Assembly (NCBI GenBank): GCA_017431745.1
Contig: JAFRKK010000003.1
Span: 3,927-67,926 of the forward strand
Origin: Candidatus Saccharimonadota bacterium
GTDB taxonomy: Bacteria > Patescibacteriota > Saccharimonadia > Saccharimonadales > Saccharimonadaceae
Reading direction: 5' to 3'
DNA: 64,000 nucleotides
Part shown: positions 1 to 64,000 of the stretch, piece by piece
Numbering within the stretch: the stretch's first letter is position 1
How the letters are laid out: every line of letters begins with the position of its first letter
Made by a program: the position numbers and the translations under genes
The notes under the pieces: model-generated
What the model was told of the DNA's origin: nothing
The model's database searches: none
Seen by the model: only the letters and a program-made list of their open reading frames with translations

Positions 1-609
1 CGGACGCATTTGACGAATATTGGGCCCTTGCATTTATCGGGGCACGCATACTATGAAGATCATGTGGATTTTGTAACTAGGCTTCAGCCGACGAATTACA
101 TGCCTTATCACGGAGAGTTTTTCATGCTAGAACACAATGCGGAGATGGCAGAAAATGTGATTGGAATTGATAAAGATCGAATTTTGGTGTCGGATGATGG
201 GGATATCGTAGAACTGTCACCGGATAAAAAAATTCGTAAGGCGGGGCGGATTCACGTGGGAAACAGCTTGTTTGATGATGCAGACCAGCCGGTTCATGAA
301 GCAGTGGTAAAAGACCGGATTCATATTTCACGCGAGGGGATTTTTGTGATAGTTTTGACCCTGAATAAAAAGACCGGGCATTTGATGAAGACGCCGGATA
401 TTGTGTCTAGGGCGTTTATTTACCTAGATAATTCAGAGGAGTTGATTGGGAAGATTCGGCACTATCTGCGGCAGAAGACAGATAAGTCGATTGCGACAGA
501 TCCGGAGATGAAAGTGCTAAAAGAAGAAATCAAAGAAGATATTACCCACATTCTGTTTGACGCGACTGGACATACGCCGATTGTGATTCCGGTGATAAAT
601 AAAGTCTAG
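1..609 (+). CDS. rnj: Ribonuclease J, C-terminal part (gene runs off the window start)
   Basis: Frame is open from base 1. Motifs LHLSGHAY, YMPYHGE and REGIFVIV...PDIVSRAFIY...PIVIPVI are typical of the RNase J C-terminus. Confidence 0.93.
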   Translation, partial: RTHLTNIGPLHLSGHAYYEDHVDFVTRLQPTNYMPYHGEFFMLEHNAEMAENVIGIDKDRILVSDDGDIVELSPDKKIRKAGRIHVGNSLFDDADQPVHEAVVKDRIHISREGIFVIVLTLNKKTGHLMKTPDIVSRAFIYLDNSEELIGKIRHYLRQKTDKSIATDPEMKVLKEEIKEDITHILFDATGHTPIVIPVINKV

Positions 610-626
610 AAAAGCGACGGATTATG

Positions 627-635
627 TGATATAAT
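627..635 (+). promoter_or_regulatory. Extended -10 promoter (TGnTATAAT) for the tRNA-Pro cluster
   Basis: TGATATAAT ends 11 nt before the first tRNA. Confidence 0.7.
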
Positions 636-645
636 TGTAAGGTAT

Positions 646-721
646 CTGGGTGTGGCGCAGTTGGTAGCGCGCGACTTTTGGGAAGTCGAGGCCGCTGGTT
701 CAAGTCCAGTCACCCAGACCA
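646..721 (+). tRNA. tRNA-Pro(TGG)
   Basis: Acceptor stem CTGGGTG/CACCCAG, anticodon arm CGACT-TT TGG GA-AGTCG, T-loop GTTCAAG, encoded CCA. Confidence 0.97.
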
Positions 722-744
722 AAACCTTGGCAGTTATGTATTGT

Positions 745-820
745 CAGGGTGTGGCGCAGTTGGTAGCGCGCAGCGTTCGGGACGCTGAGGTCGCTGGTTC
801 AAGTCCAGTCACCCTGACCA
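745..820 (+). tRNA. tRNA-Pro(CGG)
   Basis: Acceptor CAGGGTG/CACCCTG, anticodon arm CAGCG-TT CGG GA-CGCTG, encoded CCA. Confidence 0.97.
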
Positions 821-824
821 TTTT

Positions 825-901
825 CTGGGATTGGCGCAGCCTGGTAGCGCGCACGCATGGGGTGCGTGAGGTCGCAAGTTCAAATCTTGTATCCCAGACC
901 A
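825..901 (+). tRNA. tRNA-Pro(GGG)
   Basis: Acceptor CTGGGAT/ATCCCAG, anticodon arm CACGC-AT GGG GT-GCGTG, encoded CCA. Confidence 0.95.
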
Positions 902-982
902 CGGACCAAAAATGAGCCGATTGGCTTGTTTTTTTATTTTAGATTTTATGATAAAATAGAAGAAGTAAAGGAGAAATTTTTA

Positions 983-2908
983 GTGGCGGAAAAAATGATG
1001 AATAAAACGACCGGAAGGTCAAATAATAATGATAAGTCGAATATGGTACGGAGTGCGTTGTTTACGTTTGTATTGATTTGTTTTGGGGTGTTTTTGATAA
1101 TGAACATGAATTATGGTGGACCGCAGAAAACAGAGGTGCCGATCTCAGAAGTGATTAAAAGGGCGAATGATCCAAATGGAGATATTGCAAAATTGACGGT
1201 GACTGGTAATACAGTAGATATTACTCTGAAGGGGAAGGATCAACCAACGGAAACTTCCAGGAAGGACGGAAGCGGGACTTTGTATGACCAAGGGTTGGTG
1301 AACCATTGTGAGGATTTAGAGGGTGATGAATTAAAGGCTTGCGAAGAAAAGTATCCAGCGATTGAATATAAGGAAGATAATAATGTGTGGGGGATTGTGC
1401 TGGACGTGGCACTTACGATTTTGCCGATTATTGCTATTGTAATTTTCTTTTCTTGGATGATGCGGCAAGCGACGGCGGCGAATAGTCAGTCGATGGCATT
1501 TGGGAAAGCGAAGGCTAAATTATATGGGCCAGACAAGAAAAAAGTAACATTTAAAGATGTAGCAGGAAACGAATCGGCGAAGCAGGATTTGACGGAGATT
1601 GTGGATTTTTTGAAAAATCCAAAGAAATACGAGAAACTGGGAGCGAAAATTCCGCGTGGGGTGTTACTCGCGGGTGATCCTGGGACTGGTAAGACTTTGA
1701 TGGCGCGGGCAGTAGCTGGCGAAGCTGATGTGCCGTTCTTTTCGATTTCCGGTTCGGAATTTGCAGAGATGTTTGTGGGTGTGGGGGCTTCTAGAGTGCG
1801 TGATTTGTTTTCTAAAGCAAAGAAAAATGCACCATCAATTATCTTTATCGATGAAATTGATGCGGTGGCGCATAAACGTGACGCTAGGGGTGGTGCCGGG
1901 CGTGAGGACGAGCAAACTTTAAATCAGATTTTGGTAGAAATGGATGGGTTTGATAATGATTCGGGGGTGATTGTGATGGCGGCGACAAACCGTGTAGATA
2001 TGCTAGACAAGGCGCTACTGCGTCCGGGGCGGTTTGATCGGCATGTGAATGTAACCTTGCCAGAGAGAAAGGATAGGTTAGAGATTTTGAAGGTACACTT
2101 TAAAGGAAAACCGGTATCGGAAGATGTGGATTTAGAGTCTCTTGCGAAGAAAACAGCGGGGTCTTCTGGTGCGGACCTTGCGAACATAGCGAACGAATCG
2201 GCAATTACAGCAGCGCGTGAAGGGCACAAGTCGATTACAAATGCTGATCTCACTGAAGCGTTTGAAAGAGTGGCAATTGGGCCGGAGCGGAAGTCTAAGG
2301 TGATGAACGACAAAGAACGGAAGATAACGGCTTACCATGAAGCGGGGCACGCGATTGTGGGGCATGTGCTACCGGATTCGGACCCGGTACACAAAGTTAC
2401 GATTATCCCACGAGGTTCTACTGGAGGGGTAACCTGGTTTTTGCCACCGGAGGACAGGAGCTATAAGAGCATTTATGAGCTGAAGGATATTTTGGCGCGA
2501 GCGATGGGGGGTCGGATAGCGGAGAAGTTGATTTTTGGGACAGACGCAATAACGACAGGGGCTTCTTCGGACTTGCGTAACGTAGCGGAGCTTGCGAAAT
2601 CGATGATTGTAGAAGAAGGGATGGGTGATGGTACGCGAAACTTAGTGTTCCCTTCGGAGGCTACTGGTTATTATACGATTACTACCGGCAAGCCGTATTC
2701 GGAAAAAACAGCGGAACAGATTGATGCGGAAATCAAGAAACTGTCAGATGAGGCGTCGGTAAGAGCGGAGAATGTGTTGAAAGCCAATAAAACAGTATTA
2801 GATAAATTAGCTGAGGAGCTACTAGCACACGAGACATTGGAAGAAGCGGAACTTGAGCCGATTTTGAAAGGGGCGAAATTGCCGGAAACTGCAAAACTAC
2901 ATAAATAA
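983..2908 (+). CDS. ftsH: ATP-dependent zinc metalloprotease FtsH
   Basis: Two N-terminal TM segments, Walker A GDPGTGKT, Walker [27 protein letters not shown] zinc motif. True start is probably GTG 983 (AAGGAG upstream) or ATG 995, not 857, which lies inside a tRNA. Confidence 0.97.
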
Positions 2909-2924
2909 AAACAAGGAGGTATCA

Positions 2925-5399
2925 GTGGAGAGATTTTTGGAGTATTTTATACCGGAAAGGTACGTATTAGATATTGAGGTAGATAAGGGGCGAAAGACGA
3001 TTGGGGGAGTAGTGAAGGTTTATGGGGTATCTAAAGCTGAAAATATTAAGTTCCACGCGGTAGGCTTATCTGTTAAGGAAGTGTTAATTGATGGTAAAAA
3101 GTGGGATTTTAAATGTGAAAATGGCGTTTTGACGCTATTTAAGGTGCCTAGGAGCGATTTGAATATCGAAATAGGGTATGAGGGCACTTTGAATGAGAAT
3201 ATGCAGGGGGCATACTTATCGACTTATGAATATAATGGAAAAACGGAAATAATAGTAGCGACGCAGTTTGAGTCGCATTATGCTAGGGAGGCGTTTCCGT
3301 GTATTGATGAGCCCGCGGCAAAAGCGGTGTTTGAACTGACAATCACAGCTTCGGCAGAAGATATAGTGTTGTCTAATATGCCAGAAATGAAATTTAGTTC
3401 GGCGCCGCGTCGCTCGCGCCCGTCGCCACGGGGCGAGCGCGCTAATTCTCGCGCTGCCGCGCTCCGAAATGCGCCGAACCAAATTTCAGTTTCTGGCCGT
3501 AAAACCACTATATTTGAGCCGACGCCGAGAATGTCGACATATTTGCTGGCGTGGGTGATTGGTAAGTTTCATGGGAAAACTGTGAAGAATGAGCATGGGG
3601 TGGAGATTACGACTTACACGGCGTTGAACCAAGAAATTGATTCGGTGGATTTTGCAAATGAGGTAGCAGCACGGAGTTTGGAGTTCTATGATGATAATTT
3701 TGGGATAGATTATCCATTGAAAAAACTAGACCAAGTGGCTTTGCCAGATTTTGACGCGGGGGCAATGGAAAACTGGGGACTAGTGACTTATCGAGAATCA
3801 ATGTTACTTGCGTCGAAAGATGCGACTTTGGGGGCGCGAAAATCAGTGGCGTTAACTGTGGCGCATGAGCTTTCGCACCAGTGGTTTGGGGACCTTGTAA
3901 CGATGAAGTGGTGGGATGATTTGTGGTTAAATGAATCGTTTGCGTCGGTGATGGAATACTATGCAGTGGATGCGATTTATCCAGATTTTAAAATTTGGGA
4001 AAGCTTCTTTACGGGAGATTGTACGGCGGCTTTGAATCGGGATGCGTATCAAGGTGTGCAATCGGTGCATCAAGAGGTTCATGACCCGGAGGAAATCGTG
4101 ACCTTGTTTGATGGGGCGATTGTGTACGCCAAAGGCGCGAGATTAATGCTGATGTTGATTCGGTTGATGGGTTGGGAAGAGTTTTGCAAGGGGATACATG
4201 AGTATTTTGAAAAATATAAATATGAAAATACGGTGGGGGATAATTTGTGGGCTTGTCTTAAACCTTATGCAAAATTTGACCCGGGTGAGTTGATGCATGC
4301 ATTTATCGACCAACCCGGTTATCCAATAGTGACAAATGTGGGAGTGGATTTTGATAAGTTTACACAGAAGCGGTTTTTGTTGGACGGCGAAATGCCAGAA
4401 TCGGATTGGCCTTTGCCGGAAATCCGGGAAGATATGAGTGGGCATTATGTGCTGAATTTGAGTGACGAGGAGTTTGATGAAAGATTGAAAAGATTTGATG
4501 AGTTGGGGCTAGAAGAAAAGCTGAGGCTTTTGATTGATAGAGATTTGATTACGCGAGCGGGGGTGGTGAGCCCGGCGTCGTTGGTACCGCTGGTGATGAA
4601 GTTTAAAAACGAATCTGTGGCAGCGGTGTGGAATAAGTTAGCATCGCTAGTCGGTAATTTGAAGGTGTATTTTGATGATGAGTCGGAGGAAGAAAAGAGA
4701 TTAAAGAATTACGTTTATGAGTTGGTAGATGAGAGGTTGAAGGAAGTTGGGATGGAGACGAGAGAGGGTGACGATGAGAATACGATTCGTTTAAGAGCGA
4801 ACTTAATGGCGCTAGATTATTTTGCGGAGGATAAGGAGAGATTTGAGGAGCTGGCGGTAAAATATGAGGACGATTACAGTAAGATGGACGCTGAGGTAAG
4901 GGATTCGATTATTAGTGCTAAGGTGTATTTAGAGCCGGAGTTTGTAGATGAGTGTTTGAAAAAATACCAGGAAGTGAGCGATCCGGATGTGAAGTTTGAT
5001 TATTTGGCGGCGGCGTGTTTGGTGCGAGATGAAAAAGAGCTAGATAAATTGATTGCGCTTCTTGGTGAAAATGAGATAGTAAAGCCGCAGGACCAATTGT
5101 ATTTGTTTGTATATTTATATCGGAACCCGAAATGTAGAAAAAAGGCGTTTGAATGGCTAGTAAATAATTGGGAGACGGTGAAGAGGATAAATGGTGATAA
5201 GGCACTCGATAGCTACCCAACGATAATCGCGAAGCTTGCGAGAACGAAAGAAGAGTATGAGGATTATGTAGAATTCTTTAAGCCGATGGAAAACGATTCG
5301 TTAATGGCGCGAGCGGTGAAAATTGGGATGAACGAAATTAAAGCAAGACTAGAATTGATTGAAAAGAATAAAGAAGAAGTGCTTAAAGCGATTTCTTGA
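2925..5399 (+). CDS. pepN: M1 family aminopeptidase (PepN), with an in-frame palindromic insertion
   Basis: ATQFE...AREAFPCIDEP, GAMENWGL, HELSH-x18-E (NESFA), ERAP1-like C-terminal helical domain. RBS AAGGAGG. Confidence 0.95.
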   Translation: MERFLEYFIPERYVLDIEVDKGRKTIGGVVKVYGVSKAENIKFHAVGLSVKEVLIDGKKWDFKCENGVLTLFKVPRSDLNIEIGYEGTLNENMQGAYLSTYEYNGKTEIIVATQFESHYAREAFPCIDEPAAKAVFELTITASAEDIVLSNMPEMKFSSAPRRSRPSPRGERANSRAAALRNAPNQISVSGRKTTIFEPTPRMSTYLLAWVIGKFHGKTVKNEHGVEITTYTALNQEIDSVDFANEVAARSLEFYDDNFGIDYPLKKLDQVALPDFDAGAMENWGLVTYRESMLLASKDATLGARKSVALTVAHELSHQWFGDLVTMKWWDDLWLNESFASVMEYYAVDAIYPDFKIWESFFTGDCTAALNRDAYQGVQSVHQEVHDPEEIVTLFDGAIVYAKGARLMLMLIRLMGWEEFCKGIHEYFEKYKYENTVGDNLWACLKPYAKFDPGELMHAFIDQPGYPIVTNVGVDFDKFTQKRFLLDGEMPESDWPLPEIREDMSGHYVLNLSDEEFDERLKRFDELGLEEKLRLLIDRDLITRAGVVSPASLVPLVMKFKNESVAAVWNKLASLVGNLKVYFDDESEEEKRLKNYVYELVDERLKEVGMETREGDDENTIRLRANLMALDYFAEDKERFEELAVKYEDDYSKMDAEVRDSIISAKVYLEPEFVDECLKKYQEVSDPDVKFDYLAAACLVRDEKELDKLIALLGENEIVKPQDQLYLFVYLYRNPKCRKKAFEWLVNNWETVKRINGDKALDSYPTIIAKLARTKEEYEDYVEFFKPMENDSLMARAVKIGMNEIKARLELIEKNKEEVLKAIS
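3388..3488. repeat. Palindromic mini-element inserted in frame in pepN
   Basis: 18-bp arms TGAAATTTAGTTCGGCGC / GCGCCGAACCAAATTTCA (1 mismatch). The GC-rich core resembles the elements at 21333 (opposite strand) and 35908. Confidence 0.9.
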
Positions 5400-6612
5400 A
5401 ATCTTTAAGCGAGATTAGTTTGGATTTGCCGGTTTTGCGGTCAGTGATTTCGACGGAATCTTTTTCTAAAGTTTTGTCGGAAATGACGACGCGGTAAGGG
5501 ATGCCGATGAGGTCAGCGTCGGCGAACTTTTCGCCTGGGCGAAGGTCACGGTCATCGAGAATAATGTCGTTTTCGTGGCCTTTGTAGAATTTCTCGGCTT
5601 GTTTGACGCCCTTGTCGTCGATACCAATTAAGTAATACTTATATGGGGCGACTGATTCTGGCCAGTAGAGACCTTTATCATCTGCAAAGTACTCAGCGAG
5701 TACGCCCATCAAGCGTGAAATACCAATGCCATAACAGCCCATGTAAATTTCACGGCGTTCGTTGTTGTCGTCAGTGTATTCAAGGCCAAGTGGTTGGCTG
5801 AATTTGGTGCCGAGCTTGAAGATGTTACCGACTTCGGCGGCCGTGTCTTCGGTGAGGTCGGATTTTTTGATATTAAACTCTTTTAAGACTTCAGGAATGA
5901 CAACTTCTTTGTTTAGGACAACTGATTTATCCTTAGTATAGTAGACGGTGTCTTCGCCGACGGGGAGAAGAGTTTGGAACTCGTGAGAGAATTTAGAGAA
6001 AATACCACCAGAGGCAAAACATGGGAAAGTAACATCGCCAAGACCAACACGTTCATAAACATTTAGGTAAGCTTGGAATACTTTGTCGTAAAATTTGTCG
6101 AGATCTTTTTGTGAAGTGTGGAAGCTATACAAATCCTTCATCAAGAATTCGCGACCACGCATAATGCCGGATTTGGCACGCTTTTCGTTACGGAATTTGG
6201 TTTGGAATTGATAAATAGCAAGTGGCAAATCCTTGTAGCTAGAAATATACTCCTTCATCATGTTAGTGATTGGCTCTTCGTGGGTAGGAGCAAGGCCAAC
6301 CATGCCGCCGCTACTAACTTCAGTTTTAAACCAGATGTCGACTTCTTGGTCGGACCAACGGCCAGTTTTTTCCCAGAGTTCAGGGTTTTGAAGGGCAGTG
6401 AATTGCATTTCTTCGCAGCCGATGCTGTTTAATTCGTCACGAACAATGTTTTCGATATTGTTAATAACGCGCATGCCAAATGGTAGATAGTCATAGACAC
6501 CGGCCATTTCCTTATGGATGAAGCCAGCTCTGGTTAGTAGGGCGCCATTTGTCGCAGTTTCGTCCTTGGGTGCCTCGCGCAAGGTTTTGATAAAAGTTTG
6601 TGTCATTCTCAT
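5383..6612 (-). CDS. proS: Proline--tRNA ligase (short form, no large editing insertion)
   Basis: GFIHKEMAGVYDYLP, LAPTHEE, QFQTKFRNE.R...G..RGREFLMKD.YSF, MGCYGIGISR, C-terminal anticodon-binding domain. The 3' end overlaps the pepN 3' end convergently. Confidence 0.96.
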   Translation of the reverse strand: MRMTQTFIKTLREAPKDETATNGALLTRAGFIHKEMAGVYDYLPFGMRVINNIENIVRDELNSIGCEEMQFTALQNPELWEKTGRWSDQEVDIWFKTEVSSGGMVGLAPTHEEPITNMMKEYISSYKDLPLAIYQFQTKFRNEKRAKSGIMRGREFLMKDLYSFHTSQKDLDKFYDKVFQAYLNVYERVGLGDVTFPCFASGGIFSKFSHEFQTLLPVGEDTVYYTKDKSVVLNKEVVIPEVLKEFNIKKSDLTEDTAAEVGNIFKLGTKFSQPLGLEYTDDNNERREIYMGCYGIGISRLMGVLAEYFADDKGLYWPESVAPYKYYLIGIDDKGVKQAEKFYKGHENDIILDDRDLRPGEKFADADLIGIPYRVVISDKTLEKDSVEITDRKTGKSKLISLKDFKKSL

Positions 6613-6685
6613 AATCATTTAATTATACCCCATATTGCGGCGACGGTCAAATCTTGTTATAATAGTGGTAAATGATGGAGGTATT

Positions 6686-7810
6686 ATGATAAAAGTAAAC
6701 TGTGAACCGAAAGTAGATACTGCGAAAGCGGCGGAGATTTTGAAGGAAATCGCAAAGGATAAGATGGGGGGATGGTTTAACTTGCCGCGAAAATTTGATA
6801 TGGGGGAACTCATGCGTGTGAAGGAAGCAGCTGCAAAAATTCGTGAGGAGTCAGAGGTGTTGGTGTGTATCGGGATTGGCGGTTCGTATTTAGGGCATCG
6901 AGCGATTATTGAGGCTCTTCGTCCAAAATCGGAGGTGAAAATTGTATATGCGGGAAATTCTTTGTCGCGGCGGGAACTCGACCATGCTTTAAAATTGGTC
7001 GGGAGTCATGATTTTTCGGTGAATGTGATTTCAAAGTCGGGGACGACTTTGGAGCCGGCAATTGCATTTGGTGAGTTTAAGAAAAAATTGATTGAAAAAT
7101 ATGGTGAAGAAGAAGCGTACTCGCGGATTTATGCGACGACGGATAAGAAGGAGGGTGCGCTCCATGATGAGGCGGTGGCTTGTGGCTATACGAGGTTTGT
7201 GGTGCCGGATAATATTGGTGGGCGATACTCGGTGTTAACTTCGGTAGGGCTGTTGCCGCTTGCGGTAGCTGGAGTAAATATTGATAAATTGCTTGAGGGA
7301 GCGGCAGATGCGGCAGAAAATTCAGTGGAGCCGGCAGTGAAATATGCTTGGGAAAGGTATGAACTGGGTTCGAAAGGGCTTGATACGGAGGTATTCGCGA
7401 GTTTTGAGCCGTCGACGATGTATTTTAATGAATGGTTGAAACAGTTATTTGGTGAATCGGAAGGCAAAGGCGGACAGGGAGTATTTCCGGCTTCGGTGAT
7501 TTATTCGACAGATTTGCACTCACTCGGCCAATTTATGCAGGACGGTCGGAGGAATTTGTGGGAAACAATTATTGATTATCCGACTGATGAGATGAATGCG
7601 AAGGTAGTATCGGCGGTGAGAGTAGCGCATCGAGATGGCGGGATTCCGGTGCTAGATATTACGGTACCGTCGTTTGATGAACAGGGATTTGGGGAATTGG
7701 TGTATTTCTTTGAGCTTTCGTGTGCGATTAGTGCTAAGCTATTTGGTGTGAATCCGTTTGATCAACCGGGGGTGGAAGCGTATAAAAACGAGTTACAAAA
7801 ATTGATATAA
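6686..7810 (+). CDS. pgi: Glucose-6-phosphate isomerase (compact form)
   Basis: GIGGSYLG, SKSGTTLE, GGRYSVLT, QLFGESEGK, NPFDQPGVEAYK. Start at 6686 follows RBS GGAGG. Confidence 0.95.
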   Translation: MIKVNCEPKVDTAKAAEILKEIAKDKMGGWFNLPRKFDMGELMRVKEAAAKIREESEVLVCIGIGGSYLGHRAIIEALRPKSEVKIVYAGNSLSRRELDHALKLVGSHDFSVNVISKSGTTLEPAIAFGEFKKKLIEKYGEEEAYSRIYATTDKKEGALHDEAVACGYTRFVVPDNIGGRYSVLTSVGLLPLAVAGVNIDKLLEGAADAAENSVEPAVKYAWERYELGSKGLDTEVFASFEPSTMYFNEWLKQLFGESEGKGGQGVFPASVIYSTDLHSLGQFMQDGRRNLWETIIDYPTDEMNAKVVSAVRVAHRDGGIPVLDITVPSFDEQGFGELVYFFELSCAISAKLFGVNPFDQPGVEAYKNELQKLI

Positions 7811-7811
7811 A

Positions 7812-7838
7812 ATAATCTTGACATAGTGTCAAGATTAT
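7812..7838. terminator. Hairpin between convergent pgi and tRNA-Leu
   Basis: Perfect 12-bp stem ATAATCTTGACA-TAG-TGTCAAGATTAT. Confidence 0.6.
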
Positions 7839-7852
7839 GTTGATACAGTCTG

Positions 7853-7939
7853 TGGTGCCCGAGGCAGGACTTGAACCTGTACGGTATTACTACCACTAGC
7901 ACCTGAAGCTAGCGCGTCTACCAGTTCCGCCACTCGGGC
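7853..7939 (-). tRNA. tRNA-Leu(CAG)
   Basis: Reverse complement GCCCGAG...CTCGGGCACCA, anticodon arm CTAGC-TT CAG GT-GCTAG, long variable arm. Confidence 0.96.
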
Positions 7940-7961
7940 TTAGGGGATATTATAGCATATT

Positions 7962-8903
7962 TTATTTAGTTATAATAGTGCCAGCTTTTCCTTCTAGGGC
8001 GGCGGCAAGGTGTTTGATGTCGGTGATAATGCCGGTTCTGCCTGGTTTTTCAGCGAACTTTGCAGCGGCTTCGATTTTGGGGAGCATAGAGCCAGCTTTG
8101 AAATAGCCGTATTTTTTGAGATGGTTTATTTCTTTGACAGTAATGTTTTTGAGGGCGGTTTGTTCTTTGGTGCCAAAATTGAGATAGGCGTTAGGGACAG
8201 CCGTGACGGATACAAAGATGTCGGCTTTGGTCAACTCGGCGAGTTTTTCGGCGGCGTAATCTTTATCAATGACGGCATCGATACCTTTGAGGCGTTTTAA
8301 CACTTTAGTGCGAGTAACTGGGATACCGCCACCGCCGGTAGCAATGACAATGACTCCATCTTCGACGAGTTCTTGGATGGATTTTTTCTCAACAATATCG
8401 ATAGGCTTAGGGGAAGCAACAACACGACGCCAACCTCGGCCGGCGTCTTCTTTGACGGTCCAACCATTTTTCTTAGCAAGAGTTTTAGCTTCTTTTTTGC
8501 TGTAGAATTGACCGATGGGTTTGGTGGGGTCTTTAAAGGCCGAATCGTTTTTGTCTACTACGACTTGAGAGACGATGGTGGCAACTTTTTTGTTTTTGCC
8601 TGCTTTTAGGAAGGCATTATTGATGGCTTGAGTCAGCCAATAGCCGATTTGCCCTTGACTCATAGCTACTGCGGTTTCGAGTGGCATAGCAGGAGCTTGG
8701 TCGGTAGCGGCCTTTTCTTCATGAATGAGGATGTTACCGATTTGAGGGCCATTACCGTGAGCAATGATGATTTCGTATTTGTTAGCAAGTTCGGCGATTT
8801 TTTCGCCGACTTCGATAGCTACTTTTTTTTGGGCTTCAGCAGTGGCTTCGCCGTTTTTTTGTAAAGCATTTCCACCGAGAGCTAAGACGATTCTTTTTTT
8901 CAT
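7962..8903 (-). CDS. arcC: Carbamate kinase
   Basis: LALGGNAL, HGNGPQIG, DAGRGWRRVVASPKP, GGGGIPV, AVIDKD, GSMLPKIEAA. Confidence 0.97.
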   Translation of the reverse strand: MKKRIVLALGGNALQKNGEATAEAQKKVAIEVGEKIAELANKYEIIIAHGNGPQIGNILIHEEKAATDQAPAMPLETAVAMSQGQIGYWLTQAINNAFLKAGKNKKVATIVSQVVVDKNDSAFKDPTKPIGQFYSKKEAKTLAKKNGWTVKEDAGRGWRRVVASPKPIDIVEKKSIQELVEDGVIVIATGGGGIPVTRTKVLKRLKGIDAVIDKDYAAEKLAELTKADIFVSVTAVPNAYLNFGTKEQTALKNITVKEINHLKKYGYFKAGSMLPKIEAAAKFAEKPGRTGIITDIKHLAAALEGKAGTIITK

Positions 8904-8988
8904 ATTTTTATTATAGCACAAGTGTTAAAATTGCTTGTGCTTAAGGTTGATTTGATGTATAATAAAAGCATAAACAAGGGCATCATAA

Positions 8989-9996
8989 ATGGATTTTTAC
9001 GGAAAAGATTTTTTAAGAATATTGGATTTTAGTGAGGAAGAGCTGCATTATATGTTGGCAGTGGCGAGAAAATTTAAGGAAATGAAAAAACAGGGAATGA
9101 ACCATAAGTATTTCCCGCAGAAAAACATTGCGATTTTATTTGAAAAAACATCAACTAGGACGAGATGTTCGTTTGAAGTGGCGGGATATGACCTTGGGAT
9201 GGGAGTGACATATTTGGATCCGACAGGTTCACAGATGGGGCATAAAGAATCAATTGCGGATACAGCAAGGGTTTTGGCTAGAATATATGATGGTATTGAA
9301 TACCGTGGGTTCGATCAAAGAGTGGTAGATGAATTGGCAAAATATTCAGACGTGCCCGTATGGAATGGTTTGACTGATGAATGTCACCCGACGCAGGCGC
9401 TAGGTGATTTTATGACGATTGAAGAACATTTTGGAAAATTGCAAGGACTTACTGTGGCATTTGTAGGTGATACTAGGAATAATACGGCGAATTCTTTGAT
9501 GGCGATGAGTGCGAAAATGGGCGTGAACTTTATTGCTTGTGGTCCGAATGAATTGAGACCGACAGAAGAGATTGTGAAAAAATGCAGCGAAGTGGCGGAG
9601 AAGAACAATTGCACCATTACGGTGACGAATGATATTAATACTCTTTCTGGCGTTGCGGATGTAATTTATGCTGATGTGTGGCTATCAATGGGCGAGGCAA
9701 AGGAAAAATGGGGCGAGAGAATTGAGCTTCTAAAACCGTATCAGGTCAATAAAGAATTGATGAGTAAAATGAAAGATACAACGATTTTCTTGCATTGTTT
9801 GCCTTCATTCCATAATACCGATACGACGATTGCGAAAGAAATTGAATCGACTTTTGGTTTGAAGGAAATGGAGGTGACAGACGAGGTATTTGAATCGGAT
9901 AAATCGTTAGTGTTTGACCAAGCAGAAAATCGCATGCACACAATTAAAGCGGTGATGTACTTAACACTCTACAAAAAGGAGGAGCCACAACAATGA
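8989..9996 (+). CDS. arcB: Ornithine carbamoyltransferase (catabolic by context)
   Basis: FEKTSTRTR, VWNGLTDECHPTQ, DVWLSMGE, HCLP, QAENRMHTIKA. Adjacent to arcA and arcC. Confidence 0.96.
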   Translation: MDFYGKDFLRILDFSEEELHYMLAVARKFKEMKKQGMNHKYFPQKNIAILFEKTSTRTRCSFEVAGYDLGMGVTYLDPTGSQMGHKESIADTARVLARIYDGIEYRGFDQRVVDELAKYSDVPVWNGLTDECHPTQALGDFMTIEEHFGKLQGLTVAFVGDTRNNTANSLMAMSAKMGVNFIACGPNELRPTEEIVKKCSEVAEKNNCTITVTNDINTLSGVADVIYADVWLSMGEAKEKWGERIELLKPYQVNKELMSKMKDTTIFLHCLPSFHNTDTTIAKEIESTFGLKEMEVTDEVFESDKSLVFDQAENRMHTIKAVMYLTLYKKEEPQQ

Positions 9997-11225
9997 AAAA
10001 TATGATTAGCAATTTTAGTGAGATAGCGCCACTCAAAAAAGTGTTGATGCATCGGCCGGGTGATGAGTTTTTGAATTTAACACCGAACACTTTAGAAAGA
10101 TTGTTATTCGATGACATTCCGTATCTTAAAATTGCACAGGAAGAGCATGATGCGTACGCGAACGCAATGCGAGCAGAGGGTGTGGAAGTAGTGTATATTA
10201 CGGATCTTGCAGCGGAAGCGATTGAGGCAGGAGGGCGTACTGTGAAGAAAAAGTTTTTGGAACAATTTATTCGTGAGGCTGGTGTGACTTCACCAAAAAT
10301 AGCGAAACACTGCTTTGATTATTTGAACGGAATTAAAGACACGCGCGACATGGTGAAAAAATGTATTGCGGGGATAGACATCTCGGAATTGAAAAAACTA
10401 GGTAAAATATCAGGGTTTTATGCAACGCGCGATACCGGTCGGATGATACTAGATCCGATCCCGAACATTTTGTTCCAACGCGATCCGATGGCGACAATTG
10501 GAAATGGAGCGACCTTGCACAAAATGTGGTCAGTGACGCGGACACGTGAGTCCATTTTTATGGAATATGTGTACGAATATCACCCGTTTTACAAAGGAAC
10601 AAAACTGTATTATGATCGGACGGAGCCTTACTGTATTGAGGGCGGAGATATCCAGGTGCTGTCATCGGAGGTAGTGGCGATTGGGATTTCACAACGAACA
10701 GAACCGGACGCGATTGCGGATTTTGCGCGGAATTTATTTAAAGATAAAAAGAACTCGTTTAAATATGTGCTGGCGATTGATATTCCAGATGAGCGTAGTT
10801 TCATGCATCTTGATACTGTGATGACACAGGTAGATGTGGATAAATTTGCGGTACAGGATGCGATTATGGATATTTCGACAATCTATGAGATTTCGGCAGG
10901 TCGAGGTGGTGAAATTGAAATTATGGAGATTCATCAGAATTTGACGAAGGTATTAGAGAAATATTTACATCTGAATAAAGTTGAGTTGATCAAGTGCGGT
11001 AATGGGCGGAGAATTGACGCAGAACGTGAACAGTGGAGTGACGGTGTGAATTTGATGTGTATACGTCCGGGCGTAGTGATGGCGTATGATCGTAATTTTG
11101 TGACAAATCAGGCTTTGAGAAAACACGGGATTAAAGTGATTGAAATTCCATCCTCGGAACTTTCGCGCGGACGGGGTGGTTCGCATTGTATGGCCATGGC
11201 GCTGGTCAGAGAGGAGGCGCAGTAA
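9993..11225 (+). CDS. arcA: Arginine deiminase
   Basis: SEIAPLKKVLMHRPG, LLFDDI, PNILFQRD, IEGGD, MHLDTV, ELSRGRGGSHCM (catalytic Cys). Start overlaps the arcB stop (ATGA). Confidence 0.97.
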   Translation: MKNMISNFSEIAPLKKVLMHRPGDEFLNLTPNTLERLLFDDIPYLKIAQEEHDAYANAMRAEGVEVVYITDLAAEAIEAGGRTVKKKFLEQFIREAGVTSPKIAKHCFDYLNGIKDTRDMVKKCIAGIDISELKKLGKISGFYATRDTGRMILDPIPNILFQRDPMATIGNGATLHKMWSVTRTRESIFMEYVYEYHPFYKGTKLYYDRTEPYCIEGGDIQVLSSEVVAIGISQRTEPDAIADFARNLFKDKKNSFKYVLAIDIPDERSFMHLDTVMTQVDVDKFAVQDAIMDISTIYEISAGRGGEIEIMEIHQNLTKVLEKYLHLNKVELIKCGNGRRIDAEREQWSDGVNLMCIRPGVVMAYDRNFVTNQALRKHGIKVIEIPSSELSRGRGGSHCMAMALVREEAQ

Positions 11226-11276
11226 ACGGAGATTGGCTAATGGGGGTGATAAATATTAAAGTTAAAAGGATTTAAA

Positions 11277-13070
11277 ATGTTTAGGAAGAAAAATCGAAGT
11301 AAGAAACGAACACGCGCGATGCTTTCGGCGTATTCGATTATTATGATTTTGATTATAATACTTGGCATTTTGTCGCATGTTTTGCCTAAAGCGCAGTATG
11401 TGGCAGCTCCAGTAGAAGCGGAAGAAGCTTCAATTGAAGTTGGCCCTGGTGAATGGGAAGGTGAAATGCCAGAAGGTGGGCCAGCGGAGCTGAATGGCGA
11501 AGTGCCACCTAGGCCAGAGGATGGTGAGCGGATGGTCTTGCCAGAAGGTGAATCGGTTCAACCGACAGTAGGCGATGAAGTAACGAGTGAAGGTTTGACA
11601 GAAGACTATAATGCAGAAATTACCGGTACGATTACGGCTGGCGACGAAGTCTCAACGGAAGCTTTGGACGAGGAATTAGCTACTGAAGAAGAGGCTTTTG
11701 ACTCGATGGAAGCTTGCGAGGAAGTTTATGGCGAAGAAGGATGCGTAATCAAGGATGGTTCTGGTGTCGAAGGTGCGGAGCTTTATCAGGTTTTGATGGC
11801 GCCGATTTTAGGATTCCAGGATGCAATTGATGTATGTATCTTTGTGATGATTCTTGGTGGATTCCTTGCGGTAATGGCGAAAACCAAAGCGTTGGAAACT
11901 GGAATTAAGATTCTAGTAAAGAAGATGCACGGAAAAGAGTATTTGTTGATTGCAGTGTTGATGCTGATTTTCTCAATCATGGGTACGACGTATGGGTTCC
12001 TTGAGGAATCTGTTGGATTCTATGTGTTGATCGCGGCAACAATGTTTGCAGCAGGACTTGACCCATTGGTGGGCGTAGCAACTATTTTGCTTGGTGCAGG
12101 TGCTGGTGTGCTGGGTTCGACGATTAACCCATTTGCTACCGGTGTGGCCGTATCAGCAATGAAAGATGCTGGAATTGATTTTAATCAAGGAACGATTATT
12201 TTAATCGCGACAGTGCTATGGCTCACAACGCTTGCGGTTTCAATGTTCTTTGTGATTCGCTATGCGAAAAAGGTACAACGAGATAAAGGCTCAACATTTT
12301 TGTCGTTGCGTGAACAAGCGGCGGCCGAGAAGAGATATTCTAAGTTCTTGCAGGCTAAGGATGACGTACTAAAATTAACGGGCCGTCAGATTGCCTCGTT
12401 GATTGTGTTTGCGTTGACGTTTGTAGTAATGATTATCGGGTTTATCCCTTGGGGTGATTTCGGTATTACATTCTTTGACGATTGGACAGGATGGTTAACC
12501 GGTGCATCACTCGGGAACTGGTGGTTCTATGAAGCGGCCTTATGGTTCTTGATTGCCTCGATTATTATTTCGATTATTAATCGACAAGGTGAGCATGGGT
12601 TTATCGATACATTTATTGATGGTGCAGACGATATGATTGGCGTAGTTCTCGTGATTGCAGTAGCGCGTGGTGCGTCAGTATTGATGGCGGAAACAGCAAT
12701 GGATAATTATATCGTGGTGAATGCGGCGGCAGGGCTTGCATCGCTTCCTGAAATGGCGTTTGTGCCTCTGAACTATTTATTGCATGTAGTGCTCTCAGTG
12801 TTAGTCCCATCATCTTCAGGATTAGCAACGCTTTCGACACCGATCATTACGCCGGTGGCAGCACAGCTAGGATACAGCACCAATGTGGCGGCAATGACAA
12901 TTGTGGCAGCCAATGGCTTAGTCAACTTGATTACGCCGACTTGTGGCGCAATTATGGCTGGCTTGGCGCTTGCAAAAGTTGATTATTCAACTTGGTTTAA
13001 GTGGGGGATTAGAGTGGTAGCATGTATTGCAATAGTTAATATTATCGTACTTTGTCTGTTTTCTCTTTAG
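11277..13070 (+). CDS. arcD: ArcD/YfcC-type arginine:ornithine antiporter with a long acidic insertion
   Basis: Many TM segments, GSTINPFATG, VPSSSGLATLSTPI, LITPTCGAIMAGL...W.KW (YfcC/DcuC family). Last gene of the arc cluster. Confidence 0.85.
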   Translation: MFRKKNRSKKRTRAMLSAYSIIMILIIILGILSHVLPKAQYVAAPVEAEEASIEVGPGEWEGEMPEGGPAELNGEVPPRPEDGERMVLPEGESVQPTVGDEVTSEGLTEDYNAEITGTITAGDEVSTEALDEELATEEEAFDSMEACEEVYGEEGCVIKDGSGVEGAELYQVLMAPILGFQDAIDVCIFVMILGGFLAVMAKTKALETGIKILVKKMHGKEYLLIAVLMLIFSIMGTTYGFLEESVGFYVLIAATMFAAGLDPLVGVATILLGAGAGVLGSTINPFATGVAVSAMKDAGIDFNQGTIILIATVLWLTTLAVSMFFVIRYAKKVQRDKGSTFLSLREQAAAEKRYSKFLQAKDDVLKLTGRQIASLIVFALTFVVMIIGFIPWGDFGITFFDDWTGWLTGASLGNWWFYEAALWFLIASIIISIINRQGEHGFIDTFIDGADDMIGVVLVIAVARGASVLMAETAMDNYIVVNAAAGLASLPEMAFVPLNYLLHVVLSVLVPSSSGLATLSTPIITPVAAQLGYSTNVAAMTIVAANGLVNLITPTCGAIMAGLALAKVDYSTWFKWGIRVVACIAIVNIIVLCLFSL

Positions 13071-13259
13071 AATAATATAATAGTTATTTCTAAAGCTTGG
13101 ACTTGTTTGCTTGTAATTATTACAACATAAGTCAAGAAAAAATCTCCTTATTCGCCCTTCGGGCTGGGGGAGATTTTTTCATTGTTAAGTTGTAATAATT
13201 ACGCAAACAAATCTGGTCTAAATCTCATTATGCTTTAGAAATAACTATTATATTATTCT
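13069..13259. repeat. 191-bp imperfect palindrome between arcD and gpmI (includes a terminator-like core)
   Basis: Perfect 28-bp outer arms at 13069-13096 and 13232-13259, inner arms TAATTATTACAAC/GTTGTAATAATTA and GAAAAAATCTCC/GGAGATTTTTTC. Confidence 0.92.
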
Positions 13260-13276
13260 TATGTTATAATAGCAGT

Positions 13277-14869
13277 ATGGATAAATTATCGTTTGATGGG
13301 CCGGTAGTTTTGGCAGTCTTGGATGGGGTGGGGCTAGCGCCAGATTCTGATGGGAATGCAGTATCAAAAGCGCGAACACCGTTTTTAGGCAAAGCGTCAA
13401 AGAAATATCCGCATTTGGCTCTTGATGCGTCGGGTTTGGCGGTTGGTTTGGTTGATGGACAAATGGGAAATTCAGAGGTTGGCCATAATACGCTTGGATC
13501 TGGGCAGATTATTAAACAAGGTATTGCGCGAATAAATGAGGCGTTTGAGTCTGGTGAAGTTTTTGAATCGACAGCTTGGAAAGGAGCAATATCTCGAATT
13601 GGTAGTGTAGGAACTTTACATTTTGCAGGAATTTTCTCTGATGGTGGAGTACATAGCGATATTTCGCATTTATTTAAGATGATTGGTCGGGCGTATGAAG
13701 AGGGGGTGAGAAAAATGCGAGTACATGCGATATTTGATGGACGAGACGTACCGCCGACTTCGGCGATTGAATACATTAAACAATTCGAGGATTTTGCTTC
13801 GCAGTTTGTTGATGCGGATATTAAGCTCGCATCGGGCGGAGGTCGGATGGTATGTGTGGCTGACCGTTACGAAAACGATTGGAGTGTAGTAAAAAGCGGT
13901 TTTGACATGATGAAATGGGGAAAAGCGGAGTATTATTTCCATTCGGCTGAAGAAGGTGTGTCGGCTTTACGACGAGAATATACTGGGGTGCAGGATCAGA
14001 ATTTACCACCATTTGTGATTGTAGATAATAGCGAAAAACCGGTGGGGACGATTGAGGTTGGAGACGCTTTAATTTATTTTGATTTTCGAGCGGATCGAGC
14101 GATTGAAATTGCGCAAGCTTTTACTTACTGGGATTTTCCGTATTTTGAGCGAGGGAATTATACGCCGGATGATGTGTATTTTGTGGGGATGACGGAATAT
14201 AATTCCGATACACATGTGCCGGAACATAGGCTGGTGGAGCAAATCGTAATTTCGGATACTTTAAGCCAGTTCCTAGGTTTGCACGAGGTGTCGCAACTTG
14301 CGGTATCAGAAACCGTAAAGTTTGGACATATTACATATTATTTCAACGGGAACAGCTATGAGAAAGTGTCGGGCGAAGAGCACATACAAGTGGATTCGTA
14401 CACGGAACCATTTGAAACGAGGCCTTGGATGCGCTCAGCGGAGATTACGGATGCTGTGATTTCGAATTTGGAGAAATATAAATTCGTACGGTTGAATTAT
14501 CCGGGTGGAGATATGGTGGGGCATACGGCGGATATGAATGCGACGATTGTAGCAATGGAGGCGATTGATTTGTCACTAGCGAGACTGTATCAAAAAGTTC
14601 AAGAATTAGGTGGATGCTTAATTATTGTGGCGGATCATGGGAATGCAGAGGAGCTACTTGATAATGAAGGGCGAGCTAAAACTGCGCACACAACAAACAA
14701 AGTACCGTGCATTATTTGTGATGATACGGTAAATCGTTCGCGATATGAATTGGCATCAATAATGAATCCGGGGCTTGCAAATTTGGCTGCGACGATTGCA
14801 ACACTTTTGGGATTTAACGAATACCCAAAAAGTTGGCAAGAATCTTTAATTGTAGTTAATAAATATTAG
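13277..14869 (+). CDS. gpmI: 2,3-bisphosphoglycerate-independent phosphoglycerate mutase
   Basis: LDGVG, GQMGNSEVGH, SDGGVHS, DGRDV, FRADRA, DMVGHT, ADHGNAE, HTTNKVP. Confidence 0.97.
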   Translation: MDKLSFDGPVVLAVLDGVGLAPDSDGNAVSKARTPFLGKASKKYPHLALDASGLAVGLVDGQMGNSEVGHNTLGSGQIIKQGIARINEAFESGEVFESTAWKGAISRIGSVGTLHFAGIFSDGGVHSDISHLFKMIGRAYEEGVRKMRVHAIFDGRDVPPTSAIEYIKQFEDFASQFVDADIKLASGGGRMVCVADRYENDWSVVKSGFDMMKWGKAEYYFHSAEEGVSALRREYTGVQDQNLPPFVIVDNSEKPVGTIEVGDALIYFDFRADRAIEIAQAFTYWDFPYFERGNYTPDDVYFVGMTEYNSDTHVPEHRLVEQIVISDTLSQFLGLHEVSQLAVSETVKFGHITYYFNGNSYEKVSGEEHIQVDSYTEPFETRPWMRSAEITDAVISNLEKYKFVRLNYPGGDMVGHTADMNATIVAMEAIDLSLARLYQKVQELGGCLIIVADHGNAEELLDNEGRAKTAHTTNKVPCIICDDTVNRSRYELASIMNPGLANLAATIATLLGFNEYPKSWQESLIVVNKY

Positions 14870-14932
14870 TTTTTAAAGATTGGTTTTAGGAAACTTGAAA
14901 AAAAGGCACGCGAGATGTAAAATGGGTGTATT

Positions 14933-15760
14933 ATGATTACGAAAGCGATTATTCCGGTAGCGGGTTGGGGGACAAGAAGGCTACCAATTACCAAGATTAT
15001 AGAAAAATCAATGCTTCCGGTAGGCAACCGCCCATTAGTGGATTATTCGGTACAAGAATTAATTGCCGCTGGAGTAAAAGACATCTACATGGTGATTTCT
15101 AATGTGGAGCCTTGCCAAGTACAAGAGTTTTATAAGGATAATTTGGCGTTAAATCAATATTTGATTGAGCGTGGGAAAGAAGACAGATTGGAGCTTGCAA
15201 AGACATTACCGGATGATGTGACAATTCATTATACAGTACAGGATCCTTCGGGTAAATATGGTACGGCGGTACCGATTGCAATGGTAGTGGAGGAATATAA
15301 TATTGACGAGCCGGTACTGGTGTTTATGGGTGATGATTTTATTTGGAATCCGGGTGGTGAATCGGCGGCGAGTGCTTTGATTAATTCTTTGCAGAACGAA
15401 AATGATTCGGCGATTTTAGGAGTTGAAATTGACAAATCTAAAGTAGAAAAATACGGTGTTTTGTCAGTTGAGGATGACAAATTGACGAACGTAGTGGAGA
15501 AACCAACTCCAGAAGAAGCACCATCTAATATGATTAACGTATCTAAATATATTATGTCACCTGAGTTGTTACAAAAAATCGTGAAATATGTGGCTGAAAA
15601 CGATTTCGGTCCGAAGGATCAGGAATATATGGTGACGGATCCAATTGATGAGTATATTAGAGATGGTGGTATAATGCGTGTGGCTCCGACTTCGGGGGAA
15701 TATTTGGATGGTGGCTCGGTGGAGGGGTGGTTACATGCAAATAATGTTGTATGCGGATAA
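14933..15760 (+). CDS. Sugar-phosphate nucleotidyltransferase, GalU-like (UTP--glucose-1-phosphate uridylyltransferase)
   Basis: KAIIPVAGWGTRRLPITKIIEKSMLPVG, GTA, MGDD, YGV...VVEKP. Confidence 0.85.
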   Translation: MITKAIIPVAGWGTRRLPITKIIEKSMLPVGNRPLVDYSVQELIAAGVKDIYMVISNVEPCQVQEFYKDNLALNQYLIERGKEDRLELAKTLPDDVTIHYTVQDPSGKYGTAVPIAMVVEEYNIDEPVLVFMGDDFIWNPGGESAASALINSLQNENDSAILGVEIDKSKVEKYGVLSVEDDKLTNVVEKPTPEEAPSNMINVSKYIMSPELLQKIVKYVAENDFGPKDQEYMVTDPIDEYIRDGGIMRVAPTSGEYLDGGSVEGWLHANNVVCG

Positions 15761-15777
15761 GGGGTAAAAATACAAAG

Positions 15778-15804
15778 CTAGCACTCTTGACATGAGAGTG
15801 CTAA
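15778..15804. promoter_or_regulatory. CIRCE element (HrcA operator) overlapping the -35 of the clpC promoter
   Basis: CTAGCACTC-N9-GAGTGCTAA (consensus TTAGCACTC-N9-GAGTGCTAA). TTGACA at 15787-15792 lies in the spacer, with TATAAT at 15810-15815 17 bp downstream. Confidence 0.93.
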
Positions 15805-15824
15805 TTTTGTATAATGGGGGTATC

Positions 15825-18293
15825 ATGCAGGAAGAATTTAGTGAAATAATGAATAAATTGTCCGAAAATGCACGATTTGCGTTGCAGAAATCGGATTATT
15901 ATAGTAAAAGATACAATAATGGTTACATGGGGACAGAACACCTGCTACTTGGAATAATGTCGATGGATAATTCGATGGGTGCGAAAATTTTGCGAGGGGA
16001 GGGTGTGACGACAGAGGAGGTGGAAAAAGCACTGAATAAGGTGGCGGTGGAGGTGCCAGGCTCAGATATGGCTATGATGTCACTTTCCGAGGCGGTGATT
16101 TTGACTTTACGAATGGCGCAAAACTATACAAAAGAGCAAGGTTTGGGAGTGATAGGGACGGAGCATATATTATATGCATTAATAAGCCAACCAAATTCAC
16201 GAGCATCTTTGATTCTCACGGGGTTGAAGGTTGATGTTGAGAAAGTACTAGACGCGATTGAAGAATTGGTGGAAGAGCAAACGAAAGACGAGAAGTTGAA
16301 GGCGGAAAAAGCCAAATATATGAACAGAAAGCAGTTTAGGTTTTTGTCGCGATACGGAAAGGATTTAACGGAAGAAGCGAAGCAGGGACGACTTGATACG
16401 GTAATTGGTCGAGAAAATGAAATTGAAAGAGTGGTGACGGTGCTTAGTCGCCGAACGAAGTCGAATCCAGTTTTGATTGGCGAAGCGGGTGTTGGTAAAA
16501 CTGCTATTGTAGAGGGGCTTGCTACGAGAATTGTAAAAAATGAGGTTCCGGGTTCTTTGATTGGTAAACACATTTGGCAAGTAGATTTGAGTTCTTTGGT
16601 TGCTGGCACGAAGTTCCGCGGTGAATTTGAGGAAAGAATAAAGGGTGTGATTGACGAGGCGACGGGAGATGATTCGGTTTTGCTGTTCATTGATGAGTTA
16701 CATTTGCTTTCGGGGGCCGGATCAAGCGAAGGCTCGATGGATGCGGCGAACATTTTAAAACCAGCCTTGGCACGAAATTCGATTAATTTGATTGGGGCGA
16801 CAACTTTAGATGAATATCGTAAGTCAATCGAAAAAGATAAGGCACTTTCGCGGCGTTTTCAGACTGTGATGGTGGAAGAACCATCGGCAGCAGTGACCTT
16901 ACGAATTTTGAAGGGGATTAAAGGACATTACGAAAAACATCATGGAGTAGTGATTCCAGATGCTTGTTTAGAAACGGCTATTGTGATGAGTCAGCGATAC
17001 ATTAACGACAGATTTATGCCGGATAAAGTGATTGATATTATTGATGAGGCATCAGCGATTTGTAAAGTGGCGGCGGATAAAAAGGGTGGCGGAAAATATA
17101 AAAAACTGAAAATTGAGAAGTCGATGCTCGAGAATAAAATTGAATCGGCGGCAGAAGCGGAAGATTATGAAAAGGCGGCTGGCTATAAAACCGAATTGGC
17201 ACGACTTGAAAAAGAGATTAAAAAGCTAGAAAAATCGGGTGTTAAAGAAACTACAAATCCGAAATTAACGGAAGAACATTTGGCGACAGCGGTGTCTCTT
17301 AAAACCGGAATTCCGGTATCTAAGGTGCACGGGTCAGAGATGAAAATGCTAGTTAATTTAGAGGCTGAATTGAAGAAATCGATTATTGGCCAGGATGAAG
17401 CTGTGCGTGCAGTGTCAAAGGCGATTCGACGTGGGCGCTCGGGCATTGCAGACTCTCGCAGGCCGATTGGTTCGTTCCTATTTATGGGGCCGACGGGCGT
17501 AGGTAAGACGGAACTTGCTCGAGTAATCGCGAGGGAAGTTTTTGGTGGCGATAATGCGTTGGTGAAAATTGATATGAGCGAATTTGGTGAAAAGCATAAT
17601 GTTTCTAGGTTGGTTGGCGCACCAGCAGGCTACATTGGTTATGATGATGGGGGAAAATTGACGGAAGCGGTGCGGCGCAAACCATATTCAGTAATCCTGT
17701 TTGATGAAATTGAAAAGGCGCATCCGGATGTATTTAATTTGCTTTTGCAGATTTTGGAAGATGGCGTGTTGACGGACGGGCAAGGGAATAAGATTAAGTT
17801 TAATAATACGATTGTGATTTTGACTTCGAACCTTGGTTCGGCGGATATGTATCGTGAATCGGAGCTTGGTTTTACGGCTAAGACTGCAAAGGACAAAAAA
17901 GCTTTGGCGGAAGAATATGAAGAAAATAAGTCTTATGCAATGAAGGCTTTGAAAAAGGTAATGCGACCAGAGCTAATTAATCGTTTGGATAACATTTCCG
18001 TTTTCCATGCCTTAACACGAAAAGATGTTGAGAAAATATTTGATAATTTGATTGACGATTTAAAAAAGAGGCTTGCGACGAAGGGGATTGGCATTAAGAT
18101 TGCTGACTCGGCGAAGAAATATTTGATTGATGAAGGTTATGACCCGAAGAATGGGGCAAGACCGCTTCGGCGTAAGATTGAGGATGAGGTTGAATCGTTG
18201 CTCTCGGAAGAGATTATTGCCGGGAAATTAGTGAAAGGCGATATTCCGACTTTGAAACTCGTAAAAGGTAAACTTAAATTAGTAAAGGAGTAA
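15825..18293 (+). CDS. clpC: ATP-dependent Clp protease ATP-binding subunit ClpC
   Basis: Clp N-domain repeats (GTEHLL, GTEHIL), NBD1 GEAGVGKT, short UVR-type middle domain (AAEAEDYEKAA), NBD2 GPTGVGKT, GARPLRR. Confidence 0.93.
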   Translation: MQEEFSEIMNKLSENARFALQKSDYYSKRYNNGYMGTEHLLLGIMSMDNSMGAKILRGEGVTTEEVEKALNKVAVEVPGSDMAMMSLSEAVILTLRMAQNYTKEQGLGVIGTEHILYALISQPNSRASLILTGLKVDVEKVLDAIEELVEEQTKDEKLKAEKAKYMNRKQFRFLSRYGKDLTEEAKQGRLDTVIGRENEIERVVTVLSRRTKSNPVLIGEAGVGKTAIVEGLATRIVKNEVPGSLIGKHIWQVDLSSLVAGTKFRGEFEERIKGVIDEATGDDSVLLFIDELHLLSGAGSSEGSMDAANILKPALARNSINLIGATTLDEYRKSIEKDKALSRRFQTVMVEEPSAAVTLRILKGIKGHYEKHHGVVIPDACLETAIVMSQRYINDRFMPDKVIDIIDEASAICKVAADKKGGGKYKKLKIEKSMLENKIESAAEAEDYEKAAGYKTELARLEKEIKKLEKSGVKETTNPKLTEEHLATAVSLKTGIPVSKVHGSEMKMLVNLEAELKKSIIGQDEAVRAVSKAIRRGRSGIADSRRPIGSFLFMGPTGVGKTELARVIAREVFGGDNALVKIDMSEFGEKHNVSRLVGAPAGYIGYDDGGKLTEAVRRKPYSVILFDEIEKAHPDVFNLLLQILEDGVLTDGQGNKIKFNNTIVILTSNLGSADMYRESELGFTAKTAKDKKALAEEYEENKSYAMKALKKVMRPELINRLDNISVFHALTRKDVEKIFDNLIDDLKKRLATKGIGIKIADSAKKYLIDEGYDPKNGARPLRRKIEDEVESLLSEEIIAGKLVKGDIPTLKLVKGKLKLVKE

Positions 18294-18296
18294 GTT

Positions 18297-18881
18297 ATGA
18301 CTAAAAATTATTTAGTACCAACTGTGGTTGAAGAAACGAATAAAGGTGAGAGAGCTTATGATATTTATTCAAGGCTTCTGAATGATCGAATTGTATTCTT
18401 GGGTGAAGATGTGAATGCGCATACGGCGAATTTGGTGATTGCGCAGCTTTTGTATCTTGCACACGAGGATTCAAAAAAACCAATTAAGCTTTATATCAAT
18501 TCGCCTGGTGGGTCGGTGTATGATGGTCTTGCGATTATTGATACGATGAATTATATTGAACCAGATGTAGAAACGATTGGAATTGGCCTTCAGGCTTCGA
18601 TGGGTGCAATGCTTTTGTCTTCGGGTGCAAAAGGTAAGAGGTATTGCTTGCCAAATTCGAGGATTATGATTCATCAACCATCTTCTGGAACGGAGGGTAA
18701 AATCACTGATCAGGAAATTATGTTGAGGGAAGGCGTGTTTTTGAAGAAGCGTCTAGCGGAGATTTTTGCGAAGAATACTGGTAAAGATTTGAAGCAAGTT
18801 GAAAAAGATATGGATCGTGATAATTGGATGAGCGCGGAAGAAGCTTTGGAATACGGGATTATCGACGAGATAATTAAATAA
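18297..18881 (+). CDS. clpP: ATP-dependent Clp protease proteolytic subunit
   Basis: [21 protein letters not shown] (Ser), MIHQP (His), [11 protein letters not shown]. Confidence 0.98.
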
Positions 18882-18896
18882 GTGTATAATGAGAAT

Positions 18897-19325
18897 ATGA
18901 AAGTATTATGGACTGACGGAAGTGCAAGCCCGAATCCAGGGCCAGGGGGCTATGCGGTGATTGAGGTGGATGGAGATGAAGCTCGGCCAGTTGTTTTGGG
19001 TTGCGAAAAAGAATCGACGAATATTCGGATGGAAGCTCAAGCGATGATTGCGGCAATTAAATATGCTGGCGAAGAGGGTTGTAAAATACATTCAGATTCG
19101 GAATTTTGGATTAAGGTGTTGACCAAATGGGCACCCGGTTGGAAAGATAGAGGCTGGAAAAAAACAAAAGGCGAGATTAAGAATTTAGATTTGGTGCAAG
19201 AACTGTATGGGCTTTATTGTAAATACCCGGTGGAACTCGTTTGGGTAAAAGGTCACGTGGGCACTCAGTATAATGAACTCGCGGATGAGTGGGCTAATAA
19301 AGCACGACTTGGCGAGAAGTTGTGA
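18897..19325 (+). CDS. rnhA: Ribonuclease HI
   Basis: WTDGSASPNPGPGG, TNIRME, SDS, WKDRGWK, WVKGH...NELADEWA. Confidence 0.96.
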   Translation: MKVLWTDGSASPNPGPGGYAVIEVDGDEARPVVLGCEKESTNIRMEAQAMIAAIKYAGEEGCKIHSDSEFWIKVLTKWAPGWKDRGWKKTKGEIKNLDLVQELYGLYCKYPVELVWVKGHVGTQYNELADEWANKARLGEKL

Positions 19326-19340
19326 TATAATTAATCTATT

Positions 19341-20591
19341 ATGAAACTATCAGAGGAATTAATATATCGTGGCTTTGTAGCCGAAAATACATTTGATGAT
19401 CCAGCGGAGTTGGATACGAGAGAGAATAAAAGTTTTTATTGGGGTGCAGATCCATCGGCTGATTCTTTGACGATTGGAAATTTGGCTGCGGCAATGATGT
19501 GTGCCTGTTTTGTGAAACATGGCTATAAACCATTTTTGTTGGTTGGTGGAGCGACTGGCCAGATTGGTGATCCGAAAGACAACGGTGAACGTGATCTTAA
19601 ATCTTTGGACGAAATTGAGCATAACAAGAAATGTATTAAAGAACAAATGGAGCGAGTAATTAGTCCAGTTGCAGCTAGCGATACTCCACTTACGATGGTG
19701 GATAATTATGACTGGTTTAAAGATATTAAGTATCTTGATTTCTTGCGGGAAGTAGGGAAGGCGTTTTCGATGACGCAGCTACTTGATCGTCAGTTTGTGC
19801 AAAACCGAATTGGCGAAGGTGGCTCTGGGATAAGCTACGCAGAGTTTTCATACACTTTGATTCAGGGTTATGATTTCTTGCATCTATATCGTGAGCATGG
19901 TGTAGGGATGCAGCTTTGTGGGGCTGACCAATTTGGTAACTGTGCTTCGGGCGTGCACTTGATTAAGCGGCTTGAAAATGGTTCGGCTGATGTGTGGTCT
20001 ACGCCATTAATTATTGACCCGGTATCTGGACGTAAATTTGGAAAGTCTGAAGGAAACGCCGTATGGCTTGCTGCGACCGATAATGGCTCCGGAAACTATA
20101 CGCCAATCTTTGATTTTTATCAATTCTGGCTAAATCAACCGGATGAAAGTGTGGAGTATTTGATTAAGATTTACACGTTCCTTTCAAAAGAAGAGATTGA
20201 AAAGATTTTGGCAGAGCACAAGAAAGCACCGGAAAAGCGGATTGCACAGAAAGCTTTGGCGCGTAATGTGACTGAAGTAGTGCATGGCAAAAAGGCAGCT
20301 GAAGCAGTGGAGGCTTTGACTGAAAGATTGTTTGATATTAAAACGAGTTTTAAGGAATTTGCTGAAGATGAGATTCGAGAATTTGGCGAATACTTGCCGA
20401 CTGTGAAGAAGGGTGTTCAGTTGGTGGATGCTTTGATTTCAAATGGTTTGGCAGAATCGAAGAAAAAAGCTCGTGAATTTATAGCTCAAGGTGCAATCAC
20501 AATTAATGGCGAAAAAGTGAAAGAAGACGTGAAGATTAACGAAGTGGTGATAATTAAAAAAGGTAAGAATAAGTTTGTGATTGTGCGATAA
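19341..20591 (+). CDS. tyrS: Tyrosine--tRNA ligase
   Basis: YWGADPSADSLTIGN, EFSYTLIQGYDF, GADQFGN, KFGKS, S4-like C-terminal domain. Confidence 0.96.
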   Translation: MKLSEELIYRGFVAENTFDDPAELDTRENKSFYWGADPSADSLTIGNLAAAMMCACFVKHGYKPFLLVGGATGQIGDPKDNGERDLKSLDEIEHNKKCIKEQMERVISPVAASDTPLTMVDNYDWFKDIKYLDFLREVGKAFSMTQLLDRQFVQNRIGEGGSGISYAEFSYTLIQGYDFLHLYREHGVGMQLCGADQFGNCASGVHLIKRLENGSADVWSTPLIIDPVSGRKFGKSEGNAVWLAATDNGSGNYTPIFDFYQFWLNQPDESVEYLIKIYTFLSKEEIEKILAEHKKAPEKRIAQKALARNVTEVVHGKKAAEAVEALTERLFDIKTSFKEFAEDEIREFGEYLPTVKKGVQLVDALISNGLAESKKKAREFIAQGAITINGEKVKEDVKINEVVIIKKGKNKFVIVR

Positions 20592-20618
20592 AATAAGCCC
20601 CGAAAAGGGGCTTATTTT
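20590..20618. terminator. Intrinsic terminator after tyrS
   Basis: AAAATAAGCCCC-GAAAA-GGGGCTTATTTT. Confidence 0.88.
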
Positions 20619-20638
20619 ATTTATGGTATAATTAGGTT

Positions 20639-21820
20639 ATGTATTTAGCAGTTTTGGGGCGACAAAGTGAGATATCAGTAGCGGAACTTGAGACGCTGTT
20701 TGATGATGTGAAAAAAAAGAATGATTTTTTGGCGAGTTTTGATAGTGATAGTGCGCCAAATATTGATAAACTGGGTGGAAGCTTGAAATTGGCGGAAAAG
20801 CTAGATATGAAACCGTTAGAGTATTTAACAGAACTACCAGAAGGGAAAATAACGGTTGGAGTATCAGACTATTCCAAAAAGGCTTCGCGAAAAACTGCTT
20901 CAATGGAGGCACTAAAACTTAAAAAGATTTTAGTGCGATATGGACGTAGTGTGCGGGTGGTGGAGAATAAAGAAGCAGTTTTATCTACGGCGACATCACT
21001 TCATAATGGCCTGTCGGGGAAAAATGAGCGAAAAGTAGAGCTTATTAAGGTTGATAATGATTGGTATAAAGTAATCGGCGTGCAAGATATCGATGCTTAC
21101 GCTAAACGTGACCAAGCGAGGCCGGCAAGAGATGCTAAAGTTGGAATGCTACCACCGAAGTTGGCTCAAATCTTAATTAATTTATGTGGTCCGCTTAAAC
21201 CTGTTTCAACTATACTAGATCCGTTTTGTGGAACTGGTGTGGTGCTACAAGAGGCTCTTCTGATGGGCTACCATGCCTATGGGACTGATTTAAATGAAAA
21301 AATGATAGAATATTCTGACAAGAATTTACGGTGGCTAAGCGAGAAAGACTTTTTTCTGGGACATTTCGGAGGTTACGACCGAGAATTAGGGCGCTCCGCC
21401 CGTGACGACGGGCCGGAGCGACCCGTGTCCCAGAAAAAATGTACTTTCTCGCTTAGCCAGGGAGATGCTACTAGTTTTCAATGGAAACAGCCCATAGACG
21501 CGGTAGCGTGTGAAGGGTATCTGGGGAAGCCGATGTCGAAGATTCCGACCGAAATGACGTTAAAAGAACAAAAACAAGAGTGTAGTGCAATTGTACTAGG
21601 TTTTCTGAAGAATTTGGCGGGGCAGATTAAGAATGACACTCCAGTAGTGATAGCCGTACCGGCCTGGCTACGGGAGGATGGAACATATTCCCGCTTGAAT
21701 ATCCTTGACGAAATCGATAAACTGGGGTATAATGTTAATAATAAATCGCGCGAGGGGCTTATTTATTGTCGTGAAAAGCAAATCGTAGCGAGAGATATAT
21801 TAATTTTAAGGAAAAAGTAA
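20639..21820 (+). CDS. SAM-dependent RNA methyltransferase, Trm11/TrmM-like (THUMP-associated), with an in-frame palindromic insertion
   Basis: RDQARPARDAKVGMLPPKLAQILIN, ILDPFCGTGVVLQEA, GTDL, GDAT, EGYLG. Confidence 0.8.
   Translation: MYLAVLGRQSEISVAELETLFDDVKKKNDFLASFDSDSAPNIDKLGGSLKLAEKLDMKPLEYLTELPEGKITVGVSDYSKKASRKTASMEALKLKKILVRYGRSVRVVENKEAVLSTATSLHNGLSGKNERKVELIKVDNDWYKVIGVQDIDAYAKRDQARPARDAKVGMLPPKLAQILINLCGPLKPVSTILDPFCGTGVVLQEALLMGYHAYGTDLNEKMIEYSDKNLRWLSEKDFFLGHFGGYDRELGRSARDDGPERPVSQKKCTFSLSQGDATSFQWKQPIDAVACEGYLGKPMSKIPTEMTLKEQKQECSAIVLGFLKNLAGQIKNDTPVVIAVPAWLREDGTYSRLNILDEIDKLGYNVNNKSREGLIYCREKQIVARDILILRKK
21333..21458. repeat. Palindromic mini-element inserted in frame in the methyltransferase gene
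   Basis: Perfect 15-bp arms GGCTAAGCGAGAAAG/CTTTCTCGCTTAGCC, plus TTTTTCTGGGACA/TGTCCCAGAAAAA. The reverse complement of the core closely matches the intergenic element at 35931-35996. Confidence 0.93.
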
Positions 21821-22093
21821 ATGTCACATGTAAAAGCTGGCGGTACCGCCAAGAATATCCATAACAATGCTGGCCAGCGCCTAGGCGTGAAGCGTTTTGG
21901 TGGCCAGAAAGTCAAGAACGGTGAAGTTTTAGTGCGTCAGACTGGTGCTACGAAGATCGCTGGGCCTGGTACTTATATGTCACGTAATTTCACAATTCAC
22001 GCTGCGAAGGATGGTGTAGTCACTTTCGTAAAAACGAAAAAAACACACTTTTCGGGCAAATCTCTTCCAAGAGTGCGCGTAGAAGTTAGATAA
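21821..22093 (+). CDS. rpmA: 50S ribosomal protein L27
   Basis: MSHVKAGG...GQRLGVKRFGGQ...GEVLVRQTG...TIHAAKDGVV. Confidence 0.96.
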   Translation: MSHVKAGGTAKNIHNNAGQRLGVKRFGGQKVKNGEVLVRQTGATKIAGPGTYMSRNFTIHAAKDGVVTFVKTKKTHFSGKSLPRVRVEVR

Positions 22094-22095
22094 TC

Positions 22096-22120
22096 AATAA
22101 CCCCCGAGGGGGTTATTTTT
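22096..22120. terminator. Intrinsic terminator after rpmA
   Basis: AATAACCCCC-GA-GGGGGTTATT followed by a T run. Confidence 0.85.
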
Positions 22121-22174
22121 TATTTTTTGTGCGTATTTGTCCTTTTTCCCCTAGTATGCTAAAATAGATGTAGT

Positions 22175-22357
22175 ATGGAAGATTTTTCTAGGTTCCAGCG
22201 GGTTTATGCGAATTTGCCAGAGAAGATAAGGAATGGTATAGTTGTAGTGGTTAACGACAAGCCTTACAGCTGGAACGCTGTATATGTAGAATTGATTAAT
22301 AATACTGCCCTCGGTAGAGAAATGTATAAAAAACTAATTAAAATGGAGATAATATAA
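22175..22357 (+). CDS. Hypothetical small protein (60 aa), first gene of a coupled three-gene module
   Basis: Promoter-like TGCTAAAAT upstream. Its stop overlaps the next start (TAATG). Confidence 0.75.
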   Translation: MEDFSRFQRVYANLPEKIRNGIVVVVNDKPYSWNAVYVELINNTALGREMYKKLIKMEII

Positions 22358-22572
22358 TGGATGATGATTTCCAAAAATTAGTCTATGCCAGGCTCCAAGC
22401 TTTACCTAAAGGCTATTCTATTTCTATTGGCGGCGTTGGTGATGTTTCTAAAGAAGAGGCTTTACAGCATGTAAGCGCAAAAGATAAAATCGGTCAATTA
22501 TTAATAGCCGTAGATCGACATTATTTTGATTTGATTAAATCTGGGGAAATGTATGCGGGTATTACTGACTAA
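22357..22572 (+). CDS. Hypothetical small protein (71 aa), second gene of the module
   Basis: Translationally coupled on both sides; globular-looking composition. Confidence 0.75.
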   Translation: MDDDFQKLVYARLQALPKGYSISIGGVGDVSKEEALQHVSAKDKIGQLLIAVDRHYFDLIKSGEMYAGITD

Positions 22573-23185
22573 CCCAGAAGTTGATACTCTTACTTATTAT
22601 CTGTCCGCATGGACCAACCATGTTCTCAAGAAAACCAAAGCCAAAAATAAATACTATCATTTAAAGCGTGAAAAGGTTACTCGGGAAAAATTTGAAAGTT
22701 TTTTAACAAAACGTCCTATTGACCTGGTTTTATTATGCGGGCACGGCGGGTCAAACAAAGTTTTGGGCAATGATGAGGTAATTTTAGATAAAAATAACGG
22801 CGCAATTCTAAAAGATAAAGTAGTTCATGCTTTATCGTGCCAAAGCGCAAAAGTTTTAGGCAGAGATGTAGTTAAGAATGGTGCTAAAGCTTATATTGGT
22901 TATAAGGAAGATTTTATCGCGTTTTTGGATAATTCTAAGCGAACCTCGCAGCCCCTTAGCGATGATACTGCAGCGTTATTCTTAGATGCAGCATTTACTG
23001 TACCGAAAGTGTTGTTGCGCGGAGGTCTCCCAAACGAAGCCGTTACGGCTGCGAAAAAAGAGTACGACCGCAGTATCAGAAAAGCAATTAATAGCGACAT
23101 ACAATCTGATAGCGACCAGTTCATTAACTGGCTTTACTGGGACAGGGACAACTTAGTAAAAATCGAGCAAACGAAGTCTGTCTAA
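22553..23185 (+). CDS. Putative clan CD (caspase/gingipain/CHAT-fold) cysteine peptidase-like protein
   Basis: Hydrophobic strand plus GHG (LVLLCGHGG), second strand plus SC (VVHALSCQSA) about 30 aa later, then GAKAYIGY. No signal peptide. Fold is inferred from motif spacing. Confidence 0.6.
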   Translation: MRVLLTNPEVDTLTYYLSAWTNHVLKKTKAKNKYYHLKREKVTREKFESFLTKRPIDLVLLCGHGGSNKVLGNDEVILDKNNGAILKDKVVHALSCQSAKVLGRDVVKNGAKAYIGYKEDFIAFLDNSKRTSQPLSDDTAALFLDAAFTVPKVLLRGGLPNEAVTAAKKEYDRSIRKAINSDIQSDSDQFINWLYWDRDNLVKIEQTKSV

Positions 23186-23208
23186 ATAGTTTGTGGTATA
23201 ATCAAGAT

Positions 23209-24267
23209 ATGGCTAAGAAAAAGTCAGCAAAGAAGAAAGCGATTATTTCTTTTCGTACAGTTTTGATGGTTTTGACGGTAATTTTGGTGGCTTATGTAGT
23301 GTATCAAAACTGGCCAGATATTTTGGAGACACTGGATAATATTCAAGATGCAAATGTATTTGTTTTGCTGCTTTTAATTCCAGAGCAATTATTCATGTAT
23401 TATGCTTGTGGACAAATATTCTTTTCTTATTTAAAACATCGGAAAAACGTGAAGGAATTTACCGATAAAGAAATACTGAGGATTTCGACGGAATTGAATT
23501 TTGTGAATCATGCGATTCCGGCGGGAGGAGTTGGGGGATTAGCCTTTTTGACTTATCGTTTGTCGCCGTACGGTGTGACGGCAGGGCAAGCGAGTTTTTT
23601 GTATTTGTTTCGTTATGCGGTAACAACGGTAATTAATTATTTCCAGGCGCTAGTAGCGATTTTGGTGCTATTGATACTTAATTTGATTCCGCGAGAGGCG
23701 ATGTGGATTATTCCGGTGGCGCTTCTCATGAATATGGGGGTTTGCTTCTTCTTGTGGTTCGTGATATTCGTGGCAAGTAGCAGGAAGCGGATTGAAGTTT
23801 TTTCGCGAGCGATTACAAAAATTATGAATTCGGCAGTGACATTAGTGACATTCGGGCACAAGAAAGAAGCGGTTTCACGAGAGAAGATTCATCAATATTT
23901 TTCTGATATTCATGAAAGCGTAAAAATTGCAAAGGAGCACAAAAGATATTTAAAAAAGCCTGCACTATGGGGCTTTATTTATAGTTTCTTGGAAGTTGGG
24001 ACATATTGGATTGTGGCGATATCGCTGGGGCGGCCGGAGCTTTTGCCGTTTATTATGGTGGGGGAGGCGATCGGGTCGGTATTTGACGGAATTGTGCCGT
24101 ATGGATTATACGAGCTTGGTATGGCGGGGGTCATGATTGCTCTAGGCGTGGATTTTCCTACCGCAACGATTGTAACCGTTATGACACGGGTGATTACGTT
24201 GCTGTTTACGATCGTGTCAGGGTCGTATCCGTATTACAAGGCAATTCAAAGGAAAACAGATGACTGA
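23209..24267 (+). CDS. Lysylphosphatidylglycerol synthase-like TM domain protein (YbhN/UPF0104 flippase-like)
   Basis: Multiple TM helices, NHAIPAGGVGG, VPYGLYELGM...TIVTVMTRVITL. Confidence 0.75.
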   Translation: MAKKKSAKKKAIISFRTVLMVLTVILVAYVVYQNWPDILETLDNIQDANVFVLLLLIPEQLFMYYACGQIFFSYLKHRKNVKEFTDKEILRISTELNFVNHAIPAGGVGGLAFLTYRLSPYGVTAGQASFLYLFRYAVTTVINYFQALVAILVLLILNLIPREAMWIIPVALLMNMGVCFFLWFVIFVASSRKRIEVFSRAITKIMNSAVTLVTFGHKKEAVSREKIHQYFSDIHESVKIAKEHKRYLKKPALWGFIYSFLEVGTYWIVAISLGRPELLPFIMVGEAIGSVFDGIVPYGLYELGMAGVMIALGVDFPTATIVTVMTRVITLLFTIVSGSYPYYKAIQRKTDD

Positions 24268-25438
24268 TTTTTCCAAAACTGAGACATTTACTCCAACTGA
24301 ATTTGTAGGCGTGGTAAATCAGACACTGGAATATGCGTATTCGTCGGTATTGGTGACGGGAGAGGTGGCGAGCTTTAAAGTGAATCAAGGGAAGTGGGTG
24401 TTTTTTGATTTGAAGGATGAAGAGACAAGTGTTTCATGTTTTATGACGCTGTGGTCTTTGAGGCAGCCGCTAGAAGATGGGATGAAAGTGACGGTGCGTG
24501 CGGTGCCAAAGTTGACAAAATGGGGGAAGTTTTCGTTGACAGTTTCGACGGTGCAGCCGGTGGGTGAAGGGTCTTTGAAAAAAGCGTATGAGTTGCTGAA
24601 GAAAAAGCTGACGGCTGAAGGGTTGTTTGATCCGGCCAAAAAACGGTCATTGCCAGATGATTTGTTGCGAGTTGGGGTGATTTCTTCGACTCAGGCTGCG
24701 GGCTATGCAGATTTTATTAAGATTATCAATGCTCGGTGGGGTGGAATGAAAGTGCAAGTAGCCCACACTCAAGTGCAGGGAATGGATGCGCCAGATCAAA
24801 TTATTCGAGCTTTACAGTATTTTAACGAGCGAGCGGATGTACAGGTAATTGCAATACTGCGCGGTGGTGGTTCGGCAGATGATTTGTCGTGTTTTAATGA
24901 TGAGAAGTTGGTGCGAGAAATTGCTAGCTCTAGAATACCGGTGATTACGGGAATTGGGCACGAGGTGGATGAATCTTTATCGGATCTTGCGGCGGACGTG
25001 CGGGCTTCAACCCCATCGAACGCAGCCGAGATTTTGACGCGTGACCAGGCAGAGGAATTGGAAAAACTGTCGCGGTCGATGAATCGGGTTAACCAAGTGT
25101 TGTTGCAACAAGTCGATCAAGCGAGATTTGAAAACCGCGAGAAAGTTCAGAAGGTGTCGCGAGGGCTACTAACAAAATATATTGAACCGAGTCTAGAGGC
25201 TAATAAAAATAAAATGACACAAATGTTGCAAAAAATACAGGGGAAAGTGACGGAAATGCAACAAAATGTGCAAAGTAAACTTAAGTTACTAGAGGCGCTA
25301 AATCCGGAGCAAGTTTTAGCACAAGGGTATGCGATATTGAGTGGTAAAATATCTCCAGGAATGCTCATAAAAATTACAACATTTAGTAGCGATATAGAGG
25401 CAGAAGTTAAAAAAGTAATGGAAAGGAATAAAAACTAA
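24260..25438 (+). CDS. xseA: Exodeoxyribonuclease VII large subunit
   Basis: VTGEVASF, FFDLKDE, GVISSTQAAGYADF, RGGGSADDL, ITGIGHEVD...TPSNAAE. Confidence 0.96.
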   Translation: MTDFSKTETFTPTEFVGVVNQTLEYAYSSVLVTGEVASFKVNQGKWVFFDLKDEETSVSCFMTLWSLRQPLEDGMKVTVRAVPKLTKWGKFSLTVSTVQPVGEGSLKKAYELLKKKLTAEGLFDPAKKRSLPDDLLRVGVISSTQAAGYADFIKIINARWGGMKVQVAHTQVQGMDAPDQIIRALQYFNERADVQVIAILRGGGSADDLSCFNDEKLVREIASSRIPVITGIGHEVDESLSDLAADVRASTPSNAAEILTRDQAEELEKLSRSMNRVNQVLLQQVDQARFENREKVQKVSRGLLTKYIEPSLEANKNKMTQMLQKIQGKVTEMQQNVQSKLKLLEALNPEQVLAQGYAILSGKISPGMLIKITTFSSDIEAEVKKVMERNKN

Positions 25439-25439
25439 A

Positions 25440-25637
25440 ATGGCAGAAAAAATGACTTTAAATCAAAAGATTGAGAAATTAGATGCGGAAGTGGAATGGT
25501 TTTATTCGGATGAGTTTAAATTGGAGGAAGCGGTAGATAAGTACAAAGCTGCAACGAAATTGGCGAAGGAAATTGAGAAGGATTTGAGCGAGCTGAAGAA
25601 CGAGATTGAAGTTTTAAGCGAAGATTTTAGTAAATAG
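25440..25637 (+). CDS. xseB: Exodeoxyribonuclease VII small subunit
   Basis: 65-aa helical protein directly after xseA; LEEAVDKYKAATKLAKEIEKDL pattern. Confidence 0.88.
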   Translation: MAEKMTLNQKIEKLDAEVEWFYSDEFKLEEAVDKYKAATKLAKEIEKDLSELKNEIEVLSEDFSK

Positions 25638-25705
25638 TATTATAAATAAGCGGAAAAGTGCGTAAAAAGGGCTAGACATGAGGATTTTTGTGGTATAATA
25701 GAATT

Positions 25706-25852
25706 GCTATAGTTTTACAATTTAATAAATAGGCTGGTTTTGATACTAGGGCTGGAAAGGAATAATGGCACCGTGAGGATGTTGACCCTTTTCAGTCGGC
25801 TATTTGGCCTATTGGATTGTAAGACTATAGCACCCCTGGCGGTGCCATTTTT
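25706..25852 (+). ncRNA. Candidate structured leader or ncRNA upstream of the FISUMP gene
   Basis: Starts 7 nt after TGGTATAAT (25691-25699). Long outer helix 25706-25734/25807-25831, inner helix 25751-25760/25787-25796, loop 25764-25773 perfectly complementary to 25840-25849. Confidence 0.55.
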
Positions 25853-25912
25853 GTGGAGAAGCAAAGAAGAAGCGTACCGCTTGGGAGAGGTAAACATAAC
25901 AAGAGGTATTAC

Positions 25913-27853
25913 ATGAAGAGCATGAAGAAGTGCTATAGCACTAAACAAGACAAAATAAGCTTAAACAAAATAGACGAGTTAATGAGACTGGTTCGGCATA
26001 GGCGACGTTCCAGCGCCGGTATGTTTTACACTTCTTCTGCCGGCGCTGTGACCTCGCTTATTTTGTGCCTAATGGTGAGCCTGGCCATTACTGGGCTAGG
26101 CGCAAATAGTGCCAATGCAACTTCAGTAATGAGCCTCACAGTAAGTAGCGATACAGTAGCCCTAAACCTCGCCCCTACTCGCGCTACAGGCACCTTTGGC
26201 AAATCTAGTAATATATCTATTACCGCAAAGACCACCAATGCGACAGGATATACTTTAGGTGTAGCGGCAGCTAGTGCGACAGATTATGATAAGTTGAAGA
26301 ATGGTAGTGATTCAATTGATTCCATTACAGAAGCCGTAACCGAAGAAGCTTTCAAAGCATTGAATAATACAGCTTATAACGGTAAGTGGGGCTATCTCCC
26401 TAGCAAACATAACTCTGCTGTTAATACAGATTTTCTCCCAGCGCCAAAAGCTTCTGGCGATATTCTTGATGTTACTACTACAGCTAACACAACAGCCAAT
26501 GAATATTCCCTTGCCATTGGCGCAAGAGTAGACAGTACCACCAAAATGGGCGCCTATTCCAATACTTATAATGTAATCCTAGTTAACAACGCTATACCTT
26601 ATACCATTACTTACATGGACAGTATCATTGGCAGTATGCCGACTGACGTAGATAGCACTTCGGAAAGTGAAACTGTCTATATTTCGGGCAATACGCCAAC
26701 TAGAAGTGGCTACACCTTCAATGGTTGGTGTACAGTAGCGCCAACTCGTTCTACGCTAACTGATACTTGTAGTGGCACAACTTACACCCAGGGTCAGGCT
26801 CACCACATTGATGGTTCAAGTCTCACTAATGATTTAACTCTCTACGCCATGTGGAAACGTAATACCATGCAGAATGTATCTGAATGGGAAAGCACTGTAG
26901 GAGCCGGCGAAGAAACTACAGCAGTAGATACGAGGGATGGTAATGTATATTCAGTGGCTAGACTTTGTATGAGTGCTGCTACGCATACACAACCAGCTCT
27001 AAATACTTGTGATAGAACGATGTTATGGATGACGCAGAACCTAGACCTTAAACTCGGTCCAGCCGGTTCACAAACCCTTACTAATGCAGATACAGACCTC
27101 AATAGTGTATCGTCCTGGACACCAGGTGATACAGCGAAGGTACCAGCAGTGATTACGAATCACGCAACAGGCAGCCCAAGCAACTCCGTGACTGGTTGGA
27201 CCAATAGCAACAACAAACCTTACTGGGCGGAAGGTGGCGACTATTATGTGTATACTAGCGGTAATACTAATACAGACACCATCTATAACAGCATGACAGC
27301 CTGTATTAACGGTGGACATACGGAAGACCAATGTAGACACTACCATGTAGGCAATTACTACAACTGGAGTGCAGCAGTAGCCAGTAACGATACCTCTAGC
27401 ACGACATCTGATCTCACAGTGATGCCAAATTCCATCTGCCCAAAGGGTTGGCGTTTACCGAATGGCTTAACGGGCACTAATGGTAACGAAATCATTACTG
27501 AGTTTAACCAGCTAAGCCTCGCTAATAACATTACAGCAGGGATTACAACCAAGCATGATCAGTCGCCAGGTTCTGGGCAATGGGTAAACACCGGCTGGAC
27601 TTCAACTGGCTTCAATAACTTCCGCTCTACCAGCACTAACCCAGCGGGAAAGCAGGCGCCGATGTACTTTGTCCGCTCGGGCAGCCTCGATGGTACTACG
27701 CTCTACGATTACGGCACGCTTGGCCTCTTGTGGTCTAGTACTTCACAGTATACTACCATTGCTTACTACCTTGACTTCCATTCAGGCGTATTCTACCCGG
27801 CGGGTCAGTATGGTCGCTTCGACGGGTTTCCAGTGCGGTGCGTGGCTCGGTAA
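25913..27853 (+). CDS. Surface protein with an InlB B-repeat and a C-terminal FISUMP (Fib_succ_major, C-lectin fold) domain; probable DGR target
   Basis: N-terminal TM/signal segment; B-repeat YTITY...PTRSGYTFNGWCT...LTLYAMWK; FISUMP motifs GNYYNWSAA, ICPKGWRLP, GLLWSST, GFPVRCVAR. Start at 25913 follows AGAGG. Confidence 0.85.
   Translation: MKSMKKCYSTKQDKISLNKIDELMRLVRHRRRSSAGMFYTSSAGAVTSLILCLMVSLAITGLGANSANATSVMSLTVSSDTVALNLAPTRATGTFGKSSNISITAKTTNATGYTLGVAAASATDYDKLKNGSDSIDSITEAVTEEAFKALNNTAYNGKWGYLPSKHNSAVNTDFLPAPKASGDILDVTTTANTTANEYSLAIGARVDSTTKMGAYSNTYNVILVNNAIPYTITYMDSIIGSMPTDVDSTSESETVYISGNTPTRSGYTFNGWCTVAPTRSTLTDTCSGTTYTQGQAHHIDGSSLTNDLTLYAMWKRNTMQNVSEWESTVGAGEETTAVDTRDGNVYSVARLCMSAATHTQPALNTCDRTMLWMTQNLDLKLGPAGSQTLTNADTDLNSVSSWTPGDTAKVPAVITNHATGSPSNSVTGWTNSNNKPYWAEGGDYYVYTSGNTNTDTIYNSMTACINGGHTEDQCRHYHVGNYYNWSAAVASNDTSSTTSDLTVMPNSICPKGWRLPNGLTGTNGNEIITEFNQLSLANNITAGITTKHDQSPGSGQWVNTGWTSTGFNNFRSTSTNPAGKQAPMYFVRSGSLDGTTLYDYGTLGLLWSSTSQYTTIAYYLDFHSGVFYPAGQYGRFDGFPVRCVAR
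27665..27853 (+). other. Putative DGR variable region (VR)
   Basis: The last 62 codons contain no Asn in an otherwise Asn-rich protein. Many NNC/NNT codons (TAC, GAC, CTC, TTC, AGC) alternate with fixed residues, and the GC-rich end CGGTGCGTGGCTCGG is IMH-like. Confidence 0.6.
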
Positions 27854-27904
27854 GTTTATTGTAATATGTATTGGTGATTTAGGAAAGTGTGGTATAATTA
27901 GCTT

Positions 27905-28687
27905 ATGGATAATAATTATCAAATGCCACCAGTGAATGGGGCACAGCCGATTCAGCCGGCAGGGTCGGGTGCTAGTGTTGGTGCACCAGGGATGCCAATG
28001 GTGCAACAAGTGCAGGTGCCGCCGGAGGCGAAAAAAGACGTAGCAGGCTTAGTTAAAACGATTGTGATTATTATGTTGTCGCTTGTCGCACTGACATTTA
28101 TTGGGCTATTTATTTGGATTATGGTGGAATATAATACTGTGCGAAGCGATGTGGATGGGCAAATTGATGTGGCGGTGGCAGAAGCGAAGGACGAACAAGC
28201 AACAAAAATGGAAGCGGAATTTTTGGAACGGGAGAAATATCCATACAAAGTGTTTGCTGGGCCAGCGGATTATGGGCAGCTAACTTTTGAATATCCGAAG
28301 ACTTGGAGTGTGTATGTGGCGGCAGCGGCGACGGAGGGTGGCGACTTTAATGCATACTTTAACCCGGGACAGGTAGATGCCGTGGGGAAAGATACGATTA
28401 ATGCGCTTAGAGTTTCGATTCGAAACGAGAGTTTTGATAAGGTTACAGAAGAATACCAAAAGGCGATGGACAGGAAAGATTCGGGCCTCACGATGGAATC
28501 GGTGACGATTGGCAAAAACAGTGACATTACGGCGAATCGTTATACCGGTAAGATTCCAAACACAGAACTTTCAGGGTTTATCGTGACATTTAAGATCCGG
28601 GATAAAACCGCAATATTACAAACCGATTCTGTATTATTCCAAGCTGATTTTGATAAATTACTTGGTACAGTTATATTTAACCAGTAA
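27905..28687 (+). CDS. Hypothetical single-pass membrane protein with an extracytoplasmic domain
   Basis: Pro/Gln-rich N-terminus, one TM, coiled segment, globular C-terminus (LTFEYPKTWSVY, PsbP-like motif). Confidence 0.75.
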   Translation: MDNNYQMPPVNGAQPIQPAGSGASVGAPGMPMVQQVQVPPEAKKDVAGLVKTIVIIMLSLVALTFIGLFIWIMVEYNTVRSDVDGQIDVAVAEAKDEQATKMEAEFLEREKYPYKVFAGPADYGQLTFEYPKTWSVYVAAAATEGGDFNAYFNPGQVDAVGKDTINALRVSIRNESFDKVTEEYQKAMDRKDSGLTMESVTIGKNSDITANRYTGKIPNTELSGFIVTFKIRDKTAILQTDSVLFQADFDKLLGTVIFNQ

Positions 28688-28707
28688 TCCGTGCTATAAT
28701 TAATAGT

Positions 28708-30048
28708 ATGAGAAAAATTAATACTTCACCTATTTCTGGTGCGCAAGAACTTTTGCCGGAAGTTCAAGCTAGTTTCAATAATCTTAAAACTAAAATTGCT
28801 GAAACCTATAAAAAACACGGGTTTTTTGAAATTGAAACTCCGACTATTGAGCGTACGGAAATATTGCTAGCTAAGGCTGGCGGCGATACCGAAAAACAAA
28901 TTTATAAGGTTATTAAAACGGCTGAGTCTGAAGATAGTGCTGACCAGGCCTTGCGTTTTGACCACACTGTTCCACTAGCTCGTTATGTGATTGAGCATGA
29001 AAATGACTTGAGTTTTCCATTTAAAGTTAGCCAAATCGGCTTGAACTATCGGGGTGAGCGTGCCCAAAAAGGGCGTTTTCGTGAGTTTTATCAGTGTGAT
29101 GTTGATATAATTGGTCGCGGCAAACTTGAAATTGCTTATGATGCTGATATTATTTCAACTTTGATTGATACTTATAATTCTTTTGAGCTCAACACTCCGG
29201 TAGTCGCTAGAATTAATAATCGTAAAATTATTGCTGGGCTATTAAATGCGCTTGAGTTAACTGACCAGACTAGCGAAATAATGAGCATTATCGACCATGC
29301 TGAAAAAGTCACGCCAGAACAAACTAAGCAAAGTCTTGAAGAATTAAAATTAGACGAAAAGACTATCAAGAATATTCTGGCTTTCATTAATTTGAATGGT
29401 GAGCGTTCTTTTGTAATTAAAGAACTCAACAATCTAGAAATCACTGACGAAACTTATCTTGAGGGGGTTACTGAGCTTGATCAGGTTCTTTATCTTCTTG
29501 AATCCATGAATTTAAGCGAGCAAATTCTTGCCGACATGAAAATTGTGCGAGGGCTTGATTATTACACTGGTACGGTGTTTGAGTTTTTCTTGCCGGAGCA
29601 TAAAAATATCGGTTCTGTGGGTGGTGGTGGTCGTTACGAAAACCTTACTAGCTATTTTTCCGATAAATCTTTCCCGGGTGTAGGCGGTTCAATTGGCCTT
29701 ACTCGACTCTTTTACATTATTAATGAAAAGGGGCTTTTGAAGGCTGAAAAAAGCACGCTACTTGACTATGCTGTTATTCCGGTTTCTGAACATGAGTTTG
29801 ATGAGGCTCTTAATGTAGCGCAGAAGCTGCGCGATAAAAACTACAATACCACGGCTATTCTAACCGACAAGAAGCTTGGTAGTAAATTAGAGCATGCTGC
29901 AAAATTGGCTCGCAACGGGATAGTGATTGGTGAGGAGGAGGTCAATTCGAAGATTTTGAAGGCGAAGAACTTTGAAACTGGCGAAGAAAATGAAATTAAT
30001 ATTGAAGTCATTAGTAATCCTGAGGACTTCTGGGGAGATCAAATATGA
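28708..30048 (+). CDS. hisS: Histidine--tRNA ligase
   Basis: GGDTEKQIY, LRFDHTVPLARY, QKGRFREFYQCDVD, VRGLDYYTG, GGGRYENL. Confidence 0.97.
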   Translation: MRKINTSPISGAQELLPEVQASFNNLKTKIAETYKKHGFFEIETPTIERTEILLAKAGGDTEKQIYKVIKTAESEDSADQALRFDHTVPLARYVIEHENDLSFPFKVSQIGLNYRGERAQKGRFREFYQCDVDIIGRGKLEIAYDADIISTLIDTYNSFELNTPVVARINNRKIIAGLLNALELTDQTSEIMSIIDHAEKVTPEQTKQSLEELKLDEKTIKNILAFINLNGERSFVIKELNNLEITDETYLEGVTELDQVLYLLESMNLSEQILADMKIVRGLDYYTGTVFEFFLPEHKNIGSVGGGGRYENLTSYFSDKSFPGVGGSIGLTRLFYIINEKGLLKAEKSTLLDYAVIPVSEHEFDEALNVAQKLRDKNYNTTAILTDKKLGSKLEHAAKLARNGIVIGEEEVNSKILKAKNFETGEENEINIEVISNPEDFWGDQI

Positions 30049-31388
30049 GCAAATTAGACGATATAGTGAGCTTATGTAAGCGTCGTGGCTTTGTTTTTCA
30101 GGGGAGCGACATTTATGGCGGTATGGCTGGTACCTGGGATTTTGGTCCACTGGGCGTGATTTTAAAAAAGAACATCACTGACGCTTGGTGGAAATATTTC
30201 GTTGAAGATAGAAACGACATTTATGGCGTTGATGCGGCAATTATTATGAATCCGCGTACTTGGATTGCTTCTGGGCATACTGCAACTTTTGCTGATCCTT
30301 TAGTTGAGTGTAAGGAATGTAAATCGCGTTTTCGCGCCGATAAGATTGCTGAAGGTATAAATGAATCAGTTACTACGGAGGAGTTTTTAGCTACTCATAC
30401 TAAATGTCCGGTTTGTGGCAAGGAGAATTGGGGGCCAATTCGTAAATTTAATATGATGTTTGAAACCCACGTGGGGGCTGTGCTTCCCGATGACGATGAG
30501 TCTGAAAAAGGCAAGAATGTCGCTTATCTTCGTCCGGAAACTGCCCAGGGGATTTTTACGAATTATAAAAATGTAGTGGATACTTTTTATCCTAATTTAC
30601 CTTTTGGTATTGCTCAGCAGGGTAAGGCTTTTCGTAACGAAATCAGCCCGCGAGATTTTATTCTGCGTGATCGTGAATGTTCGCAAATGGAGATTGAATA
30701 CTTTGTTAAGCCTGATACTTGGGAAGAAAACTTTGAAAACATGCGGAGCTTAAATCACGATTTCTTGGAAAATGTTATGCATCTTCCGAAAGACAAAATT
30801 AAGGAATATGAAGTTCCGGCTGAAGACCGTGCCCACTATTCTAAGCGTACGATTGATTTTATGTTTGATTATCCGAATGGTGAAGAAGAGTTGATGGGTT
30901 TGGCCTATCGTACCGATTTTGATTTGGCGAATATTGCTAAGGAATCTGGCAAATCTATGGAGTATCGTGACAAGATTACCAAGGAGGCATTTGTTCCACA
31001 CGTGATTGAACCATCGATTGGGGTTGAGAGATTGTTCCTGGCAGTTATTTCGTCTGCCTATACTGAAGATGAAGTTAATGGCGAAAAGCGTATTGTTTTA
31101 AAGCTTCCTGAAAACCTTGCGCCATATAAGTTTTGTGTTTCTCCACTACTTAAAAATAAACCAGAGCTAGTTGAAAAAGCTCACGATGTCTATCAGAAAC
31201 TTAAAACTAAGTACGGTTATGTTACTTGGGATGATTCTGGTAATATCGGTAAACGTTATCGCAAGCAAGACGAAATCGGTACTCCTAAATGCGTTGTGAT
31301 TGATTTTGAAACACTGGAAGATGACACCGTCACTGTGCGTGACCGGGATACGACTGAACAAGTTCGCATTAATATTTCTGAATTGTAA
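30045..31388 (+). CDS. glyQS: Glycine--tRNA ligase (alpha2 homodimer type)
   Basis: LCKRRGF, LRPETAQGIF, GKAFRNEISPR, PHVIEPSIGVERL, IGKRYRKQDEIGTP. Confidence 0.96.
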   Translation: MSKLDDIVSLCKRRGFVFQGSDIYGGMAGTWDFGPLGVILKKNITDAWWKYFVEDRNDIYGVDAAIIMNPRTWIASGHTATFADPLVECKECKSRFRADKIAEGINESVTTEEFLATHTKCPVCGKENWGPIRKFNMMFETHVGAVLPDDDESEKGKNVAYLRPETAQGIFTNYKNVVDTFYPNLPFGIAQQGKAFRNEISPRDFILRDRECSQMEIEYFVKPDTWEENFENMRSLNHDFLENVMHLPKDKIKEYEVPAEDRAHYSKRTIDFMFDYPNGEEELMGLAYRTDFDLANIAKESGKSMEYRDKITKEAFVPHVIEPSIGVERLFLAVISSAYTEDEVNGEKRIVLKLPENLAPYKFCVSPLLKNKPELVEKAHDVYQKLKTKYGYVTWDDSGNIGKRYRKQDEIGTPKCVVIDFETLEDDTVTVRDRDTTEQVRINISEL

Positions 31389-31453
31389 TAAATAATAAAC
31401 ATAAATAGATTACAATATGTTATAATTATAGTAATATTAACAGGAGGAATTTT

Positions 31454-31984
31454 ATGGCTGAAAAAGCTAAGGCGTCCAAAAAGGACAATAAAAATTTAAT
31501 AATCGGCATCTGCGCGGCTATTGTTGCAGTAGTAATCATTGTTATAGTGGTACTGGCTGTTCGTGGCGGTGGCTTAGGTGATGATTATTTCGTTTCGGAC
31601 GGCACTAAATATGTGCTAACAATTGAGTCTGATGATATCGAAGACAATAACGAATTTACGCCACTCAAGACTCACCTTGTTTATACCTATGATGGCGACA
31701 AGGTCACTAGCATGAAGTCATATTATGTCTATGCTGATGCCGATGCAGCCAAAGCTGCTTTTGATGCGATGCAAGAAGCTGGCGGGGAGGAAGCTAAGGG
31801 CATGGAACTTAACGGCAAATACATTATTATGACCGCCGAAGAGGATGTTTATAAGGACCTCACTACTAGTGACGTAAAAAAGCAAATTGAGTTTATAGAA
31901 GCACTTAAGAATTCGGATACTAGTTCCGCTGGGGATAGCAACGAAAGCGAAAACACCGAAGAAACCGTTGAAGTTGAGGAATAA
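31454..31984 (+). CDS. Hypothetical membrane-anchored protein with an acidic tail
   Basis: RBS AGGAGG, N-terminal basic stretch plus one TM, small domain, E/S-rich C-terminus. Confidence 0.8.
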   Translation: MAEKAKASKKDNKNLIIGICAAIVAVVIIVIVVLAVRGGGLGDDYFVSDGTKYVLTIESDDIEDNNEFTPLKTHLVYTYDGDKVTSMKSYYVYADADAAKAAFDAMQEAGGEEAKGMELNGKYIIMTAEEDVYKDLTTSDVKKQIEFIEALKNSDTSSAGDSNESENTEETVEVEE

Positions 31985-32020
31985 AAAAAATACCTCCCGA
32001 TTTGTGGGAGGTATTTTTTT
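31983..32020. terminator. Bidirectional intrinsic terminator
   Basis: AAAAAAAATACCTCCC-GATTTGT-GGGAGGTATTTTTTT between convergent genes. Confidence 0.9.
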
Positions 32021-32615
32021 AGCTCATTGATTTTTTGATTTCGTTTACGACTGACTCTACGCCTTTTTTCATCACTAATTCTGGGTGTAATTCTTCATAG
32101 CGTTTGATAGCGTCTGCGATTACTTTCTTTGCTGATTTGACATCTTCAAAAGCCTTTACTTTTGTCGTGCCTGGCTTTTTCAAATCTTTGTAATGGTTGA
32201 AGTGGAATTCGATTTGATTTAAAGTCTGCTTTGGCAAATCTTCCAGAGTTTTGTATGCGTCGCCGTTGTTGCGGTCGTCTTCTGGAACGCAAATGATTTT
32301 GTCATCTACTTCGCCGCCGTCCACGAACTTCATTACACCAAGGATGCGCGCTTTCATCCAAATGCCAGTAGTGAGTGGCTGGTCGGTAATCATTAATACG
32401 TCTAGTTCGTCGCCATCTTCATCTAAGGTCTGTGGGATGAAGCCGTAGTTGCAAGGTTTTGCAAAAGCCATTGGTTCAACTCGGTCTAGCATAAAGCAAG
32501 CATGCTCGCGATCCCATTCGATTTTGTGATTCGAACCGGTTGGGATTTCGATTACGACGTTTAGCTCACCTTTTTCATAGTCCCCCGGCGTCAAGATTTT
32601 GTTAAAATCTGCCAT
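32019..32615 (-). CDS. ppa: Inorganic pyrophosphatase (family I)
   Basis: VVIEIPTGS, LDR, NYGFIPQTLDEDGDELDV, DGGEVDDKII, HFNHYKDL. Confidence 0.97.
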   Translation of the reverse strand: MADFNKILTPGDYEKGELNVVIEIPTGSNHKIEWDREHACFMLDRVEPMAFAKPCNYGFIPQTLDEDGDELDVLMITDQPLTTGIWMKARILGVMKFVDGGEVDDKIICVPEDDRNNGDAYKTLEDLPKQTLNQIEFHFNHYKDLKKPGTTKVKAFEDVKSAKKVIADAIKRYEELHPELVMKKGVESVVNEIKKSMS

Positions 32616-32654
32616 AATATCTCCTTTTGTTATCTTATAATTATATCACAGATA

Positions 32655-33347
32655 TTACATATGTGTTGCCATCCGGGCTAGATTTAGTAATTTGCTATAC
32701 ATTTTGGTGGGGACTTTTATTTTTTGAACTGTTTTTAAATCAGTTGTCATTATTAGACGTAGCATTTTGATTTCGTCTGTTCCGTATTCACCGTGTTCGC
32801 TTTTTGAAAACGAGTCGTTTGCAACATCCCAACTGTAGGTACTGTTTATTGTTAGCTTGTCACCAGTTGTGTCGCGGTATAAATTGATATCTTCGCCGGT
32901 GGCTTTTGTTAGATTTAGCAAAAACCAGCTTTCTACTAGTTCGATGCTTGTGCTGCTGTTTAGTCCTGTTAGGCACTGCTCTACAATATTGAAGAATTCT
33001 GGATTGTCTGAATTTTCGGCTGCGTTGCTGGTTTTTTTCAGAATTGTGCCGGCAAGCTCCATTTTGGTGAAATCTTTGATAATTTCGCTATAGTATTTTA
33101 ACATTTTCGCACCGGTTACTACGCCCATTTCTGAACGACCTAAGTGGATGTTAAAATCGATTAGTGAAAACATTTCGATGTCGCCGGCCAGTTTTGATTT
33201 GGCTTTTCTCACACTTTTGGCGATTGCTGTAATTTTACCTTGAGTGGTTAGAATATTGAGGATACGGTCGGCTTCGCCGTAGTTGGTGCGGCGGAGGATA
33301 ATACCGTTGATGCGAATATCTTTAGTTGGAGCAGTATTTGTCGACAT
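32655..33347 (-). CDS. recO: DNA repair protein RecO
   Basis: GIILRRTNYGEADRILNILT..GKITAIAKSVRKAKSKL OB-fold motif. Confidence 0.92.
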   Translation of the reverse strand: MSTNTAPTKDIRINGIILRRTNYGEADRILNILTTQGKITAIAKSVRKAKSKLAGDIEMFSLIDFNIHLGRSEMGVVTGAKMLKYYSEIIKDFTKMELAGTILKKTSNAAENSDNPEFFNIVEQCLTGLNSSTSIELVESWFLLNLTKATGEDINLYRDTTGDKLTINSTYSWDVANDSFSKSEHGEYGTDEIKMLRLIMTTDLKTVQKIKVPTKMYSKLLNLARMATHM

Positions 33348-33672
33348 AGTTCTTAATCTCCTGTGGCGTCATGGTTGCCTTATCTAGTGTTCCTACTACG
33401 CCATATTCCGACAAATCTTGTTGCTTAAAGTTTAACGTCGATACTATGACAATCGGTATTTTGGCTGTGTCGGTGTAGGATACCAGCTCGTTGAGAAATG
33501 TAAAACCATCGGGGCCATCTAGCATGACATCCAAAAAAATCAAACTTGGTGTTTCGCCAGAACTGATTTTTGCCATTGCTTCAATCGCGTTGCTAAATAC
33601 TCGCGTTTTGGTTTTGCAGGCTCTAGCGATGCATTCGCACATTATTTCGTCGTCGTCAATTATGTAAATCAT
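33322..33672 (-). CDS. Single-domain response regulator (receiver only)
   Basis: IYIIDDD, IFLDVMLDGPDG (phospho-Asp), PIVIVST, LDKA. No output domain. Confidence 0.9.
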   Translation of the reverse strand: MIYIIDDDEIMCECIARACKTKTRVFSNAIEAMAKISSGETPSLIFLDVMLDGPDGFTFLNELVSYTDTAKIPIVIVSTLNFKQQDLSEYGVVGTLDKATMTPQEIKNYVDKYCSN

Positions 33673-34355
33673 ATCTCAAATAAACTCGCTTGTTTAGAAA
33701 TCGGTAACTCTACATAAAAACTTGTACCGTCGCGATGGCGAATTGCGCCAACTGACGCGTTCATGTAGCGGGAAAATTTGGATGCAATGTAAAGTCCCAA
33801 TCCTGAGGAGCCTGGACGCATAGCGATTGAGGTAGGTTTTTTGATGAAGCCGCGTTTTACTTCGCGCCATACATCTACTGGCAAAGCTGGTCCGTAATCT
33901 CGGACTATTACGCGTACTCGGTCACGAAAATCTCGCACAATTAATTCTGCCCTGGTGCCATCACCTGAATAATGCATGGCATTTAGCATAAAATTATAAA
34001 TTACGCTATAAAGTAGGTCGCGGTTGGCAGTTACAAGTCGAGAGCGATTACTGTACTTGACCCAGAGATCGCGTTTGTTGTAGCTGAATAAATATTGTAG
34101 CTCCCTGGTTACATCATCGCAGACTGCGCGAACTGCTACTGGCTCCATGGTAAATAAACCGTCTTCTAGCCGTCTGATTTTGGCTAGGTCGTTGACTTGC
34201 TTCAAAGCTCTCTCGCTGACACTGACCATTTCGTTTCTCATGTGTTCGCCGTCAAAATCCATGCCTGGCAAATTTAGAGCTAATTGACGAAGCACTGCAA
34301 GAGGTGCTTTTAGCTCATGAGTAGCCACTAGTATTCCATCGACCTCCACATCCAT
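33669..34355 (-). CDS. Histidine kinase lacking a sensor domain
   Basis: H-box ATHELKAPL at residue 11, N-box NFMLNAMHY, DYGP, GSSGLGLYI, GTSFYVELP. Confidence 0.88.
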   Translation of the reverse strand: MDVEVDGILVATHELKAPLAVLRQLALNLPGMDFDGEHMRNEMVSVSERALKQVNDLAKIRRLEDGLFTMEPVAVRAVCDDVTRELQYLFSYNKRDLWVKYSNRSRLVTANRDLLYSVIYNFMLNAMHYSGDGTRAELIVRDFRDRVRVIVRDYGPALPVDVWREVKRGFIKKPTSIAMRPGSSGLGLYIASKFSRYMNASVGAIRHRDGTSFYVELPISKQASLFEI

Positions 34356-34413
34356 GTATTTAATTATAGCACAGAAAAAAATCCCGATGGGATTTTGAGG
34401 AAATTTTTGGGAT

Positions 34414-34490
34414 TGGTGGGCGATAGAGGATTTGAACCTCTGACCTTTTCTACGTCAAAGAAACGCTCTAGCCAACTGAGCTAACCGCCC
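34414..34490 (-). tRNA. tRNA-Val(GAC)
   Basis: Reverse complement GGGCGGT...ATCGCCCACCA, anticodon arm TTTCT-TT GAC GT-AGAAA. Confidence 0.96.
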
Positions 34491-34509
34491 ATTTGTAGGT
34501 CTACTGTTA

Positions 34510-34586
34510 TGGTGAGCCGGGAGAGGCTCGAACTCTCGACACCGGGCTTAAAAGGCCCGTGCTCTAACCAACTGAGCTACCGGCCC
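34510..34586 (-). tRNA. tRNA-Lys(TTT)
   Basis: Reverse complement GGGCCGG...CCGGCTCACCA, anticodon arm CGGGC-CT TTT AA-GCCCG. Confidence 0.96.
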
Positions 34587-34595
34587 ACATTGCTG

Positions 34596-34671
34596 TGGTG
34601 GCGCCGACTGGACTTGAACCAGTGACACAAGGCTCTTCAGGCCTCTGCTCTACCAACTGAGCTACAGCGCC
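34596..34671 (-). tRNA. tRNA-Phe(GAA)
   Basis: Reverse complement GGCGCTG...CGGCGCCACCA, anticodon arm GAGGC-CT GAA GA-GCCTT. Confidence 0.96.
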
Positions 34672-34737
34672 ATAGATGTATTATACCATAGATTTTGTTT
34701 TTTGCATAAAAAATGAATTAATACTATAATAGTGGGT

Positions 34738-35922
34738 ATGAATAGAGTGCCATTAGCGGAGAGAATGAGACCGACGAAGCTATCTGAGGTGGTGGGACAG
34801 GATGAAATTATTGGTGAAGGAAAAATTTTGACGGAGATTGTGCGGAAAGGTGAACCGGTAAACTTGATTTTTTGGGGGCCACCGGGGACAGGTAAGACGA
34901 CGCTGGCTCGGATTTTGGCGCGAGAATTTGAAGCAGATTTTGTGGAGATATCGGCGGTGACGGCGGGGAAAAAGAATGTTGAAGAAGTAGTAGAACGAGC
35001 AAAATTAAACTGGAATCTGAAAACACGGACGATTTTGTTTGTGGATGAAATCCATCGGTTTAATAAGGCGCAGCAGGATGCATTTTTGCCACACGTTGAA
35101 TCGGGATTGATTACTTTGATTGGGGCTACAACAGAGAACCCTTCGTTTGAAGTGATTTCGCCGCTGCTTAGCCGTTCACGGGTCGTAGTGGTGTCAGCGC
35201 TATCGAAGGATGCGATTATTGAGGTATTGAAGCGGGCGATTAAAGCAGAAAAAGCTTCGAAGCGAGTATCTAAGAAAGCAATTGATTTGTTAGCGGAGCT
35301 GTCGGGTGGTGATGCGAGGGCGGCATTAGGGGATTTGGAATTAGCTTTGTCACTAGCTAGTAAGGTGGATGAAAAAGTAGTAGAAGAGGCGGCGGGAAAG
35401 AAAATGCCAGGGTACGATAAGAAAGGCGACAACCATTATGACACGATCTCAGCATTTATCAAATCGATGCGTGGTTCGGATGTGGATGCGGCACTTTATT
35501 ATCTTGCTCGGATGGTAGAAGCAGGTGAAGACCCGAAGTTTATCGCACGGAGAATGGTAATTTTTGCTTCAGAAGATATTGGGCTAGCTGGGAATGGAGC
35601 GCTTAGCCTTGCGACGGCGTGTTTTCAAGCGGTGGAAAGAGTGGGGATGCCGGAATCGGGGTTAATGTTGGCGCATTGTGCGGTGGCTCTCGCGCTATCG
35701 AAAAAGTCGCGGCAAACAACGGATGCGTGGTATAAAGCACTTGAAGTGGCGCGTAAATCGCGAGGTGAGCCGGTGCCGACGTGGCTTCGGAACGCGCCGA
35801 CCAAATTAATGAAAGATTTGGGATATGGAAAAGGTCAAAAATGGGAGGCGGGGTTCCATCTCGACAAAAGTTACTTGCCAGAGAGTATTAAGGACGTTGA
35901 AATATGGAAGACAACTAAATAA
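34738..35922 (+). CDS. rarA: Replication-associated recombination protein A (RarA/MgsA)
   Basis: PLAERMRP, WGPPGTGKTTLA, FVDEIHRFNKAQQD, ATTENPSFEV, YDKKGDNHYDTISAFIKS.RGSD. Confidence 0.97.
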   Translation: MNRVPLAERMRPTKLSEVVGQDEIIGEGKILTEIVRKGEPVNLIFWGPPGTGKTTLARILAREFEADFVEISAVTAGKKNVEEVVERAKLNWNLKTRTILFVDEIHRFNKAQQDAFLPHVESGLITLIGATTENPSFEVISPLLSRSRVVVVSALSKDAIIEVLKRAIKAEKASKRVSKKAIDLLAELSGGDARAALGDLELALSLASKVDEKVVEEAAGKKMPGYDKKGDNHYDTISAFIKSMRGSDVDAALYYLARMVEAGEDPKFIARRMVIFASEDIGLAGNGALSLATACFQAVERVGMPESGLMLAHCAVALALSKKSRQTTDAWYKALEVARKSRGEPVPTWLRNAPTKLMKDLGYGKGQKWEAGFHLDKSYLPESIKDVEIWKTTK

Positions 35923-36026
35923 AGCCGTTCGGGACACGGGTCGGCTCGGCCCGTCGTTACGGGCGAGCCGCCCTCTTTCTCGGTCGTAACCTCCGAACGG
36001 TCCCTCAGGCTTTATTTAGTTGTCTT
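35908..36026. repeat. Palindromic mini-element between convergent rarA and the DsbA-like gene
   Basis: Perfect 19-bp arms AAGACAACTAAATAAAGCC/GGCTTTATTTAGTTGTCTT. Core TTCGGGACAC...CGGTCCCTCAGG is shared with other copies. Confidence 0.93.
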
Positions 36027-36774
36027 AGCTATCTAAGCCGGCTTGGAAGTACATTTTGACGTATTCCCAGCCCCAGGAGAGGTCGAAGCCGGAGGAGGTG
36101 TAGTTGTTGAATTTGAAATAAGGCATACCATTGGTGAGTTTGGCGGTTTTTTCGGCGTTCTTTTTAATTTCATTGAGAGGGTCTTGGTTTTTAACACAAT
36201 TGTCAAACTCTTCGCCAAGGCCGATTTGATGTCCGATTTTGATCCAGTAGTCGGGTCCGAGGCTACCCATCTTAGAGAAGGCAGACTTGCCGAGGTCTTT
36301 GAAATAATCATTCCAAATGTTAGTGACGGCGAGATTGTAGTAATCCCAGAATTTGCCTTGTGATTTGGCACAATAAGTGGCGACGGCGGAATAGCGGGAG
36401 TGGATGGGGCTACTTTCGCCAAATTCATAGAGAAAGTCAGAGAGGCGAATTTCGACGAGAATGTCGTTTTCGGCGATATATTTTTGGAATTCGTCTTCGT
36501 GTTCGACGATGGCGTTTTCGAAGGCGACACAGTAAGGGCAAACAAGATCAGAATAAATAACGAAGTAGTTTTTAGCGTTTATGTTGCCGGTGGTCGTTTG
36601 TTCATCCCAAATTTTTTCGGAATTTGAGGGCTCTTTTGGGGTCATACTAATAACAATGGCGGCAATAATAATTGCAATAATTGCAATGATGCCACCGATT
36701 CTAAGAACTTTTTTCACTTTTCTCCTTTTTCTCCTTACTCGTTTGCTTCGCCTTTTTAGCGAGGTATTTTTCAT
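36025..36774 (-). CDS. Membrane-anchored DsbA/thioredoxin-like protein
   Basis: Basic N-terminus plus TM, then YSDLVCPYC (CPYC) and GMPYF cis-Pro-like motif. Confidence 0.8.
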   Translation of the reverse strand: MKNTSLKRRSKRVRRKRRKVKKVLRIGGIIAIIAIIIAAIVISMTPKEPSNSEKIWDEQTTTGNINAKNYFVIYSDLVCPYCVAFENAIVEHEDEFQKYIAENDILVEIRLSDFLYEFGESSPIHSRYSAVATYCAKSQGKFWDYYNLAVTNIWNDYFKDLGKSAFSKMGSLGPDYWIKIGHQIGLGEEFDNCVKNQDPLNEIKKNAEKTAKLTNGMPYFKFNNYTSSGFDLSWGWEYVKMYFQAGLDS

Positions 36775-37342
36775 TTATTATTATAGCATAGGTTTCGACA
36801 CCGAGACGCTTTAAGGATAAGATAGCGATGACGATAGCAAGAATGGTGACGATAGTACTGACAGTGCCGGCGATGGCGAGGCTGCCAGTGCTAAAAATGG
36901 CACCGATAAGAGGAGTGAGTAAGGTGGCGCCGCAAGTGGGGCAACCAGCGCCGAGAGCGATTAGTCCAGTGATAATACCGGCTTTCTCGAGACTTTCGGC
37001 ATTTTGACCCTTTTTTGTGCGCTTTTTGTCCCAGAGGAGAGTAATGAGGCCGATAAGGATTCCTTGGAGTGTGGCGATTAAAAAGATTGGAAGCCAGTCA
37101 AGAAACGGTTGATTAATGCCAAAAATTGCAAGGAAACTGCTCCAGATGATCTGGAGATTTTGCGGGAAACCGAGAGCACCCATGAGCTCAAATTTGCTGG
37201 TACCGCCGGACAAAAGGTTCATGAGCATGCCAAAAAAGATAAAGCTAGGGATTGCCCCGTACCAAAATTTACGTTCTTTGGTGGCGAGCAAGATACCTTT
37301 ACCCGCTAAAACAAATTCGTCGAGCCATTTCCTCCAATTCAT
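36701..37342 (-). CDS. Hypothetical 4-TM membrane protein with a CxxC motif
   Basis: Hydrophobic segments and GAGCPTCGA. 3' end overlaps the start of the DsbA-like gene. Confidence 0.75.
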   Translation of the reverse strand: MNWRKWLDEFVLAGKGILLATKERKFWYGAIPSFIFFGMLMNLLSGGTSKFELMGALGFPQNLQIIWSSFLAIFGINQPFLDWLPIFLIATLQGILIGLITLLWDKKRTKKGQNAESLEKAGIITGLIALGAGCPTCGATLLTPLIGAIFSTGSLAIAGTVSTIVTILAIVIAILSLKRLGVETYAIIINEKYLAKKAKQTSKEKKEKSEKSS

Positions 37343-37494
37343 ATAGAATATATTATCATAAGTTTTTATGGTTTGTCAAGAATTATTTGTTCGGTTTTTG
37401 GGTTTTTACCCCTGTTAAAGTAAAAACATATTAGAACATAAAGATTTTTAAAAATCAATATTGACATTGATTTCGCCTATGCTAAAATAGAGTT

Positions 37495-37620
37495 AAGTTC
37501 GAATCGATCTGACGTTGAGAGAGATTCGAGCTGGGTGGAGAGTATGGAGCTATTTTGGCTAAATATTGTATAACCACCTAGAAATTTGTTTATAAAAGTC
37601 CGTCCTCGCACGGATTTTTA
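37495..37620 (+). ncRNA. Candidate small RNA with its own promoter and terminator
   Basis: TTGACA 37461-37466 and TGCTAAAAT 37480-37488; hairpins 37496-37532 and 37531-37581; terminator-like hairpin 37593-37620. No ORF. Confidence 0.45.
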
Positions 37621-37654
37621 TATTTTTAACGATAAGTATGATATAATAGTTAGT

Positions 37655-38689
37655 ATGAAATTATCCAGAAGAATCGATAAGATTCTGATTTCGGTGATAA
37701 TTGTTACTTTGGGGCTGATTTTTGGGTGTCTTTATAAGGTATATTCGACTGCTACTTATGCGGAGGGAGAGGAAGCGGTTGAAATGACGGGGGCGAAGTT
37801 TGTGACTTTTTATGATGGTGGTAAGAAATTGACGGTGCGAACAGAGGCAGACACGGTGAAAGATGCTTTGGCGCGAGCGGATGTTGTAATTAATGAGGGG
37901 GATATTGTGGATCCGGGATTAGAAACAGAGATAAATGCGGATAATTTTTACATTAATATTTATCGAGCACGGCCAGTGGTAGTACGTGATGGTGCGGTGG
38001 AAAAATATTTGATGTCGGCGAGTTATGACCCTGCGACGGTGGCTAGAGAGGGTGGCTTTACGATTTATGATGGAGATGAAATTGCGCTTGCGATGAATAC
38101 TGAATTCCTAGAAGCAGGGGTGGCGACTGTTTACCAGATTACGCGAAATGGTGGTCGGACAATAACAGTGGATGAGGAAATTGCATTTAATGAAGAGTTT
38201 GTGGAAGATGGAGCTTTGGCGGCGGGGAAAACTGAGGTACGTCAACTAGGCGAAGTGGGATTGATGCGAAGAAGTTATAATGTGAATTTTGTGGATGGAG
38301 TAGAGGTGACCAGGGAGCTGGTTTCGGAGGAAATGGTACGGGCGCCGATGCCGCGAATTACAGCAAGAGGTACGAAGGTGGAAATTGCAGCAGTAGCGGC
38401 GACGGGAACTTGTGCAGATTGGATTCGGGCAGCGGGAGTAGCTGAGGCGGACGTGCAGGCGGCCTTGTATTTGATTAATCATGAGAGTGGTTGTAGGTGG
38501 AATGCGCGGAACGCATCGTCGGGGGCTTACGGAATTCCACAGGCTTTGCCAGGGTCAAAAATGGCTTCGGCGGGGGCGGACTGGGAAACGAACCCGATTA
38601 CGCAGATTAAGTGGATGTCGGGATATGTGTCGCGGTATGGTGGTTGGCAAGGGGCGGTTAATTTCTGGAATGCGCATGGTTGGTACTAA
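37655..38689 (+). CDS. DUF348 + G5 + lytic transglycosylase-like (YabE/Rpf-like) cell-wall protein
   Basis: TM anchor, TVKDALARADV repeats, G5 domain (EVRQLGEVG...RELVSEEMVRAP), C-terminal INHESGCRWNARNASSGAYGIPQALPG. Confidence 0.85.
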   Translation: MKLSRRIDKILISVIIVTLGLIFGCLYKVYSTATYAEGEEAVEMTGAKFVTFYDGGKKLTVRTEADTVKDALARADVVINEGDIVDPGLETEINADNFYINIYRARPVVVRDGAVEKYLMSASYDPATVAREGGFTIYDGDEIALAMNTEFLEAGVATVYQITRNGGRTITVDEEIAFNEEFVEDGALAAGKTEVRQLGEVGLMRRSYNVNFVDGVEVTRELVSEEMVRAPMPRITARGTKVEIAAVAATGTCADWIRAAGVAEADVQAALYLINHESGCRWNARNASSGAYGIPQALPGSKMASAGADWETNPITQIKWMSGYVSRYGGWQGAVNFWNAHGWY

Positions 38690-38693
38690 ACTT

Positions 38694-38775
38694 AAACTCA
38701 CAATACCATCCTTCTCGGACACACTCAAGGCCGTTCGGCCAAGCTTACGGTCCTCGAAGGAGGTATTGTGAGTTT
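38694..38775. repeat. Short palindromic mini-element overlapping the rsmA RBS and start
   Basis: Perfect 14-bp arms AAACTCACAATACC/GGTATTGTGAGTTT. Core CTCGGACACACTCAAGG...AAGCTTACGGTCCTCG closely matches the 46655 copy. Confidence 0.9.
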
Positions 38776-39514
38776 GAATAATAATATCAAGCTAGGGCAG
38801 CATTGGTTGAAAAACCGAGATATCCTAAATGAAATTGCGGCTTTGGCTGGTGATGGAAAGTTATGTGTGGAGATTGGGCCGGGGCTAGGGTTTTTGACAT
38901 CGTCCCTACTTCGACGATTTAAAAATGTAATTGCGGTGGAATATGATGATAGACTGGCTTTGAATTTACCGAAGTCGTTTCCGGGGACTGGATTAGAGGT
39001 GGTGCACGGGGATTTTTTGGAGTATGATTTTGCTGGAGTTGATGCCCCTTATGCGATTGCAGGAAACATTCCATATTATATTACGTCGCCGATAATTGAG
39101 AAGGTACTAAGTTTAGAAGTTTTGCCGGAGCGAGTGGTTTTATTAATTCAGAAGGAAGTTGCGGAGCGCATTTTGTCGGATAAGGAGACGGTTTTGTCGC
39201 TGTTTGTGAAGAATAGGGCTCGAGTTTCAGCAGGGCCGGTAGTAAAGGCGGCTGAATTTACGCCTCCACCGAAGGTTGATTCGCAAGTAATTGTAATGGA
39301 GCCGCATGCGCCAGAAGTATCGGATGAAGTGTTTGATTTGATTCGGAAGGGATTTTTGGCGCCGAGGAAGAAATTAGTGCATAATTTGAGTGGACTAAAA
39401 CCACGAGATGACTTAATGCGGATTCTTGAATCTGTAGGTGTTTCGCCAGATGTTCGGCCAGGGGATTTGCACCTGGAGGATTGGGCTAAACTTTATCAAA
39501 AGATATATTCGTAA
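38768..39514 (+). CDS. rsmA: 16S rRNA adenine dimethyltransferase RsmA/KsgA
   Basis: LGQHWL, VEIGPGLG.LT, AVEYD, GNIPYYITSP, QKEVAERI, FTPPPKVDS. Confidence 0.96.
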   Translation: MSLNNNIKLGQHWLKNRDILNEIAALAGDGKLCVEIGPGLGFLTSSLLRRFKNVIAVEYDDRLALNLPKSFPGTGLEVVHGDFLEYDFAGVDAPYAIAGNIPYYITSPIIEKVLSLEVLPERVVLLIQKEVAERILSDKETVLSLFVKNRARVSAGPVVKAAEFTPPPKVDSQVIVMEPHAPEVSDEVFDLIRKGFLAPRKKLVHNLSGLKPRDDLMRILESVGVSPDVRPGDLHLEDWAKLYQKIYS

Positions 39515-39543
39515 AAAAGTTTAAATGATGATATAATGGGGGT

Positions 39544-40788
39544 ATGTTAGATGTGAAGTTTATCAGAGAAAATCTGGAACTCGTGGAAAAGTCTGCGAAA
39601 GAAAAAGGATACAAAATAAATATTGCTGAACTGTTAGAACTGGATGATAAGCGGAAGGCTGATTTGGCGGAAGTGGAGGAGTTAAGAAAGGCGCGAAACG
39701 AAACAGCGGCAAAGATGAAGGGCGGAAAGCCATCGCCAGAATTAATTGCAGAAGGAAAGCGCATCAAGGAAGAACTATCGGCAAAAGAACAGGCGCTTAC
39801 TTCATTGGAAACAGAGGTAAAAGAAGGTTTGAAAAAAGTACCGAATATTATCTTTGAGGATGTACCACTAGGTGGTGAGGAAGATTCAGTAGAGATTAAA
39901 AAATGGGGCGAAAACCACGAAACCGGAGTAGATCATTTGGATTATGCAGTGAGCCGGGATTGGGTTGATTTTGAACGTGGTGCGAAAGTGGCAGGTGCGA
40001 AGTTTTATTATTTGAAGGGTGGTTTGGCGTTCCTCGAGAACGCTTTGCTTCAATACGGTTTGGCTAAAGTTCAGGAGCATGGTTTTACTTATATGACGGT
40101 GCCAGATATGGTGTCATCGAGAATATTGGAGGGTTGCGGGTTTAATCCACGAAGCTCTGAGCAATCGGATGAGTATTTCATTGAAGGGGAAGATCTCGCG
40201 ATGATCGCGACGGCGGAGATGCCACTAACTGGTTATCACATGGATGAGATTATTGATGAAGATAAACTGCCCCTACTTTATGCTGGATATTCACCGTGTT
40301 TTAGGAAAGAAGCGGGGGCATATGGTAAATATACGCGGGGGCTATTTCGGGTGCATCAGTTTAATAAGCTAGAGATGTATATTTTCTGTTTGCCAGAGAA
40401 ATCGAAGGAGATGCACGAAAAATTGTTAGAAATTGAAGAAGATATTTGGCAAGGTTTGGGAGTGCCGTATCATATAGTGAATATTGCGGCAGGGGACCTT
40501 GGTGCGCCGGCGGCGAAGAAATATGATATGGAATACTGGTCGCCAGTTAATCAGAAATATCAGGAGATTACTTCGTGTTCGAACTGTACAGATTTCCAAG
40601 CGCGGGCAGTGAATTGTCGAGTGCGTCGAAAAGATGGAAGTGTGGAGTTTGTCCACACTTTGAATGGAACAGCGATTCCTTTGGCCAGAGCGCTAGTGGT
40701 AATGTTGGAAAACTTTGCGACTCCGGATGGAAAATTTAAGGTGCCGGAGGTATTGAGACCGTATTTAAATAATAAGGAGGAATTATAA
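39544..40788 (+). CDS. serS: Serine--tRNA ligase
   Basis: MLDVKFIR, IATAE, FRKEAG...RGLFRVHQFNKLE, EITSCSNCTDFQAR, HTLNGTA. Confidence 0.97.
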   Translation: MLDVKFIRENLELVEKSAKEKGYKINIAELLELDDKRKADLAEVEELRKARNETAAKMKGGKPSPELIAEGKRIKEELSAKEQALTSLETEVKEGLKKVPNIIFEDVPLGGEEDSVEIKKWGENHETGVDHLDYAVSRDWVDFERGAKVAGAKFYYLKGGLAFLENALLQYGLAKVQEHGFTYMTVPDMVSSRILEGCGFNPRSSEQSDEYFIEGEDLAMIATAEMPLTGYHMDEIIDEDKLPLLYAGYSPCFRKEAGAYGKYTRGLFRVHQFNKLEMYIFCLPEKSKEMHEKLLEIEEDIWQGLGVPYHIVNIAAGDLGAPAAKKYDMEYWSPVNQKYQEITSCSNCTDFQARAVNCRVRRKDGSVEFVHTLNGTAIPLARALVVMLENFATPDGKFKVPEVLRPYLNNKEEL

Positions 40789-41151
40789 ATGATTGAAAAA
40801 ATCGAAGTCAGCGGTAAGGGATATAAAGTTGAAGAGCCATTTAAAAAATACGTGATTAAACGATTATCGAAGCTGGATCGGTATTTGCCGCGACGAGCGA
40901 AAAAAGATGTATCGGCAAAAGTGATGGTGACAGAAATTGGCAAAGGTAAAACAGAGAAATATGAGATTTCGGCGGCACTTGATGTGAAGGGAGGAAAAGT
41001 TTTAGCAGCGAAAGATGAGTGCTCGAATGTGTTTGCGGGGGTTGACCTCGTAGAGGCAAAGTTGACTGGTCAGATTCGGCGATATAAGCTTGAAATGCAA
41101 CCACATCGTCAGCGGAAAAGCTTGAAAAACCTCTTTATTAAGCGCAAGTAA
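40789..41151 (+). CDS. hpf: Ribosome hibernation factor (HPF/RaiA)
   Basis: IEVSGKG...YVIKRLSKLDRY...AKDECSNVFAGVDLVEAKLTGQIRRYK. Confidence 0.85.
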   Translation: MIEKIEVSGKGYKVEEPFKKYVIKRLSKLDRYLPRRAKKDVSAKVMVTEIGKGKTEKYEISAALDVKGGKVLAAKDECSNVFAGVDLVEAKLTGQIRRYKLEMQPHRQRKSLKNLFIKRK

Positions 41152-41191
41152 TGTGATATAATGGGGTGAATATTTAGGAGTTTTAATTTGT

Positions 41192-43945
41192 ATGGCCAAA
41201 AAAGAAAAAAAGCCAAGTGATAAATTGGCGGATAAGACTGCGCTTACGAAATTTTTGCAGGGCGTGTTTGGTGATGCGCAAAAGCGAGTTTTAAAAAGGC
41301 TTTGGAAAAAGGCGCAAGAAATTACTAAGCTGGAGCCAAAATATGAGAAAATGTCGGACGAGGAGCTAAGGAAGCAGACGGAGATTTTTAAACAAAAAAT
41401 CAGCAGAGCTTTGAAGACGGCACAAGCGGAAGAAGGAAACAGCAAGTCTGGTAAAAAACGTCCGCCAGTAGATGATACGAAGATTTTGAATGAGATTTTG
41501 CCGGATGCTTTTGCAGTGGCACGGGAAGCATCGAAACGGGTTTTGGGCCTGAGGCCATACGACGTACAGTTGATTGGTGGAATGGTATTACATGAGGGCG
41601 CAGTGGCAGAGATGAAGACTGGCGAAGGTAAAACGCTTGTCGCAATGTTGCCAGCATACCTCAATGGTTTGACTGGGCGTGGGGTACATGTGGTGACGGT
41701 GAACGACTATTTGGCACAGCGGGATGCGGGTTGGAATGGGCCAATTTATGATTTTCTAGGTTTGACCGTAGGTGTGATTATCAATGAAGCATCGTTTATT
41801 TATGATGCAGAATATGAAAATGACGAGCATGACGATGAAAGGTTTTTACATTTAAAGCCTTGTACTAGGAAGGAAGCTTACGAAGCAGATATCACTTATG
41901 GGACAAATAATGAATTTGGATTTGACTATTTGCGCGACAACATGACCTCAGAAGTGCAATATTTGCGTCAGCGAGAACTGAATTTTGCAATTGTGGATGA
42001 GGTGGATTCGATTTTGATTGATGAGGCAAGAACACCTCTCATTATTTCGGCGCCGGCGGGAGATAATCCGGAACAGTATTACCAATTCGCGAAGGTAGCA
42101 TCACGGTTGACGCCAGAAGATTACATCTTTGATGAAAAACGGCGTTCGGTGACTTTGACAGATAAGGGAATTGAAAAAGTTCAGAAAATTTTAGGGGTAG
42201 AAAACATTTATTCGACTAAAAATACGCCTTTGGTTTATCATCTTGAGCAAGCGATTCGAGCGGAAGTGGTGTTTAAGCGTGACAAAGATTATGTGGTGAC
42301 AAATTCGGGTGAAGTAATTATCGTAGATGAGCATACCGGGCGGTTGATGCAGGGGCGGCGTTATAACGAGGGGCTACACCAGGCGATTGAGGCAAAGGAA
42401 GGGGTGGCGGTTAAGCAAGAGTCGATGACGCTCGCGACGATTTCGTTCCAGAACTTTTTCCGGTTGTACAAAAAGTTGTCCGGGATGACTGGTACGGCGT
42501 TTACGGAAGCGGAGGAATTTCGGCAGATTTATGCCCTAGAAGTAATTCAGATTCCACCGAATAAGCCGATTGTCCGGGTGGATAAGGATGATTTGATTTA
42601 CAAAACGAAGGCTGCGAAGCTAAAAGCAATTGCGGAAGAAATTAAAAAGTATCATGAAAAAGGTCAGCCGGTGTTGGTGGGTTCGGATTCGATTGCGAAT
42701 AATGAGGAAATTGCAGCTTATTTGGAACAATACGGATTGCCATATGAGATTTTGAACGCGAAAAACAATGAGCGGGAGGCGGCGATTATTGCGAAGGCTG
42801 GAGAAAAGGGTGCGATTACACTTGCTACCAATATGGCTGGACGTGGTACGGATATTAAACTTGGCGAAGGAGTGAAGGATTTAGGTGGCTTGGTAGTGAT
42901 TGGTTCAGCACGGCACGATTCAAGGCGGGTGGATAATCAGCTTCGTGGTCGAGGTGGCCGACAAGGTGACCCGGGGACAACGCAATTCTTTGTAAGCTGT
43001 GAAGATGATTTGATGCGAATTTTCCAGGGCGATAGAGTAAAAATGTTGATGACAAGACTTGGTGTGGATGAGGACATGCCAATTCAGACGCGTTCGATTT
43101 CAAAGACCTTGGAGGCGGCACAGAAACGGATTGAAGGGTTTAACTTTGATTCGCGGAAGAATGTGGTACAGTACGATAACGTGATTAATCGACATCGGCG
43201 AGTGGTTTATGCGATGCGGCGACGGATTTTGATGGGCGATGACATTTATCCGGAGATTAAGCGGTTAATGCGTGAAGAAACTAAGATGTTGACGGAGTTT
43301 TCATCGCGAGTAAATAAAAAATTTGACGCAGAATTTAAGGCGGCATTCCCGACTTTTGATGACGAATTAATTCATGGGATTGGTTTGGTGCGCAAGGAAA
43401 AAGACCGGGAAAAGATGGCACTTGAGGCGGTAGAAGAAGCCTACAGGGTTCAAGAAGAGAAATTTGGCGCAGAAACGATGCGAAAGATTGAACGCGAAGT
43501 TTATCTAAAGGTGCTTGATACTTTGTGGATGCAGCATCTTGAGAATATGCAACATTTGCGTGAGGGGATTCACTGGCGTTCAGTGGGTCAGAGAGATCCT
43601 TTAGTGGAATATCGTTCAGAATCGCAAAAGCTATTTGATGGTTTGCAGAGGAATTTGCGAGAAGAGGTTTTGAAGATTTTGCTGACAATTACTCCGGCGG
43701 AGGCTGCGGCTGATGATGTGACGGACGGTGAGGAATATGAATCTGAACTGACCAAGATGGCAGAGTCACAAACTGAACGAGGGGTGAATGAAATTTCGAA
43801 GGGTGAGAAGAATTTGGATAGTGAATTTAAGAAAAAATCTTCCGGTAAGGCAGTGCCAAAAAGGACGTCTAGTAGGAAATCTGGGTCGAAAGCCAAAAAG
43901 TCGAAAGCTAAGAAGAAAAAGAAGGCTAATCGCAAGAAGAAATAG
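41192..43945 (+). CDS. secA: Protein translocase subunit SecA
   Basis: EMKTGEGKT, VTVNDYLA, IVDEVDSILIDEARTPLIIS, ATNMAGRGTDI, QLRGRGGRQGDPG, QRDPLVEY. Lys-rich tail with no CxC zinc motif. Confidence 0.98.
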   Translation: MAKKEKKPSDKLADKTALTKFLQGVFGDAQKRVLKRLWKKAQEITKLEPKYEKMSDEELRKQTEIFKQKISRALKTAQAEEGNSKSGKKRPPVDDTKILNEILPDAFAVAREASKRVLGLRPYDVQLIGGMVLHEGAVAEMKTGEGKTLVAMLPAYLNGLTGRGVHVVTVNDYLAQRDAGWNGPIYDFLGLTVGVIINEASFIYDAEYENDEHDDERFLHLKPCTRKEAYEADITYGTNNEFGFDYLRDNMTSEVQYLRQRELNFAIVDEVDSILIDEARTPLIISAPAGDNPEQYYQFAKVASRLTPEDYIFDEKRRSVTLTDKGIEKVQKILGVENIYSTKNTPLVYHLEQAIRAEVVFKRDKDYVVTNSGEVIIVDEHTGRLMQGRRYNEGLHQAIEAKEGVAVKQESMTLATISFQNFFRLYKKLSGMTGTAFTEAEEFRQIYALEVIQIPPNKPIVRVDKDDLIYKTKAAKLKAIAEEIKKYHEKGQPVLVGSDSIANNEEIAAYLEQYGLPYEILNAKNNEREAAIIAKAGEKGAITLATNMAGRGTDIKLGEGVKDLGGLVVIGSARHDSRRVDNQLRGRGGRQGDPGTTQFFVSCEDDLMRIFQGDRVKMLMTRLGVDEDMPIQTRSISKTLEAAQKRIEGFNFDSRKNVVQYDNVINRHRRVVYAMRRRILMGDDIYPEIKRLMREETKMLTEFSSRVNKKFDAEFKAAFPTFDDELIHGIGLVRKEKDREKMALEAVEEAYRVQEEKFGAETMRKIEREVYLKVLDTLWMQHLENMQHLREGIHWRSVGQRDPLVEYRSESQKLFDGLQRNLREEVLKILLTITPAEAAADDVTDGEEYESELTKMAESQTERGVNEISKGEKNLDSEFKKKSSGKAVPKRTSSRKSGSKAKKSKAKKKKKANRKKK

Positions 43946-44002
43946 CCCTAAGACTATAATATTATACAATGATTATGTTTATTTGTCAACTCTAGGAGGT
44001 AA

Positions 44003-45274
44003 ATGAAACATTCAGTCGAGGAAATCACACTAAAGAATGGGGCGAAGGGGCTGTTTATTGATATTCCGGGAGCTTCTGTGATGTCGACTCGAATTCAATT
44101 TAGAGCGGGGATGCTTTATGCGAAAAATAAATATGTGTATGAGATTCCACACGTGGTGGAACATTTAGCTTTTGGGGCAAATGCAAAATATCGGGATGAA
44201 CAGGCTTTTGAGGCAGAATTTACTAAAAATGGGGCATATCACAATGCGTGGACTTCGGATATATCGGTGTGTTATGAGACGGAATGTGCGGATTTTGAGT
44301 GGGAAAGAATTATGGAGCTTCAGCAGGTGTCGATTTGCGAGCCGAGATTTAATGAGGAAGAATTAAAGTCAGAGAAGGCTAATGTAAAATCTGAACTTAC
44401 CGGCTACATGAATGATTATTATCGGTTGCTTTGGCCGCGAGTACAGCAGGCGGTGGGTGAAGAGGTGCTTGATTTATCGCAAAGGCGAGAAACGATAGCG
44501 AATATTGACCTAAAGGATATTCGAGAGCATTATCGGAGAACTCATACTGCGAAAAATATGCGGTTCATTATTGCTGGGCGTTTGAAGGGGCGAAAGCACA
44601 AATTGGTGAAAATGTTGGAAGCGTGGAATTTGAAAGAAGGAAAGGAATTTGACATTCCTTTGGTTGAATTGCACTCTTCAGAGGCAGTGTCAATTCGTCG
44701 AAAGGATGCGTCGAATATTACGTTTGGATTTTCGCTAGTGACGCCACGACACTTGGAGCCTTCGGAGGTGTTTGCGATGAATTGTTTGAACCATATTTTG
44801 AACGGAACGACTAATTCGAAGATTTTTGGGGCGGCCAGGAAGCGGGGGTTGGTGTATGGGATGGGCTCCTCAATTGCTTCAAATGCGCACAATTCGTATT
44901 GGGATTTTGACGGGGAAGTAAATATTGAAAATGCAGAGGAGTTGTTTGAGCTTATTCAAACGGAATTAATGAAGACGCTAAATAGCGAGATACTGGATAT
45001 GGATTTTTTGGCGGCAAAATCTTATGCGATGGGTAGATTCCAGATGGGGGCGCAAACGGTGGGACAAATCGCGGATTATTATGCTGACGGATTCTTTACT
45101 AATGGGACGATTGAAAAATATGATAATATGCCAAACCTCATTAAATCGATTGATAAGTTTAAGATGATTGAGTTAGCGCGTGAATTTGCAGGTTCAGGTA
45201 TAAAGGGGTTTGCGGCGGTGTCATCTGTTGAGAAAGCGTTTATTTCTGAATTAGAGAATAGATTGAACTTCTAA
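44003..45274 (+). CDS. M16 family zinc peptidase
   Basis: Inverted zincin motif HVVEH, NAWTS, EELKSEKANVKSE, RKRGLVY. Confidence 0.88.
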   Translation: MKHSVEEITLKNGAKGLFIDIPGASVMSTRIQFRAGMLYAKNKYVYEIPHVVEHLAFGANAKYRDEQAFEAEFTKNGAYHNAWTSDISVCYETECADFEWERIMELQQVSICEPRFNEEELKSEKANVKSELTGYMNDYYRLLWPRVQQAVGEEVLDLSQRRETIANIDLKDIREHYRRTHTAKNMRFIIAGRLKGRKHKLVKMLEAWNLKEGKEFDIPLVELHSSEAVSIRRKDASNITFGFSLVTPRHLEPSEVFAMNCLNHILNGTTNSKIFGAARKRGLVYGMGSSIASNAHNSYWDFDGEVNIENAEELFELIQTELMKTLNSEILDMDFLAAKSYAMGRFQMGAQTVGQIADYYADGFFTNGTIEKYDNMPNLIKSIDKFKMIELAREFAGSGIKGFAAVSSVEKAFISELENRLNF

Positions 45275-45433
45275 TAAATAAATTATAAGTTGATTCACTC
45301 ACGTCAAGTAATTCTTGATGATTTTTTAAACGGAAATTTTCGCGTCTTGCCTACGTCGCGCTGCAAAAATTTCCTAAAGACCACCAAGAATTACTTGGTT
45401 CGTTCAAGACTTACAATTTATTTATTAGAAGTT
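45266..45433. repeat. 168-bp imperfect palindrome spanning both stop codons of the convergent M16 peptidase and murD genes
   Basis: Perfect 19-bp arms at 45266-45284 and 45415-45433; inner arms CAAGTAATTCTTG/CAAGAATTACTTG and GGAAATTTT/AAAATTTCC. Confidence 0.92.
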
Positions 45434-46634
45434 TAAATTGATTCCCTCGGTCGTAGACGTTTTCGAACATGTCGAAAGAGGCGGCGGCGGGGGACATGAC
45501 TATGATAGACGGGGACATGCTTTCGGCTTCGGATTTGGCGGTGCTGATTGCTTCATTGAGCGATTCAGCTAGGATGAATCTGTCGTCTTGATATTTTTTG
45601 GTTAGTTCGTGGCCGGATTCGCCGATGAGGACGATTTTTTTGACTTGGGGAGCCTGCAGAATCTCGTAGATTTCAGGGAGATCTTCGTAATTGGTTTTGT
45701 CGCGACCACCGAGGATAACTACTAGGTTGTCATTTGGGAAGGCGTTGATTGCAACGCGAGTTGAGGATGGATTGGTTGAGAAATTGTCGTCGTAATATTT
45801 AACGCCGTTGATTTCACGGAGGTATTCGAGGCGATGGGGGAGACCTTTGAAGTTTTTGAGACCTTCTATGATGGTGGCTTGATGGTCCTTCAAATATTCA
45901 TCTGGTGATATATTTAAGAGACAGGAAACTGCGGAAATAGCGGCGATAGCGTTGTTTTCATTGTGAACGCCAGGTAGAGTGATAGCGTTTTTTACCTCTG
46001 TTGGGATGGTGAATGGATAGGGGATTTTCTGGGCTTTTGAGGTGTCTGCGATTTTGGTGGTTTCGGGGTTTTCCTTGAAGTAAATGAGGTAATCATCTGG
46101 GGTTTGGTATTTGGTGATATTGGCCTTGGCATTTAGGTAATCAGCGTAGTCTTTATGAATGTTGAGATGATCGGGCTCTAATTGTCCGAGAATGGCGATA
46201 TGAGGAGATTTGGTGACGTCCCAGAGTTGAAAACTAGATAATTCATAGACTACAACAGAGGTAGGTTTGAGCTCATCTAGGATATCAATAGCAGGGTTGC
46301 CGATGTTGCCGACAAGATAGGAATCTTGGCCTTCGGCATCAAGAAGAGCTTTGATAAACGAGCAAGTGGTGCCTTTGCCTTTGGTGGCGGTGACGCCAAT
46401 AATTGGGCAAGGACAGTGGTCAAAAAAGTATTTAGTGAGGCTGGATTCGTTTTTTAGCCCCAGGGGTGGGACGCTGGGGCTTCGCAAAATTATATCATAG
46501 GATGAATAATCCTTGTTTATTATTTCGTTGTAGGTGAAATCTTCAAAAACATCGATTTCAGCGTTAAATTTGTCCTTGAAATATTTTTCGGCAGATTTGC
46601 CTTCTTTGCCGTAACCGAGCAATGCTATTCTCAT
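45411..46634 (-). CDS. murD: UDP-N-acetylmuramoyl-L-alanine--D-glutamate ligase
   Basis: LLGYGKEG, GVTATKGKGTT, GNIG, ELSSFQL, DHLNIH, GLPHRLE, DDNFSTN, SPAAASFDMF...RG. Confidence 0.96.
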   Translation of the reverse strand: MRIALLGYGKEGKSAEKYFKDKFNAEIDVFEDFTYNEIINKDYSSYDIILRSPSVPPLGLKNESSLTKYFFDHCPCPIIGVTATKGKGTTCSFIKALLDAEGQDSYLVGNIGNPAIDILDELKPTSVVVYELSSFQLWDVTKSPHIAILGQLEPDHLNIHKDYADYLNAKANITKYQTPDDYLIYFKENPETTKIADTSKAQKIPYPFTIPTEVKNAITLPGVHNENNAIAAISAVSCLLNISPDEYLKDHQATIIEGLKNFKGLPHRLEYLREINGVKYYDDNFSTNPSSTRVAINAFPNDNLVVILGGRDKTNYEDLPEIYEILQAPQVKKIVLIGESGHELTKKYQDDRFILAESLNEAISTAKSEAESMSPSIIVMSPAAASFDMFENVYDRGNQFKLLINKL

Positions 46635-46654
46635 AAACTCAATTATACCATAGG

Positions 46655-46732
46655 GCGCGAAAAATATCTCCTTCGGACACGCTCAAGGGCGCTCGCCCAA
46701 GCCTACGGTCCTCAGGAGATAATTTTTCGCGC
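46655..46732. repeat. Short palindromic mini-element overlapping the dus stop codon
   Basis: Arms GCGCGAAAAA-TATCTCCT / AGGAGATA-A-TTTTTCGCGC; core TTCGGACACGCTCAAGG...AAGCCTACGGTCCTCAGG. Confidence 0.9.
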
Positions 46733-47638
46733 TTCTGATACGCTGTGGGTTTCCATAAGTTTAGCGCGGAGTTCTTTGGCTCCCGGGAAGTTGTTGATGT
46801 AAATCTTGAAAAAATGCTTCAGAGGCTCGTAAGGAATATGAGAATATTCCTCATATAGGTCTAAGTGCATTTTTAGAAGTTTCATCAGCTCATCGCGGGT
46901 GGGGGTGTGGTCGGTGAAGCAGTAGGGGTTTTGAAAAACACCGCGGCCAATCATGAAGCCGTCTACCTCTGAGTATTTGGTGTGGAGTTCTAGAGCTTGG
47001 GTGCGGTCTTTGATGTCGCCGTTGATTATCAATTTAGTTTCGGGGCTGATTTCGTTGCGTAACTTGATAATTTCAGGGATTAGCTCATAGTGGGCGGGGA
47101 CTTTGCTCATCTCTTTTTTGGTGCGGAGATGAACGGTGAGAGCGGCGGGATGCTCAGTGAGCAAAAGAGGCAACCATTCACGATATTCTTCGGGTTGGCT
47201 CCAGCCGAGGCGGGTTTTGACGGAAACGGGGAGATTAGTGCTACTAGCAGCGTTCCTAAAACATTCTACAGCGAGGTCAGGGGTTTTAATCATGGCAGCG
47301 CCGCCACCAGCTTTGTTGACGTGTTTGTCAGGGCAGCCAAAATTTAAATCTACCCCTGAAAATCCAAGTGACGCAAGCGCCTGGCAAGTTGCCGAAAAAT
47401 GTTCGGGGTTTTTGCCCCAGATTTGAGCGATGATGGGTTTGTCGGAAGGAGCGATTTCGAGGCGTTCCAAAGCGTTTTCGCGGCCCTTTTCAGAGGCGTA
47501 AGATGAGACATTGGTGAATTCAGTAAAAAATAAATCTGGACGACCGGCGTGCGCGATGACCTGACGAAACATAATATCCGTTACACCCTCCATGGGGGCA
47601 AGAATTAGAAAAGGTTTTTTTAGCTCATTCCAAATCAT
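46712..47638 (-). CDS. dus: tRNA-dihydrouridine synthase (Dus family)
   Basis: LAPMEGVTD, FTEF, DLNFGCP, SVKTRLG, VHLRT, NGDI, MIGRG. Start reassigned to ATG 47638. Confidence 0.94.
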   Translation of the reverse strand: MIWNELKKPFLILAPMEGVTDIMFRQVIAHAGRPDLFFTEFTNVSSYASEKGRENALERLEIAPSDKPIIAQIWGKNPEHFSATCQALASLGFSGVDLNFGCPDKHVNKAGGGAAMIKTPDLAVECFRNAASSTNLPVSVKTRLGWSQPEEYREWLPLLLTEHPAALTVHLRTKKEMSKVPAHYELIPEIIKLRNEISPETKLIINGDIKDRTQALELHTKYSEVDGFMIGRGVFQNPYCFTDHTPTRDELMKLLKMHLDLYEEYSHIPYEPLKHFFKIYINNFPGAKELRAKLMETHSVSEARKIIS

Positions 47639-47790
47639 GAGGCATATTTTAACATAAAACCCCTGTAAAATCAAGCGGGATGGGGCTTGAATTATTTGAA
47701 GAAGTATAATAAGATAGTAGATACCTCTCGAAAAATTGTGACAGAGGGTGATCCGTTATTTCTAGGATAGTACCTTTAAAGGAGGGTTGT

Positions 47791-48291
47791 ATGAAAAAAC
47801 ATATTATAGGCGAGAAGAGGCTAAAGGTTGGTGATACGGCGGTATTATACGTGACGACGTGCTCCGACGTGAACCCGAGCTTTAAGCACAGTAGACGGCT
47901 TCTGGAATGCGTAGTGGTTGGTAAAATTAAGGGATTTACTAGGGACGAGGATGATAGATATATCATTCGTTGTTCGGAAGACCTTAGGACCGAGCATGTT
48001 AAAACCGGTGCTTATGCCGACGAAGCGATTGCTAGTAAGTATTCACCATTTCTGATGACTTGGGAAGAATATGAAAACTACAAGAAAGATGCAGCTTTGC
48101 TGAGTAGATGGATAAGTGAGACGACTAGTATCCTGATGGGATATAATGTCCCGGCGCATCTCAGAAACTGGCAAAATGAAGTAACCAAAATTATGGATGA
48201 CCTCGGCATCGAAGCAAAAGATGCCGTTTCGGATATAATGGATGATTTTTCGCCTACATCGGGGCTGGAGGTTATTACCTTCCCTCGTTAG
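47791..48291 (+). CDS. Hypothetical protein, paralog A
   Basis: Strong RBS AAAGGAGG; clearly similar to 48915-49397. Confidence 0.85.
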   Translation: MKKHIIGEKRLKVGDTAVLYVTTCSDVNPSFKHSRRLLECVVVGKIKGFTRDEDDRYIIRCSEDLRTEHVKTGAYADEAIASKYSPFLMTWEEYENYKKDAALLSRWISETTSILMGYNVPAHLRNWQNEVTKIMDDLGIEAKDAVSDIMDDFSPTSGLEVITFPR

Positions 48292-48392
48292 GTGGCTTCT
48301 TCTTTTTCTGGAAGAGCCCATGTACACCTCTTGATGGTCCCTCTCGTGCACAGAGGGACTTTTCTTTTGGATTTTTGTGTTATAATTAAAGT

Positions 48393-48531
48393 GCTCCTGC
48401 TAAACTTCGGTCACTGGCAGTGAGAAAAGTTTTTAGCTGTTTGTGGACATTTGTCATTTGGTCCCGCAGCCAGGAGCCAAAAAATTAAGGCTCGCATAAA
48501 TGACTCTAATAAATTTAATTTACGGGAGTCA
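48393..48531 (+). ncRNA. Candidate structured 5' leader (riboswitch-like)
   Basis: Begins 7 nt after TATAAT (48381-48386). Closing stem GCTCCTG/CAGGAGC encloses two hairpins; downstream TGACTC/GAGTCA stem covers the RBS. Confidence 0.45.
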
Positions 48532-48534
48532 ATT

Positions 48535-48786
48535 ATGAAAAACTTTAACAAAAACAACAAAACAGAAAGAGTCGAAGTAATGGCGCTCTTCGGGTATGAA
48601 ATGACGCCTTGCCAACCGTTGTCGTTTAGACGACGAGGCGAGAGCGAAACCGAGGTGACGGAGCTACTCGCTACACAAATTAGATTTGTGGGTGATGTGG
48701 CACTCCATATCTTTGACGTTCTGGTCGGCCGAGAGAGGGTACGACTCGAGTTTAACTCGCGCGATCTGTCTTGGCAGATTATTTAA
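48535..48786 (+). CDS. Hypothetical 83-aa beta-rich protein
   Basis: RBS GGGAG precedes ATG 48535, terminator GAGGCCCC-TTT-GGGGCCTT follows. The ORF-track start at 48451 lies inside the structured leader. Confidence 0.75.
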   Translation: MKNFNKNNKTERVEVMALFGYEMTPCQPLSFRRRGESETEVTELLATQIRFVGDVALHIFDVLVGRERVRLEFNSRDLSWQII

Positions 48787-48914
48787 TAGACGAGGCCCCT
48801 TTGGGGCCTTGCTATTTTGTGTCTTGATTTTTTTAAAAAAATGTTGTAAGATAAGTAAATCTCTAAAATTATTTGGGGAAATTTTCTAGATAGTACTTTA
48901 AAAGGAGGGTAGAA

Positions 48915-49397
48915 ATGAGTTTATTAACGAGAAAAGAATTTGACAATTACGACACGGCAGTACTTTACGTCACGACGTGCTCTGATGTCGAGGCTTCTTT
49001 TAAGAATAGCCGTCGTTTTCTTGAATGCAAGGTCGTGGGGTCAAATCCGGGATTCAACGGAAAAGATAAGAGATACTTCGTGCAGTGCGCTGAACCTTTG
49101 AGGAAAGACGGGTACAAACTTGGTTTGTATTCAGCCGAGGCAATGGTTAGCGAATATTCTCCTTTCTTGATGAGTGAGGAGTTCTTCAATGAATTGAAGA
49201 GCGATTCTGAGTTGAGAAGGAGATGGCTTCAGGAAGTAGAAGAGTTGATTTTGGGAGAAAACATCCCTGAGGGACTTGGCTACTGGCAGAACGAAGTAAA
49301 TGCCATCATCCAGGAGCTCGATGCAGACATACATGATATCATCTCAGATATTAAATCTGACTTTACGACTGGCAAGATGGAAATAATCCGGTTTTAA
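48915..49397 (+). CDS. Hypothetical protein, paralog B
   Basis: RBS AAAGGAGG; shares DTAVLYVTTCSDV, SFK.SRR.LEC.VVG, YSPFLM and WQNEV with paralog A. Confidence 0.85.
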   Translation: MSLLTRKEFDNYDTAVLYVTTCSDVEASFKNSRRFLECKVVGSNPGFNGKDKRYFVQCAEPLRKDGYKLGLYSAEAMVSEYSPFLMSEEFFNELKSDSELRRRWLQEVEELILGENIPEGLGYWQNEVNAIIQELDADIHDIISDIKSDFTTGKMEIIRF

Positions 49398-49532
49398 TTG
49401 AATTGATAAACTAGTACTTTAGGAGGACCTCCCCTTATGGGGAGGTTGATTTTTTTGTGAAAATGTGATATAATTAAGCTATTAGTTATTTTATAGCTTG
49501 AACTTTAATTTTTTGCGAACTAAGGAGGGGGA

Positions 49533-49598
49533 ATGTATTGGCTGATAGTAATTGTGATAATAGTAATGGTTGTGTTTGTTTTGGATAGGATGGAATAA
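49533..49598 (+). CDS. Small hydrophobic peptide MYWLIVIVIIVMVVFVLDRME (21 aa), absent from the ORF track
   Basis: Strong RBS AAGGAGGGG directly upstream, one TM-length hydrophobic run, and its stop overlaps the RBS of the next gene. Confidence 0.6.
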   Translation: MYWLIVIVIIVMVVFVLDRME

Positions 49599-49612
49599 GG
49601 AGGGGATGTAAC

Positions 49613-50263
49613 ATGAGTTATTGTAGGCCAGTAAACGAGATTGGTTATCTTGGACCGGACTGGATTCCGAGTAAACTTAAGAAGTATGCACGTGATAGTT
49701 ATGGAGAGTTGGATTTTGTACTTTTGGTACGAAATGGCGGTATTGATGGGTTTATGTATGACGACAATATCCCGGAAAATGAAAAACTAGAGCTTTCTGA
49801 CATGTCGGCGGAAGTACTAGAGATGCTGACGATAAATGGCTTTATTAGGCCAATAATCAGAAGGATGCTGTTTTCGGCGGACGTGCCAAACTCGGAGCTG
49901 TATTTTATCAGAAAATACATTATAGAACCAAAATTAATTGAAGAGTTCGCACTAAGGCACGAGTCTTTGGGCGGCTATCAGGATGTAGACGTCGAAGACT
50001 ACAGAGAGGCCCTGATGCCTTACTTTTATTCCAACAAAGCATATGAAAAATATGATCTTTGCTGCGATGAGCGGATAGAAGCAACAATTAATTTGCTGTC
50101 AAACTATCTTGATGAAGATGAGCTCTATGATGTCATGCTTGACATAAGGGGTGCCGGCGATTTTATCTGCGATAAGAAGATTTTTAAAAGGGTCTGTGGT
50201 AAATTGAAGGACGAATGTCTTGATTTTATACCAAAACTAGTACAGGCGTTTGAGATGTACTAA
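49613..50263 (+). CDS. Hypothetical acidic cytoplasmic protein
   Basis: RBS AAGGAGGGG; terminator AATCCCTAGC-TAAG-GCTAGGGATT follows. Confidence 0.8.
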   Translation: MSYCRPVNEIGYLGPDWIPSKLKKYARDSYGELDFVLLVRNGGIDGFMYDDNIPENEKLELSDMSAEVLEMLTINGFIRPIIRRMLFSADVPNSELYFIRKYIIEPKLIEEFALRHESLGGYQDVDVEDYREALMPYFYSNKAYEKYDLCCDERIEATINLLSNYLDEDELYDVMLDIRGAGDFICDKKIFKRVCGKLKDECLDFIPKLVQAFEMY

Positions 50264-50324
50264 TCATTTAATCCCTAGCTAAGGCTAGGGATTTTTCATA
50301 GGTTTTCGTGATATAATAAGGGAT

Positions 50325-51401
50325 ATGCAGGAACTTGCTAAGAAATTAGATGTGCTTCGGGGGGAGTTTTTGAAAGCGTATGAGAAATTAGCGATTGATG
50401 AGAAACTAGGCGAGGTAGCTATTTTGGAGAAGGAAGTGGCAGAGCCGGATATTTGGAAAGATGTGGCGGTGGCAACAGAGAAAAACCAGGAGCTCGCGAA
50501 GCTTTCTGATGAGGTGCAACCGTGGGTGCTTTTAAAAACGCAGATTGGGGACTTGGCAGAGCTACTAGAAATGGCAGATGAGGATTTGAAAGATGAAATT
50601 AAGGGGCAGATTGAGGCGATGGAGGCTCAACTTGAGGAATTGAAGAAATCTTTGAGATTTCAGGGGCCGTATGATGCAAATAATGCGATTTTGAGGATTA
50701 CTTCAGGGGCAGGTGGAACGGAGGCGATGGATTGGGCTTCGATGCTGGAGCGGATGTATCTGAGGTTTTTTGAATCGAAAGGATTTAAAGCGGTTTGTCT
50801 TGAAAGAGTTGTCGGCGAAGAAGCAGGAATTAAGACCGCGGTTTATGAGGTGTCGGGCGTGAATGTTTATGGGACGTTGAAATCTGAACATGGGGTGCAT
50901 CGGTTAGTGAGACTCTCGCCCTTTAATGCAAATAATTTGAGGCAGACTTCGTTTGCGCTGGTGGAGGTGTTGCCGGTGATTAAGGCTTCGACAGAGGTAG
51001 AAATCGATGAAAAGGATTTGCGTATTGATGTTTATCATGCTGGTGGACATGGTGGCCAATCGGTAAATACAACGAATTCGGCGGTGAGGATTACGCATTT
51101 GCCGACAAATACAGTGGTGGCAATTCAAAATGAAAGGTCGCAACTTCAGAATAAAGAGAAGGCGATGGAGATACTTAGGGGTAAATTAGTGCAGATGCAA
51201 TTGGAACAACATGCTGCGACGATTGGAGAATTACGCGCTGGTGAGTCAGCAGGTTGGGGGCAACAGATTAGGAATTACGTGTTGCAACCTTATAAACTAG
51301 TGAAGGATACTAGAACGGGCTACGAATCAAAAGAACCAGATAAAGTGCTTGATGGCGAGATTGATGGTTTTATTGATTCGTATCTAGAAAATATGGTTTA
51401 G
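50325..51401 (+). CDS. prfB: Peptide chain release factor 2 (continuous ORF)
   Basis: GAGGTEAMDWA, EHGVHRLVRLSPF (SPF), GGHGGQSVN (GGQ), WGQQIRNYVLQPY. Confidence 0.97.
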   Translation: MQELAKKLDVLRGEFLKAYEKLAIDEKLGEVAILEKEVAEPDIWKDVAVATEKNQELAKLSDEVQPWVLLKTQIGDLAELLEMADEDLKDEIKGQIEAMEAQLEELKKSLRFQGPYDANNAILRITSGAGGTEAMDWASMLERMYLRFFESKGFKAVCLERVVGEEAGIKTAVYEVSGVNVYGTLKSEHGVHRLVRLSPFNANNLRQTSFALVEVLPVIKASTEVEIDEKDLRIDVYHAGGHGGQSVNTTNSAVRITHLPTNTVVAIQNERSQLQNKEKAMEILRGKLVQMQLEQHAATIGELRAGESAGWGQQIRNYVLQPYKLVKDTRTGYESKEPDKVLDGEIDGFIDSYLENMV

Positions 51402-51459
51402 AGATAGCGTAATAAGTCTTCTGGTAGCTAGCCGGGGGATTTTTATTGAAAATTAGGGG

Positions 51460-51650
51460 TTGGCAAGAGGAAAAAAGTGTGCTATAATAAGAATGTTAAT
51501 CTAGACATAAGGAGAGGTCCGAAACTCACGAGCGGAAACCGGCCTAAAAGTCTAGTTATTTACGTGTAAAAATATTAAAAAATTGCGAGAAATAATTCTG
51601 TCTGATGTACAGAGACAGAATTGGCAATGTAAGGGAAAGAAAGGAATAGA
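51460..51650 (+). promoter_or_regulatory. Promoter and structured leader of the ribosomal protein operon
   Basis: TTGGCA (51460)-17-TATAAT (51483); helices CTAGAC/GTCTAG, AGGTCCG/CCGGCCT and AATTCTGTCT/AGACAGAATT. Confidence 0.7.
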
Positions 51651-52271
51651 ATGCAAGTCATTCTCGGCACCAAGATTGGTATGACCCAGATCATCGGTGA
51701 AGACGGTGTAGTTACGCCTGTAACTATCCTTCAAGCCGGCCCTTGTACAGTGACTCAGATAAAGACCACCGATACCGATGGTTATAATGCTGTGCAAGTA
51801 GGTTTTGGTCAGGGTAAGAATCTGAGCAAGTCGGTTACTGGCCACGTTAAAAAGGCTGGTGAAAAAGCAAGCCCTAAAGTCATCAAAGAGTTTCGCATTG
51901 AGGAAATTCCAGAAGGCATGAAGCTTGGTGATGCTATCACCGTAGAAAGTTTTAAGATTGGTGACAAGGTTACTGTGACGGGCACTAGCAAGGGTAAAGG
52001 TTTTGCTGGTACGGTAAAGCGTCACAACTTTAACGAATCAAGGAATACCCACGGTTTTAAGGGGAATATTCGTCGGGTTGGTTCAATTGGTTCGATGTAT
52101 CCACAAAAAGTATTTAAAGGTCGAAAGATGCCTGGTCGAATGGGGCACGACAGAGTGACCGTGAAGAATTTGACCGTGGCTTATATTGACGCGGAGAATA
52201 ATTTGATTGGGCTAAAAGGCGCTGTGCCTGGTCCGAAAAAAGGAATCGTAAGCGTGGAGGGAAAGGAGTAA
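51651..52271 (+). CDS. rplC: 50S ribosomal protein L3
   Basis: ILGTKIGMTQ, DGYNAVQVG, VTGTSKGKGFAG, GKMPGRMG-like motif. Confidence 0.98.
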   Translation: MQVILGTKIGMTQIIGEDGVVTPVTILQAGPCTVTQIKTTDTDGYNAVQVGFGQGKNLSKSVTGHVKKAGEKASPKVIKEFRIEEIPEGMKLGDAITVESFKIGDKVTVTGTSKGKGFAGTVKRHNFNESRNTHGFKGNIRRVGSIGSMYPQKVFKGRKMPGRMGHDRVTVKNLTVAYIDAENNLIGLKGAVPGPKKGIVSVEGKE

Positions 52272-52272
52272 T

Positions 52273-52875
52273 ATGGCTAGTTTGAACAAAGATATATTTG
52301 GCCTGAAGGTCGAAAACCACGAACTCGTGAAACTCTGCTACGATGCATACCTTGCTAATTCACGCTCATCGCACGCTAAAACTTTGAAGCGGGGTGAAGT
52401 GCGCGGTGGTGGTAAGAAGCCGTGGAGGCAAAAAGGTACTGGTCGCGCTCGTTTTGGTTCGACTCGTAACCCGATTTGGCGACATGGTGGTGTGGCATTT
52501 GGCCGCACTGGTAACGAAAACTTTACCAAGAAAATTGCAAAGTCCTCGAAATTGCTGGCTGTGCGTCAAGCTTTGTCGATGAAGAATGCCGATAAGGCAA
52601 TCGTCACAATTGCAGATTTCAAGGTGAAAGACGGTAAAACCAAAGAAACCTTGAAGATTCTAGCAGACAATAAAATTGACACTAAGGAAAATACATTGCT
52701 TGTAGTACCAGAGAAAGACGAATTGATTCTTCGTGCGACGAACAATATCGCTAATTTGAAGTTAGTGCGAGCGACTTACCTTAATGTGTTTGACATTATG
52801 AACGCGGATAAAATTGTGATTTCAGAGAAAGCTTTGCCAATTATCGACAAGTGGTTAATGGGAGAGGAGAAGTAA
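52273..52875 (+). CDS. rplD: 50S ribosomal protein L4
   Basis: KRGEVRGGGKKPWRQKGTGRARFGS, RHGGVAFG. Confidence 0.98.
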   Translation: MASLNKDIFGLKVENHELVKLCYDAYLANSRSSHAKTLKRGEVRGGGKKPWRQKGTGRARFGSTRNPIWRHGGVAFGRTGNENFTKKIAKSSKLLAVRQALSMKNADKAIVTIADFKVKDGKTKETLKILADNKIDTKENTLLVVPEKDELILRATNNIANLKLVRATYLNVFDIMNADKIVISEKALPIIDKWLMGEEK

Positions 52876-52876
52876 A

Positions 52877-53293
52877 ATGGCGGAGAAAACTACTAATAAA
52901 GTCAATTTGCAGCTTCATCTTTTAGAACCACGTGCGACAGAAAAAAGCTATCTTGAACAAACGAATCGGATTTACGTTTTTCCAGTGAAAAAATCAATGA
53001 GTAAGCAAGCAATTGCGAAACTAGTTGAGAAGGAGTTTAACGTAACCGTGACTGATGTAAGAACTTTGGTTCGCAAGGGTAAAAAGACGAAATTTAGTAA
53101 AGGCAAACACGCTTATCCGGGTATTACGCACCGTCAGGACAAGAAGTTTGCTTATGTGAAACTAAAGAAAGGCGATTCGATTAAAGTTTTCGATGAGCCA
53201 GAAGACGATAAAAAAACCAGCGCAAAGGAAGCCAAGAAGTCTGAGAAAAAGGCTAAAAAGGCGGACAAGAATGCAGGGAAGGAGAATAAGTAA
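52877..53293 (+). CDS. rplW: 50S ribosomal protein L23
   Basis: PRATEKS, NVTVTDVRT, KKFAYVKLKKG; charged C-terminal extension. Confidence 0.95.
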   Translation: MAEKTTNKVNLQLHLLEPRATEKSYLEQTNRIYVFPVKKSMSKQAIAKLVEKEFNVTVTDVRTLVRKGKKTKFSKGKHAYPGITHRQDKKFAYVKLKKGDSIKVFDEPEDDKKTSAKEAKKSEKKAKKADKNAGKENK

Positions 53294-54129
53294 TGGCAAT
53301 TAAAGCATATCGCCCGATTACACCGGCGCAGCGTCAAAAAACGACGCAGGACTTTGATCAGATTACGACAAAGAAGCCGATGAAGGCTTTGACGAAAGCA
53401 AAAAAGCAACAAGCAGGTAAGAATAATCAAGGTCGGATTACAGTGCGACATCGTGGTGGCGGAGTAAAGCGTCACTATCGCATTATGACCTATAAATTAC
53501 CAGCAGACCTTACTTTTACAGTTGAGGAAATCGAGTACGATCCAAATCGTTCAGCTCGAATCGCTCGGGTGAAAGATAATAACGGGGTATTTTACTATGT
53601 TTTGGCTGATACCAAGATGAAAAAGGGTTCAACTTTTAAGACTGGTAAGGAAATTGAAGTTGAAGAGTCTTCAAGGATGCCGCTTGAGAATATCCCAGTC
53701 GGTACATTTGTTTATGCAGTGGAGTTAACTCCGGGTCGGGGCGCACAGATGGTGCGTGCGGCTGGAGCTTCGGCGCAGCTGATGGCAAAGGAAGATGGTT
53801 ATGCCACTTTGAAGATGCCATCTGGTGAAGTACGTAAAGTTTTAGCAACTTGCGAAGCTTCGATTGGTACCGTTTCAAATATTCAGCATCAGAATGTGAA
53901 AATTGGCGCGGCAGGTCGAAGGCGCCGGAAGGGTATTCGCCCAACTGTACGTGGTGTCGTGATGAACGCGACAGATCACCCACACGGTGGTGGTGATGGT
54001 GGTCGTCACGGTTCGGGTAAAGCTCCGCGTACTCCATGGGGCCAACTCACTTTGGGTTACCGTACCCGTCACAATAAGAAAACTAATAAGATGATCGTGC
54101 GCAGTCGCCACGAAGGAAAGAGGAAATAA
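53293..54129 (+). CDS. rplB: 50S ribosomal protein L2
   Basis: [47 protein letters not shown]. Confidence 0.99.
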
Positions 54130-54422
54130 TGTCGAGGAGTCTTAAAAAAGGTCTATTTGTAGACTATAAACTCGCGAAAAAAGTTGCCGCACTTTCCAGC
54201 GAAGATCGCACCGTGATCAAAACTTGGGCACGTAGCTCAACTATTTCGCCAGAAATGGTAGGTCGGACGATTGCCGTACACAACGGTAAGGTTCATGTGC
54301 CAGTGTTTATTTCGGAAAACATGGTGGGTCATAAGCTTGGTGAATTTGCGCCAACTCGTAAATTCCGCCGTCACGGTGGTAAAAAGGCTGCTGAAGCTGC
54401 AGCAGCAAAGGGAGGTAACTAA
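54129..54422 (+). CDS. rpsS: 30S ribosomal protein S19
   Basis: [32 protein letters not shown]. Confidence 0.98.
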
Positions 54423-54424
54423 TT

Positions 54425-54841
54425 ATGGCGGAAACTTATTTTGCACATGCATATATTAAAGGTGTTGACTCGCAGCCACGCAAAACTAATATCGTAGCAG
54501 CATTGGTACGTGATCGCTATGTGGCAGATGCGGTAGTGATTTTGGAACATACACCACGACGTGCTGCTCGGGCAGTTTTGAAAGCTATTGAGTCAGCGAA
54601 TGCGAATTTACTGAACAATGCGAAAGTTTCAATTGATCCAAAAACAATTCGGATTGCTAGGATTTTCGTGACGAGCGGAACCAGGATGCGTCGTTATAAG
54701 CCCGCATCTAGGGGTCGTGCGTTGCCGTATGAGATAATTTCGTCCAACATTTTTGTTGAGGTCGCAGGCGAAGAGAAAGTAAAGAAAGCTGCTGAGAAGG
54801 CTGATACTAAGAAGCCGGCGGCTAAAAAGGAGAAAAAGTAA
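54425..54841 (+). CDS. rplV: 50S ribosomal protein L22
   Basis: QPRKTNIVAALVR, LKAIESANAN, PASRGRA. Confidence 0.95.
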   Translation: MAETYFAHAYIKGVDSQPRKTNIVAALVRDRYVADAVVILEHTPRRAARAVLKAIESANANLLNNAKVSIDPKTIRIARIFVTSGTRMRRYKPASRGRALPYEIISSNIFVEVAGEEKVKKAAEKADTKKPAAKKEKK

Positions 54842-54842
54842 T

Positions 54843-55469
54843 ATGGGTCAGAAGGTTAATCCCATCTCTTACCGTCTCCAGGTTAGCAAGGACTGGTCCT
54901 CAAAGTGGTTTACCCGCAAGAGTGATTTTCGTCACTGGCTAGTGGAAGACGACAAGATCCGCAAGATTGTGGAAGAGCGCTTCAAGGCGCGACCAACAAT
55001 TGCGCGGGTAGGCATTGAGCGCTCCGCAAATCTTACTACGATTACAATTGCGACAGCAAAAGCTGGTGCAGTAATCGGCAAGCAAGGTTCGGGCATCAAT
55101 GAGTTAAAGAAGCAAATTGAGAAAATCGTCGATGGTCCAGTACGGATTAACGTCGAGGAAGTTAAGAAACCAGAACTAAACGCTAAACTCGTGGCTGAAA
55201 ACATTGGTTTTCAGCTTGGCAAGCGGATGAACTTCCGTCGTGCTGTTAAGATGGCACTTCAGTCCACGATGAATGCGGGCGCTAAGGGTGTACGTATTGA
55301 GGTGGCTGGTCGACTTAACGGGGCTGAAATGAGCCGTCGAGAGAAGTTTATCGAAGGTTCGGTGCCACTACATACTTTGAGAGCTGACATTGACTTTTAT
55401 TGTCATCACGCTCCAACTATTGCTGGTATCGTAGGCGTTAAAGTTTGGATTTATAAGGGGGAAAAGTAA
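54843..55469 (+). CDS. rpsC: 30S ribosomal protein S3
   Basis: MGQKVNP, GRLNGAEMSRRE, VPLHTLRADID, GVKVWIYKGE. Confidence 0.98.
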   Translation: MGQKVNPISYRLQVSKDWSSKWFTRKSDFRHWLVEDDKIRKIVEERFKARPTIARVGIERSANLTTITIATAKAGAVIGKQGSGINELKKQIEKIVDGPVRINVEEVKKPELNAKLVAENIGFQLGKRMNFRRAVKMALQSTMNAGAKGVRIEVAGRLNGAEMSRREKFIEGSVPLHTLRADIDFYCHHAPTIAGIVGVKVWIYKGEK

Positions 55470-55470
55470 G

Positions 55471-55890
55471 ATGGCTATATTAGTACCAAAGAAAGTACCG
55501 CACCGCAAGGTTCGGAAAGGTAAAAACGAAGGCATCGCAACGCGCTGTAACACCGTAGCGTTTGGTGACTTTGGATTGATGTCGCTAGATAACGAGCGGG
55601 TAACTTCGAAGCAAATCGAAGCAGCTCGTCAGGCAATTACACGTTATGTAAAGCGTGGTGGTAAAATTTGGATTCGAATTTTCCCACATACACCAGTTTC
55701 CAAGAAACCGTTAGACGTAAAAATGGGTTCCGGTAAAGGTGAACCACAGTTTTACGTAGCGAAGGTGAAGGCGGGAACTGTAATGTTTGAAATTGCGGAT
55801 GTGACCGAAGAGCAGGCACGTGAAGCTTTGAGACTTGCTTCACACAAGTTGCCGGTAAAATGTAAAATAATTAAGAAAGAGGAGTTCTAA
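55471..55890 (+). CDS. rplP: 50S ribosomal protein L16
   Basis: [35 protein letters not shown]. Confidence 0.98.
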
Positions 55891-55891
55891 G

Positions 55892-56275
55892 ATGGCACAC
55901 ACTTTGATTGGAACCGTGACTTCCGATAAGCGCGATAAGACCATTACCGTCTCCATCGCAAATCGAGAAACTCACCCGCTTTATCGTAAGCAGTACACGA
56001 AGACTCGTAAATATACTGCGCACGACGAAAAGAACGAAGCGAAAAAAGGTGACCGTGTAGAAATCGCGGAAACTCGGCCGATTTCCAAAACCAAGGCTTA
56101 TACTTTGGTAAAGGTGATCGAGAAGGCACGTGGTACCGTAGAATTGAAAGAAGATGTTCATAAAGCTTATGAAGCTGAGAAAGTTGGTGCAGATGCAGCA
56201 GCAAAAGCTGAAAAAGCTAGACTTGCTGAAGAAGCCGCTAAGGCTGCCGAAGCTAAAGAAGGGGAGGAGGCTTAA
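55892..56275 (+). CDS. rpsQ: 30S ribosomal protein S17
   Basis: GTVTSDKRDKTITV, HPLYRK, AHDEKNE, ETRPISKTK; Ala/Glu/Lys-rich tail. Confidence 0.97.
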   Translation: MAHTLIGTVTSDKRDKTITVSIANRETHPLYRKQYTKTRKYTAHDEKNEAKKGDRVEIAETRPISKTKAYTLVKVIEKARGTVELKEDVHKAYEAEKVGADAAAKAEKARLAEEAAKAAEAKEGEEA

Positions 56276-56644
56276 ATGATTCAGCAAGAAAGTAGACTAA
56301 AAGTTGCCGATAACTCTGGCGCGAAAGAGCTTGGAGTAATCCGAGTGCTCGGTGGCACTCGTGCACGATATGCTAGAGTTGGTGATATTGTGACTTGCTC
56401 AGTCAAGGAAGCATCACCTACTGGCAACGTAAAGAAAAAAGCAGTGGTTCGTGCGGTAATTGTACGAACGGTAGCACCAATTCGTCGTCCGGATGGTTCA
56501 ACGATTCGATTTGACGAAAACGCAGCAGTGCTTGTGAACGAAGACAAAACTCCAAAGGGAACTCGTGTCTTTGGTCCGATCCCGAGAGAGTTGCGTGACG
56601 CTGGCTTTACGAAGATTATTAGCTTAGCACCGGAGGTACTATAA
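56276..56644 (+). CDS. rplN: 50S ribosomal protein L14
   Basis: [34 protein letters not shown]. Confidence 0.99.
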
Positions 56645-56950
56645 ATGAGTAAAAGTTTGAAGATTAACGACAAAGTTTTAGTTATTTCCGGCGATAATAA
56701 AGGTAAAGAAGCTAAAATTGTAAAGATTGACCGTGCGGCTGGCAAGGCGTGCCTTGAAGGTATTGAAGTGCGTGAGCGCCATATGCGCAAATCGTATTTG
56801 AATCCAGCTGGCGGTAAGAAAACCATTCATGTAGGTATCGATTTGTCGAATTTGAAGCTAGTGGAGGCGGCAAAGTCCGTGAAGCCAGCTGTGAAAAAAG
56901 TTGACAAAAAGGCGAAATCTACAGATAAGAAAAAGAAAGGAGCTAAGTAA
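56645..56950 (+). CDS. rplX: 50S ribosomal protein L24
   Basis: DKVLVISGDNKGK, LEGIEV, IDLSNL. Confidence 0.93.
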   Translation: MSKSLKINDKVLVISGDNKGKEAKIVKIDRAAGKACLEGIEVRERHMRKSYLNPAGGKKTIHVGIDLSNLKLVEAAKSVKPAVKKVDKKAKSTDKKKKGAK

Positions 56951-57591
56951 TGGCGGAAAAGAAAACGGCTGCCAAGACTGAGGCTAAAAAGCCAGCTGCG
57001 AAAGTTGCTAAGGCTACTAAAGCTGCAGTTAAAGCTGGGCCACGCCTCAAAGCTCTCTATAATAACGAGCTGAAGGCGAAACTAAAAAAGGAGCTTGGTC
57101 TTTCGAATATCAACCAGGTTCCGGAGTTGACAAAAATTATTGTCTCTTCTGGTGTTGGTAAAAAGCGTGAAGACAAGAGATTCACTGAAACAGTGGCTTT
57201 GACGCTTGAAAAAATTACCGGTCAGAAGGCGACTTCTAGGCTCGCGAAGAAATCAATTGCGACCTTTAAGATTAGGAAGGGGATGGGTGCGCCAGTTGGC
57301 TATCTTACGACTCTTCGCAATGATAAGATGTATGAATTTGTCGATCGTTTGATTAATGTGGCTTTGCCACACGTGAGGGATTTCCACGGTGTATCTCGCA
57401 AGGCGTTTGATGCTCAGGGGAATTATAGTTTGGGTCTAAGAGAACAGACTGTATTTCCGGAAATCACTTTTGAAGACGCTTCGGTGCTTCACGGGCTTGA
57501 AGTGACGTTTATTATTAAAAATGGTTCAAAGGAAGGAAGTCTAAAATTGTTAGAGCTTTTCGGAATGCCGTTTGAGAAGGAGGGTAAGTAG
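56950..57591 (+). CDS. rplE: 50S ribosomal protein L5
   Basis: QVPELTKII, ITGQKA, FKIRKG, LPHVRDFHG, DAQGNYSLG, FGMPF; Lys/Ala-rich N-terminal extension. Confidence 0.98.
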   Translation: MAEKKTAAKTEAKKPAAKVAKATKAAVKAGPRLKALYNNELKAKLKKELGLSNINQVPELTKIIVSSGVGKKREDKRFTETVALTLEKITGQKATSRLAKKSIATFKIRKGMGAPVGYLTTLRNDKMYEFVDRLINVALPHVRDFHGVSRKAFDAQGNYSLGLREQTVFPEITFEDASVLHGLEVTFIIKNGSKEGSLKLLELFGMPFEKEGK

Positions 57592-57861
57592 ATGGCGAAG
57601 AAATCTGCAGTAAACCGCGACGAAAAACGGCGCAAGATGTACGAAAAATACAAAGATAAACGGGCAGCATTAAAAGCGGCTGGTGACCTTGAGGGGTTGC
57701 AGAAGCTTCCACGCAACTCTAGCCCAACTCGGCTCAAAAACCGTGATATGCTAGATGGTCGTCCGCGCGGTTATATGCGTCGGTTTGGACTTAGTCGTAT
57801 TAATTTCCGGGAAAAAGCAAGTAAAGGCGAAATTCCTGGTGTAACTAAGAGTAGCTGGTAA
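57592..57861 (+). CDS. rpsN: 30S ribosomal protein S14, zinc-independent (C-) form
   Basis: MAKKS...[13 protein letters not shown]...[15 protein letters not shown]...[11 protein letters not shown]; no Cys. Confidence 0.97.
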
Positions 57862-57878
57862 GGAGAAAGGAGAGAAAT

Positions 57879-58280
57879 ATGTCATTACAATCTACAGATC
57901 AAATCGCTGATTTACTCACTCGTATTCGTAATGCGGTGATGGTTGGCAAAAATGAAATTCTCGTCCCGACTTCTAAATTGAAGGCTGGGGTGGTAGAAGT
58001 ACTTGCGAAAAATGGCTATGTGGCTTCATTTGAAGTTATTGATGGCTCGCCTCGTGGGATGCTTAAAGTTGTGATTAACGAACCAGGGACGGTCGCCAAA
58101 ATTAACGAGATTTCAAAAGTTTCAAAGCCAGGGCGAAGGGTGTATTCGTCGGCTGACGAGTTGCCAGTAGTGAAGTCTGGACGAGGGATGGTAATTGTAT
58201 CTACTTCTAAAGGTTTGATGACTGGACGTGAGGCGAAGAAGAATCGCCTTGGTGGTGAAGTCTTGGTTAAGGTTTGGTAA
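57879..58280 (+). CDS. rpsH: 30S ribosomal protein S8
   Basis: DQIADLLTRIRNA, SKPGRRVY, STSKGLMT...LGGEV. Confidence 0.98.
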   Translation: MSLQSTDQIADLLTRIRNAVMVGKNEILVPTSKLKAGVVEVLAKNGYVASFEVIDGSPRGMLKVVINEPGTVAKINEISKVSKPGRRVYSSADELPVVKSGRGMVIVSTSKGLMTGREAKKNRLGGEVLVKVW

Positions 58281-58458
58281 AAATAGTAAAGTAATTATTT
58301 GCTTTTCTCAGCGTTGAAATACGCGCCAAGATAAAAAATACAACACTCGTCGGATTGTTTCGGAAATTACAGTTTCCTCAACAATCTGGAGAGTTGTATT
58401 TTTTATATGGGCGATTTCAAATGCTTCGAAAAAGCAAATAATTACTTTACTAGATTTT
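58278..58458. repeat. About 180-bp imperfect palindrome directly after rpsH
   Basis: Perfect 23-bp arms at 58284-58306 and 58430-58452; inner arms ATAAAAAATACAAC/GTTGTATTTTTTAT-like; apical TTCGGAAA...TTTCCTCA. Confidence 0.9.
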
Positions 58459-58588
58459 GCTAAACGCTTATTGTTGACTCTTCTTTTTTTATGCGATAAA
58501 ATCGAGGTATTAATAGAGTGTAAGGAAGGTCATGGTGGAGCCTTAGAGACTCTTTTGTATATTTAATCAACATAACCAAAGGAGGAAT

Positions 58589-61500
58589 ATGGGTATGAGA
58601 TTAATATCAACTTTAAAGAGGGCCAAGTTTATTGCTGCGGCGATGGTTTTGCTTCCTGCGACAATGCCGGTGTTGCCAATTAGAAAGGCTTGGGCAGACG
58701 CAGGCGACCTTGCAAGTTGCTTGTCCAGCACTGAGAATACCTGTACATTGCAAGGTGACGAGACAATGAGCGATTTGTTTACGTTGGATCGTGATTTGAC
58801 GATTAATTTGAATGGATACAAGATTTCGTCCAGTAGTACGGCGAAATTTTTTGAAGTGAAAGGACATACGCTGAACATTGTCGGCCCGGGGTCGATTGTA
58901 ACTACGAACACTGCGAATACAGGGATTATTCGAGTTCTTGGTACTGATACCGCTGATTCGGGCAGTACTGGAGTGACGGTTGGCCAGAACGTGACTTTGT
59001 CTGGTCCAAATCCGATTGTAGTTTATAATAATAATGGTACGGCCTACAATACACAGATTGATGTTTATGGTACTTTGAATGGGCAAAATGCTGGCATCTG
59101 GATGATTGGAACAATTGCCAACAAGGTAAATTATCCGGTTGTGAATATTCATGACGGAGCGGTGATTTCTGCAAATAATACAGATAGTGTTGCGGTTTCA
59201 GCGATGGGTTATGCAGAATGGAATATTGGTGCTGCTACGATTACTGGTACTGGCTCTGGTATTGGTATAAAAGCTGGTATTGTTAATATTGAAGGTGCAA
59301 CTGTTAAAGGTACTGGCAATCCAGCGATTTTGCCGCCAGCAACCTATAATAATGGTATTAATCCTTCAGGTGCAGCAATTCAGATAGAAAAGAATGCTGG
59401 ATATGCTGGTGGGGTAGAACTAAGCATCAGTTCTGGGACATTTACGTCTGATTATAATGATGCAGTTTATATTTATGGCTCGGCAGAAAGCGCCATTGAT
59501 TCGATTGAGATTTCTGGCGGTACTTTTAGTGATCCAAATATGTTACCAACTGAGCTTGAAGAAGGAAAAGTTATTTATAAAGTCGGCAGTAATTATGTTG
59601 TAGATGATGCGCCGAGCTATGAACTACCTGCTAGAATCATGATGGAAGCTGGTACTTATACTTTTGCTGGAATGAAAGACGATGCTATTGTACAGAAATA
59701 TGGCAAGGTTGAGGCGCATTACCATGACTATTCGAGTCCGGCGCCAGTTTTTGATAAGGCGGCGGGGACTTTGACCTCTAATCGCGAAGTGTATGGTGCA
59801 GCAAATTTGACCTATGATATTTACGAATCGGTAGGAGGCGTGGTTACTCCAACTGACAAGTATAATCAAAAGGTTGTGTTTGACACTTATTCCGTGAGTA
59901 AGGTTGGGCCACAATACGTAAAGATGGGTACGCCAATTACAAATTTGGAAATCAAGTCGAAGATGACCAAGTTTGGTAACGATGAGTTTACGAGTATCGC
60001 TGTAACAACTGAATATGGAAGTATTGCGACCATTTCAGAGAATGCTGACGGTACATATACGCTTACTGGTGTGAAGCCGGGAAGTACTAAGATTTACGCT
60101 ACGATTACCGATATCGACGGGACCGTTGAACCTCAAATTGTTGAGCTAGGCACAGTTTATGTATGGGATCTTGTAACAGAGAATTTTGTTGATAATTATG
60201 ACCTAGGTAATCTAGTAACTAAGACCCCTATATTTAAGGTTTATGATGAAGGTGGTTCGATTTCGACGGTTGTCAAAGATGCTAGCGGCAATCCGGTGAG
60301 TGATATTATCGTTCAGCGTGATGACACTACTGGTAGATTTAGATTGAAAGGGGATAAGAATACTAGACCGGGACTTTACACGGTAGAATTTATTGATACC
60401 GTAGGTGGCGAAGTGGTAGACAGATTGACTACGACTGTGCGAGTGCATAGCATAAATATTACCGGTAGCTCTGAACACTATATTGTTATGACTCGTGATC
60501 CATCACATCAGGACCAAAATAGGCTGAATCTTAACGTTGTGGAAGAGAATGGATTTACGGAGAACCGAGATATTACGGCTAGTGTGGGTGGCTTGCCGGT
60601 AGATGGCCTGACTCCTTCCTATCAGCACCTAGGGAATTGGCGGCTTACTGGTAATGAGGCTGGTGCGTATACTGTGACGTTTAGTGATGGTTATGCTTCG
60701 GCTAAATATAAAGTGTTTGTGATGAAATTTACCTTTGGACAGGATAGCTATCACGTACGATTAGCTGAGGATGAACCGTATATTGCAGTGAACGCATTTA
60801 ACCAATACTGGCACGATATCAATGCGGCTGAACATCGTTTGGATACCTATTTCAAGGTAGTAAAGGATGAGGGCAATATTGATGTAACGAACGGGTATGT
60901 TTCGATGAAAATGGACCCGGCAGTATCTGGACAAGGTGAAGATTATCGGTTTTACTGGTGTGATGATGATAATTGTTTGAGTGCTGGTAACTATACTATT
61001 CATTACAGTGCCGACGCAAATGGTGGAAGCGTGGCTGCTAATGGTAAGACTGCGACTAAGAATGTTCGGCTTCACATCTACAATATGGTGGCACCTGATT
61101 ATGACACTCGTTATGCTAAGGTAAATGACACTATTGATGTGGACGTGCACGATGAGAATGATCGTGGAGACGTGACAGCTACGATTGAAGCGATTTCTGG
61201 AGATGCAGATGGGCTTAGCTTTGCTACAAGCGGCTTTGGCCCGTGGGCGACTACAGATTATACGCGTCTAGAAGCGAACAAGCCTGGCGTGTACATGGTA
61301 CATTACACTGATAGAATGGCAAATGGTGAGATTGTAGGCACTTACGATTTGCGTGTGGTAGTAATTGAAGTTGAGGAACAAACCTTGCTAGTAGCAGAGG
61401 GTGAGACAATCGATATTACTGGTAGCGCCGATTGGAGTGCATCATATGCTGTTGACGCGACTTCGGGCGAAGAATATACTGCCGAGGACGGAGTGATTAA

Positions 61501-62395
61501 GTTTGATACTACTGGAATGAAGCTTGGTCGTCATGAGGTGTCGGTGGCGCACGATTTTGAAGAATATGAGGAAGAGGGTTATCCGGTAGCACGCGAAACG
61601 GTGAAAAAAGTGAATGTGGTAGTCTACAAAATCGACTCTGATCCGGTAAGCGATCCAGAAGGTGTGACCAGTGATACTATCAAGGATCTCTTTGACACCT
61701 TGAATGACGAAGGATTGGCGGACGACCTTTTGGAAAGTAGTTTCTGGCGACTTTGGAATATGGCTAACCGTGATGATGTGAAGGCGCTATTTGGCCCATC
61801 ACGAACTGAGGCATTTAGCGCATTGAGAAGTTTGCGTAATGCGGTTTTGGAAGGTCGAAAAGTCTCAACCTTTGTAGATGTACGTGAATTGACTGAAGAA
61901 GAAGTTGAAACCTTGGTGGATGAGCAGCTGAAAGATTTGGTTAAGGTAATGGATAGCGAAGGGAACGCCACTTACTACGATGTAAATATATTCATGGTGG
62001 TAAATGAAGAGATTCTTGGGATGATGCATCAACTAAATAGCCCTATTACGGTGTGCTTGGGTGAGGTAGAAGGCCCTGCGGATGGATACTCTCGTCAGTT
62101 TACCGTTATACGTCAGCATGCTGGAGAAACTCCAGAGGTGATGACGGAAGGCTTAAGGGCAGATGGTGGGTTCTTCGTCGAAGATGGCAAACTTTACATT
62201 GTGTCTAGCAAGTTCTCACAGTACGCAATGTTCTATGAGGATACTTTGAATCCAATTCCGCCAAAGGCGCCAGACACAGGTAACGAGGCTAAGGTTGATG
62301 GAGCGGCAACGGTGATGAGCTTAGGCGTTACGATGCTACTGGTCTTATCCTTGATGACGTTAGCGGGCAGCGTAGTGGCCGCGAAGCGGAAATAG
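58589..62395 (+). CDS. Large secreted surface protein/adhesin (beta-helix N-domain, Ig-like repeats, sortase-like C-terminal signal)
   Basis: Signal peptide ending AWA, Gly/Thr/Asn-rich beta-strand repeats, C-terminal PPKAPDTG + hydrophobic helix + KRK. RBS AAAGGAGG; promoter TTGACT-17-TAAAAT at 58474-58502. Confidence 0.85.
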   Translation: MGMRLISTLKRAKFIAAAMVLLPATMPVLPIRKAWADAGDLASCLSSTENTCTLQGDETMSDLFTLDRDLTINLNGYKISSSSTAKFFEVKGHTLNIVGPGSIVTTNTANTGIIRVLGTDTADSGSTGVTVGQNVTLSGPNPIVVYNNNGTAYNTQIDVYGTLNGQNAGIWMIGTIANKVNYPVVNIHDGAVISANNTDSVAVSAMGYAEWNIGAATITGTGSGIGIKAGIVNIEGATVKGTGNPAILPPATYNNGINPSGAAIQIEKNAGYAGGVELSISSGTFTSDYNDAVYIYGSAESAIDSIEISGGTFSDPNMLPTELEEGKVIYKVGSNYVVDDAPSYELPARIMMEAGTYTFAGMKDDAIVQKYGKVEAHYHDYSSPAPVFDKAAGTLTSNREVYGAANLTYDIYESVGGVVTPTDKYNQKVVFDTYSVSKVGPQYVKMGTPITNLEIKSKMTKFGNDEFTSIAVTTEYGSIATISENADGTYTLTGVKPGSTKIYATITDIDGTVEPQIVELGTVYVWDLVTENFVDNYDLGNLVTKTPIFKVYDEGGSISTVVKDASGNPVSDIIVQRDDTTGRFRLKGDKNTRPGLYTVEFIDTVGGEVVDRLTTTVRVHSINITGSSEHYIVMTRDPSHQDQNRLNLNVVEENGFTENRDITASVGGLPVDGLTPSYQHLGNWRLTGNEAGAYTVTFSDGYASAKYKVFVMKFTFGQDSYHVRLAEDEPYIAVNAFNQYWHDINAAEHRLDTYFKVVKDEGNIDVTNGYVSMKMDPAVSGQGEDYRFYWCDDDNCLSAGNYTIHYSADANGGSVAANGKTATKNVRLHIYNMVAPDYDTRYAKVNDTIDVDVHDENDRGDVTATIEAISGDADGLSFATSGFGPWATTDYTRLEANKPGVYMVHYTDRMANGEIVGTYDLRVVVIEVEEQTLLVAEGETIDITGSADWSASYAVDATSGEEYTAEDGVIKFDTTGMKLGRHEVSVAHDFEEYEEEGYPVARETVKKVNVVVYKIDSDPVSDPEGVTSDTIKDLFDTLNDEGLADDLLESSFWRLWNMANRDDVKALFGPSRTEAFSALRSLRNAVLEGRKVSTFVDVRELTEEEVETLVDEQLKDLVKVMDSEGNATYYDVNIFMVVNEEILGMMHQLNSPITVCLGEVEGPADGYSRQFTVIRQHAGETPEVMTEGLRADGGFFVEDGKLYIVSSKFSQYAMFYEDTLNPIPPKAPDTGNEAKVDGAATVMSLGVTMLLVLSLMTLAGSVVAAKRK

Positions 62396-62421
62396 TCTAA
62401 AACTAGGACAGGGGGTGAACA

Positions 62422-62496
62422 TTGACAAAAATAAAAAAGTGTGCTATAATCTAGAGTAGCATATTCGAAAATCCCCTCTTACTTGAGGGGATTTTT
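62422..62496 (+). promoter_or_regulatory. Consensus sigma70 promoter followed almost immediately by an intrinsic terminator
   Basis: TTGACA (62422-62427)-17-TATAAT (62445-62450); hairpin AAAATCCCCTC-TTACTT-GAGGGGATTTT at 62468-62495. Confidence 0.75.
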
Positions 62497-62598
62497 GGTG
62501 GAAAAGTTTGATTATTTGGCTGAATTTTGGCTGAAAATAGTCTTGTTTTTTGTAAGTATAAACGGTATAATGGGATTAATAATAAGTGGAGGTTATTA

Positions 62599-63999
62599 AT
62601 GGTAAAACATAAAATTGTTTATGCATTGTCAGCGGTAGCTATGACATTGGGGTCGGGAGTTTTGACTCCGGCGGTATTCGCGGATGCAACACCGACATCC
62701 TGTGAAGGTATCGACAATTGTGAAGAAATAAGCACAGCTGAAGACTTGGCGAGCTTCTTCATTGCGACTGGTGAAGGAAAATTTGTAACTCGTGACGGCG
62801 CGTCAACGATGATTATTAGTGACGATTTTACGATGGGGGCTGACTATTACATCAAAGATGTAGACTTATCGATTTATCTAGGTGACCATACAATTACGAT
62901 GAATGATTATTCGTTTTTGTTCTATAGTAGTTCAGTGAAGATTTATGGTGATAAAGGTTCCATGACGAATGCTGATGCTTACTATGCCCCACTTTATTTC
63001 CGTGATGCATCTACCGGTGAAATCAATGGCGGAACATTTAGCGGCGGTCAATCTGCTATTATAAATGGCGAAGATACATACGAACCAGAACCTGCTGTTT
63101 ATTTGGAGAATGGAGCAAAGTTGGTTTTAAATGGTGGTACTTTAACTGCTAAAACATGGGCATTGAATGCTTTTGCTGACACGGAGTTCACTATGAATGG
63201 TGGTAAGGTTTCTGCGACAGGTGATGGCAGTATTGCGATTTCAGGAAATGGAACGACTGATCCCGCAAGTAGTAACTATGGAGGAAATGCAAAATTCACA
63301 ATCAAGGGCGGGGTTATTGAATCTGGTGAGTTGGGGATTTATGCTCCTCAAGTTAATGGTGTGACTACGATTTCTGGTGGCGCTATTAATGCTTTAACTG
63401 GTGTTGAGGTACGGGCTGGTAGTTTAAACATAACAGGTGGTACGATTATGGTTAAGGATGGCGCAGAATATAAAGTAGAGAAGAATGGTAGTGGTTCGAC
63501 GACGACTGGTGCTGCAGTTGCGGTTGCGCAACACACCACAAGGAAACCAATCAATGTGAATATTACCGGCGGGACATTTGTTGGGCCAGTGGCATTTTCG
63601 GAAGCTGATCCGCAAGACGGTGACCCGGTTGATGTTACTTTGTCGATTAGCGGAGGTGTTTTCGTAGGTGATATTGTTTCAGAAAGTTATGATTTGGAGG
63701 ACTTCGTAAAGGGAGGTGATTATGTGAATTATCTCGAGTCTGAAGGAGGTGAATCATCAGTAGCTATTGACGGCCCTGTTGTCGCAGACACTCCTGTTAA
63801 GTTCAAGACTGAAACAGTTGATACATCTACTTTGAAATTAGTTGATGGAACGGATTCTACGATTGTGTCTGCTTATGACTTTAGCTTAATAGACGAGAAT
63901 AATGTGACTGTTGAAGTCAGTGAGAATGATGGAGTTTCTTTGACAATTTCAGTAGCCTTAACTAATGAACAGTATGAAGCGTTGAAAGACAAAAAAATA
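62599..63999 (+). CDS. Second secreted beta-helix surface protein, related to the upstream gene (not in the ORF track)
   Basis: RBS GGAGG, signal peptide ending VFA, open frame to the last displayed bases (TAA at 63997-63999). Shares G(V/I)E(V/I)(R/K)AG.(L/V)NI.G.T...GAA..V...(I)..GTF with the 58589 protein. Confidence 0.85.
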   Translation, partial: MVKHKIVYALSAVAMTLGSGVLTPAVFADATPTSCEGIDNCEEISTAEDLASFFIATGEGKFVTRDGASTMIISDDFTMGADYYIKDVDLSIYLGDHTITMNDYSFLFYSSSVKIYGDKGSMTNADAYYAPLYFRDASTGEINGGTFSGGQSAIINGEDTYEPEPAVYLENGAKLVLNGGTLTAKTWALNAFADTEFTMNGGKVSATGDGSIAISGNGTTDPASSNYGGNAKFTIKGGVIESGELGIYAPQVNGVTTISGGAINALTGVEVRAGSLNITGGTIMVKDGAEYKVEKNGSGSTTTGAAVAVAQHTTRKPINVNITGGTFVGPVAFSEADPQDGDPVDVTLSISGGVFVGDIVSESYDLEDFVKGGDYVNYLESEGGESSVAIDGPVVADTPVKFKTETVDTSTLKLVDGTDSTIVSAYDFSLIDENNVTVEVSENDGVSLTISVALTNEQYEALKDKKI

Positions 64000-64000
64000 A

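What the first reader, a model, noticed from the sequence alone, without database searches (positions are those of the whole stretch)
21333..21458. Second in-frame element, opposite orientation, inside an RNA methyltransferase
The 126-bp palindrome (42 codons, frame preserved) reads as ...SEKDFFLGHFGGYDRELGRSARDDGPERPVSQKKCTFSLS..., between the SAM-binding motifs GTDL and GDAT. Its core is the reverse complement of the intergenic copy after rarA. The same element is therefore open in both orientations in two different genes, which may be what allows it to colonise coding sequence (inference).
Basis: partly seen in the sequence, partly recalled or inferred. Interest (0 to 1): 0.75.

Follow-up and report, generated by a model that had tools for sequence, protein, structure and literature searches.

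The report
In-frame flipping palindromic repeat, Saccharibacteria
A 128-base GC-rich hairpin-forming repeat sits in frame inside a working tRNA-methyltransferase gene of a gut Saccharibacterium; it belongs to an apparently undescribed repeat family that lives mostly inside genes, builds its outer stem from the host gene's own codons, and is found flipped in close relatives.

Summary
Window 21332-21459 is a 128-nt near-perfect palindrome (fold z = -10.3) read in frame inside a Trm11-like methyltransferase gene under purifying selection (dN/dS 0.11). Its core is the reverse complement of the copy after rarA, and a third copy lies in frame in an M1 aminopeptidase.

It belongs to a repeat family confined to gut and rumen Saccharibacteria. 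I found 116 copies in 909 kb, and nothing matched in Rfam or the held literature. Each copy has a conserved 62-68-nt junction of two hairpins with covarying stems, closed by a stem of about 27 bp whose outer part differs at every locus.

- 68% of copies lie wholly inside long open frames, the same as random segments.
- All six reading frames are used by host genes.
- At the methyltransferase the outer arms cover the native helix end and strand β3.
- The nearest ortholog carries the identical 62-nt core, inverted.
- 12 of 40 orthologous pairs are flipped.
- 87% of copies point the same way relative to GC skew.

The closest known kind is the Rickettsia palindromic element. How the element spreads, how its arms form and how it flips are inferred, not shown. 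I found no transposase.

The parts
21332..21459 (-). Whole palindrome of copy B. The family's 'canonical' strand is the - strand here. The + strand, which is also the mRNA sense strand, is the one that folds better.
   Evidence: Inverted repeats; fold z = -10.3; profile hit 21354-21436 on the - strand, E = 1.6e-18.
21332..21347 (.). Left outer arm TGGCTAAGCGAGAAAG, locus-specific. It encodes W232-K236, the end of native helix alphaB.
   Evidence: 100% complementary to 21444-21459; helix 220-235; W-L is conserved in outgroups that lack the element.
21444..21459 (.). Right outer arm CTTTCTCGCTTAGCCA, locus-specific. It encodes F270-Q274, the native strand beta3 just before GDAT.
   Evidence: (strand 270-274).
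21350..21363 (.). Left inner arm TTTTTTCTGGGACA, the family-conserved closing stem (terminal-inverted-repeat-like).
   Evidence: I3; consensus T-run + CGGGG / CCCCG + A-run across 112-114 copies.
21426..21439 (.). Right inner arm TGTCCCAGAAAAAA.
21364..21425 (-). 62-nt conserved core: the junction carrying hairpins P3 and P2.
   Evidence: 100% identical, as reverse complement, to the core in ortholog L112; 85% identical to copy C.
21389..21423 (.). P2, the long GC hairpin with the conserved loop GTCGYYAC (read on the canonical strand).
   Evidence: I4; 11 of 14 predicted pairs show compensatory changes across 112 copies.
21366..21382 (.). P3, a short hairpin (TCGGAGGTTACGACCGA on the + strand), with the conserved CTCCGAA on the canonical strand.
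   Evidence: fold; at least 10 different complementary stem variants in the family.
20639..21820 (+). Host gene: a Trm11/TrmG10-like SAM-dependent methyltransferase, 393 aa. The insert lies in the alphaB-beta3 loop, and residues 239-266 are predicted to be disordered.
   Evidence: PF01170/PF01555 match stops at residue ~226; pLDDT below 50 for 239-266; dN/dS 0.11; 5e71, 6zxw.
3380..3497 (+). Copy A: 118-nt palindrome in frame in the M1 aminopeptidase gene 2925..5399, canonical orientation. It is +32 aa relative to the nearest empty orthologs.
35908..36026 (+). Copy C: 119-nt palindrome filling the spacer between the convergent genes rarA (34732..35922) and a thioredoxin-like gene (36025..36774, - strand). 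The left arm contains the last rarA codons and its stop.
   Evidence: The orthologous copy in L068 is flipped.

Best explanation
What is shown:
- Copy B is one member of a family of small, GC-rich, non-autonomous palindromic repeats. The conserved unit is about 85-96 nt: a junction of two hairpins plus a T-run/CGGGG closing stem.
- The family is confined to gut and rumen Saccharibacteria of the Nanosyncoccus type.
- Copy B lies in a surface loop of a functional methyltransferase and is read through as a disordered extra peptide of about 30 residues.
- Copies inside genes keep the host frame open. They are as frequent in genes as chance placement would give, and all six frames are used.
- The closing stem continues for another 10-25 bp into sequence that is different at every locus.
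- At orthologous sites these arms diverge faster than the surrounding gene, yet stay complementary within each copy.
- At orthologous sites the core is often found in the opposite orientation.
- Most copies point the same way relative to GC skew.

What I infer about the mechanism:
1. The unit arrived by transposition or a similar copying event. It survives in genes because its length and lack of stops often leave the frame intact. Once inside a gene it can be removed only by in-frame deletions.
2. The very stable core nucleates hairpins in single-stranded DNA at the replication fork. Template switching of the nascent strand onto itself (quasipalindrome correction, inverted copying of the flank) then makes the neighbouring host sequence complementary. 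In this way the palindrome grows out of host codons and its arms evolve in concert.
3. The arms act as inverted repeats across which the core flips, by recombination or strand switching. A flip persists only where the new frame is open.
4. The two strands fold unequally. Copies whose weaker-folding (canonical) strand is on the G-rich strand, taken here as the lagging-strand template, predominate. This could be because insertion is strand-specific or because the other orientation is lost faster.
For: - Family and structure: 111+ loci from a pattern scan, nearly all Saccharibacteria. There are 116 profile hits in 909 kb and 3 in the window. P2 has 11/14 pairs with compensatory changes, and P3 has at least 10 complementary variants.
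- Arms: median 27 matched bp against 4-5 at control positions.
- Coding tolerance: 79/116 copies sit inside ORFs, against 68% for random segments. The insert has pLDDT below 50, flanked by a confident helix and strand. dN/dS is 0.11.
- Arms made of host sequence: W-L and strand beta3 are present in about 70 outgroup genes that have neither element nor palindrome. The empty L115 has no palindrome. At the L016 site the left arm is homologous to the empty orthologs and part of the right arm is its inverted copy.
- Concerted evolution of the arms, over 39 orthologous pairs: flank identity 0.74, arm identity between orthologs 0.60, within-copy complementarity 0.80, cross-species complementarity 0.58.
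- Flips: window against L112 shows 92.0% identity outside the palindrome (dS 0.295), with the 62-nt core 100% identical as reverse complement and sharing a P2 stem variant seen in only 4 of 112 copies. 12 of 40 orthologous pairs are flipped, including copy C against L068. Among 120 methyltransferase orthologs, 55 are reverse, 28 forward and 15 without a core, and opposite states occur at 4.5% protein distance. The aminopeptidase site also shows both orientations, remnants and empty sites.
- Loss: L114 is a 90-nt deletion between GAAAAA repeats that lie in both arms.
- Strand polarity: the complement of the canonical strand folds better in 106/112 copies. Arm mismatches are A:C 94 against G:T 44 on the canonical strand, whatever the sense of the host gene and in both skew classes.
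- Orientation: the canonical strand is on the G-rich strand in 97-99 of 112 copies, p = 7e-16. The window has a uniform positive skew.
- Known precedent: template switching perfects imperfect inverted repeats (PMC7202029, PMC5941160).
Against: - No transposase, recombinase or autonomous partner was found. The window holds only housekeeping genes, and there is nothing in viral contigs. No direct target-site duplication is visible, and no recent insertion was caught.
- Nearly all copies already have arms: outside locus L074 the fewest matched base pairs is 15. Growth of the arms after insertion is therefore not observed. The arms could be made at insertion.
- At the AlaRS site (L092) almost the whole 135-nt palindrome is extra sequence, with GC-rich outer arms. 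This fits duplication or nesting better than conversion of native codons.
- The core is better conserved than the synonymous sites of the host (0 differences in 62 nt at dS 0.295; core identity 0.83 against flank 0.74). A purely selfish passenger does not predict this.
- A simple flip of the present B allele gives a stop codon, so the change to the L112 state needed extra +1/-1 changes in the arms.
- Only assembled contigs, no raw reads, were available, so flipping within a population is untested.
- Reading positive GC skew as the leading strand is general knowledge, not tested for this organism.
Confidence: 0.6

Rival explanations
1. The element is the non-autonomous partner of a single-strand DNA transposon, of the HUH/Y1 type as in IS200/IS605 and REP-RAYT, or another hairpin-recognising system. 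It inserts strand-specifically at the replication fork. Either it targets hairpin loops or it makes an inverted copy of the target as it inserts. On this view, opposite orientations and different core subfamilies at one site are repeated insertions into the same hairpin, not flips in place.
For: - Strong orientation bias relative to GC skew (97-99 of 112).
- The folding asymmetry is tied to the element's own polarity.
- There is no direct target duplication.
- The conserved hairpin loops (GTCGYYAC) look like protein recognition sites.
- In one subfamily the P2 hairpin starts with CGTC, like CGTC-tagged REPs and RPEs (PMC3733652).
- Different core subfamilies occupy the same orthologous site, for example the aminopeptidase site in the window, L021 and L022, and the methyltransferase site in the window and L051.
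- Nearly every copy already has arms.
- Hairpin footprints such as L114 would provide targets for re-insertion.
Against: - No Y1/HUH or other transposase lies in the window. None was searched for genome-wide.
- The window and L112 share a rare P2 stem variant (4 of 112) and a 100% identical core, which fits descent plus inversion better than re-insertion.
- 8 of 12 flipped pairs put one member in the disfavoured orientation, which strand-specific insertion would not do.
- 30-bp palindromes suitable as targets are not expected inside coding sequence, and the empty L115 has none.
Confidence: 0.22
2. The element does something for the host at the DNA level. It could be a polar chromosome-architecture or replication-related site. 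It could also be a programmed intragenic inverton, whose flip switches host proteins between isoforms or off.
For: - The core is more conserved than the host's synonymous sites, and GC content of about 75% is held in a 43% GC genome.
- 87% of copies have polar orientation.
- Spacing is about 1 per 20 kb.
- Flipping B in silico creates a premature stop, so a flip would switch the methyltransferase off.
- Intragenic invertons are a documented class (bioRxiv 10.1101/2023.03.11.532203).
Against: - The site shows every stage of decay: 18 degraded, 15 core-less and partial remnants among 120 orthologs.
- Host genes are unrelated housekeeping genes, and presence or absence varies between species.
- No invertase is nearby.
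- Spacing in the window is irregular (3.4, 21.4 and 36.0 kb, then none for 28 kb).
- No within-population heterogeneity could be examined.
Confidence: 0.12
3. The element works as RNA: a ribozyme, an intron-like insert removed from the mRNA, or a regulatory RNA hairpin.
For: A highly stable structure with covarying stems. Cores are present in metatranscriptome contigs.
Against: - No Rfam family matches, even at E = 10.
- All 79 intragenic copies keep the host frame open. About 55% of frames are stop-free in intergenic copies, and chance in-frame length adds a further factor of one in three, so splicing would not require this.
- Both orientations occur relative to the host mRNA (48 against 31), and the better-folding strand does not follow the sense strand (p = 0.29).
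- Transcript contigs retain the core (weak evidence).
Confidence: 0.03
4. The palindrome is a chance feature or an assembly artefact.
For: Assemblies do break inside the core because it is repeated.
Against: - Fold z = -10.3.
- The same insert is found in independent assemblies from ENA, NCBI and Logan, in more than 100 orthologs.
- The core has high depth in four metagenomes.
Confidence: 0.01

Closest known systems
Rickettsia palindromic elements (RPE; Ogata et al. 2000, 2002, as summarised in PMC10969869 and PMC3733652)
   Same: - Both are 100-150-bp palindromic repeats in a reduced-genome, host-dependent bacterium.
- Many copies are inserted in frame in unrelated housekeeping genes and translated as extra surface peptides compatible with the fold.
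- No dedicated transposase is known.
- A CGTC motif lies at a hairpin end in one subfamily.
   Different: - The phylum differs, and this element is GC-rich in an AT-rich genome.
[quoted passage not shown] Here all six frames are used, so there is no single conserved peptide.
- The outer stem is locus-specific and built from host sequence.
- Cores are flipped between orthologs.
- Orientation is strongly biased relative to GC skew.
- Copies are not depleted from genes at all (68%, the same as random placement).
REP / BIME / REPIN elements and CGTC-tagged REPs (PMC3733652)
   Same: Both are GC-rich imperfect hairpins of 20-40 nt (compare P2) repeated around the genome, sometimes inside genes, and thought to act as single-stranded DNA. 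CGTC REPs also lack a dedicated transposase.
   Different: - Here the unit is a fixed junction of two different hairpins plus a closing stem, not a single hairpin or an inverted pair of the same hairpin.
- Most copies are intragenic.
- No RAYT was seen.
- The arms are locus-specific.
MITEs (for example Correia, ERIC, Nezha; review PMC10969869)
   Same: Small, non-autonomous, with terminal inverted repeats (the inner arms), able to fold into a long hairpin, and occasionally giving in-frame fusions.
   Different: - No direct target-site duplication is visible, and no parent insertion sequence with the same ends was found.
- The inverted repeat runs beyond the conserved unit into unique host sequence.
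Intragenic invertons (Chanin et al., bioRxiv 10.1101/2023.03.11.532203)
   Same: A segment lying wholly inside a gene, bounded by inverted repeats, found in both orientations, which recodes or truncates the protein.
   Different: - Here the evidence is between species and strains, not within a population.
- The invertible segment is a dispersed repeat.
- No invertase was found.
- Many sites are decaying.
Quasipalindrome-templated mutagenesis and inverted-repeat correction by template switching (PMC7202029, PMC5941160)
   Same: A process that makes imperfect inverted repeats more perfect by copying one arm from the other. This is what the concerted evolution and outward spread of the arms look like.
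   Different: It is known as a point-mutation hotspot mechanism at short inverted repeats. It has not, in the papers I searched, been described as building 20-30-bp arms out of coding sequence around a mobile hairpin. Its action here is inferred.

Membership tests
RPE-like 'protein-coding palindromes' | Dispersed palindromic repeat of about 100-150 bp | tested here: met
   Palindromes of 118-128 nt in the window; 116 copies in 909 kb.
RPE-like 'protein-coding palindromes' | Inserted in frame in functional genes, with orthologs lacking the insert | tested here: met
   79/116 copies inside ORFs; empty orthologs; host dN/dS 0.11.
RPE-like 'protein-coding palindromes' | Insert lies at the protein surface and is compatible with the fold | tested here: met
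   In the AlphaFold model the insert at 239-266 has pLDDT below 50, between a confident helix 220-235 and strand 270-274.
RPE-like 'protein-coding palindromes' | Sequence homology to a Rickettsia RPE family, with a conserved encoded peptide | tested here: not met
   There is no single conserved peptide, since all six frames are used. The family was found only in Saccharibacteria. Direct comparison with RPE sequences was not done.
MITE | Short, non-autonomous, with terminal inverted repeats | tested here: met
   Conserved inner arms, T-run + CGGGG / CCCCG + A-run. The unit is too small to encode a transposase, and host genes read it in all six frames.
MITE | Direct target-site duplication | tested here: not met
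   The flanks of A, B and C are inverted complements, not direct repeats. Only incidental GAAAAA repeats lie within the arms.
MITE | A parent insertion sequence with the same ends | tested here: inconclusive
   No transposase among about 45 window genes scanned with Pfam. L074 has only partial tandem copies. Whole genomes were not scanned.
REP / REPIN | 20-40-nt imperfect palindrome with a GTAG or CGTC head | tested here: inconclusive
   P2 is a hairpin of about 35 nt that starts GCGTC in the main subfamily but GGGTC in the subfamily of copies B and C.
REP / REPIN | Mostly extragenic, and associated with a RAYT gene | tested here: not met
   68% of copies are intragenic. There is no Y1 transposase in the window.
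IS200/IS605-type single-strand transposition (works like) | Orientation bias relative to replication, strand-specific hairpins, no target duplication | tested here: met
   97-99 of 112 copies on the G-rich strand; strand asymmetry of folding; no direct repeats.
IS200/IS605-type single-strand transposition (membership) | TnpA (Y1/HUH) transposase and a conserved target tetra- or pentanucleotide | not tested
   No genome-wide search for Y1 or HUH proteins was made. A target motif cannot be read because the flanks have been made palindromic.
Intragenic inverton | Segment bounded by inverted repeats, wholly inside a gene | tested here: met
Intragenic inverton | Both orientations co-exist in one population | not testable with these tools
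   All runs that hold the locus are kept as assembled contigs, which break in the core.
Intragenic inverton | Associated invertase | tested here: not met
   None in the window.
Intron / intein / known structured RNA | Removed from the RNA or protein, or matches a curated RNA family | tested here: not met
   No Rfam match. The frame is always preserved. At about 30 residues in any of six frames it is too short for an intein. The core is retained in transcript contigs.

The most novel reading that the evidence does not exclude
The element is a new kind of hairpin-nucleated mobile module that rewrites its surroundings. It may make an inverted copy of the host flank as it inserts, by a replication-coupled single-strand mechanism with inverted rather than direct target duplication. 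Alternatively it may progressively convert host codons into its own stem. Either way it creates replication-polar, invertible switches inside essential genes of a minimal-genome symbiont. A flip would then recode or truncate the host protein; for copy B it would switch the methyltransferase off.
Probability: 0.25. Interest if true: 0.85.

Novelty: new variant of a known kind. Interest (0 to 1): 0.7.

Why it matters
- Saccharibacteria have some of the smallest and most streamlined bacterial genomes, yet this repeat occupies the inside of their housekeeping genes as often as chance placement would allow. That gives a second, independent example, after Rickettsia, of selfish DNA living inside proteins, and one with hundreds of natural filled, empty, flipped and decayed alleles to compare.
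- The locus-specific arms show a repeat reshaping host codons into its own secondary structure. This is a route to rapid, localised protein-loop evolution and to intragenic inversions.
- The strong orientation bias and strand asymmetry make questions about hairpins, replication and templated mutagenesis testable in cultivable Saccharibacteria.
- On the practical side, the element breaks metagenome assemblies and truncates domain matches. Annotation pipelines for this phylum should mask it.

Tried and rejected
- Rfam, at gathering thresholds and at E up to 10, gave only tRNAs and noise. I compared the core by eye with the hammerhead consensus and it did not fit.
- Viral contigs had no match to the core pattern.
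- Literature searches for Saccharibacteria or Patescibacteria with palindromic, MITE or in-frame terms found no description.
- Reads: DNA runs holding the locus are stored only as contigs, which end inside the repeated core. They could not show within-population inversion or empty alleles. The 'opposite strand' joints in X5, X6, X7 and X10 are fully explained by relatives carrying the flipped allele. The metatranscriptome contigs are too sparse to test expression of this gene.
- A first attempt to cut out empty-site DNA by blastn failed, and I redid it through protein alignments.
- RNAalifold on the MAFFT alignment recovered only P2, because P1 and P3 are aligned in different registers between subfamilies. 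I assessed P3 by direct enumeration instead. I did not build a covariance model.
- The idea that the short 364-aa orthologs (L114) are ancestral empty sites was rejected. They keep the right arm, including its inner part, so they are deletion footprints.
- Mutation bias as the cause of the A:C over G:T asymmetry was rejected. The asymmetry keeps its sign relative to the element in both skew classes.
- A constant 96-nt insert size was rejected. Inserts range from 26 to 41 aa across sites.
- The parsimony count of 23 flips on a neighbour-joining tree is not used as a number, because the tree is poorly resolved.
Full report
**1. The observation**

Window 21332-21459 is a 128-nt palindrome. Its arms 21332-21347/21444-21459 (16 nt) and 21350-21363/21426-21439 (14 nt) are perfectly complementary, and an inner GC-rich hairpin lies at 21389-21423. 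As a single strand it folds at -85.7 kcal/mol against -43.1 +/- 4.2 for shuffles, z = -10.3.

It lies in ORF 20639..21820 (+, 393 aa) and keeps the frame. Bases 21358-21431 are 85% complementary to 35931-36004, which lies directly after rarA.

BLAST and nhmmer searches with copy B as query find a third copy at 3380-3497, in frame in an M1 aminopeptidase gene (2925..5399) in the other orientation. A family profile built later finds no further copy in the window. The three copies are the window's strongest GC peaks.

**2. The host gene**

- Pfam matches PF01170 and PF01555 only up to residue ~226, where the insert begins.
- The closest solved relatives are the archaeal Trm11/TrmG10 tRNA (guanine10-N2) methyltransferases (5e71, 6zxw).
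- All close homologs are from Candidatus Saccharibacteria / Nanosyncoccus genomes assembled from ruminant and other gut metagenomes.
- Against the nearest ortholog with DNA in hand (L112), the gene is 92.0% identical outside the palindrome, with dS 0.295, dN 0.034 and dN/dS 0.11. It is a working gene.
- An AlphaFold model (pTM 0.81) puts NLRWLSEK at the end of helix 220-235 and FSLSQ in strand 270-274. Residues 239-266 between them have pLDDT below 50.

The insert is therefore a disordered excursion of the alphaB-beta3 loop, between the GTD and GDA motifs.

**3. The family**

A degenerate core pattern found 111+ stretches in one-genome-per-species contigs. About 93 are Saccharibacteria; the rest are evident chance matches in GC-rich genomes. 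A profile built from them finds 116 copies in 909 kb of fetched DNA. It finds none in 280 kb around the same methyltransferase gene in more distant, mostly environmental, Saccharibacteria, and none in viral contigs.

In metagenomes that hold this strain, the k-mer depth of the core is about 40 times that of the flanks. That agrees with about one copy per 20 kb.

Aligned copies share four parts:
- an inner closing stem (T-run + CGGGG ... CCCCG + A-run, with a frequently bulged C);
- a long hairpin P2 with the loop GTCGYYAC;
- a short linker (TAATTC and variants);
- a short hairpin P3 followed by CTCCGAA.

P2 has compensatory changes at 11 of 14 predicted pairs, for example one pair that is G-C in 55 copies and C-G in 52. 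P3 occurs in at least ten different, all complementary, versions. No Rfam family matches. I found no description in the held literature.

**4. Life inside genes**

- 79 of 116 copies (68%) lie wholly inside an open frame of at least 450 nt with at least 90 nt on each side. The figure for random segments of the same loci is also 68%.
- Relative to the host gene, 48 copies are in one orientation and 31 in the other.
- The core plus inner stem is free of stops in 3.3-3.9 of six frames on average, and all six frames are in use.
- In intergenic copies about 55% of frames are open, and only one length in three keeps the frame. That all 79 intragenic copies are open therefore reflects selection.
- Comparisons with orthologs lacking the insert exist for many host genes, with insert sizes of 26-41 aa. 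Copies A and B are each +32 aa relative to their nearest empty orthologs.

One caveat is that copy B is open over its whole length only in the frame in use.

**5. The arms are specific to each locus**

The closing stem has a median of 27 matched base pairs, against 4-5 at control positions. Beyond the conserved inner part its sequence differs at every locus.

At the methyltransferase, the outer 16-bp arms encode W232-K236 and F270-Q274, the end of a native helix and the native beta3 strand. About 70 outgroup genes without any element have the same NLxWL ... h-x-h-x-x-GDA layout in a 56-58-aa segment. The empty ortholog L115 has no palindrome there. Host codons have therefore become part of the palindrome.

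At another site (L016) the left arm is homologous to the empty orthologs, and part of the right arm is its inverted copy. At a third site (AlaRS, L092) nearly the whole 135-nt palindrome is added sequence.

Across 39 orthologous pairs:
- flanking gene identity is 0.74;
- arm identity between orthologs is only 0.60;
- complementarity within a copy is 0.80;
- complementarity across species is 0.58.

The two arms change together.

**6. Flips**

L112 and L113 encode a protein 89% identical to the window's. They carry, between the same GGGACA/TGTCCC inner arms, a 62-nt core that is 100% identical to the window's but reverse-complemented. The shared P2 stem version occurs in only 4 of 112 copies, which points to descent from one copy followed by inversion.

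- Of 120 methyltransferase orthologs, 55 have one orientation and 28 the other. A further 18 are degraded, 4 are ambiguous and 15 have no core. Opposite states occur at 4.5% protein distance.
- Among all fetched loci, 12 of 40 orthologous pairs are flipped. These include the rarA copy C against L068.
- The aminopeptidase site likewise shows both orientations, a remnant (ALRNAPNQ) and empty sites.
- L114, a short ortholog, keeps the whole right arm. It is a 90-nt deletion between GAAAAA repeats that the A-run/T-run arms place on both sides.

A simple in-silico flip of the present B allele always brings the linker TAA/TAG into frame. L112 avoids this through -1/+1 differences in its arms. Flips are thus filtered by frame.

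**7. Strand polarity and orientation**

The complement of the canonical strand folds better in 106 of 112 copies, by a mean of 7.5 kcal/mol. This does not depend on which strand the host gene transcribes.

In the locus-specific arms, mismatches on the canonical strand are A:C 94 against G:T 44. In intragenic copies the figures are 76 against 21, in both gene orientations.

GC skew is strongly positive across the whole window. Over all loci the canonical strand lies on the G-rich strand in 97-99 of 112 copies, p = 7e-16. The majority gene orientation does not predict this (62 against 50). The mismatch asymmetry keeps its sign in both skew classes, so it is not a replication-strand mutation bias.

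Copy B is one of the minority. Its gene is on the G-rich strand and the element is reversed. Of the 12 flipped pairs, 8 put one member in the minority orientation. In the other 4 the gene block itself is inverted and the element follows the skew.

**8. Interpretation**

*Shown:* a clade-restricted, structured, non-autonomous repeat that is read through in host proteins. It has locus-specific, co-evolving arms, recurrent inversion between orthologs, in-frame decay and deletion, and a strong polarity relative to GC skew.

*Inferred:*
- Arrival by some form of transposition.
- Arms made and kept complementary by template switching of a nascent strand on its own hairpin. This is the documented quasipalindrome mechanism (PMC7202029, PMC5941160), and here it sometimes adds an inverted copy of the flank.
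- Inversion across the arms by recombination or strand switching.
- Orientation bias from either strand-specific insertion or faster loss when the better-folding strand is on the lagging-strand template.

I put about 0.6 on this composite. The main rival (0.22) is an active single-strand (HUH-type) transposon system that targets or creates hairpins and re-inserts at the same sites. A host function or programmed inverton gets 0.12, an RNA role 0.03 and an artefact 0.01.

*What does not fit well:*
- The core is more conserved than the host's synonymous sites.
- No copy lacks arms.
- No mobilising enzyme was found.

**9. Comparison with known elements**

It works most like the Rickettsia palindromic elements, which are in-frame palindromic repeats inside housekeeping proteins of a reduced genome (PMC10969869, PMC3733652). 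It also has features of REPs, MITEs and intragenic invertons (bioRxiv 10.1101/2023.03.11.532203).

It fails defining tests for each:
- no single conserved peptide;
- no direct target duplication;
- no RAYT or invertase in the window;
- mostly intragenic.

I therefore file it as a new variant of a known kind. Three properties set it apart from everything I found described: the host-derived arms, the flips and the replication polarity.

Noticed in passing
window 1-64000: GC skew is strongly and uniformly positive on the + strand (+0.12 to +0.34 in 4-kb windows), and about 49 of 59 long ORFs are on the + strand. The whole window seems to lie in one replichore.
   Followed up: partly
L114 3001-4368; L105; L051 (compare window 19341-25438): The methyltransferase-L27 gene pair is inverted relative to its neighbours, and relative to local GC skew, in some species, while the flanking genes (tyrS, RNase H, clpP, LPG synthase, xseA/B) keep their order.
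   Followed up: partly
P0076, P0081, P0091, P0095, P0101, P0105, P0108, P0119 (methyltransferase orthologs): A 56-aa version of the insert carries an internal duplication of the P2-encoded segment (…ARGDRPLGRGRPSVDGPAGRG…). P0144 (aminopeptidase) has a similar duplication.
   Followed up: no
L056 1892-4054; L082 4859-6695; L004: Some 8-kb loci carry three or four copies close together, several in one ORF. L082 and L024 hold a divergent subfamily in which P3 is replaced (…CTCCCGTTGTCGCGAA…).
   Followed up: no
L092 around 689-777 (AlaRS gene): The outer arms here are themselves GC-rich (AGCGCGGGGCC…/…GGCCACCCGCGCGCT-like) and resemble the element's own inner stem. This suggests a copy nested in the remains of an older copy.
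   Followed up: no
window 21387-21402, and contigs of runs X1-X4: Metagenome unitigs end inside the core, because it is repeated about 40 times more often than the flanks. The element probably fragments Saccharibacteria assemblies. Many database homologs of the aminopeptidase are recorded as partial.
   Followed up: partly
window 13056-13096 and 13232-13272: A 41-nt AT-rich inverted repeat (85% complementary, 135 nt apart) lies in the spacer between the DcuC-type carrier gene and the phosphoglycerate mutase gene. It is unrelated to the GC-rich element.
   Followed up: no
window 7962-11225: The arginine deiminase pathway genes sit together: carbamate kinase-like 7962-8921 (-), ornithine carbamoyltransferase 8989-9996, arginine deiminase 9993-11225. 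They are followed by a DcuC-type carrier gene (11277-13070).
   Followed up: no
window 58589-62395 and 25853-27853: A 1268-aa ORF has no Pfam match. A 666-aa ORF has weak, below-cut-off Pfam matches to the Listeria-Bacteroides repeat and Fib_succ_major families.
   Followed up: no
window 645-901 and 34417-34671: There are two clusters of three tRNA genes each. The mechanical ORF start of ftsH (857) overlaps the third tRNA of the first cluster, so the true start is probably further downstream.
   Followed up: no
window 41192-43945 (secA) and 11277-13070 (dcuC): The Pfam domain matches span many more residues than the profile length (SecA_DEAD: 421 residues for a 290-position profile; DcuC: 578 for 461). 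These proteins may carry other lineage-specific inserts, which are not this element.
   Followed up: no

What the first reader, a model, noticed from the sequence alone, without database searches (positions are those of the whole stretch)
25706..25852. Long structured RNA with a possible pseudoknot in front of the FISUMP gene
Exactly at the predicted +1, a rod begins: GCTATAGT/ACTATAGC, TTACAAT/ATTGTAA, AATAGGC/GCCTATT, an internal bubble, then GCTGGAAAGG/CCTTTTCAGT. The apical loop AATGGCACCG is perfectly complementary to CGGTGCCATT at 25840-25849, which is followed by a T run. This gives either a long-range pseudoknot or two mutually exclusive folds, as in a riboswitch or attenuator. I could not match it by eye to a known riboswitch consensus (for example c-di-GMP-I).
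Basis: partly seen in the sequence, partly recalled or inferred. Interest (0 to 1): 0.7.

Follow-up and report, generated by a model that had tools for sequence, protein, structure and literature searches.

The report
New pseudoknotted leader RNA in Saccharibacteria
The flagged sequence is a real, previously uncatalogued ~150-base structured RNA at the start of the messenger for a hypervariable surface protein of a rumen Saccharibacterium; its end folds back onto its own tip to form what looks like a built-in transcription stop signal.

Summary
I found 41 homologous leaders in Saccharibacteria from ruminant and gut metagenomes. Each starts 4-6 nt after an extended -10 promoter. Each folds into a ~43-bp rod (P1, a U-rich 5' bulge or small hairpin, P3). 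In each, 15 nt of the apical loop (E1) pair with the 3' tail (E2), which begins about 1 nt after P1 and is followed by UUUUU.

P1 and the loop-tail helix both covary strongly: 94.7% and 97.3% of cells are paired, against 35-47% when the partners are slid. G-U pairs and folding energies put the structure on the + strand. Rfam 15 has no match.

The downstream gene is always a secreted FISUMP (C-type-lectin-like) protein. The window's copy carries a diversity-generating retroelement (DGR) variable region, but the window has no reverse transcriptase.

Most members also carry a third element (E3), 22-31 nt past the U run, that is complementary to the tail. In the window, E3 can alternatively sequester the ribosome-binding site.

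Best reading: a cis-acting attenuator whose terminator helix is a long-range pseudoknot, with E2:E3 as the read-through alternative. The trigger is unknown and termination has not been shown. This is a new RNA family, an unusual variant of a known kind.

The parts
25673..25678 (+). -35-like hexamer TAGACA (15-nt spacer to the -10)
   Evidence: Read from the sequence. TTGACA-like hexamers sit at the same place in many family members. Inference only.
25691..25699 (+). Extended -10 promoter TGGTATAAT
   Evidence: In the family, 29 of 41 have TATAAT, 29 of 41 have TG two bases upstream, and P1 starts 4-6 nt after the hexamer in 39 of 41.
25705..25727 (+). P1, 5' strand (pairs with 25810-25832)
   Evidence: MFE and constrained folds. 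Covariation in 15 of 17 outer pairs, 94.7% paired.
25734..25749 (+). P2: small 5'-side hairpin CUGGU-UUUGAU-ACUAG carrying the family's conserved U-rich motif
   Evidence: A (G/A)UUUU motif sits in the 5' bulge or hairpin loop of nearly all members.
25750..25760 (+). P3, 5' strand GGCUGGAAAGG (pairs with 25787-25797)
   Evidence: The P3 duplex is more stable than in shuffles in 40 of 41 members, median z = -4.3.
25764..25778 (+). E1: 15 nt of the apical loop, AAUGGCACCGUGAGG, complementary to the tail
   Evidence: RNAalifold picks this helix as the consensus. 97.3% paired, 6 pairs with double changes.
25787..25797 (+). P3, 3' strand CCUUUUCAGUC
25810..25832 (+). P1, 3' strand
25835..25849 (+). 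E2: 3' tail CCUGGCGGUGCCAUU, which pairs with E1 (pseudoknot / split terminator stem)
   Evidence: It starts 2 nt after P1 here; the family mean linker is 1.0 nt.
25830..25845 (+). Alternative weak local hairpin GCACC-CCUGGC-GGUGC, overlapping the last base pairs of P1
   Evidence: Terminator scan. The CACC..GGUG arms were fixed by my search pattern, so conservation is only informative in L084 (GACACC/GGUGUC, a compensated 6-bp stem) and in L069 and L079.
25848..25852 (+). U run (T5) directly after, and overlapping, the E1:E2 helix
   Evidence: The three T's after ..ATT are present in 41/41, 40/41 and 41/41 members; the last two were not specified in the search pattern. The 3 nt before E1 are mostly A.
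25873..25886 (+). E3: CGUACCGCUUGGGA, a degenerate copy of the family's third element; complementary to E2 and alternatively to the Shine-Dalgarno region
   Evidence: Duplex with E2 -20.9 kcal/mol, reached by 5 of 200 shuffles, at +24, the same position as in the family. Folding.
25901..25915 (+). Shine-Dalgarno AAGAGGU (25901-25907) and start codon ATG (25913-25915)
   Evidence: Predicted unpaired probability of the SD is 0.17 with E2 blocked and 0.93 with E2 free.
25913..27853 (+). Regulated gene: 646-aa secreted protein with a Listeria-Bacteroides repeat and a C-terminal FISUMP (Fib_succ_major) domain. The last 192 nt (27662-27853) are a DGR variable region.
   Evidence: For the VR: 21 of the 24 differences from the L081 template repeat lie at template adenines.

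Best explanation
This is the 5' leader of the mRNA for a DGR-type variable surface lectin, and it belongs to a new family of cis-regulatory RNAs in Saccharibacteria.

Proposed mechanism:
- Transcription starts at, or within 2 nt of, the first base of P1, and the nascent RNA folds into a ~43-bp rod.
- The tail (E2) emerges directly after P1 and pairs over 15 bp with the pre-formed apical loop (E1). Up to 18 bp are possible if the A-rich loop flank pairs with the U run.
- This gives a G+C-rich helix immediately followed by UUUUU. It is an intrinsic terminator whose two arms are about 60 nt apart and which needs the folded rod to bring them together (a pseudoknot).
- Polymerases that stop release a stable ~150-nt leader RNA.
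- Polymerases that read through transcribe E3, a better (Watson-Crick) partner for E2, which takes the tail away from the loop.
- In the window and its closest relative, E3 is otherwise free to pair with the Shine-Dalgarno sequence. So 'pseudoknot formed' would mean OFF at both transcription and translation, and 'pseudoknot not formed' would mean ON.

Shown: the family, the rod, the E1:E2 and E2:E3 complementarities and their covariation, the promoter position, the U run, and the gene association.

Inferred: that termination happens at the U run, that the two tail pairings alternate in vivo, and that something controls loop availability (a protein, another RNA, a small molecule or Mg2+). That signal is unknown.
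For: - Structure on the + strand: z = -5.0 versus -1.4. The rod MFE is lower on the + strand in all 41 members.
- Family: 41 members, from protein-guided look-ups, a pattern scan of metagenomes and a covariance-model search.
- Covariation on a structure-blind MAFFT alignment: P1 94.7% paired with 15 of 17 pairs changed on both sides; E1:E2 97.3% paired with 6 pairs changed on both sides; no shuffle of 500 reaches the observed values; slid controls 35-47%.
- L084, retrieved by protein only, keeps 15 loop-tail pairs with a different sequence, AAAUCGGCAUCGUGC / GCACGGUGUCGAUUU.
- Conserved U-G wobbles in E1:E2 (21 and 27 of 39) are C-G in E2:E3. A later-made E3 should therefore displace E1.
- The U run is conserved and the E1 flank is A-rich. 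The same genome uses classical A-tract/hairpin/U-tract terminators, for example at 22096-22117.
- E3: z < -3 in 17 of 31 members, always 22-31 nt after the tail, and covarying with it (L102).
- Window: SD unpaired probability 0.17 with the pseudoknot on and 0.93 with it off. L081: 0.17 and 0.81.
- A large FISUMP-type ORF follows in every member that has enough downstream sequence, 33-141 nt after the RNA, on the same strand.
- In a run guessed to be RNA, the leader is the only substantial part of a 12-kb stretch that is covered (two small fragments at 21364-21394 and 21788-21847 aside), and nothing is covered downstream of the U run.
Against: - Termination at the U run has not been observed. 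The RNA evidence is Logan contigs from one run of guessed type. Two true metatranscriptomes show only the 5' coding part of a homologue, and three others show nothing.
- A terminator stem with a 60-nt structured insert is unorthodox. With a ~1-nt linker, the rod must bend back on itself for E1 and E2 to meet. Lower-rod and P3 lengths do not covary as a fixed two-helix bundle would predict (r = -0.31), although the means fit: 27.7 versus 15.3 + 15.
- SD sequestration by E3 is not family-wide (11 members up, 5 down, Wilcoxon p = 0.16).
- E3 is weak or different in about 14 of 31 members.
- Most members came from a pattern that fixed the cores of E1 and E2, so covariation there rests on the unfixed positions and on L084, L069 and L079.
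Confidence: 0.5

Rival explanations
1. It is an independent small RNA gene with its own promoter and terminator that acts in trans. Under this reading it sits upstream of FISUMP genes only because it travels with them, and the pseudoknot protects its 3' end.
For: - It has its own extended -10 promoter and a terminator-like 3' end.
- The RNA-type run X21 covers the leader but not the coding sequence.
- It has a very stable closed fold.
Against: - It is always co-oriented with the same kind of gene and lies 33-141 nt upstream of it.
- No convincing promoter lies between the U run and the gene in the window.
- E3, beyond the U run, is complementary to the tail and covaries with it. That only makes sense in read-through transcripts.
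Confidence: 0.15
2. It is a metabolite- or ion-sensing riboswitch. The rod junction and pseudoknot form an aptamer, and ligand binding stabilises or prevents the E1:E2 helix.
For: - It is a 5' leader with a pseudoknot that overlaps the expression platform and has alternative pairings.
- It has a conserved U-rich junction motif.
- It has no Rfam match, so it would be an orphan class.
Against: - There are few invariant unpaired nucleotides. Conservation is concentrated in the helices: the P1 base, E1 and E2.
- Internal loops and the junction position vary widely: the 5' junction is 7-31 nt in all members but one and P3 is 9-26 bp.
- The regulated genes are adhesin-like surface proteins with no metabolic link.
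Confidence: 0.15
3. It mainly controls translation or mRNA stability. The rod and the long E2:E3 hairpin would act as 5' stabilisers or RNase III substrates, and the E1/E2/E3/SD chain would gate ribosome binding. The U run would be incidental.
For: - Predicted SD accessibility switches strongly in the window, L081, L043, L083b, L111, L120, L124 and L084.
- The E2:E3 stems are up to ~20 bp and perfect.
Against: - The SD effect is not consistent across the family (p = 0.16).
- The U run is invariant and the E1 flank is A-rich, as in terminators.
Confidence: 0.15
4. It is a DNA-level or retroelement-related element rather than a regulatory RNA: terminal inverted repeats of a miniature transposon, a recombination site, or an RNA used by the DGR reverse transcriptase (like a template/spacer RNA or a retron msr-msd).
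For: - It has long inverted repeats at both ends.
- The leader and gene form a lineage-specific insertion between xseB and the next gene.
- A DGR cassette follows the gene in L081.
Against: - Strand-specific G-U pairs and energies.
- One copy in the 64-kb window and 3 in the 1.3 Mb of the 80 related xseA loci.
- Fixed position between a promoter and a gene.
- No similarity to the VR or TR.
- Present at many loci with no reverse transcriptase nearby, and absent from the DGR loci L085 and L086.
Confidence: 0.03

Closest known systems
Rho-independent (intrinsic) terminators used as attenuators in leader RNAs and riboswitch expression platforms
   Same: - A G+C-rich helix is directly followed by a conserved U run, with an A-rich stretch 5' of the upstream arm.
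- It lies between a promoter and the gene.
- The downstream arm has alternative partners.
   Different: - The two arms are about 60 nt apart. The upstream arm is the apical loop of a ~43-bp rod, so the helix is a pseudoknot, not a hairpin.
- The competing partner (E3) lies downstream of the U run rather than upstream of the terminator.
- There is no leader peptide and no known ligand or protein.
Pseudoknot riboswitches in which a 3' tail pairs with a hairpin loop (preQ1-I/II, SAM-II, fluoride, c-di-GMP-II)
   Same: The topology is hairpin loop plus 3' tail, and the pseudoknot overlaps the expression signal.
   Different: - Those pseudoknots are 4-8 bp inside compact aptamers with many invariant unpaired bases. 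Here the helix is 15-18 bp on a long, variable rod with few conserved unpaired bases.
- No Rfam model matches. The comparison of sizes is from my general knowledge of these families.
Rod-shaped bacterial RNAs such as 6S RNA
   Same: A long imperfect rod of similar length with an internal bubble.
   Different: This RNA is not a housekeeping gene: it is absent from most close relatives. It is tied to one gene family, has a loop-tail pseudoknot, and gets no hit to the 6S models.
DGR template RNA (TR plus spacer) and retron msr-msd RNAs
   Same: The genomic neighbourhood can include a reverse transcriptase, and the ends of the RNA pair with each other as in retron a1/a2.
   Different: - It is not homologous to the VR.
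- The true TR lies after the reverse transcriptase.
- The leader occurs mostly without any nearby reverse transcriptase.

Membership tests
Any Rfam 15 family | Score at or above the family's gathering threshold | tested here: not met
   The window gives only tRNAs at gathering thresholds. For 25600-25950 at E<=10, the only hits are mir-263 (17 bits against 51) and AdoCbl (13 bits against 50). Nine other member loci give no hit on the leader.
Intrinsic terminator | Stable G+C-rich helix ending 0-2 nt before a run of U | tested here: met
   E1:E2 is 15 bp, about -24 kcal/mol as a duplex. It ends inside U5, which is conserved in 40-41 of 41 members.
Intrinsic terminator | The helix is a simple hairpin with a short loop | tested here: not met
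   The arms are separated by 54-58 nt that form half of the rod. Only a weak 5-bp local hairpin fits the classical form.
Intrinsic terminator | RNA 3' ends at the U run in vivo or in vitro | tested here: inconclusive
   Contigs of a run guessed to be RNA cover the leader and stop by 25854-25869, with nothing beyond. But contigs cannot show ends, and other RNA runs were uninformative.
Riboswitch | Conserved ligand-binding core of invariant unpaired nucleotides | tested here: inconclusive
   The invariant columns of A5 lie in E1, E2 and the CAC at the 3' end of P1. The only recurrent unpaired motifs are a U-rich bulge and an A-rich loop flank.
Riboswitch | Specific ligand binding that changes the fold | not testable with these tools
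   Needs probing or binding assays.
Leader-peptide attenuator | A conserved short ORF with a ribosome-binding site inside the leader | tested here: not met
   No ORF is conserved in position or length with an SD across 31 members.
H-type RNA pseudoknot | Hairpin-loop nucleotides pair with a strand outside the hairpin, supported by covariation | tested here: met
   (helix 2), and L084. Whether the rod and the loop-tail helix coexist in one molecule is not shown.
DGR template repeat / retron ncRNA | Homology to the variable region, or immediate linkage to the reverse transcriptase | tested here: not met
   There is no repeat between the leader and the gene. The TR was identified elsewhere. Most leaders have no reverse transcriptase within the available flanks.
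DGR target (variable protein) - for the downstream gene | A 3'-terminal VR that differs from a TR only at TR adenines | tested here: met
   For the window VR 27662-27853 against the TR of the 96%-identical locus L081, 21 of 24 differences lie at TR adenines. L081, L085 and L086 have 24/25, 20/20 and 18/18. No TR or reverse transcriptase lies in the window itself.

The most novel reading that the evidence does not exclude
This is a new class of regulatory RNA in the Candidate Phyla Radiation. In it, an intrinsic terminator is assembled only when a long rod folds back so that its tip captures the nascent 3' tail. Under this reading a trans-acting signal masks or exposes the tip; candidates are a host-derived molecule, a protein, or another copy of the leader. 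That would couple expression of DGR-diversified adhesin-like lectins to contact with the host bacterium.
Probability: 0.25. Interest if true: 0.8.

Novelty: new variant of a known kind. Interest (0 to 1): 0.68.

Why it matters
- Saccharibacteria are obligate epibionts with tiny genomes and very few known regulators or regulatory RNAs. My paper searches found no description of a native riboswitch or structured leader in them.
- This leader controls the family of surface lectin-like proteins that diversity-generating retroelements hypermutate. These proteins are the prime candidates for host recognition.
- A covariation-supported RNA with a clear, mutable three-element switch gives a direct experimental handle on when these proteins are made.
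- It would also be an unusual case of a terminator built as a long-range pseudoknot.
- The covariance model can be used to annotate the element in CPR genomes.

Tried and rejected
- **Known RNA family.** Rejected by Rfam scans.
- **Homologues at the same locus in relatives.** blastn and nhmmer found none in 80 xseA loci. In relatives xseB is followed directly by the next gene, so the leader and gene are an insertion.
- **Fixed two-helix bundle.** I tested whether lower-rod length tracks P3 length. It does not (r = -0.31). Only the means fit.
- **Family-wide SD sequestration by E3.** Not significant. It is kept only for the window's subgroup.
- **Direct RNA evidence.** Four run searches and five read-laying runs gave only contig-level hints.
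- **Leader peptide.** None is conserved.
- **Link to the DGR template.** The TR lies elsewhere.
- **Phage origin.** The only hit in viral contigs is a chance match also seen in the metagenome scan.
- **Second AATGGCACCG at 36896.** It lies in unrelated sequence, and the motif count in the window is no higher than chance.
- **Chance hits of the metagenome pattern.** 19 of the 51 stretches were set aside after folding and model scoring: L090, 094, 095, 097, 099, 104, 106-109, 112, 115, 117, 121, 125, 128, 130, 136 and 138.

Full report
**1. The observation**

- The loop sequence AATGGCACCG (25764-25773) is the exact reverse complement of CGGTGCCATT (25840-25849), which runs into T5 (25848-25852).
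- The complementarity extends to 15 nt: 25764-25778 with 25835-25849, with one G.G mismatch.
- An extended -10 box, TGGTATAAT (25691-25699), ends 6 nt before the rod.
- As RNA, the + strand folds at -57.9 kcal/mol (z = -5.0; no shuffle of 200 is as good). The - strand reaches only -32.5 kcal/mol (z = -1.4). The difference comes from G-U pairs, so the structure belongs to the + strand transcript.

**2. Not a known family**

Rfam 15 finds only tRNAs in the window at gathering thresholds. A permissive scan of 25600-25950 gives only chance-level hits: mir-263 at 17 bits against a threshold of 51, and AdoCbl at 13 bits against 50. Nine other members of the family described below also have no hit on the leader. 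Paper searches on Saccharibacteria or Patescibacteria with riboswitch, structured RNA or noncoding RNA found no description of such an element.

**3. Organism and locus**

- The neighbouring genes are xseA, xseB and hisS. The xseA relatives are all Candidatus Saccharibacteria or Nanosyncoccus genomes from ruminant guts.
- In those 80 relatives, xseB is followed directly by the homologue of the window's 27905-28687 gene. blastn and nhmmer find no copy of the leader at that position.
- So promoter, leader and gene (about 25640-27853) form a lineage-specific insertion. This stretch is also one of only two 2-kb bins in the window that lack its otherwise strong GC skew.

**4. A family of leaders**

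- I took homologues of the downstream protein and fetched their contigs. Leaders of the same build turned up in L081, L083 (two copies), L084 and L088.
- L081 encodes a 96%-identical protein, yet its leader has diverged, with compensatory changes in P1 (U-A to C-G, G-C to A-U, U-A to C-G).
- L084 keeps 15 loop-tail pairs with a different sequence, AAAUCGGCAUCGUGC / GCACGGUGUCGAUUU.
- A pattern built from the conserved cores, scanned over metagenome contigs, returned 51 stretches. Of these, 32 fold like the window and score 67-120 bits with the covariance model; the rest are unrelated.
- The model (R1) found two further copies, in L069 and L079. It found one copy in the window and three in the 1.3 Mb of the 80 xseA loci of relatives.
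- Altogether there are 41 members.

**5. Anatomy of the family**

- Promoter: 29 of 41 have TATAAT and 29 of 41 have the TG of an extended -10. P1 starts 4-6 nt after the hexamer in 39 of 41.
- P1 has 15-24 bp and usually starts GUGCAA.
- The lower rod averages 27.7 positions in total.
- A 5'-side bulge, or a small hairpin, carries a (G/A)UUUU motif.
- P3 has 9-26 bp.
- The apical loop has 20-30 nt, and its 5' part is A-rich followed by E1 (consensus AAUGGCAYCGUAAGG).
- P1 closes, and after a linker of -1 to 3 nt (mean 1.0) comes the tail E2 (consensus CCUUGCGGUGCCAUU), followed by UUU and then G or A.

**6. Covariation**

The test used a MAFFT alignment made without any structural information (A5, 39 sequences).
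- P1: 94.7% of cells are paired, and 15 of 17 pairs show changes on both sides.
- E1:E2: 97.3% of cells are paired, and 6 pairs show changes on both sides. These include G-C/A-U at column pair 111/183 and A-U/G-C/U-A at 113/181, positions that the search pattern did not fix.
- No shuffle of 500 reaches the observed values. Sliding the partners by 1-3 columns drops pairing to 35-47%.
- RNAalifold on a smaller alignment independently chose the loop-tail helix as the consensus.
- P3 cannot be aligned by sequence. In 40 of 41 members, however, the segment before E1 pairs with the segment after the loop better than with shuffles (median z = -4.3).
- The rod's energy is lower on the + strand in all 41 members.

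**7. The gene**

- Every member with enough downstream sequence is followed, 33-141 nt later and on the same strand, by a large secreted protein. It has a beta-rich N-terminal part and a C-terminal FISUMP (Fib_succ_major) domain.
- The window's protein scores just under the curated cut-offs for that domain.
- In L081, L085 and L086 the gene is followed by a 277-334-aa protein and a 414-416-aa reverse transcriptase.
- The last ~190 nt of each of those genes match a repeat just beyond the reverse transcriptase, in inverted orientation. The mismatches lie almost only at adenines of that repeat: 24/25, 20/20 and 18/18. That is the signature of a diversity-generating retroelement.
- The window's own 3' end (27662-27853) differs from the L081 template at 24 positions, and 21 of them are template adenines.
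- The window contains no template, reverse transcriptase or accessory gene anywhere. The 2.6-kb cassette is precisely absent between the stop codon and GTTTATTGTAATATG.
- FISUMP-domain DGR targets have been reported before (PMC11661182).
- The leader is not a DGR part. It occurs mostly without a nearby reverse transcriptase, and the DGR loci L085 and L086 lack it.

**8. A third element**

- Downstream of the U run, most members carry E3 (for example AAGUGGCACCGCAAGGGGG). E3 resembles E1 and is Watson-Crick complementary to the tail and its CCCC linker.
- The duplex is far better than with shuffled downstream sequence in 17 of 31 members (z < -3). It always lies 22-31 nt after the tail and covaries with it: in L102 the tail is CCCCAAGUGGUGCC and E3 is UGGUACCACUUGGGGG.
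- The positions that are U-G wobbles in E1:E2 are C-G in E2:E3. The later-made E3 should therefore win the tail from the loop.
- In the window, E3 is degenerate: CGUACCGCUUGGGA at 25873-25886, at +24, -20.9 kcal/mol, reached by 5 of 200 shuffles.

**9. Mechanism**

The E1:E2 helix looks like the stem of an L-shaped intrinsic terminator (A-rich flank, G+C-rich helix, U5), except that its arms are about 60 nt apart and the insert is half of the rod. The genome does use classical terminators of that style, for example at 22096-22117 and 34396-34378.

I therefore favour a co-transcriptional attenuator. The rod presents the loop. The tail zips onto it as it leaves the polymerase, and transcription stops at the U run. 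Transcripts that escape form E2:E3.

In the window and in L081, blocking E2 (pseudoknot on) lets E3 pair with the Shine-Dalgarno region. The predicted unpaired probability is 0.17 with E2 blocked, against 0.93 (window) and 0.81 (L081) with E2 free. This would add translational control. The effect is not general in the family (Wilcoxon p = 0.16).

Geometry:
- With a ~1-nt linker, the rod must fold back for loop and tail to meet.
- The mean lower-rod length (27.7) matches P3 plus the pseudoknot (15.3 + 15).
- The two lengths do not covary (r = -0.31). So whether rod and pseudoknot coexist or alternate stays open.

What masks or exposes the loop is unknown. There is no conserved leader peptide, and there are few conserved unpaired bases, which speaks against a classical metabolite aptamer.

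**10. Transcript evidence is thin**

- In one run guessed to be RNA, the leader is the only substantial part of a 12-kb stretch that is covered (25665-25816 exactly, plus many short contigs on the family-shared tail 25826-25854; two small fragments lie at 21364-21394 and 21788-21847). Nothing is covered downstream of the U run. This fits an abundant terminated leader, but contigs cannot show ends.
- Two true metatranscriptomes cover only the ribosome-binding site and early coding part of a homologue.
- Three others show nothing.

**11. Verdict**

The element is a new, well-supported RNA family. It is most likely a pseudoknot-dependent attenuator in front of hypervariable surface lectin genes of Saccharibacteria.
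- Confidence that it is a conserved structured leader RNA: about 0.95.
- Confidence in the specific terminator mechanism: about 0.5.

Noticed in passing
window 27662-27853; L081 5059-7356: The gene behind the leader is a DGR target. Its last 192 nt differ from the template repeat of a 96%-identical locus at 24 positions, 21 of them template adenines. The accessory gene, reverse transcriptase and template (2.6 kb in L081) are precisely absent from the window, and there is no copy anywhere in the 64 kb. The target is therefore either orphaned or served in trans.
   Followed up: yes
L081 7165-7356; L085 8499-8684; L086 8266-8450: In all three DGR cassettes the template repeat lies after the reverse transcriptase gene and is inverted relative to both the reverse transcriptase and the variable region. 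The accessory protein (277-334 aa) has no Pfam or NCBIfam match and is much larger than the usual Avd (my recollection puts Avd at about 130 aa).
   Followed up: partly
window 26004-26066: A strongly structured stretch lies inside the coding region: CAGCGCCGG...CCGGCGCTG, -34 kcal/mol over 80 nt. In rumen metagenome contigs it has about 30 times the depth of its surroundings (1176 against 34 in X1). Among the fetched loci it occurs only in L081. This is unexplained.
   Followed up: partly
window 25640-27853 versus L001 and L002: Promoter, leader and gene form an insertion between xseB and the next gene, and it is absent from 80 related genomes. In run X21 a contig joins the leader's promoter (from 25665) to the inverted start of the gene at 23208-23270. 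The cassette therefore sits elsewhere in another strain.
   Followed up: partly
window, whole; 26001-28000 and 32001-34000: GC skew is very strong and uniform (+0.14 to +0.37) across the window. The two exceptions are the FISUMP gene bin (-0.02) and 32001-34000 (+0.03), which suggests foreign or recently moved DNA there.
   Followed up: no
L101 821-894; L103 866-939: In two metagenome contigs a tRNA gene lies upstream of the leader (56 nt in L101, about 625 nt in L103). This may be an integration hot spot for the cassette.
   Followed up: no
L098 5540-5650; L111 (equivalent region): Some members have 5' UTRs 140-150 nt long between the tail and the start codon, with repeated GGGGG tracts whose role is unknown.
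   Followed up: no
L082 340-488: A homologue with 84% protein identity has a different leader. It begins like P1 (TTGTGATAAACTTAACAAT) but lacks E1, E2 and the U run, so leaders are exchanged or lost between close paralogues.
   Followed up: no

What the first reader, a model, noticed from the sequence alone, without database searches (positions are those of the whole stretch)
35908..46732. Outer arms of the palindromes are site-specific mirror images of neighbouring gene ends
The outer arms differ at every site, yet each pair is perfect or nearly perfect. One arm is often functional host sequence: the last codons of rarA (KTTK-stop) are mirrored at 36008-36026; the RBS and first codons of rsmA are mirrored at 38694-38707; the last codons of dus are mirrored at 46655-46672; the last codons of murD are mirrored at 45266-45284, across the M16 peptidase stop. 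This is not a direct target-site duplication. It suggests inverted duplication of flanking DNA on insertion, or progressive stem extension by template switching (quasi-palindrome correction). The RNA would also sequester the rsmA start or pair gene 3' ends.
Basis: partly seen in the sequence, partly recalled or inferred. Interest (0 to 1): 0.8.

Follow-up and report, generated by a model that had tools for sequence, protein, structure and literature searches.

The report
Mobile hairpins with host-copied stems
Small GC-rich hairpin elements in this rumen Saccharibacteria genome sit at gene ends and inside genes, and the outer part of each long stem is a reverse-complement copy of the neighbouring host sequence, an unusual insertion footprint for selfish DNA.

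Summary
All four palindromes are at the stated coordinates, with perfect or near-perfect arms that overlap the ends of rarA, murD/M16 and dus and the start of rsmA.

The window comes from a Candidatus Nanosyncoccus-like Saccharibacterium of the ruminant gut. The palindromes are copies of several families of short, multi-copy, mobile cores. I found 51 distinct type-2 sites, each with different but complementary flanks.

Related species and near-identical strains have "empty" sites. None of these holds both arms as a terminator. At most they hold a 6-7 bp host hairpin or one arm, so the opposite arm is new, mirrored sequence.

- The arms co-vary between species.
- Cores are found inverted at the same site.
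- About a third of copies lie in frame inside genes (mnmA, dus, pepN), as Rickettsia palindromic elements do.

Best reading: mobile hairpin cores land in small host hairpins, and their stems are built and kept perfect by replication template switching (fold-back copying of the adjacent host sequence).

Each arm is a mosaic of element-borne inner stem, pre-existing host dyad and new mirror. At rsmA and dus the "gene end" is itself partly rewritten by the insertion. The RNA roles are untested, and how the core moves is unknown.

The parts
35908..35926 (.). E1 left arm: the last four rarA codons plus stop (AAGACAACTAAATAA) followed by AGCC
   Evidence: Complementary to 36008-36026 at 19 of 19 positions. 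The KTTK-stop tail is homologous to KSTE-stop in L005 and KSTQ-stop in L007, so it is ancestral host sequence. AGCC is absent from empty sites.
35931..36004 (+). E1 type-1 GC-rich core, closed by GGGAC...GTCCC, with a long bulged hairpin and a short second hairpin
   Evidence: nhmmer finds copies at window 3406-3470 and 21363-21425 (reverse strand) and in 7 or more related loci. Contig depth over the core is 20-35 times that of its flanks. Fold.
36008..36026 (.). E1 right arm: GGCTTTATTT (host: spacer plus the dsbA-like Lys-stop) followed by AGTTGTCTT (new mirror of the rarA tail)
   Evidence: The L006 empty site reads ATAAGGCTTTATTTGC. Nine of 14 relatives have the two stop codons abutting or overlapping and lack AGTTGTCTT.
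38694..38707 (.). E2 left arm, mirror of the rsmA start region
   Evidence: 14 of 14 complementary. Absent from all empty sites. Its outer AAACTCA is absent from the orthologous element in L126.
38715..38755 (+). E2 type-2 core: TCGGAC-ACACTCAAGG-CCGTTCGG-CCAAGCTTACG-GTCC-TC
   Evidence: 51 distinct sites carry this core. Loose contig ends start at 38715/38717 and at 38758/38763.
38756..38775 (+). E2 inner stem and right arm, carrying the rsmA SD (GGAGG 38758-38762), the GTG start (38768) and the next five bases
   Evidence: The fold pairs the SD and the start codon. In empty alleles rsmA starts at an ATG that overlaps the G5 stop.
45263..45436 (.). E3: AT-rich nested palindrome (type 3) with conserved boxes beside the outer arms. 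The arms hold the M16 and murD tails.
   Evidence: Orthologous in L003, L015, L022, L030, L041, L086 and L087. Other relatives have a 29-35 nt antiparallel gene overlap instead. Outer arms co-vary: 6 of 22 pairs changed on both sides.
46655..46671 (.). E4 left arm, mirror of the dus tail, lying beside the murD -10 box
   Evidence: Absent from the empty alleles (X8; L081-85; L004, L006, L008, L014 and L021).
46673..46713 (+). E4 type-2 core, antisense to the dus-murD transcription direction
   Evidence: L025 has an orthologous copy with co-varying arms.
46715..46732 (-). E4 right arm: the last six dus codons (ARKIIS). The stop codon lies at 46712-46714.
   Evidence: Only GCGCG is shared with strain-level empty alleles.
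3385..3491 (+). Type-1 element with its own 21-nt arms, in frame inside an M1 aminopeptidase ORF (2868-5399)
21332..21459 (-). Type-1 element (core on the reverse strand) with 16+14-nt perfect arms, in frame inside a methyltransferase ORF (20636-21820)
46833..46850 (.). Small host hairpin GGAATAT-GAGA-ATATTCC inside dus. It is the empty form of an insertion hotspot that is filled in six other species.
   Evidence: L001, L003, L004, L012, L022 and L041 are filled
13056..13272 (.). Long AT-rich nested palindrome of the same general kind as E3
58279..58457 (.). Long AT-rich nested palindrome with box A/B-like modules

Best explanation
The palindromes are copies of several families of small mobile hairpin elements. 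Each has a conserved GC-rich core of about 40-75 nt and a short, strand-asymmetric inner stem. They are comparable to MITEs and to Rickettsia palindromic elements.

They settle where a compact genome tolerates them. These places are junctions where neighbouring genes abut or overlap, and variable loops of proteins, where they are read through in frame. The preferred landing point is the loop of a small pre-existing host hairpin.

The long, site-specific outer stems do not travel with the element and are not ready-made terminators. Replication template switching makes them. A nascent strand that has copied the core folds back on the core stem and copies the host sequence it has just made, adding its reverse complement on the far side. 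It then returns to the template.

Repeats of this process lengthen the stem, restore perfect pairing after mutation (seen as co-variation of the two arms) and sometimes invert the core.

The effects on genes are by-products that selection filters. These include new stop codons, new C-terminal tails, a new SD and start for rsmA inside the stem, and possibly termination or translational coupling.

**Shown:**
- many copies
- presence/absence polymorphism
- mirror segments that are missing from empty sites
- stepwise extension
- co-variation of arms
- core inversion
- in-frame copies inside genes

**Inferred:**
- the fold-back synthesis itself: I put about 0.65 on the arms being made this way
- that the core also moves by copy-choice and not by a transposase (about 0.4)
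For: **Many copies, each with its own arms.**
- Type 2: 2 copies in the window, 4 in the species loci and 48 metagenome contigs, giving 51 distinct sites.
- Type 1: 3 copies in the window and at least 7 elsewhere.
- Contig depth rises 5-35 fold exactly over the cores.
- Flanks of the 48 type-2 sites that have at least 45 nt of flank on both sides are complementary: median arm 24 nt, score 15.5. At random positions the median is 0 and the 95th percentile 2.
- Beyond 15 nt from the core the flanks share no sequence across sites.

**Empty alleles exist.**
- J2: strains with 95-97% identical flanks (L093-L100, X12, X13).
- J4: X8 and L081-85.
- Most related species.

**Mirror pieces missing from empty sites.**
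- J1.
- L023 (12 nt of the left host flank mirrored), L035 and the dus hotspot.

**Stepwise extension.**
- L126 against the window at J2.
- L133 against L115.

**Concerted change of arms.**
- J3: 97.7% of cells paired. 6 of 22 pairs changed on both sides, including A-U to U-A and A-U to G-C. 0 of 500 shuffles reached the score.
- J4: window against L025.

**Core inversion at one site.**
- mnmA site 2, L009 against L017 and L010.
- L124 against L115.

**A DNA-level element, not an RNA gene.**
- E2 is sense and E4 antisense to transcription.
- 16 of 51 type-2 copies lie in stop-free frames of at least 150 codons, 13 in one orientation and 3 in the other. This fits 3 open frames on one strand of the core against 1 on the other.
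- mnmA stays intact with one or two inserts. pepN and a methyltransferase in the window also carry inserts.

**The same junctions are reused by different core families.** J1 holds type 1 in the window and type 4 in strains with 97-99% identical flanks. L041 and L029 each hold a different, unrelated palindrome there, which I call type 5 and type 3.

**Known process.** Template switching is documented to create hairpins, homogenise arms, expand inverted repeats and invert spacers (PMC8794818, PMC8604942, PMC13100816).
Against: - No event was observed directly. Everything rests on comparing alleles, and recombination between strains shuffles alleles, so the closest empty allele need not be the ancestor.
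- At J2 and J4 most of both arms is absent from strain-level empty alleles, so the direction of copying cannot be told there.
- The J2 element with its arms is 97.6% identical between lineages whose flanking genes are only 73-76% identical. That points to selection on the structure or to transfer, not to neutral turnover.
- The strict pyrimidine/purine asymmetry beside the core, and the conserved A and T at +/-12-14, suggest recognition by a dedicated protein. This would favour an enzyme-driven insertion.
- An automated test of arm against empty site gave mostly no call, because the sequence is AT-rich and the species are diverged.
Confidence: 0.58

Rival explanations
1. These are ordinary MITEs moved in trans by a transposase that recognises the conserved inner stem and core and targets pre-existing palindromes. 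The outer arms are simply the arms of the target palindrome, later tidied by quasi-palindrome correction.
For: - The termini are conserved and strand-asymmetric, with fixed A/T positions at +/-12-14.
- Small host hairpins or quasi-palindromes exist at several empty sites: J1 AAATAA-GGCT-TTATTT, dus GGAATAT-GAGA-ATATTCC, the J3 overlap TTAAATTTTTAA, and L080.
- The same sites are reused by different families.
Against: - The pre-existing stems are only 6-7 bp, while the arms are 14-30 nt. The extra arm sequence is missing from empty sites.
- There is no target-site duplication.
- No autonomous partner with the same ends was seen in 2 Mb of related DNA (crude search).
- Neither core was found in viral contigs: the type-2 scan found nothing and the 11 type-1 hits lacked the rest of the core.
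Confidence: 0.22
2. The hairpins are selected RNA structures, such as bidirectional terminators, mRNA-stabilising 3' hairpins, RNase III sites or translational-coupling switches. The arms match gene ends because selection for a long stem in a crowded genome forces the stem to use coding sequence.
For: - The predicted structures are very stable.
- They sit at gene ends.
- A and T tracts flank about 14 bp of stem in 37-40 of 51 sites.
- Arms co-vary.
- The J2 hairpin is far better conserved than its flanking genes, and it hides the rsmA SD and start 4 nt after the upstream stop.
Against: - Cores occur in both orientations relative to transcription.
- A third of the type-2 copies are in frame inside ORFs.
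- Near-identical strains lack them or carry a different element at the same junction.
- None is called as an intrinsic terminator, and E1, E2 and E4 have no T-run after the stem.
- Double transversions in paired positions are hard to reach by stepwise selection.
- There is no match to any Rfam family.
Confidence: 0.13
3. The inverted flank copies arise from double-strand-break repair through hairpin-capped ends that are opened off-centre. This is like the P nucleotides of V(D)J joining or the footprints left by hAT transposon excision. The core is captured as filler DNA.
For: An inverted copy of the sequence next to a junction is the signature of hairpin-end opening (from established knowledge). 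There is no direct duplication.
Against: - The mirrors here reach 9-15 nt or more and grow stepwise.
- The same defined cores recur at 51 sites, which filler capture does not predict.
- No hairpin-forming enzyme was identified.
Confidence: 0.05
4. The palindromes are assembly artefacts at inverted repeats.
For: Short-read assemblers can misjoin at inverted repeats. Logan contigs break inside the cores.
Against: - The same structures recur in independent assemblies from many studies, in NCBI MAGs and in ENA scaffolds.
- The arms are shorter than typical final k-mers.
- The arms carry point differences and bulges.
- ORFs stay open through in-gene copies.
Confidence: 0.01

Closest known systems
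Rickettsia palindromic elements (RPEs)
   Same: Both are short palindromic repeats of a reduced, host-dependent bacterium. Both are found between genes and, unusually often, in frame inside unrelated protein-coding genes that stay open (PMC10969869). Here 16 of 51 type-2 copies are inside ORFs, as are copies in mnmA, dus, pepN and a methyltransferase.
   Different: RPEs are about 150 bp and are described as families with a conserved encoded peptide. Here only 40-75 nt are conserved and the outer 10-20 nt of each stem is unique to the site and copied from the host. The phylum differs. Sequence relatedness to RPEs was not tested.
Bacterial MITEs (Correia, ERIC, RUP, BOX and others)
   Same: Small, non-coding, multi-copy elements with terminal inverted symmetry. 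They are polymorphic between strains and can supply promoters, terminators or gene fusions (PMC10969869).
   Different: MITEs are defined by terminal inverted repeats shared with a parent IS and by direct target-site duplications. Here there is no direct duplication, no parent IS was found, and the flank is copied in inverted orientation.
Template-switch mutations that create and maintain hairpins
   Same: Both involve reverse-complement copying of adjacent sequence along the nascent or complementary strand. Both produce perfect stems in one event, multi-base compensatory changes, arm homogenisation, repeat expansion and spacer inversion (PMC8794818, PMC8604942, PMC13100816). All of these footprints are seen here.
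   Different: The published cases are isolated events in RNA genes, coding DNA or promoters. Here the process is tied systematically to a mobile core, so every copy of a repeat family grows a host-derived stem.
REP/BIME and REPIN elements, and IS1397 insertion into REP loops (from my own knowledge)
   Same: Hairpin-forming intergenic repeats at gene ends. IS1397 shows that hairpin loops can be specific insertion targets.
   Different: REPs have a conserved sequence throughout, are extragenic, and are linked to RAYT transposases. Here copies occur inside genes, the arms are site-specific, and no RAYT was looked for or seen.
Coding palindromes in Nematomorpha mitochondrial genes
   Same: Long perfect inverted repeats embedded in functional protein-coding genes, with both arms translated (PMC6649704).
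   Different: Those have no shared mobile core, and both arms encode conserved protein regions. Here the arms flank a repeated core and lie in variable loops or at gene ends.
GC clusters of yeast mitochondria (from my own knowledge)
   Same: GC-rich, hairpin-forming mobile elements in an AT-rich compact genome.
   Different: These are reported with short direct target duplications, not inverted flank copies. They occur in organelles, not bacteria.

Membership tests
MITE | Small non-coding element present in many copies | tested here: met
   Elements are 80-220 nt. There are 51 type-2 sites and at least 10 type-1 sites.
MITE | Conserved terminal inverted repeats | tested here: inconclusive
   An 8-nt pyrimidine-rich/purine-rich inner stem and A/T positions at +/-12-14 are conserved, but only loosely. 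The outermost stem is not conserved at all.
MITE | Direct target-site duplication | tested here: not met
   No direct repeats flank E1-E4 or the 51 sites. The flanks are inverted copies instead.
MITE | Parent IS with the same ends and a transposase | tested here: inconclusive
   A crude search for end motifs 0.3-6 kb apart in 2 Mb found nothing convincing. Whole genomes were not searched.
Rickettsia palindromic elements | Palindromic repeat inserted in frame into unrelated ORFs that stay open | tested here: met
   mnmA carries 1-2 inserts and stays intact. The dus hotspot is filled in six species. pepN and a methyltransferase in the window carry copies. 16 of 51 type-2 sites are inside ORFs.
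Rickettsia palindromic elements | Sequence homology to one of the RPE families, or a conserved encoded peptide | not tested
   No RPE sequences were compared. Rfam gave no match.
Intrinsic terminator | Short GC-rich stem with a 3-8 nt loop, followed directly by a T-run | tested here: not met
   The scan calls none of the four elements. Its only hit there is an internal sub-hairpin of the type-1 core. The inner parts are 37-120 nt long, and no T-run follows E1, E2 or E4.
Intrinsic terminator | Present as such in orthologous loci (both arms in empty sites) | tested here: not met
   Empty sites have abutting or overlapping genes, or at most a 6-7 bp hairpin.
Template-switch mutation footprint | The derived allele holds a reverse-complement copy of adjacent sequence that the ancestral or empty allele lacks | tested here: met
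   Seen at J1 (AGTTGTCTT and AGCC), at L023 (12 nt), at L035, in the dus loop, in L126 against the window, and in L133 against L115.
Template-switch mutation footprint | Multi-base compensatory change of both arms, and spacer inversion | tested here: met
   J3 has 6 of 22 pairs changed on both sides, and 0 of 500 shuffles reach the score. The J4 arms of the window and L025 differ in concert. The core is inverted in L009 and in L124.
REP/REPIN | Conserved REP sequence, extragenic only, associated RAYT | tested here: not met
   Copies occur inside ORFs and the arms are not conserved. RAYT was not searched for.
Known structured RNA (Rfam) | Match to a curated covariance model at its gathering score | tested here: not met
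   Only tRNAs reach their gathering scores in the window. Around E1 and E2 there are only weak generic hairpin hits, the best 27.8 bits against a gathering score of 56.8.

The most novel reading that the evidence does not exclude
A class of transposase-free "hairpin parasites". A 40-75 nt GC-rich core would spread purely by replication copy-choice: a nascent strand jumps into a donor copy and back. It would then build its own long stem from whatever host sequence lies next to it by fold-back synthesis. The element's ends would therefore be rewritten at every site. In the process it would remodel overlapping gene ends, start sites and protein loops across Saccharibacteria.
Probability: 0.3. Interest if true: 0.8.

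Novelty: new variant of a known kind. Interest (0 to 1): 0.62.

Why it matters
- **Gene boundaries.** Saccharibacteria have tiny, tightly packed genomes in which neighbouring genes often overlap. These elements pull overlapping genes apart. They write new stop codons, C-terminal tails and start sites, and they add peptide segments to enzymes. They are therefore a real source of variation in gene structure between strains that are otherwise 97-99% identical.
- **Mechanism.** The elements offer many natural replicates of stem creation and repair by template switching, a process proposed to explain how RNA hairpins arise and keep pairing. It could be measured directly in this system.
- **Practical consequences.**
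  - The cores break short-read assemblies.
  - They can mislead gene callers about gene starts and ends.
  - Arm co-variation that looks like selection on RNA structure may come from the mutation process alone. This is a caution for covariation-based RNA discovery.

Tried and rejected
- **Rfam.** At gathering score the window holds only tRNAs. E-value scans around E1 and E2 gave only weak, both-strand, generic hairpin hits (plastid psbA 3'UTR, miRNA precursors). I rejected these as family membership.
- **Viral contigs.** The type-2 core had no hit. The type-1 17-mer had 11 hits, all in GC-rich coding DNA without the rest of the core, so they are chance matches.
- **RNA evidence.** Two metatranscriptome runs hold only the core in other contexts, and give no ends or joints over E2. 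This is uninformative.
- **Autonomous partner.** A regular-expression search for end motifs 0.3-6 kb apart found nothing usable.
- **Automated arm-against-empty-site scoring.** Across 31 polymorphic hairpins the result was mostly "neither", because the sequence is AT-rich and the species diverged. I relied on manual alignments of the clearest sites instead.
- **X8 joint 35907->36029.** I first read this as an empty J1. It is more likely the alternative allele seen in L089-L097, because the joint is reported with its intervening letters "not known". X7 shows a comparable joint with 142 letters between the two sides.
- **Mismatch-type bias in arms.** I hoped it would reveal an RNA strand, but the TC/TC internal loop confounds it.
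- **DNA uptake sequences.** I considered this idea from my own knowledge and dropped it, because the copy number per genome is too low.

Full report
**What is there**

The window is 43% GC and comes from a Candidatus Nanosyncoccus-like member of the Saccharibacteria (TM7) from the ruminant gut. SecA is 73-95% identical to that of 80 such genomes. All four palindromes are at the stated coordinates:

| Element | Arms | Match |
|---|---|---|
| E1 | 35908-35926 / 36008-36026 | 19 of 19 |
| E2 | 38694-38707 / 38762-38775 | 14 of 14 |
| E3 | 45263-45290 / 45409-45436 | 28 nt, 93% |
| E4 | 46655-46671 / 46715-46732 | 17 bp with one bulge |

E1, E2 and E4 fold 6.6-9.9 standard deviations below shuffled sequence on either strand. 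The window holds seven hairpins of this kind, against 0-3 in shuffles. The arms overlap the rarA tail, the rsmA ribosome-binding site (Shine-Dalgarno, SD) and start, the M16 and murD tails, and the dus tail. No direct repeats flank any of them.

**The inner parts are repeat families**

- E2 and E4 share a type-2 core: TCGGAC-AC[A/G]CTCAAGG-(GC hairpin)-CCAAGC[C/T]TACG-GTCC-TC.
- E1 shares a type-1 core with window 3385-3491 and 21332-21459, the latter on the reverse strand.
- E3 belongs with other long AT-rich nested palindromes (13056-13272, 58279-58457) that have conserved boxes beside the outer arms.

The cores recur at other places in related species and in 48 rumen metagenome contigs. In public rumen runs the contig depth rises 5-35 fold exactly over the cores, and contigs with other flanks join at the core edges.

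I found 51 distinct type-2 sites. At the 48 with at least 45 nt of flank on both sides, the flanks are complementary. The median arm is 24 nt and the median score 15.5. At random positions in the same contigs the median is 0 and the 95th percentile 2.

Sequence conservation falls off outward from the core:
- The 8 nt next to the core are 87% pyrimidine on the left and 26% on the right.
- A at -14..-12 and T at +12..+14 are common (up to 40 of 51).
- Positions 9-11 and everything beyond 15 carry no information.

The outer stem is therefore truly site-specific.

**Empty sites**

I anchored each junction on its flanking genes in the 80 species loci and in 20 near-strain contigs, which I fetched through protein clusters.

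*J1 (rarA > < dsbA-like).* Nine of 14 relatives have the two stops abutting or overlapping.
- The rarA tail KTTK-stop has homologues in L005 (KSTE-stop) and L007 (KSTQ-stop), so the outer left arm is host sequence.
- L006 reads ATAAGGCTTTATTTGC, so GGCTTTATTT of the right arm is also host: a spacer plus the Lys-stop of the convergent gene.
- The ancestor thus had a small hairpin, AAATAA-GGCT-TTATTT.
- The new pieces are AGCC, the core, and AGTTGTCTT, which mirrors the rarA codons.
- Strains with 97-99% identical flanks carry a different core at this junction. It has its own 25-nt perfect arms and a shortened rarA tail, IWD-stop.

*J2 (G5 > rsmA >).*
- In more than 30 relatives, and in strains with 95-97% identical flanks, rsmA starts at an ATG that overlaps the G5 stop.
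- The filled allele brings both arms, an SD, a GTG start and a new N-terminus.
- An orthologous copy in a more distant species (L126) has the same SD and GTGAGTT but lacks the outer mirror. The window's AAACTCA is therefore a later copy of rsmA codons 1-3.

*J3 (M16 > < murD).*
- Many relatives have a 29-35 nt antiparallel overlap around a quasi-palindrome.
- Seven other loci (six related species and the near strain L087) share the element.

*J4 (murD < dus <).*
- Empty alleles have an ATGA overlap, with the murD -10 box inside the dus tail.
- L025 has an orthologous element.
- Against strain-level empty alleles only GCGCG of the arm is shared.

**More filled/empty pairs**

A scan of 1.65 Mb found 105 such hairpins, many of them polymorphic between species.
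- In L023, 12 nt of the left host flank reappear mirrored on the right.
- In L035 the right host flank (TTGTCAAG) is mirrored on the left.
- Inside dus, the window's small hairpin GGAATAT-GAGA-ATATTCC (46833-46850) is the empty form of a hotspot that is filled in six species. There the host stem becomes the outermost stem and the loop gains a mirrored partner.
- L133 and L115 share one flank, but L133 has an extra 14-nt mirror of it.

**Concerted change and inversion**

- Across eight J3 orthologues, 97.7% of arm cells pair.
- Six of 22 pairs changed on both sides, including A-U to U-A and A-U to G-C. None of 500 shuffles reached the covariation score, and slid registers collapse.
- The right arm encodes the murD tail (KLLI[A/S/D/N][N/K][L/F]), and the non-coding left arm follows it.
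- The J4 arms of the window and L025 differ at several positions, yet each pair matches.
- At one mnmA site the core is inverted in L009 relative to L017 and L010. L124 is inverted relative to L115.

**DNA-level elements, not RNA genes or terminators**

- E2 is sense and E4 antisense to transcription.
- 16 of 51 type-2 copies lie in stop-free frames of at least 150 codons, 13 in one orientation and 3 in the other. This matches three open frames on one strand of the core and one on the other.
- mnmA stays open with one or two inserts.
- Two of the window's three type-1 copies lie in frame inside an M1 aminopeptidase and a methyltransferase.
- The terminator scan calls none of the four elements, and Rfam has no family for them.

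**Mechanism**

The footprints are mirror copies contiguous with an existing stem, stepwise growth, multi-base compensatory change and spacer inversion. These are the footprints described for replication template switching (PMC8794818, PMC8604942, PMC13100816).

The simplest account is as follows:
1. A nascent strand copies the core.
2. It folds back on the core stem and copies the host sequence it has just made.
3. It returns to the template, helped by microhomology such as AAATAA/TTATTT at J1.

Whether the core itself arrives by copy-choice or by an unseen transposase is open. The strand asymmetry and the fixed A/T positions argue for some specific recognition.

Effects on genes look secondary. 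One plausible, untested case is rsmA: its SD and start sit in a stem that begins 4 nt after the upstream stop codon. A terminating ribosome would melt that stem and so keep the translational coupling that the overlapping start used to provide.

**Comparison with known systems**

- The behaviour matches Rickettsia palindromic elements in the in-frame insertions, and MITEs in size and copy number (PMC10969869).
- The defining direct target duplication of MITEs is absent, and the ends are rebuilt from host sequence at each site.
- I found no description of such elements in Saccharibacteria or Patescibacteria in the searchable literature.
- I therefore rate it a new variant of a known kind.

Noticed in passing
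window 3385-3491 and 21332-21459: Two type-1 palindromic elements lie in frame inside long ORFs. One is in an M1-family aminopeptidase (2868-5399), between its N-terminal and catalytic domains. The other is in a methyltransferase (20636-21820), just after the SAM-binding motif.
   Followed up: partly
window 46635-46654; L004, L006, L008, L014, L021 junctions: In relatives the last dus codons (..ATA ATA..) double as the -10 box (TGNTATAAT) of murD, and the two genes overlap by ATGA. In the window the -10 box TATAAT ends 9 nt before the murD ATG, so the murD mRNA may be leaderless or nearly so.
   Followed up: no
L089-L097 (J1), about locus positions 2325-2438 in L091: Strains with 97-99% identical flanks carry a different palindrome at the rarA/dsbA junction. 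It is AT-rich, has 25-nt perfect arms, and shortens rarA to end in IWD-stop. This is whole-allele replacement at one junction.
   Followed up: partly
L081-L086, between M16 and murD: A three-gene cassette (a MazE-like gene, an ABC ATPase and an ABC permease) is inserted at or inside the J3 palindrome. The element is truncated in L081-85 and intact, with an extra partial left arm, in L086. A fragment of the old murD tail is left beside it.
   Followed up: no
L087, L088, L091, L097-L099 (serS): In some near strains serS is called as a 588-591 aa protein with an N-terminal PemK-toxin Pfam hit fused to seryl-tRNA synthetase. This may be a true fusion or a gene-calling merge.
   Followed up: no
L017 7152-7218, L009 and L010 (mnmA): One variable loop of MnmA, between GHYAR and DENKDQTYF, holds a type-2 element in L017, a type-1-like element in L009 and nothing in L010. 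A second site nearer the C-terminus holds a type-1 element in all three loci, inverted in L009.
   Followed up: yes
L101, L120, L125, L131, L138, L145 (metagenome contigs): Some type-2 elements are nested inside another repeat with ends like GGGTCCTG(T/G)(C/T)CG ... CGGCCACCCG. This suggests that one hairpin family inserts into another.
   Followed up: no
window 51321-51382: An 18-nt-arm hairpin with a 26-nt spacer and no GC-rich core overlaps the 3' end of the peptide chain release factor gene (50289-51401).
   Followed up: no
window 35961-35983 (inside the type-1 core): The long GC hairpin of the type-1 core is followed by TCTTTCTC, and the simple scan calls it terminator-like on the + strand. 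Other copies have TAATTCTC here.
   Followed up: no
window 34417-34671 and 646-898: Two clusters of three tRNA genes each. The first lies just upstream of rarA.
   Followed up: no
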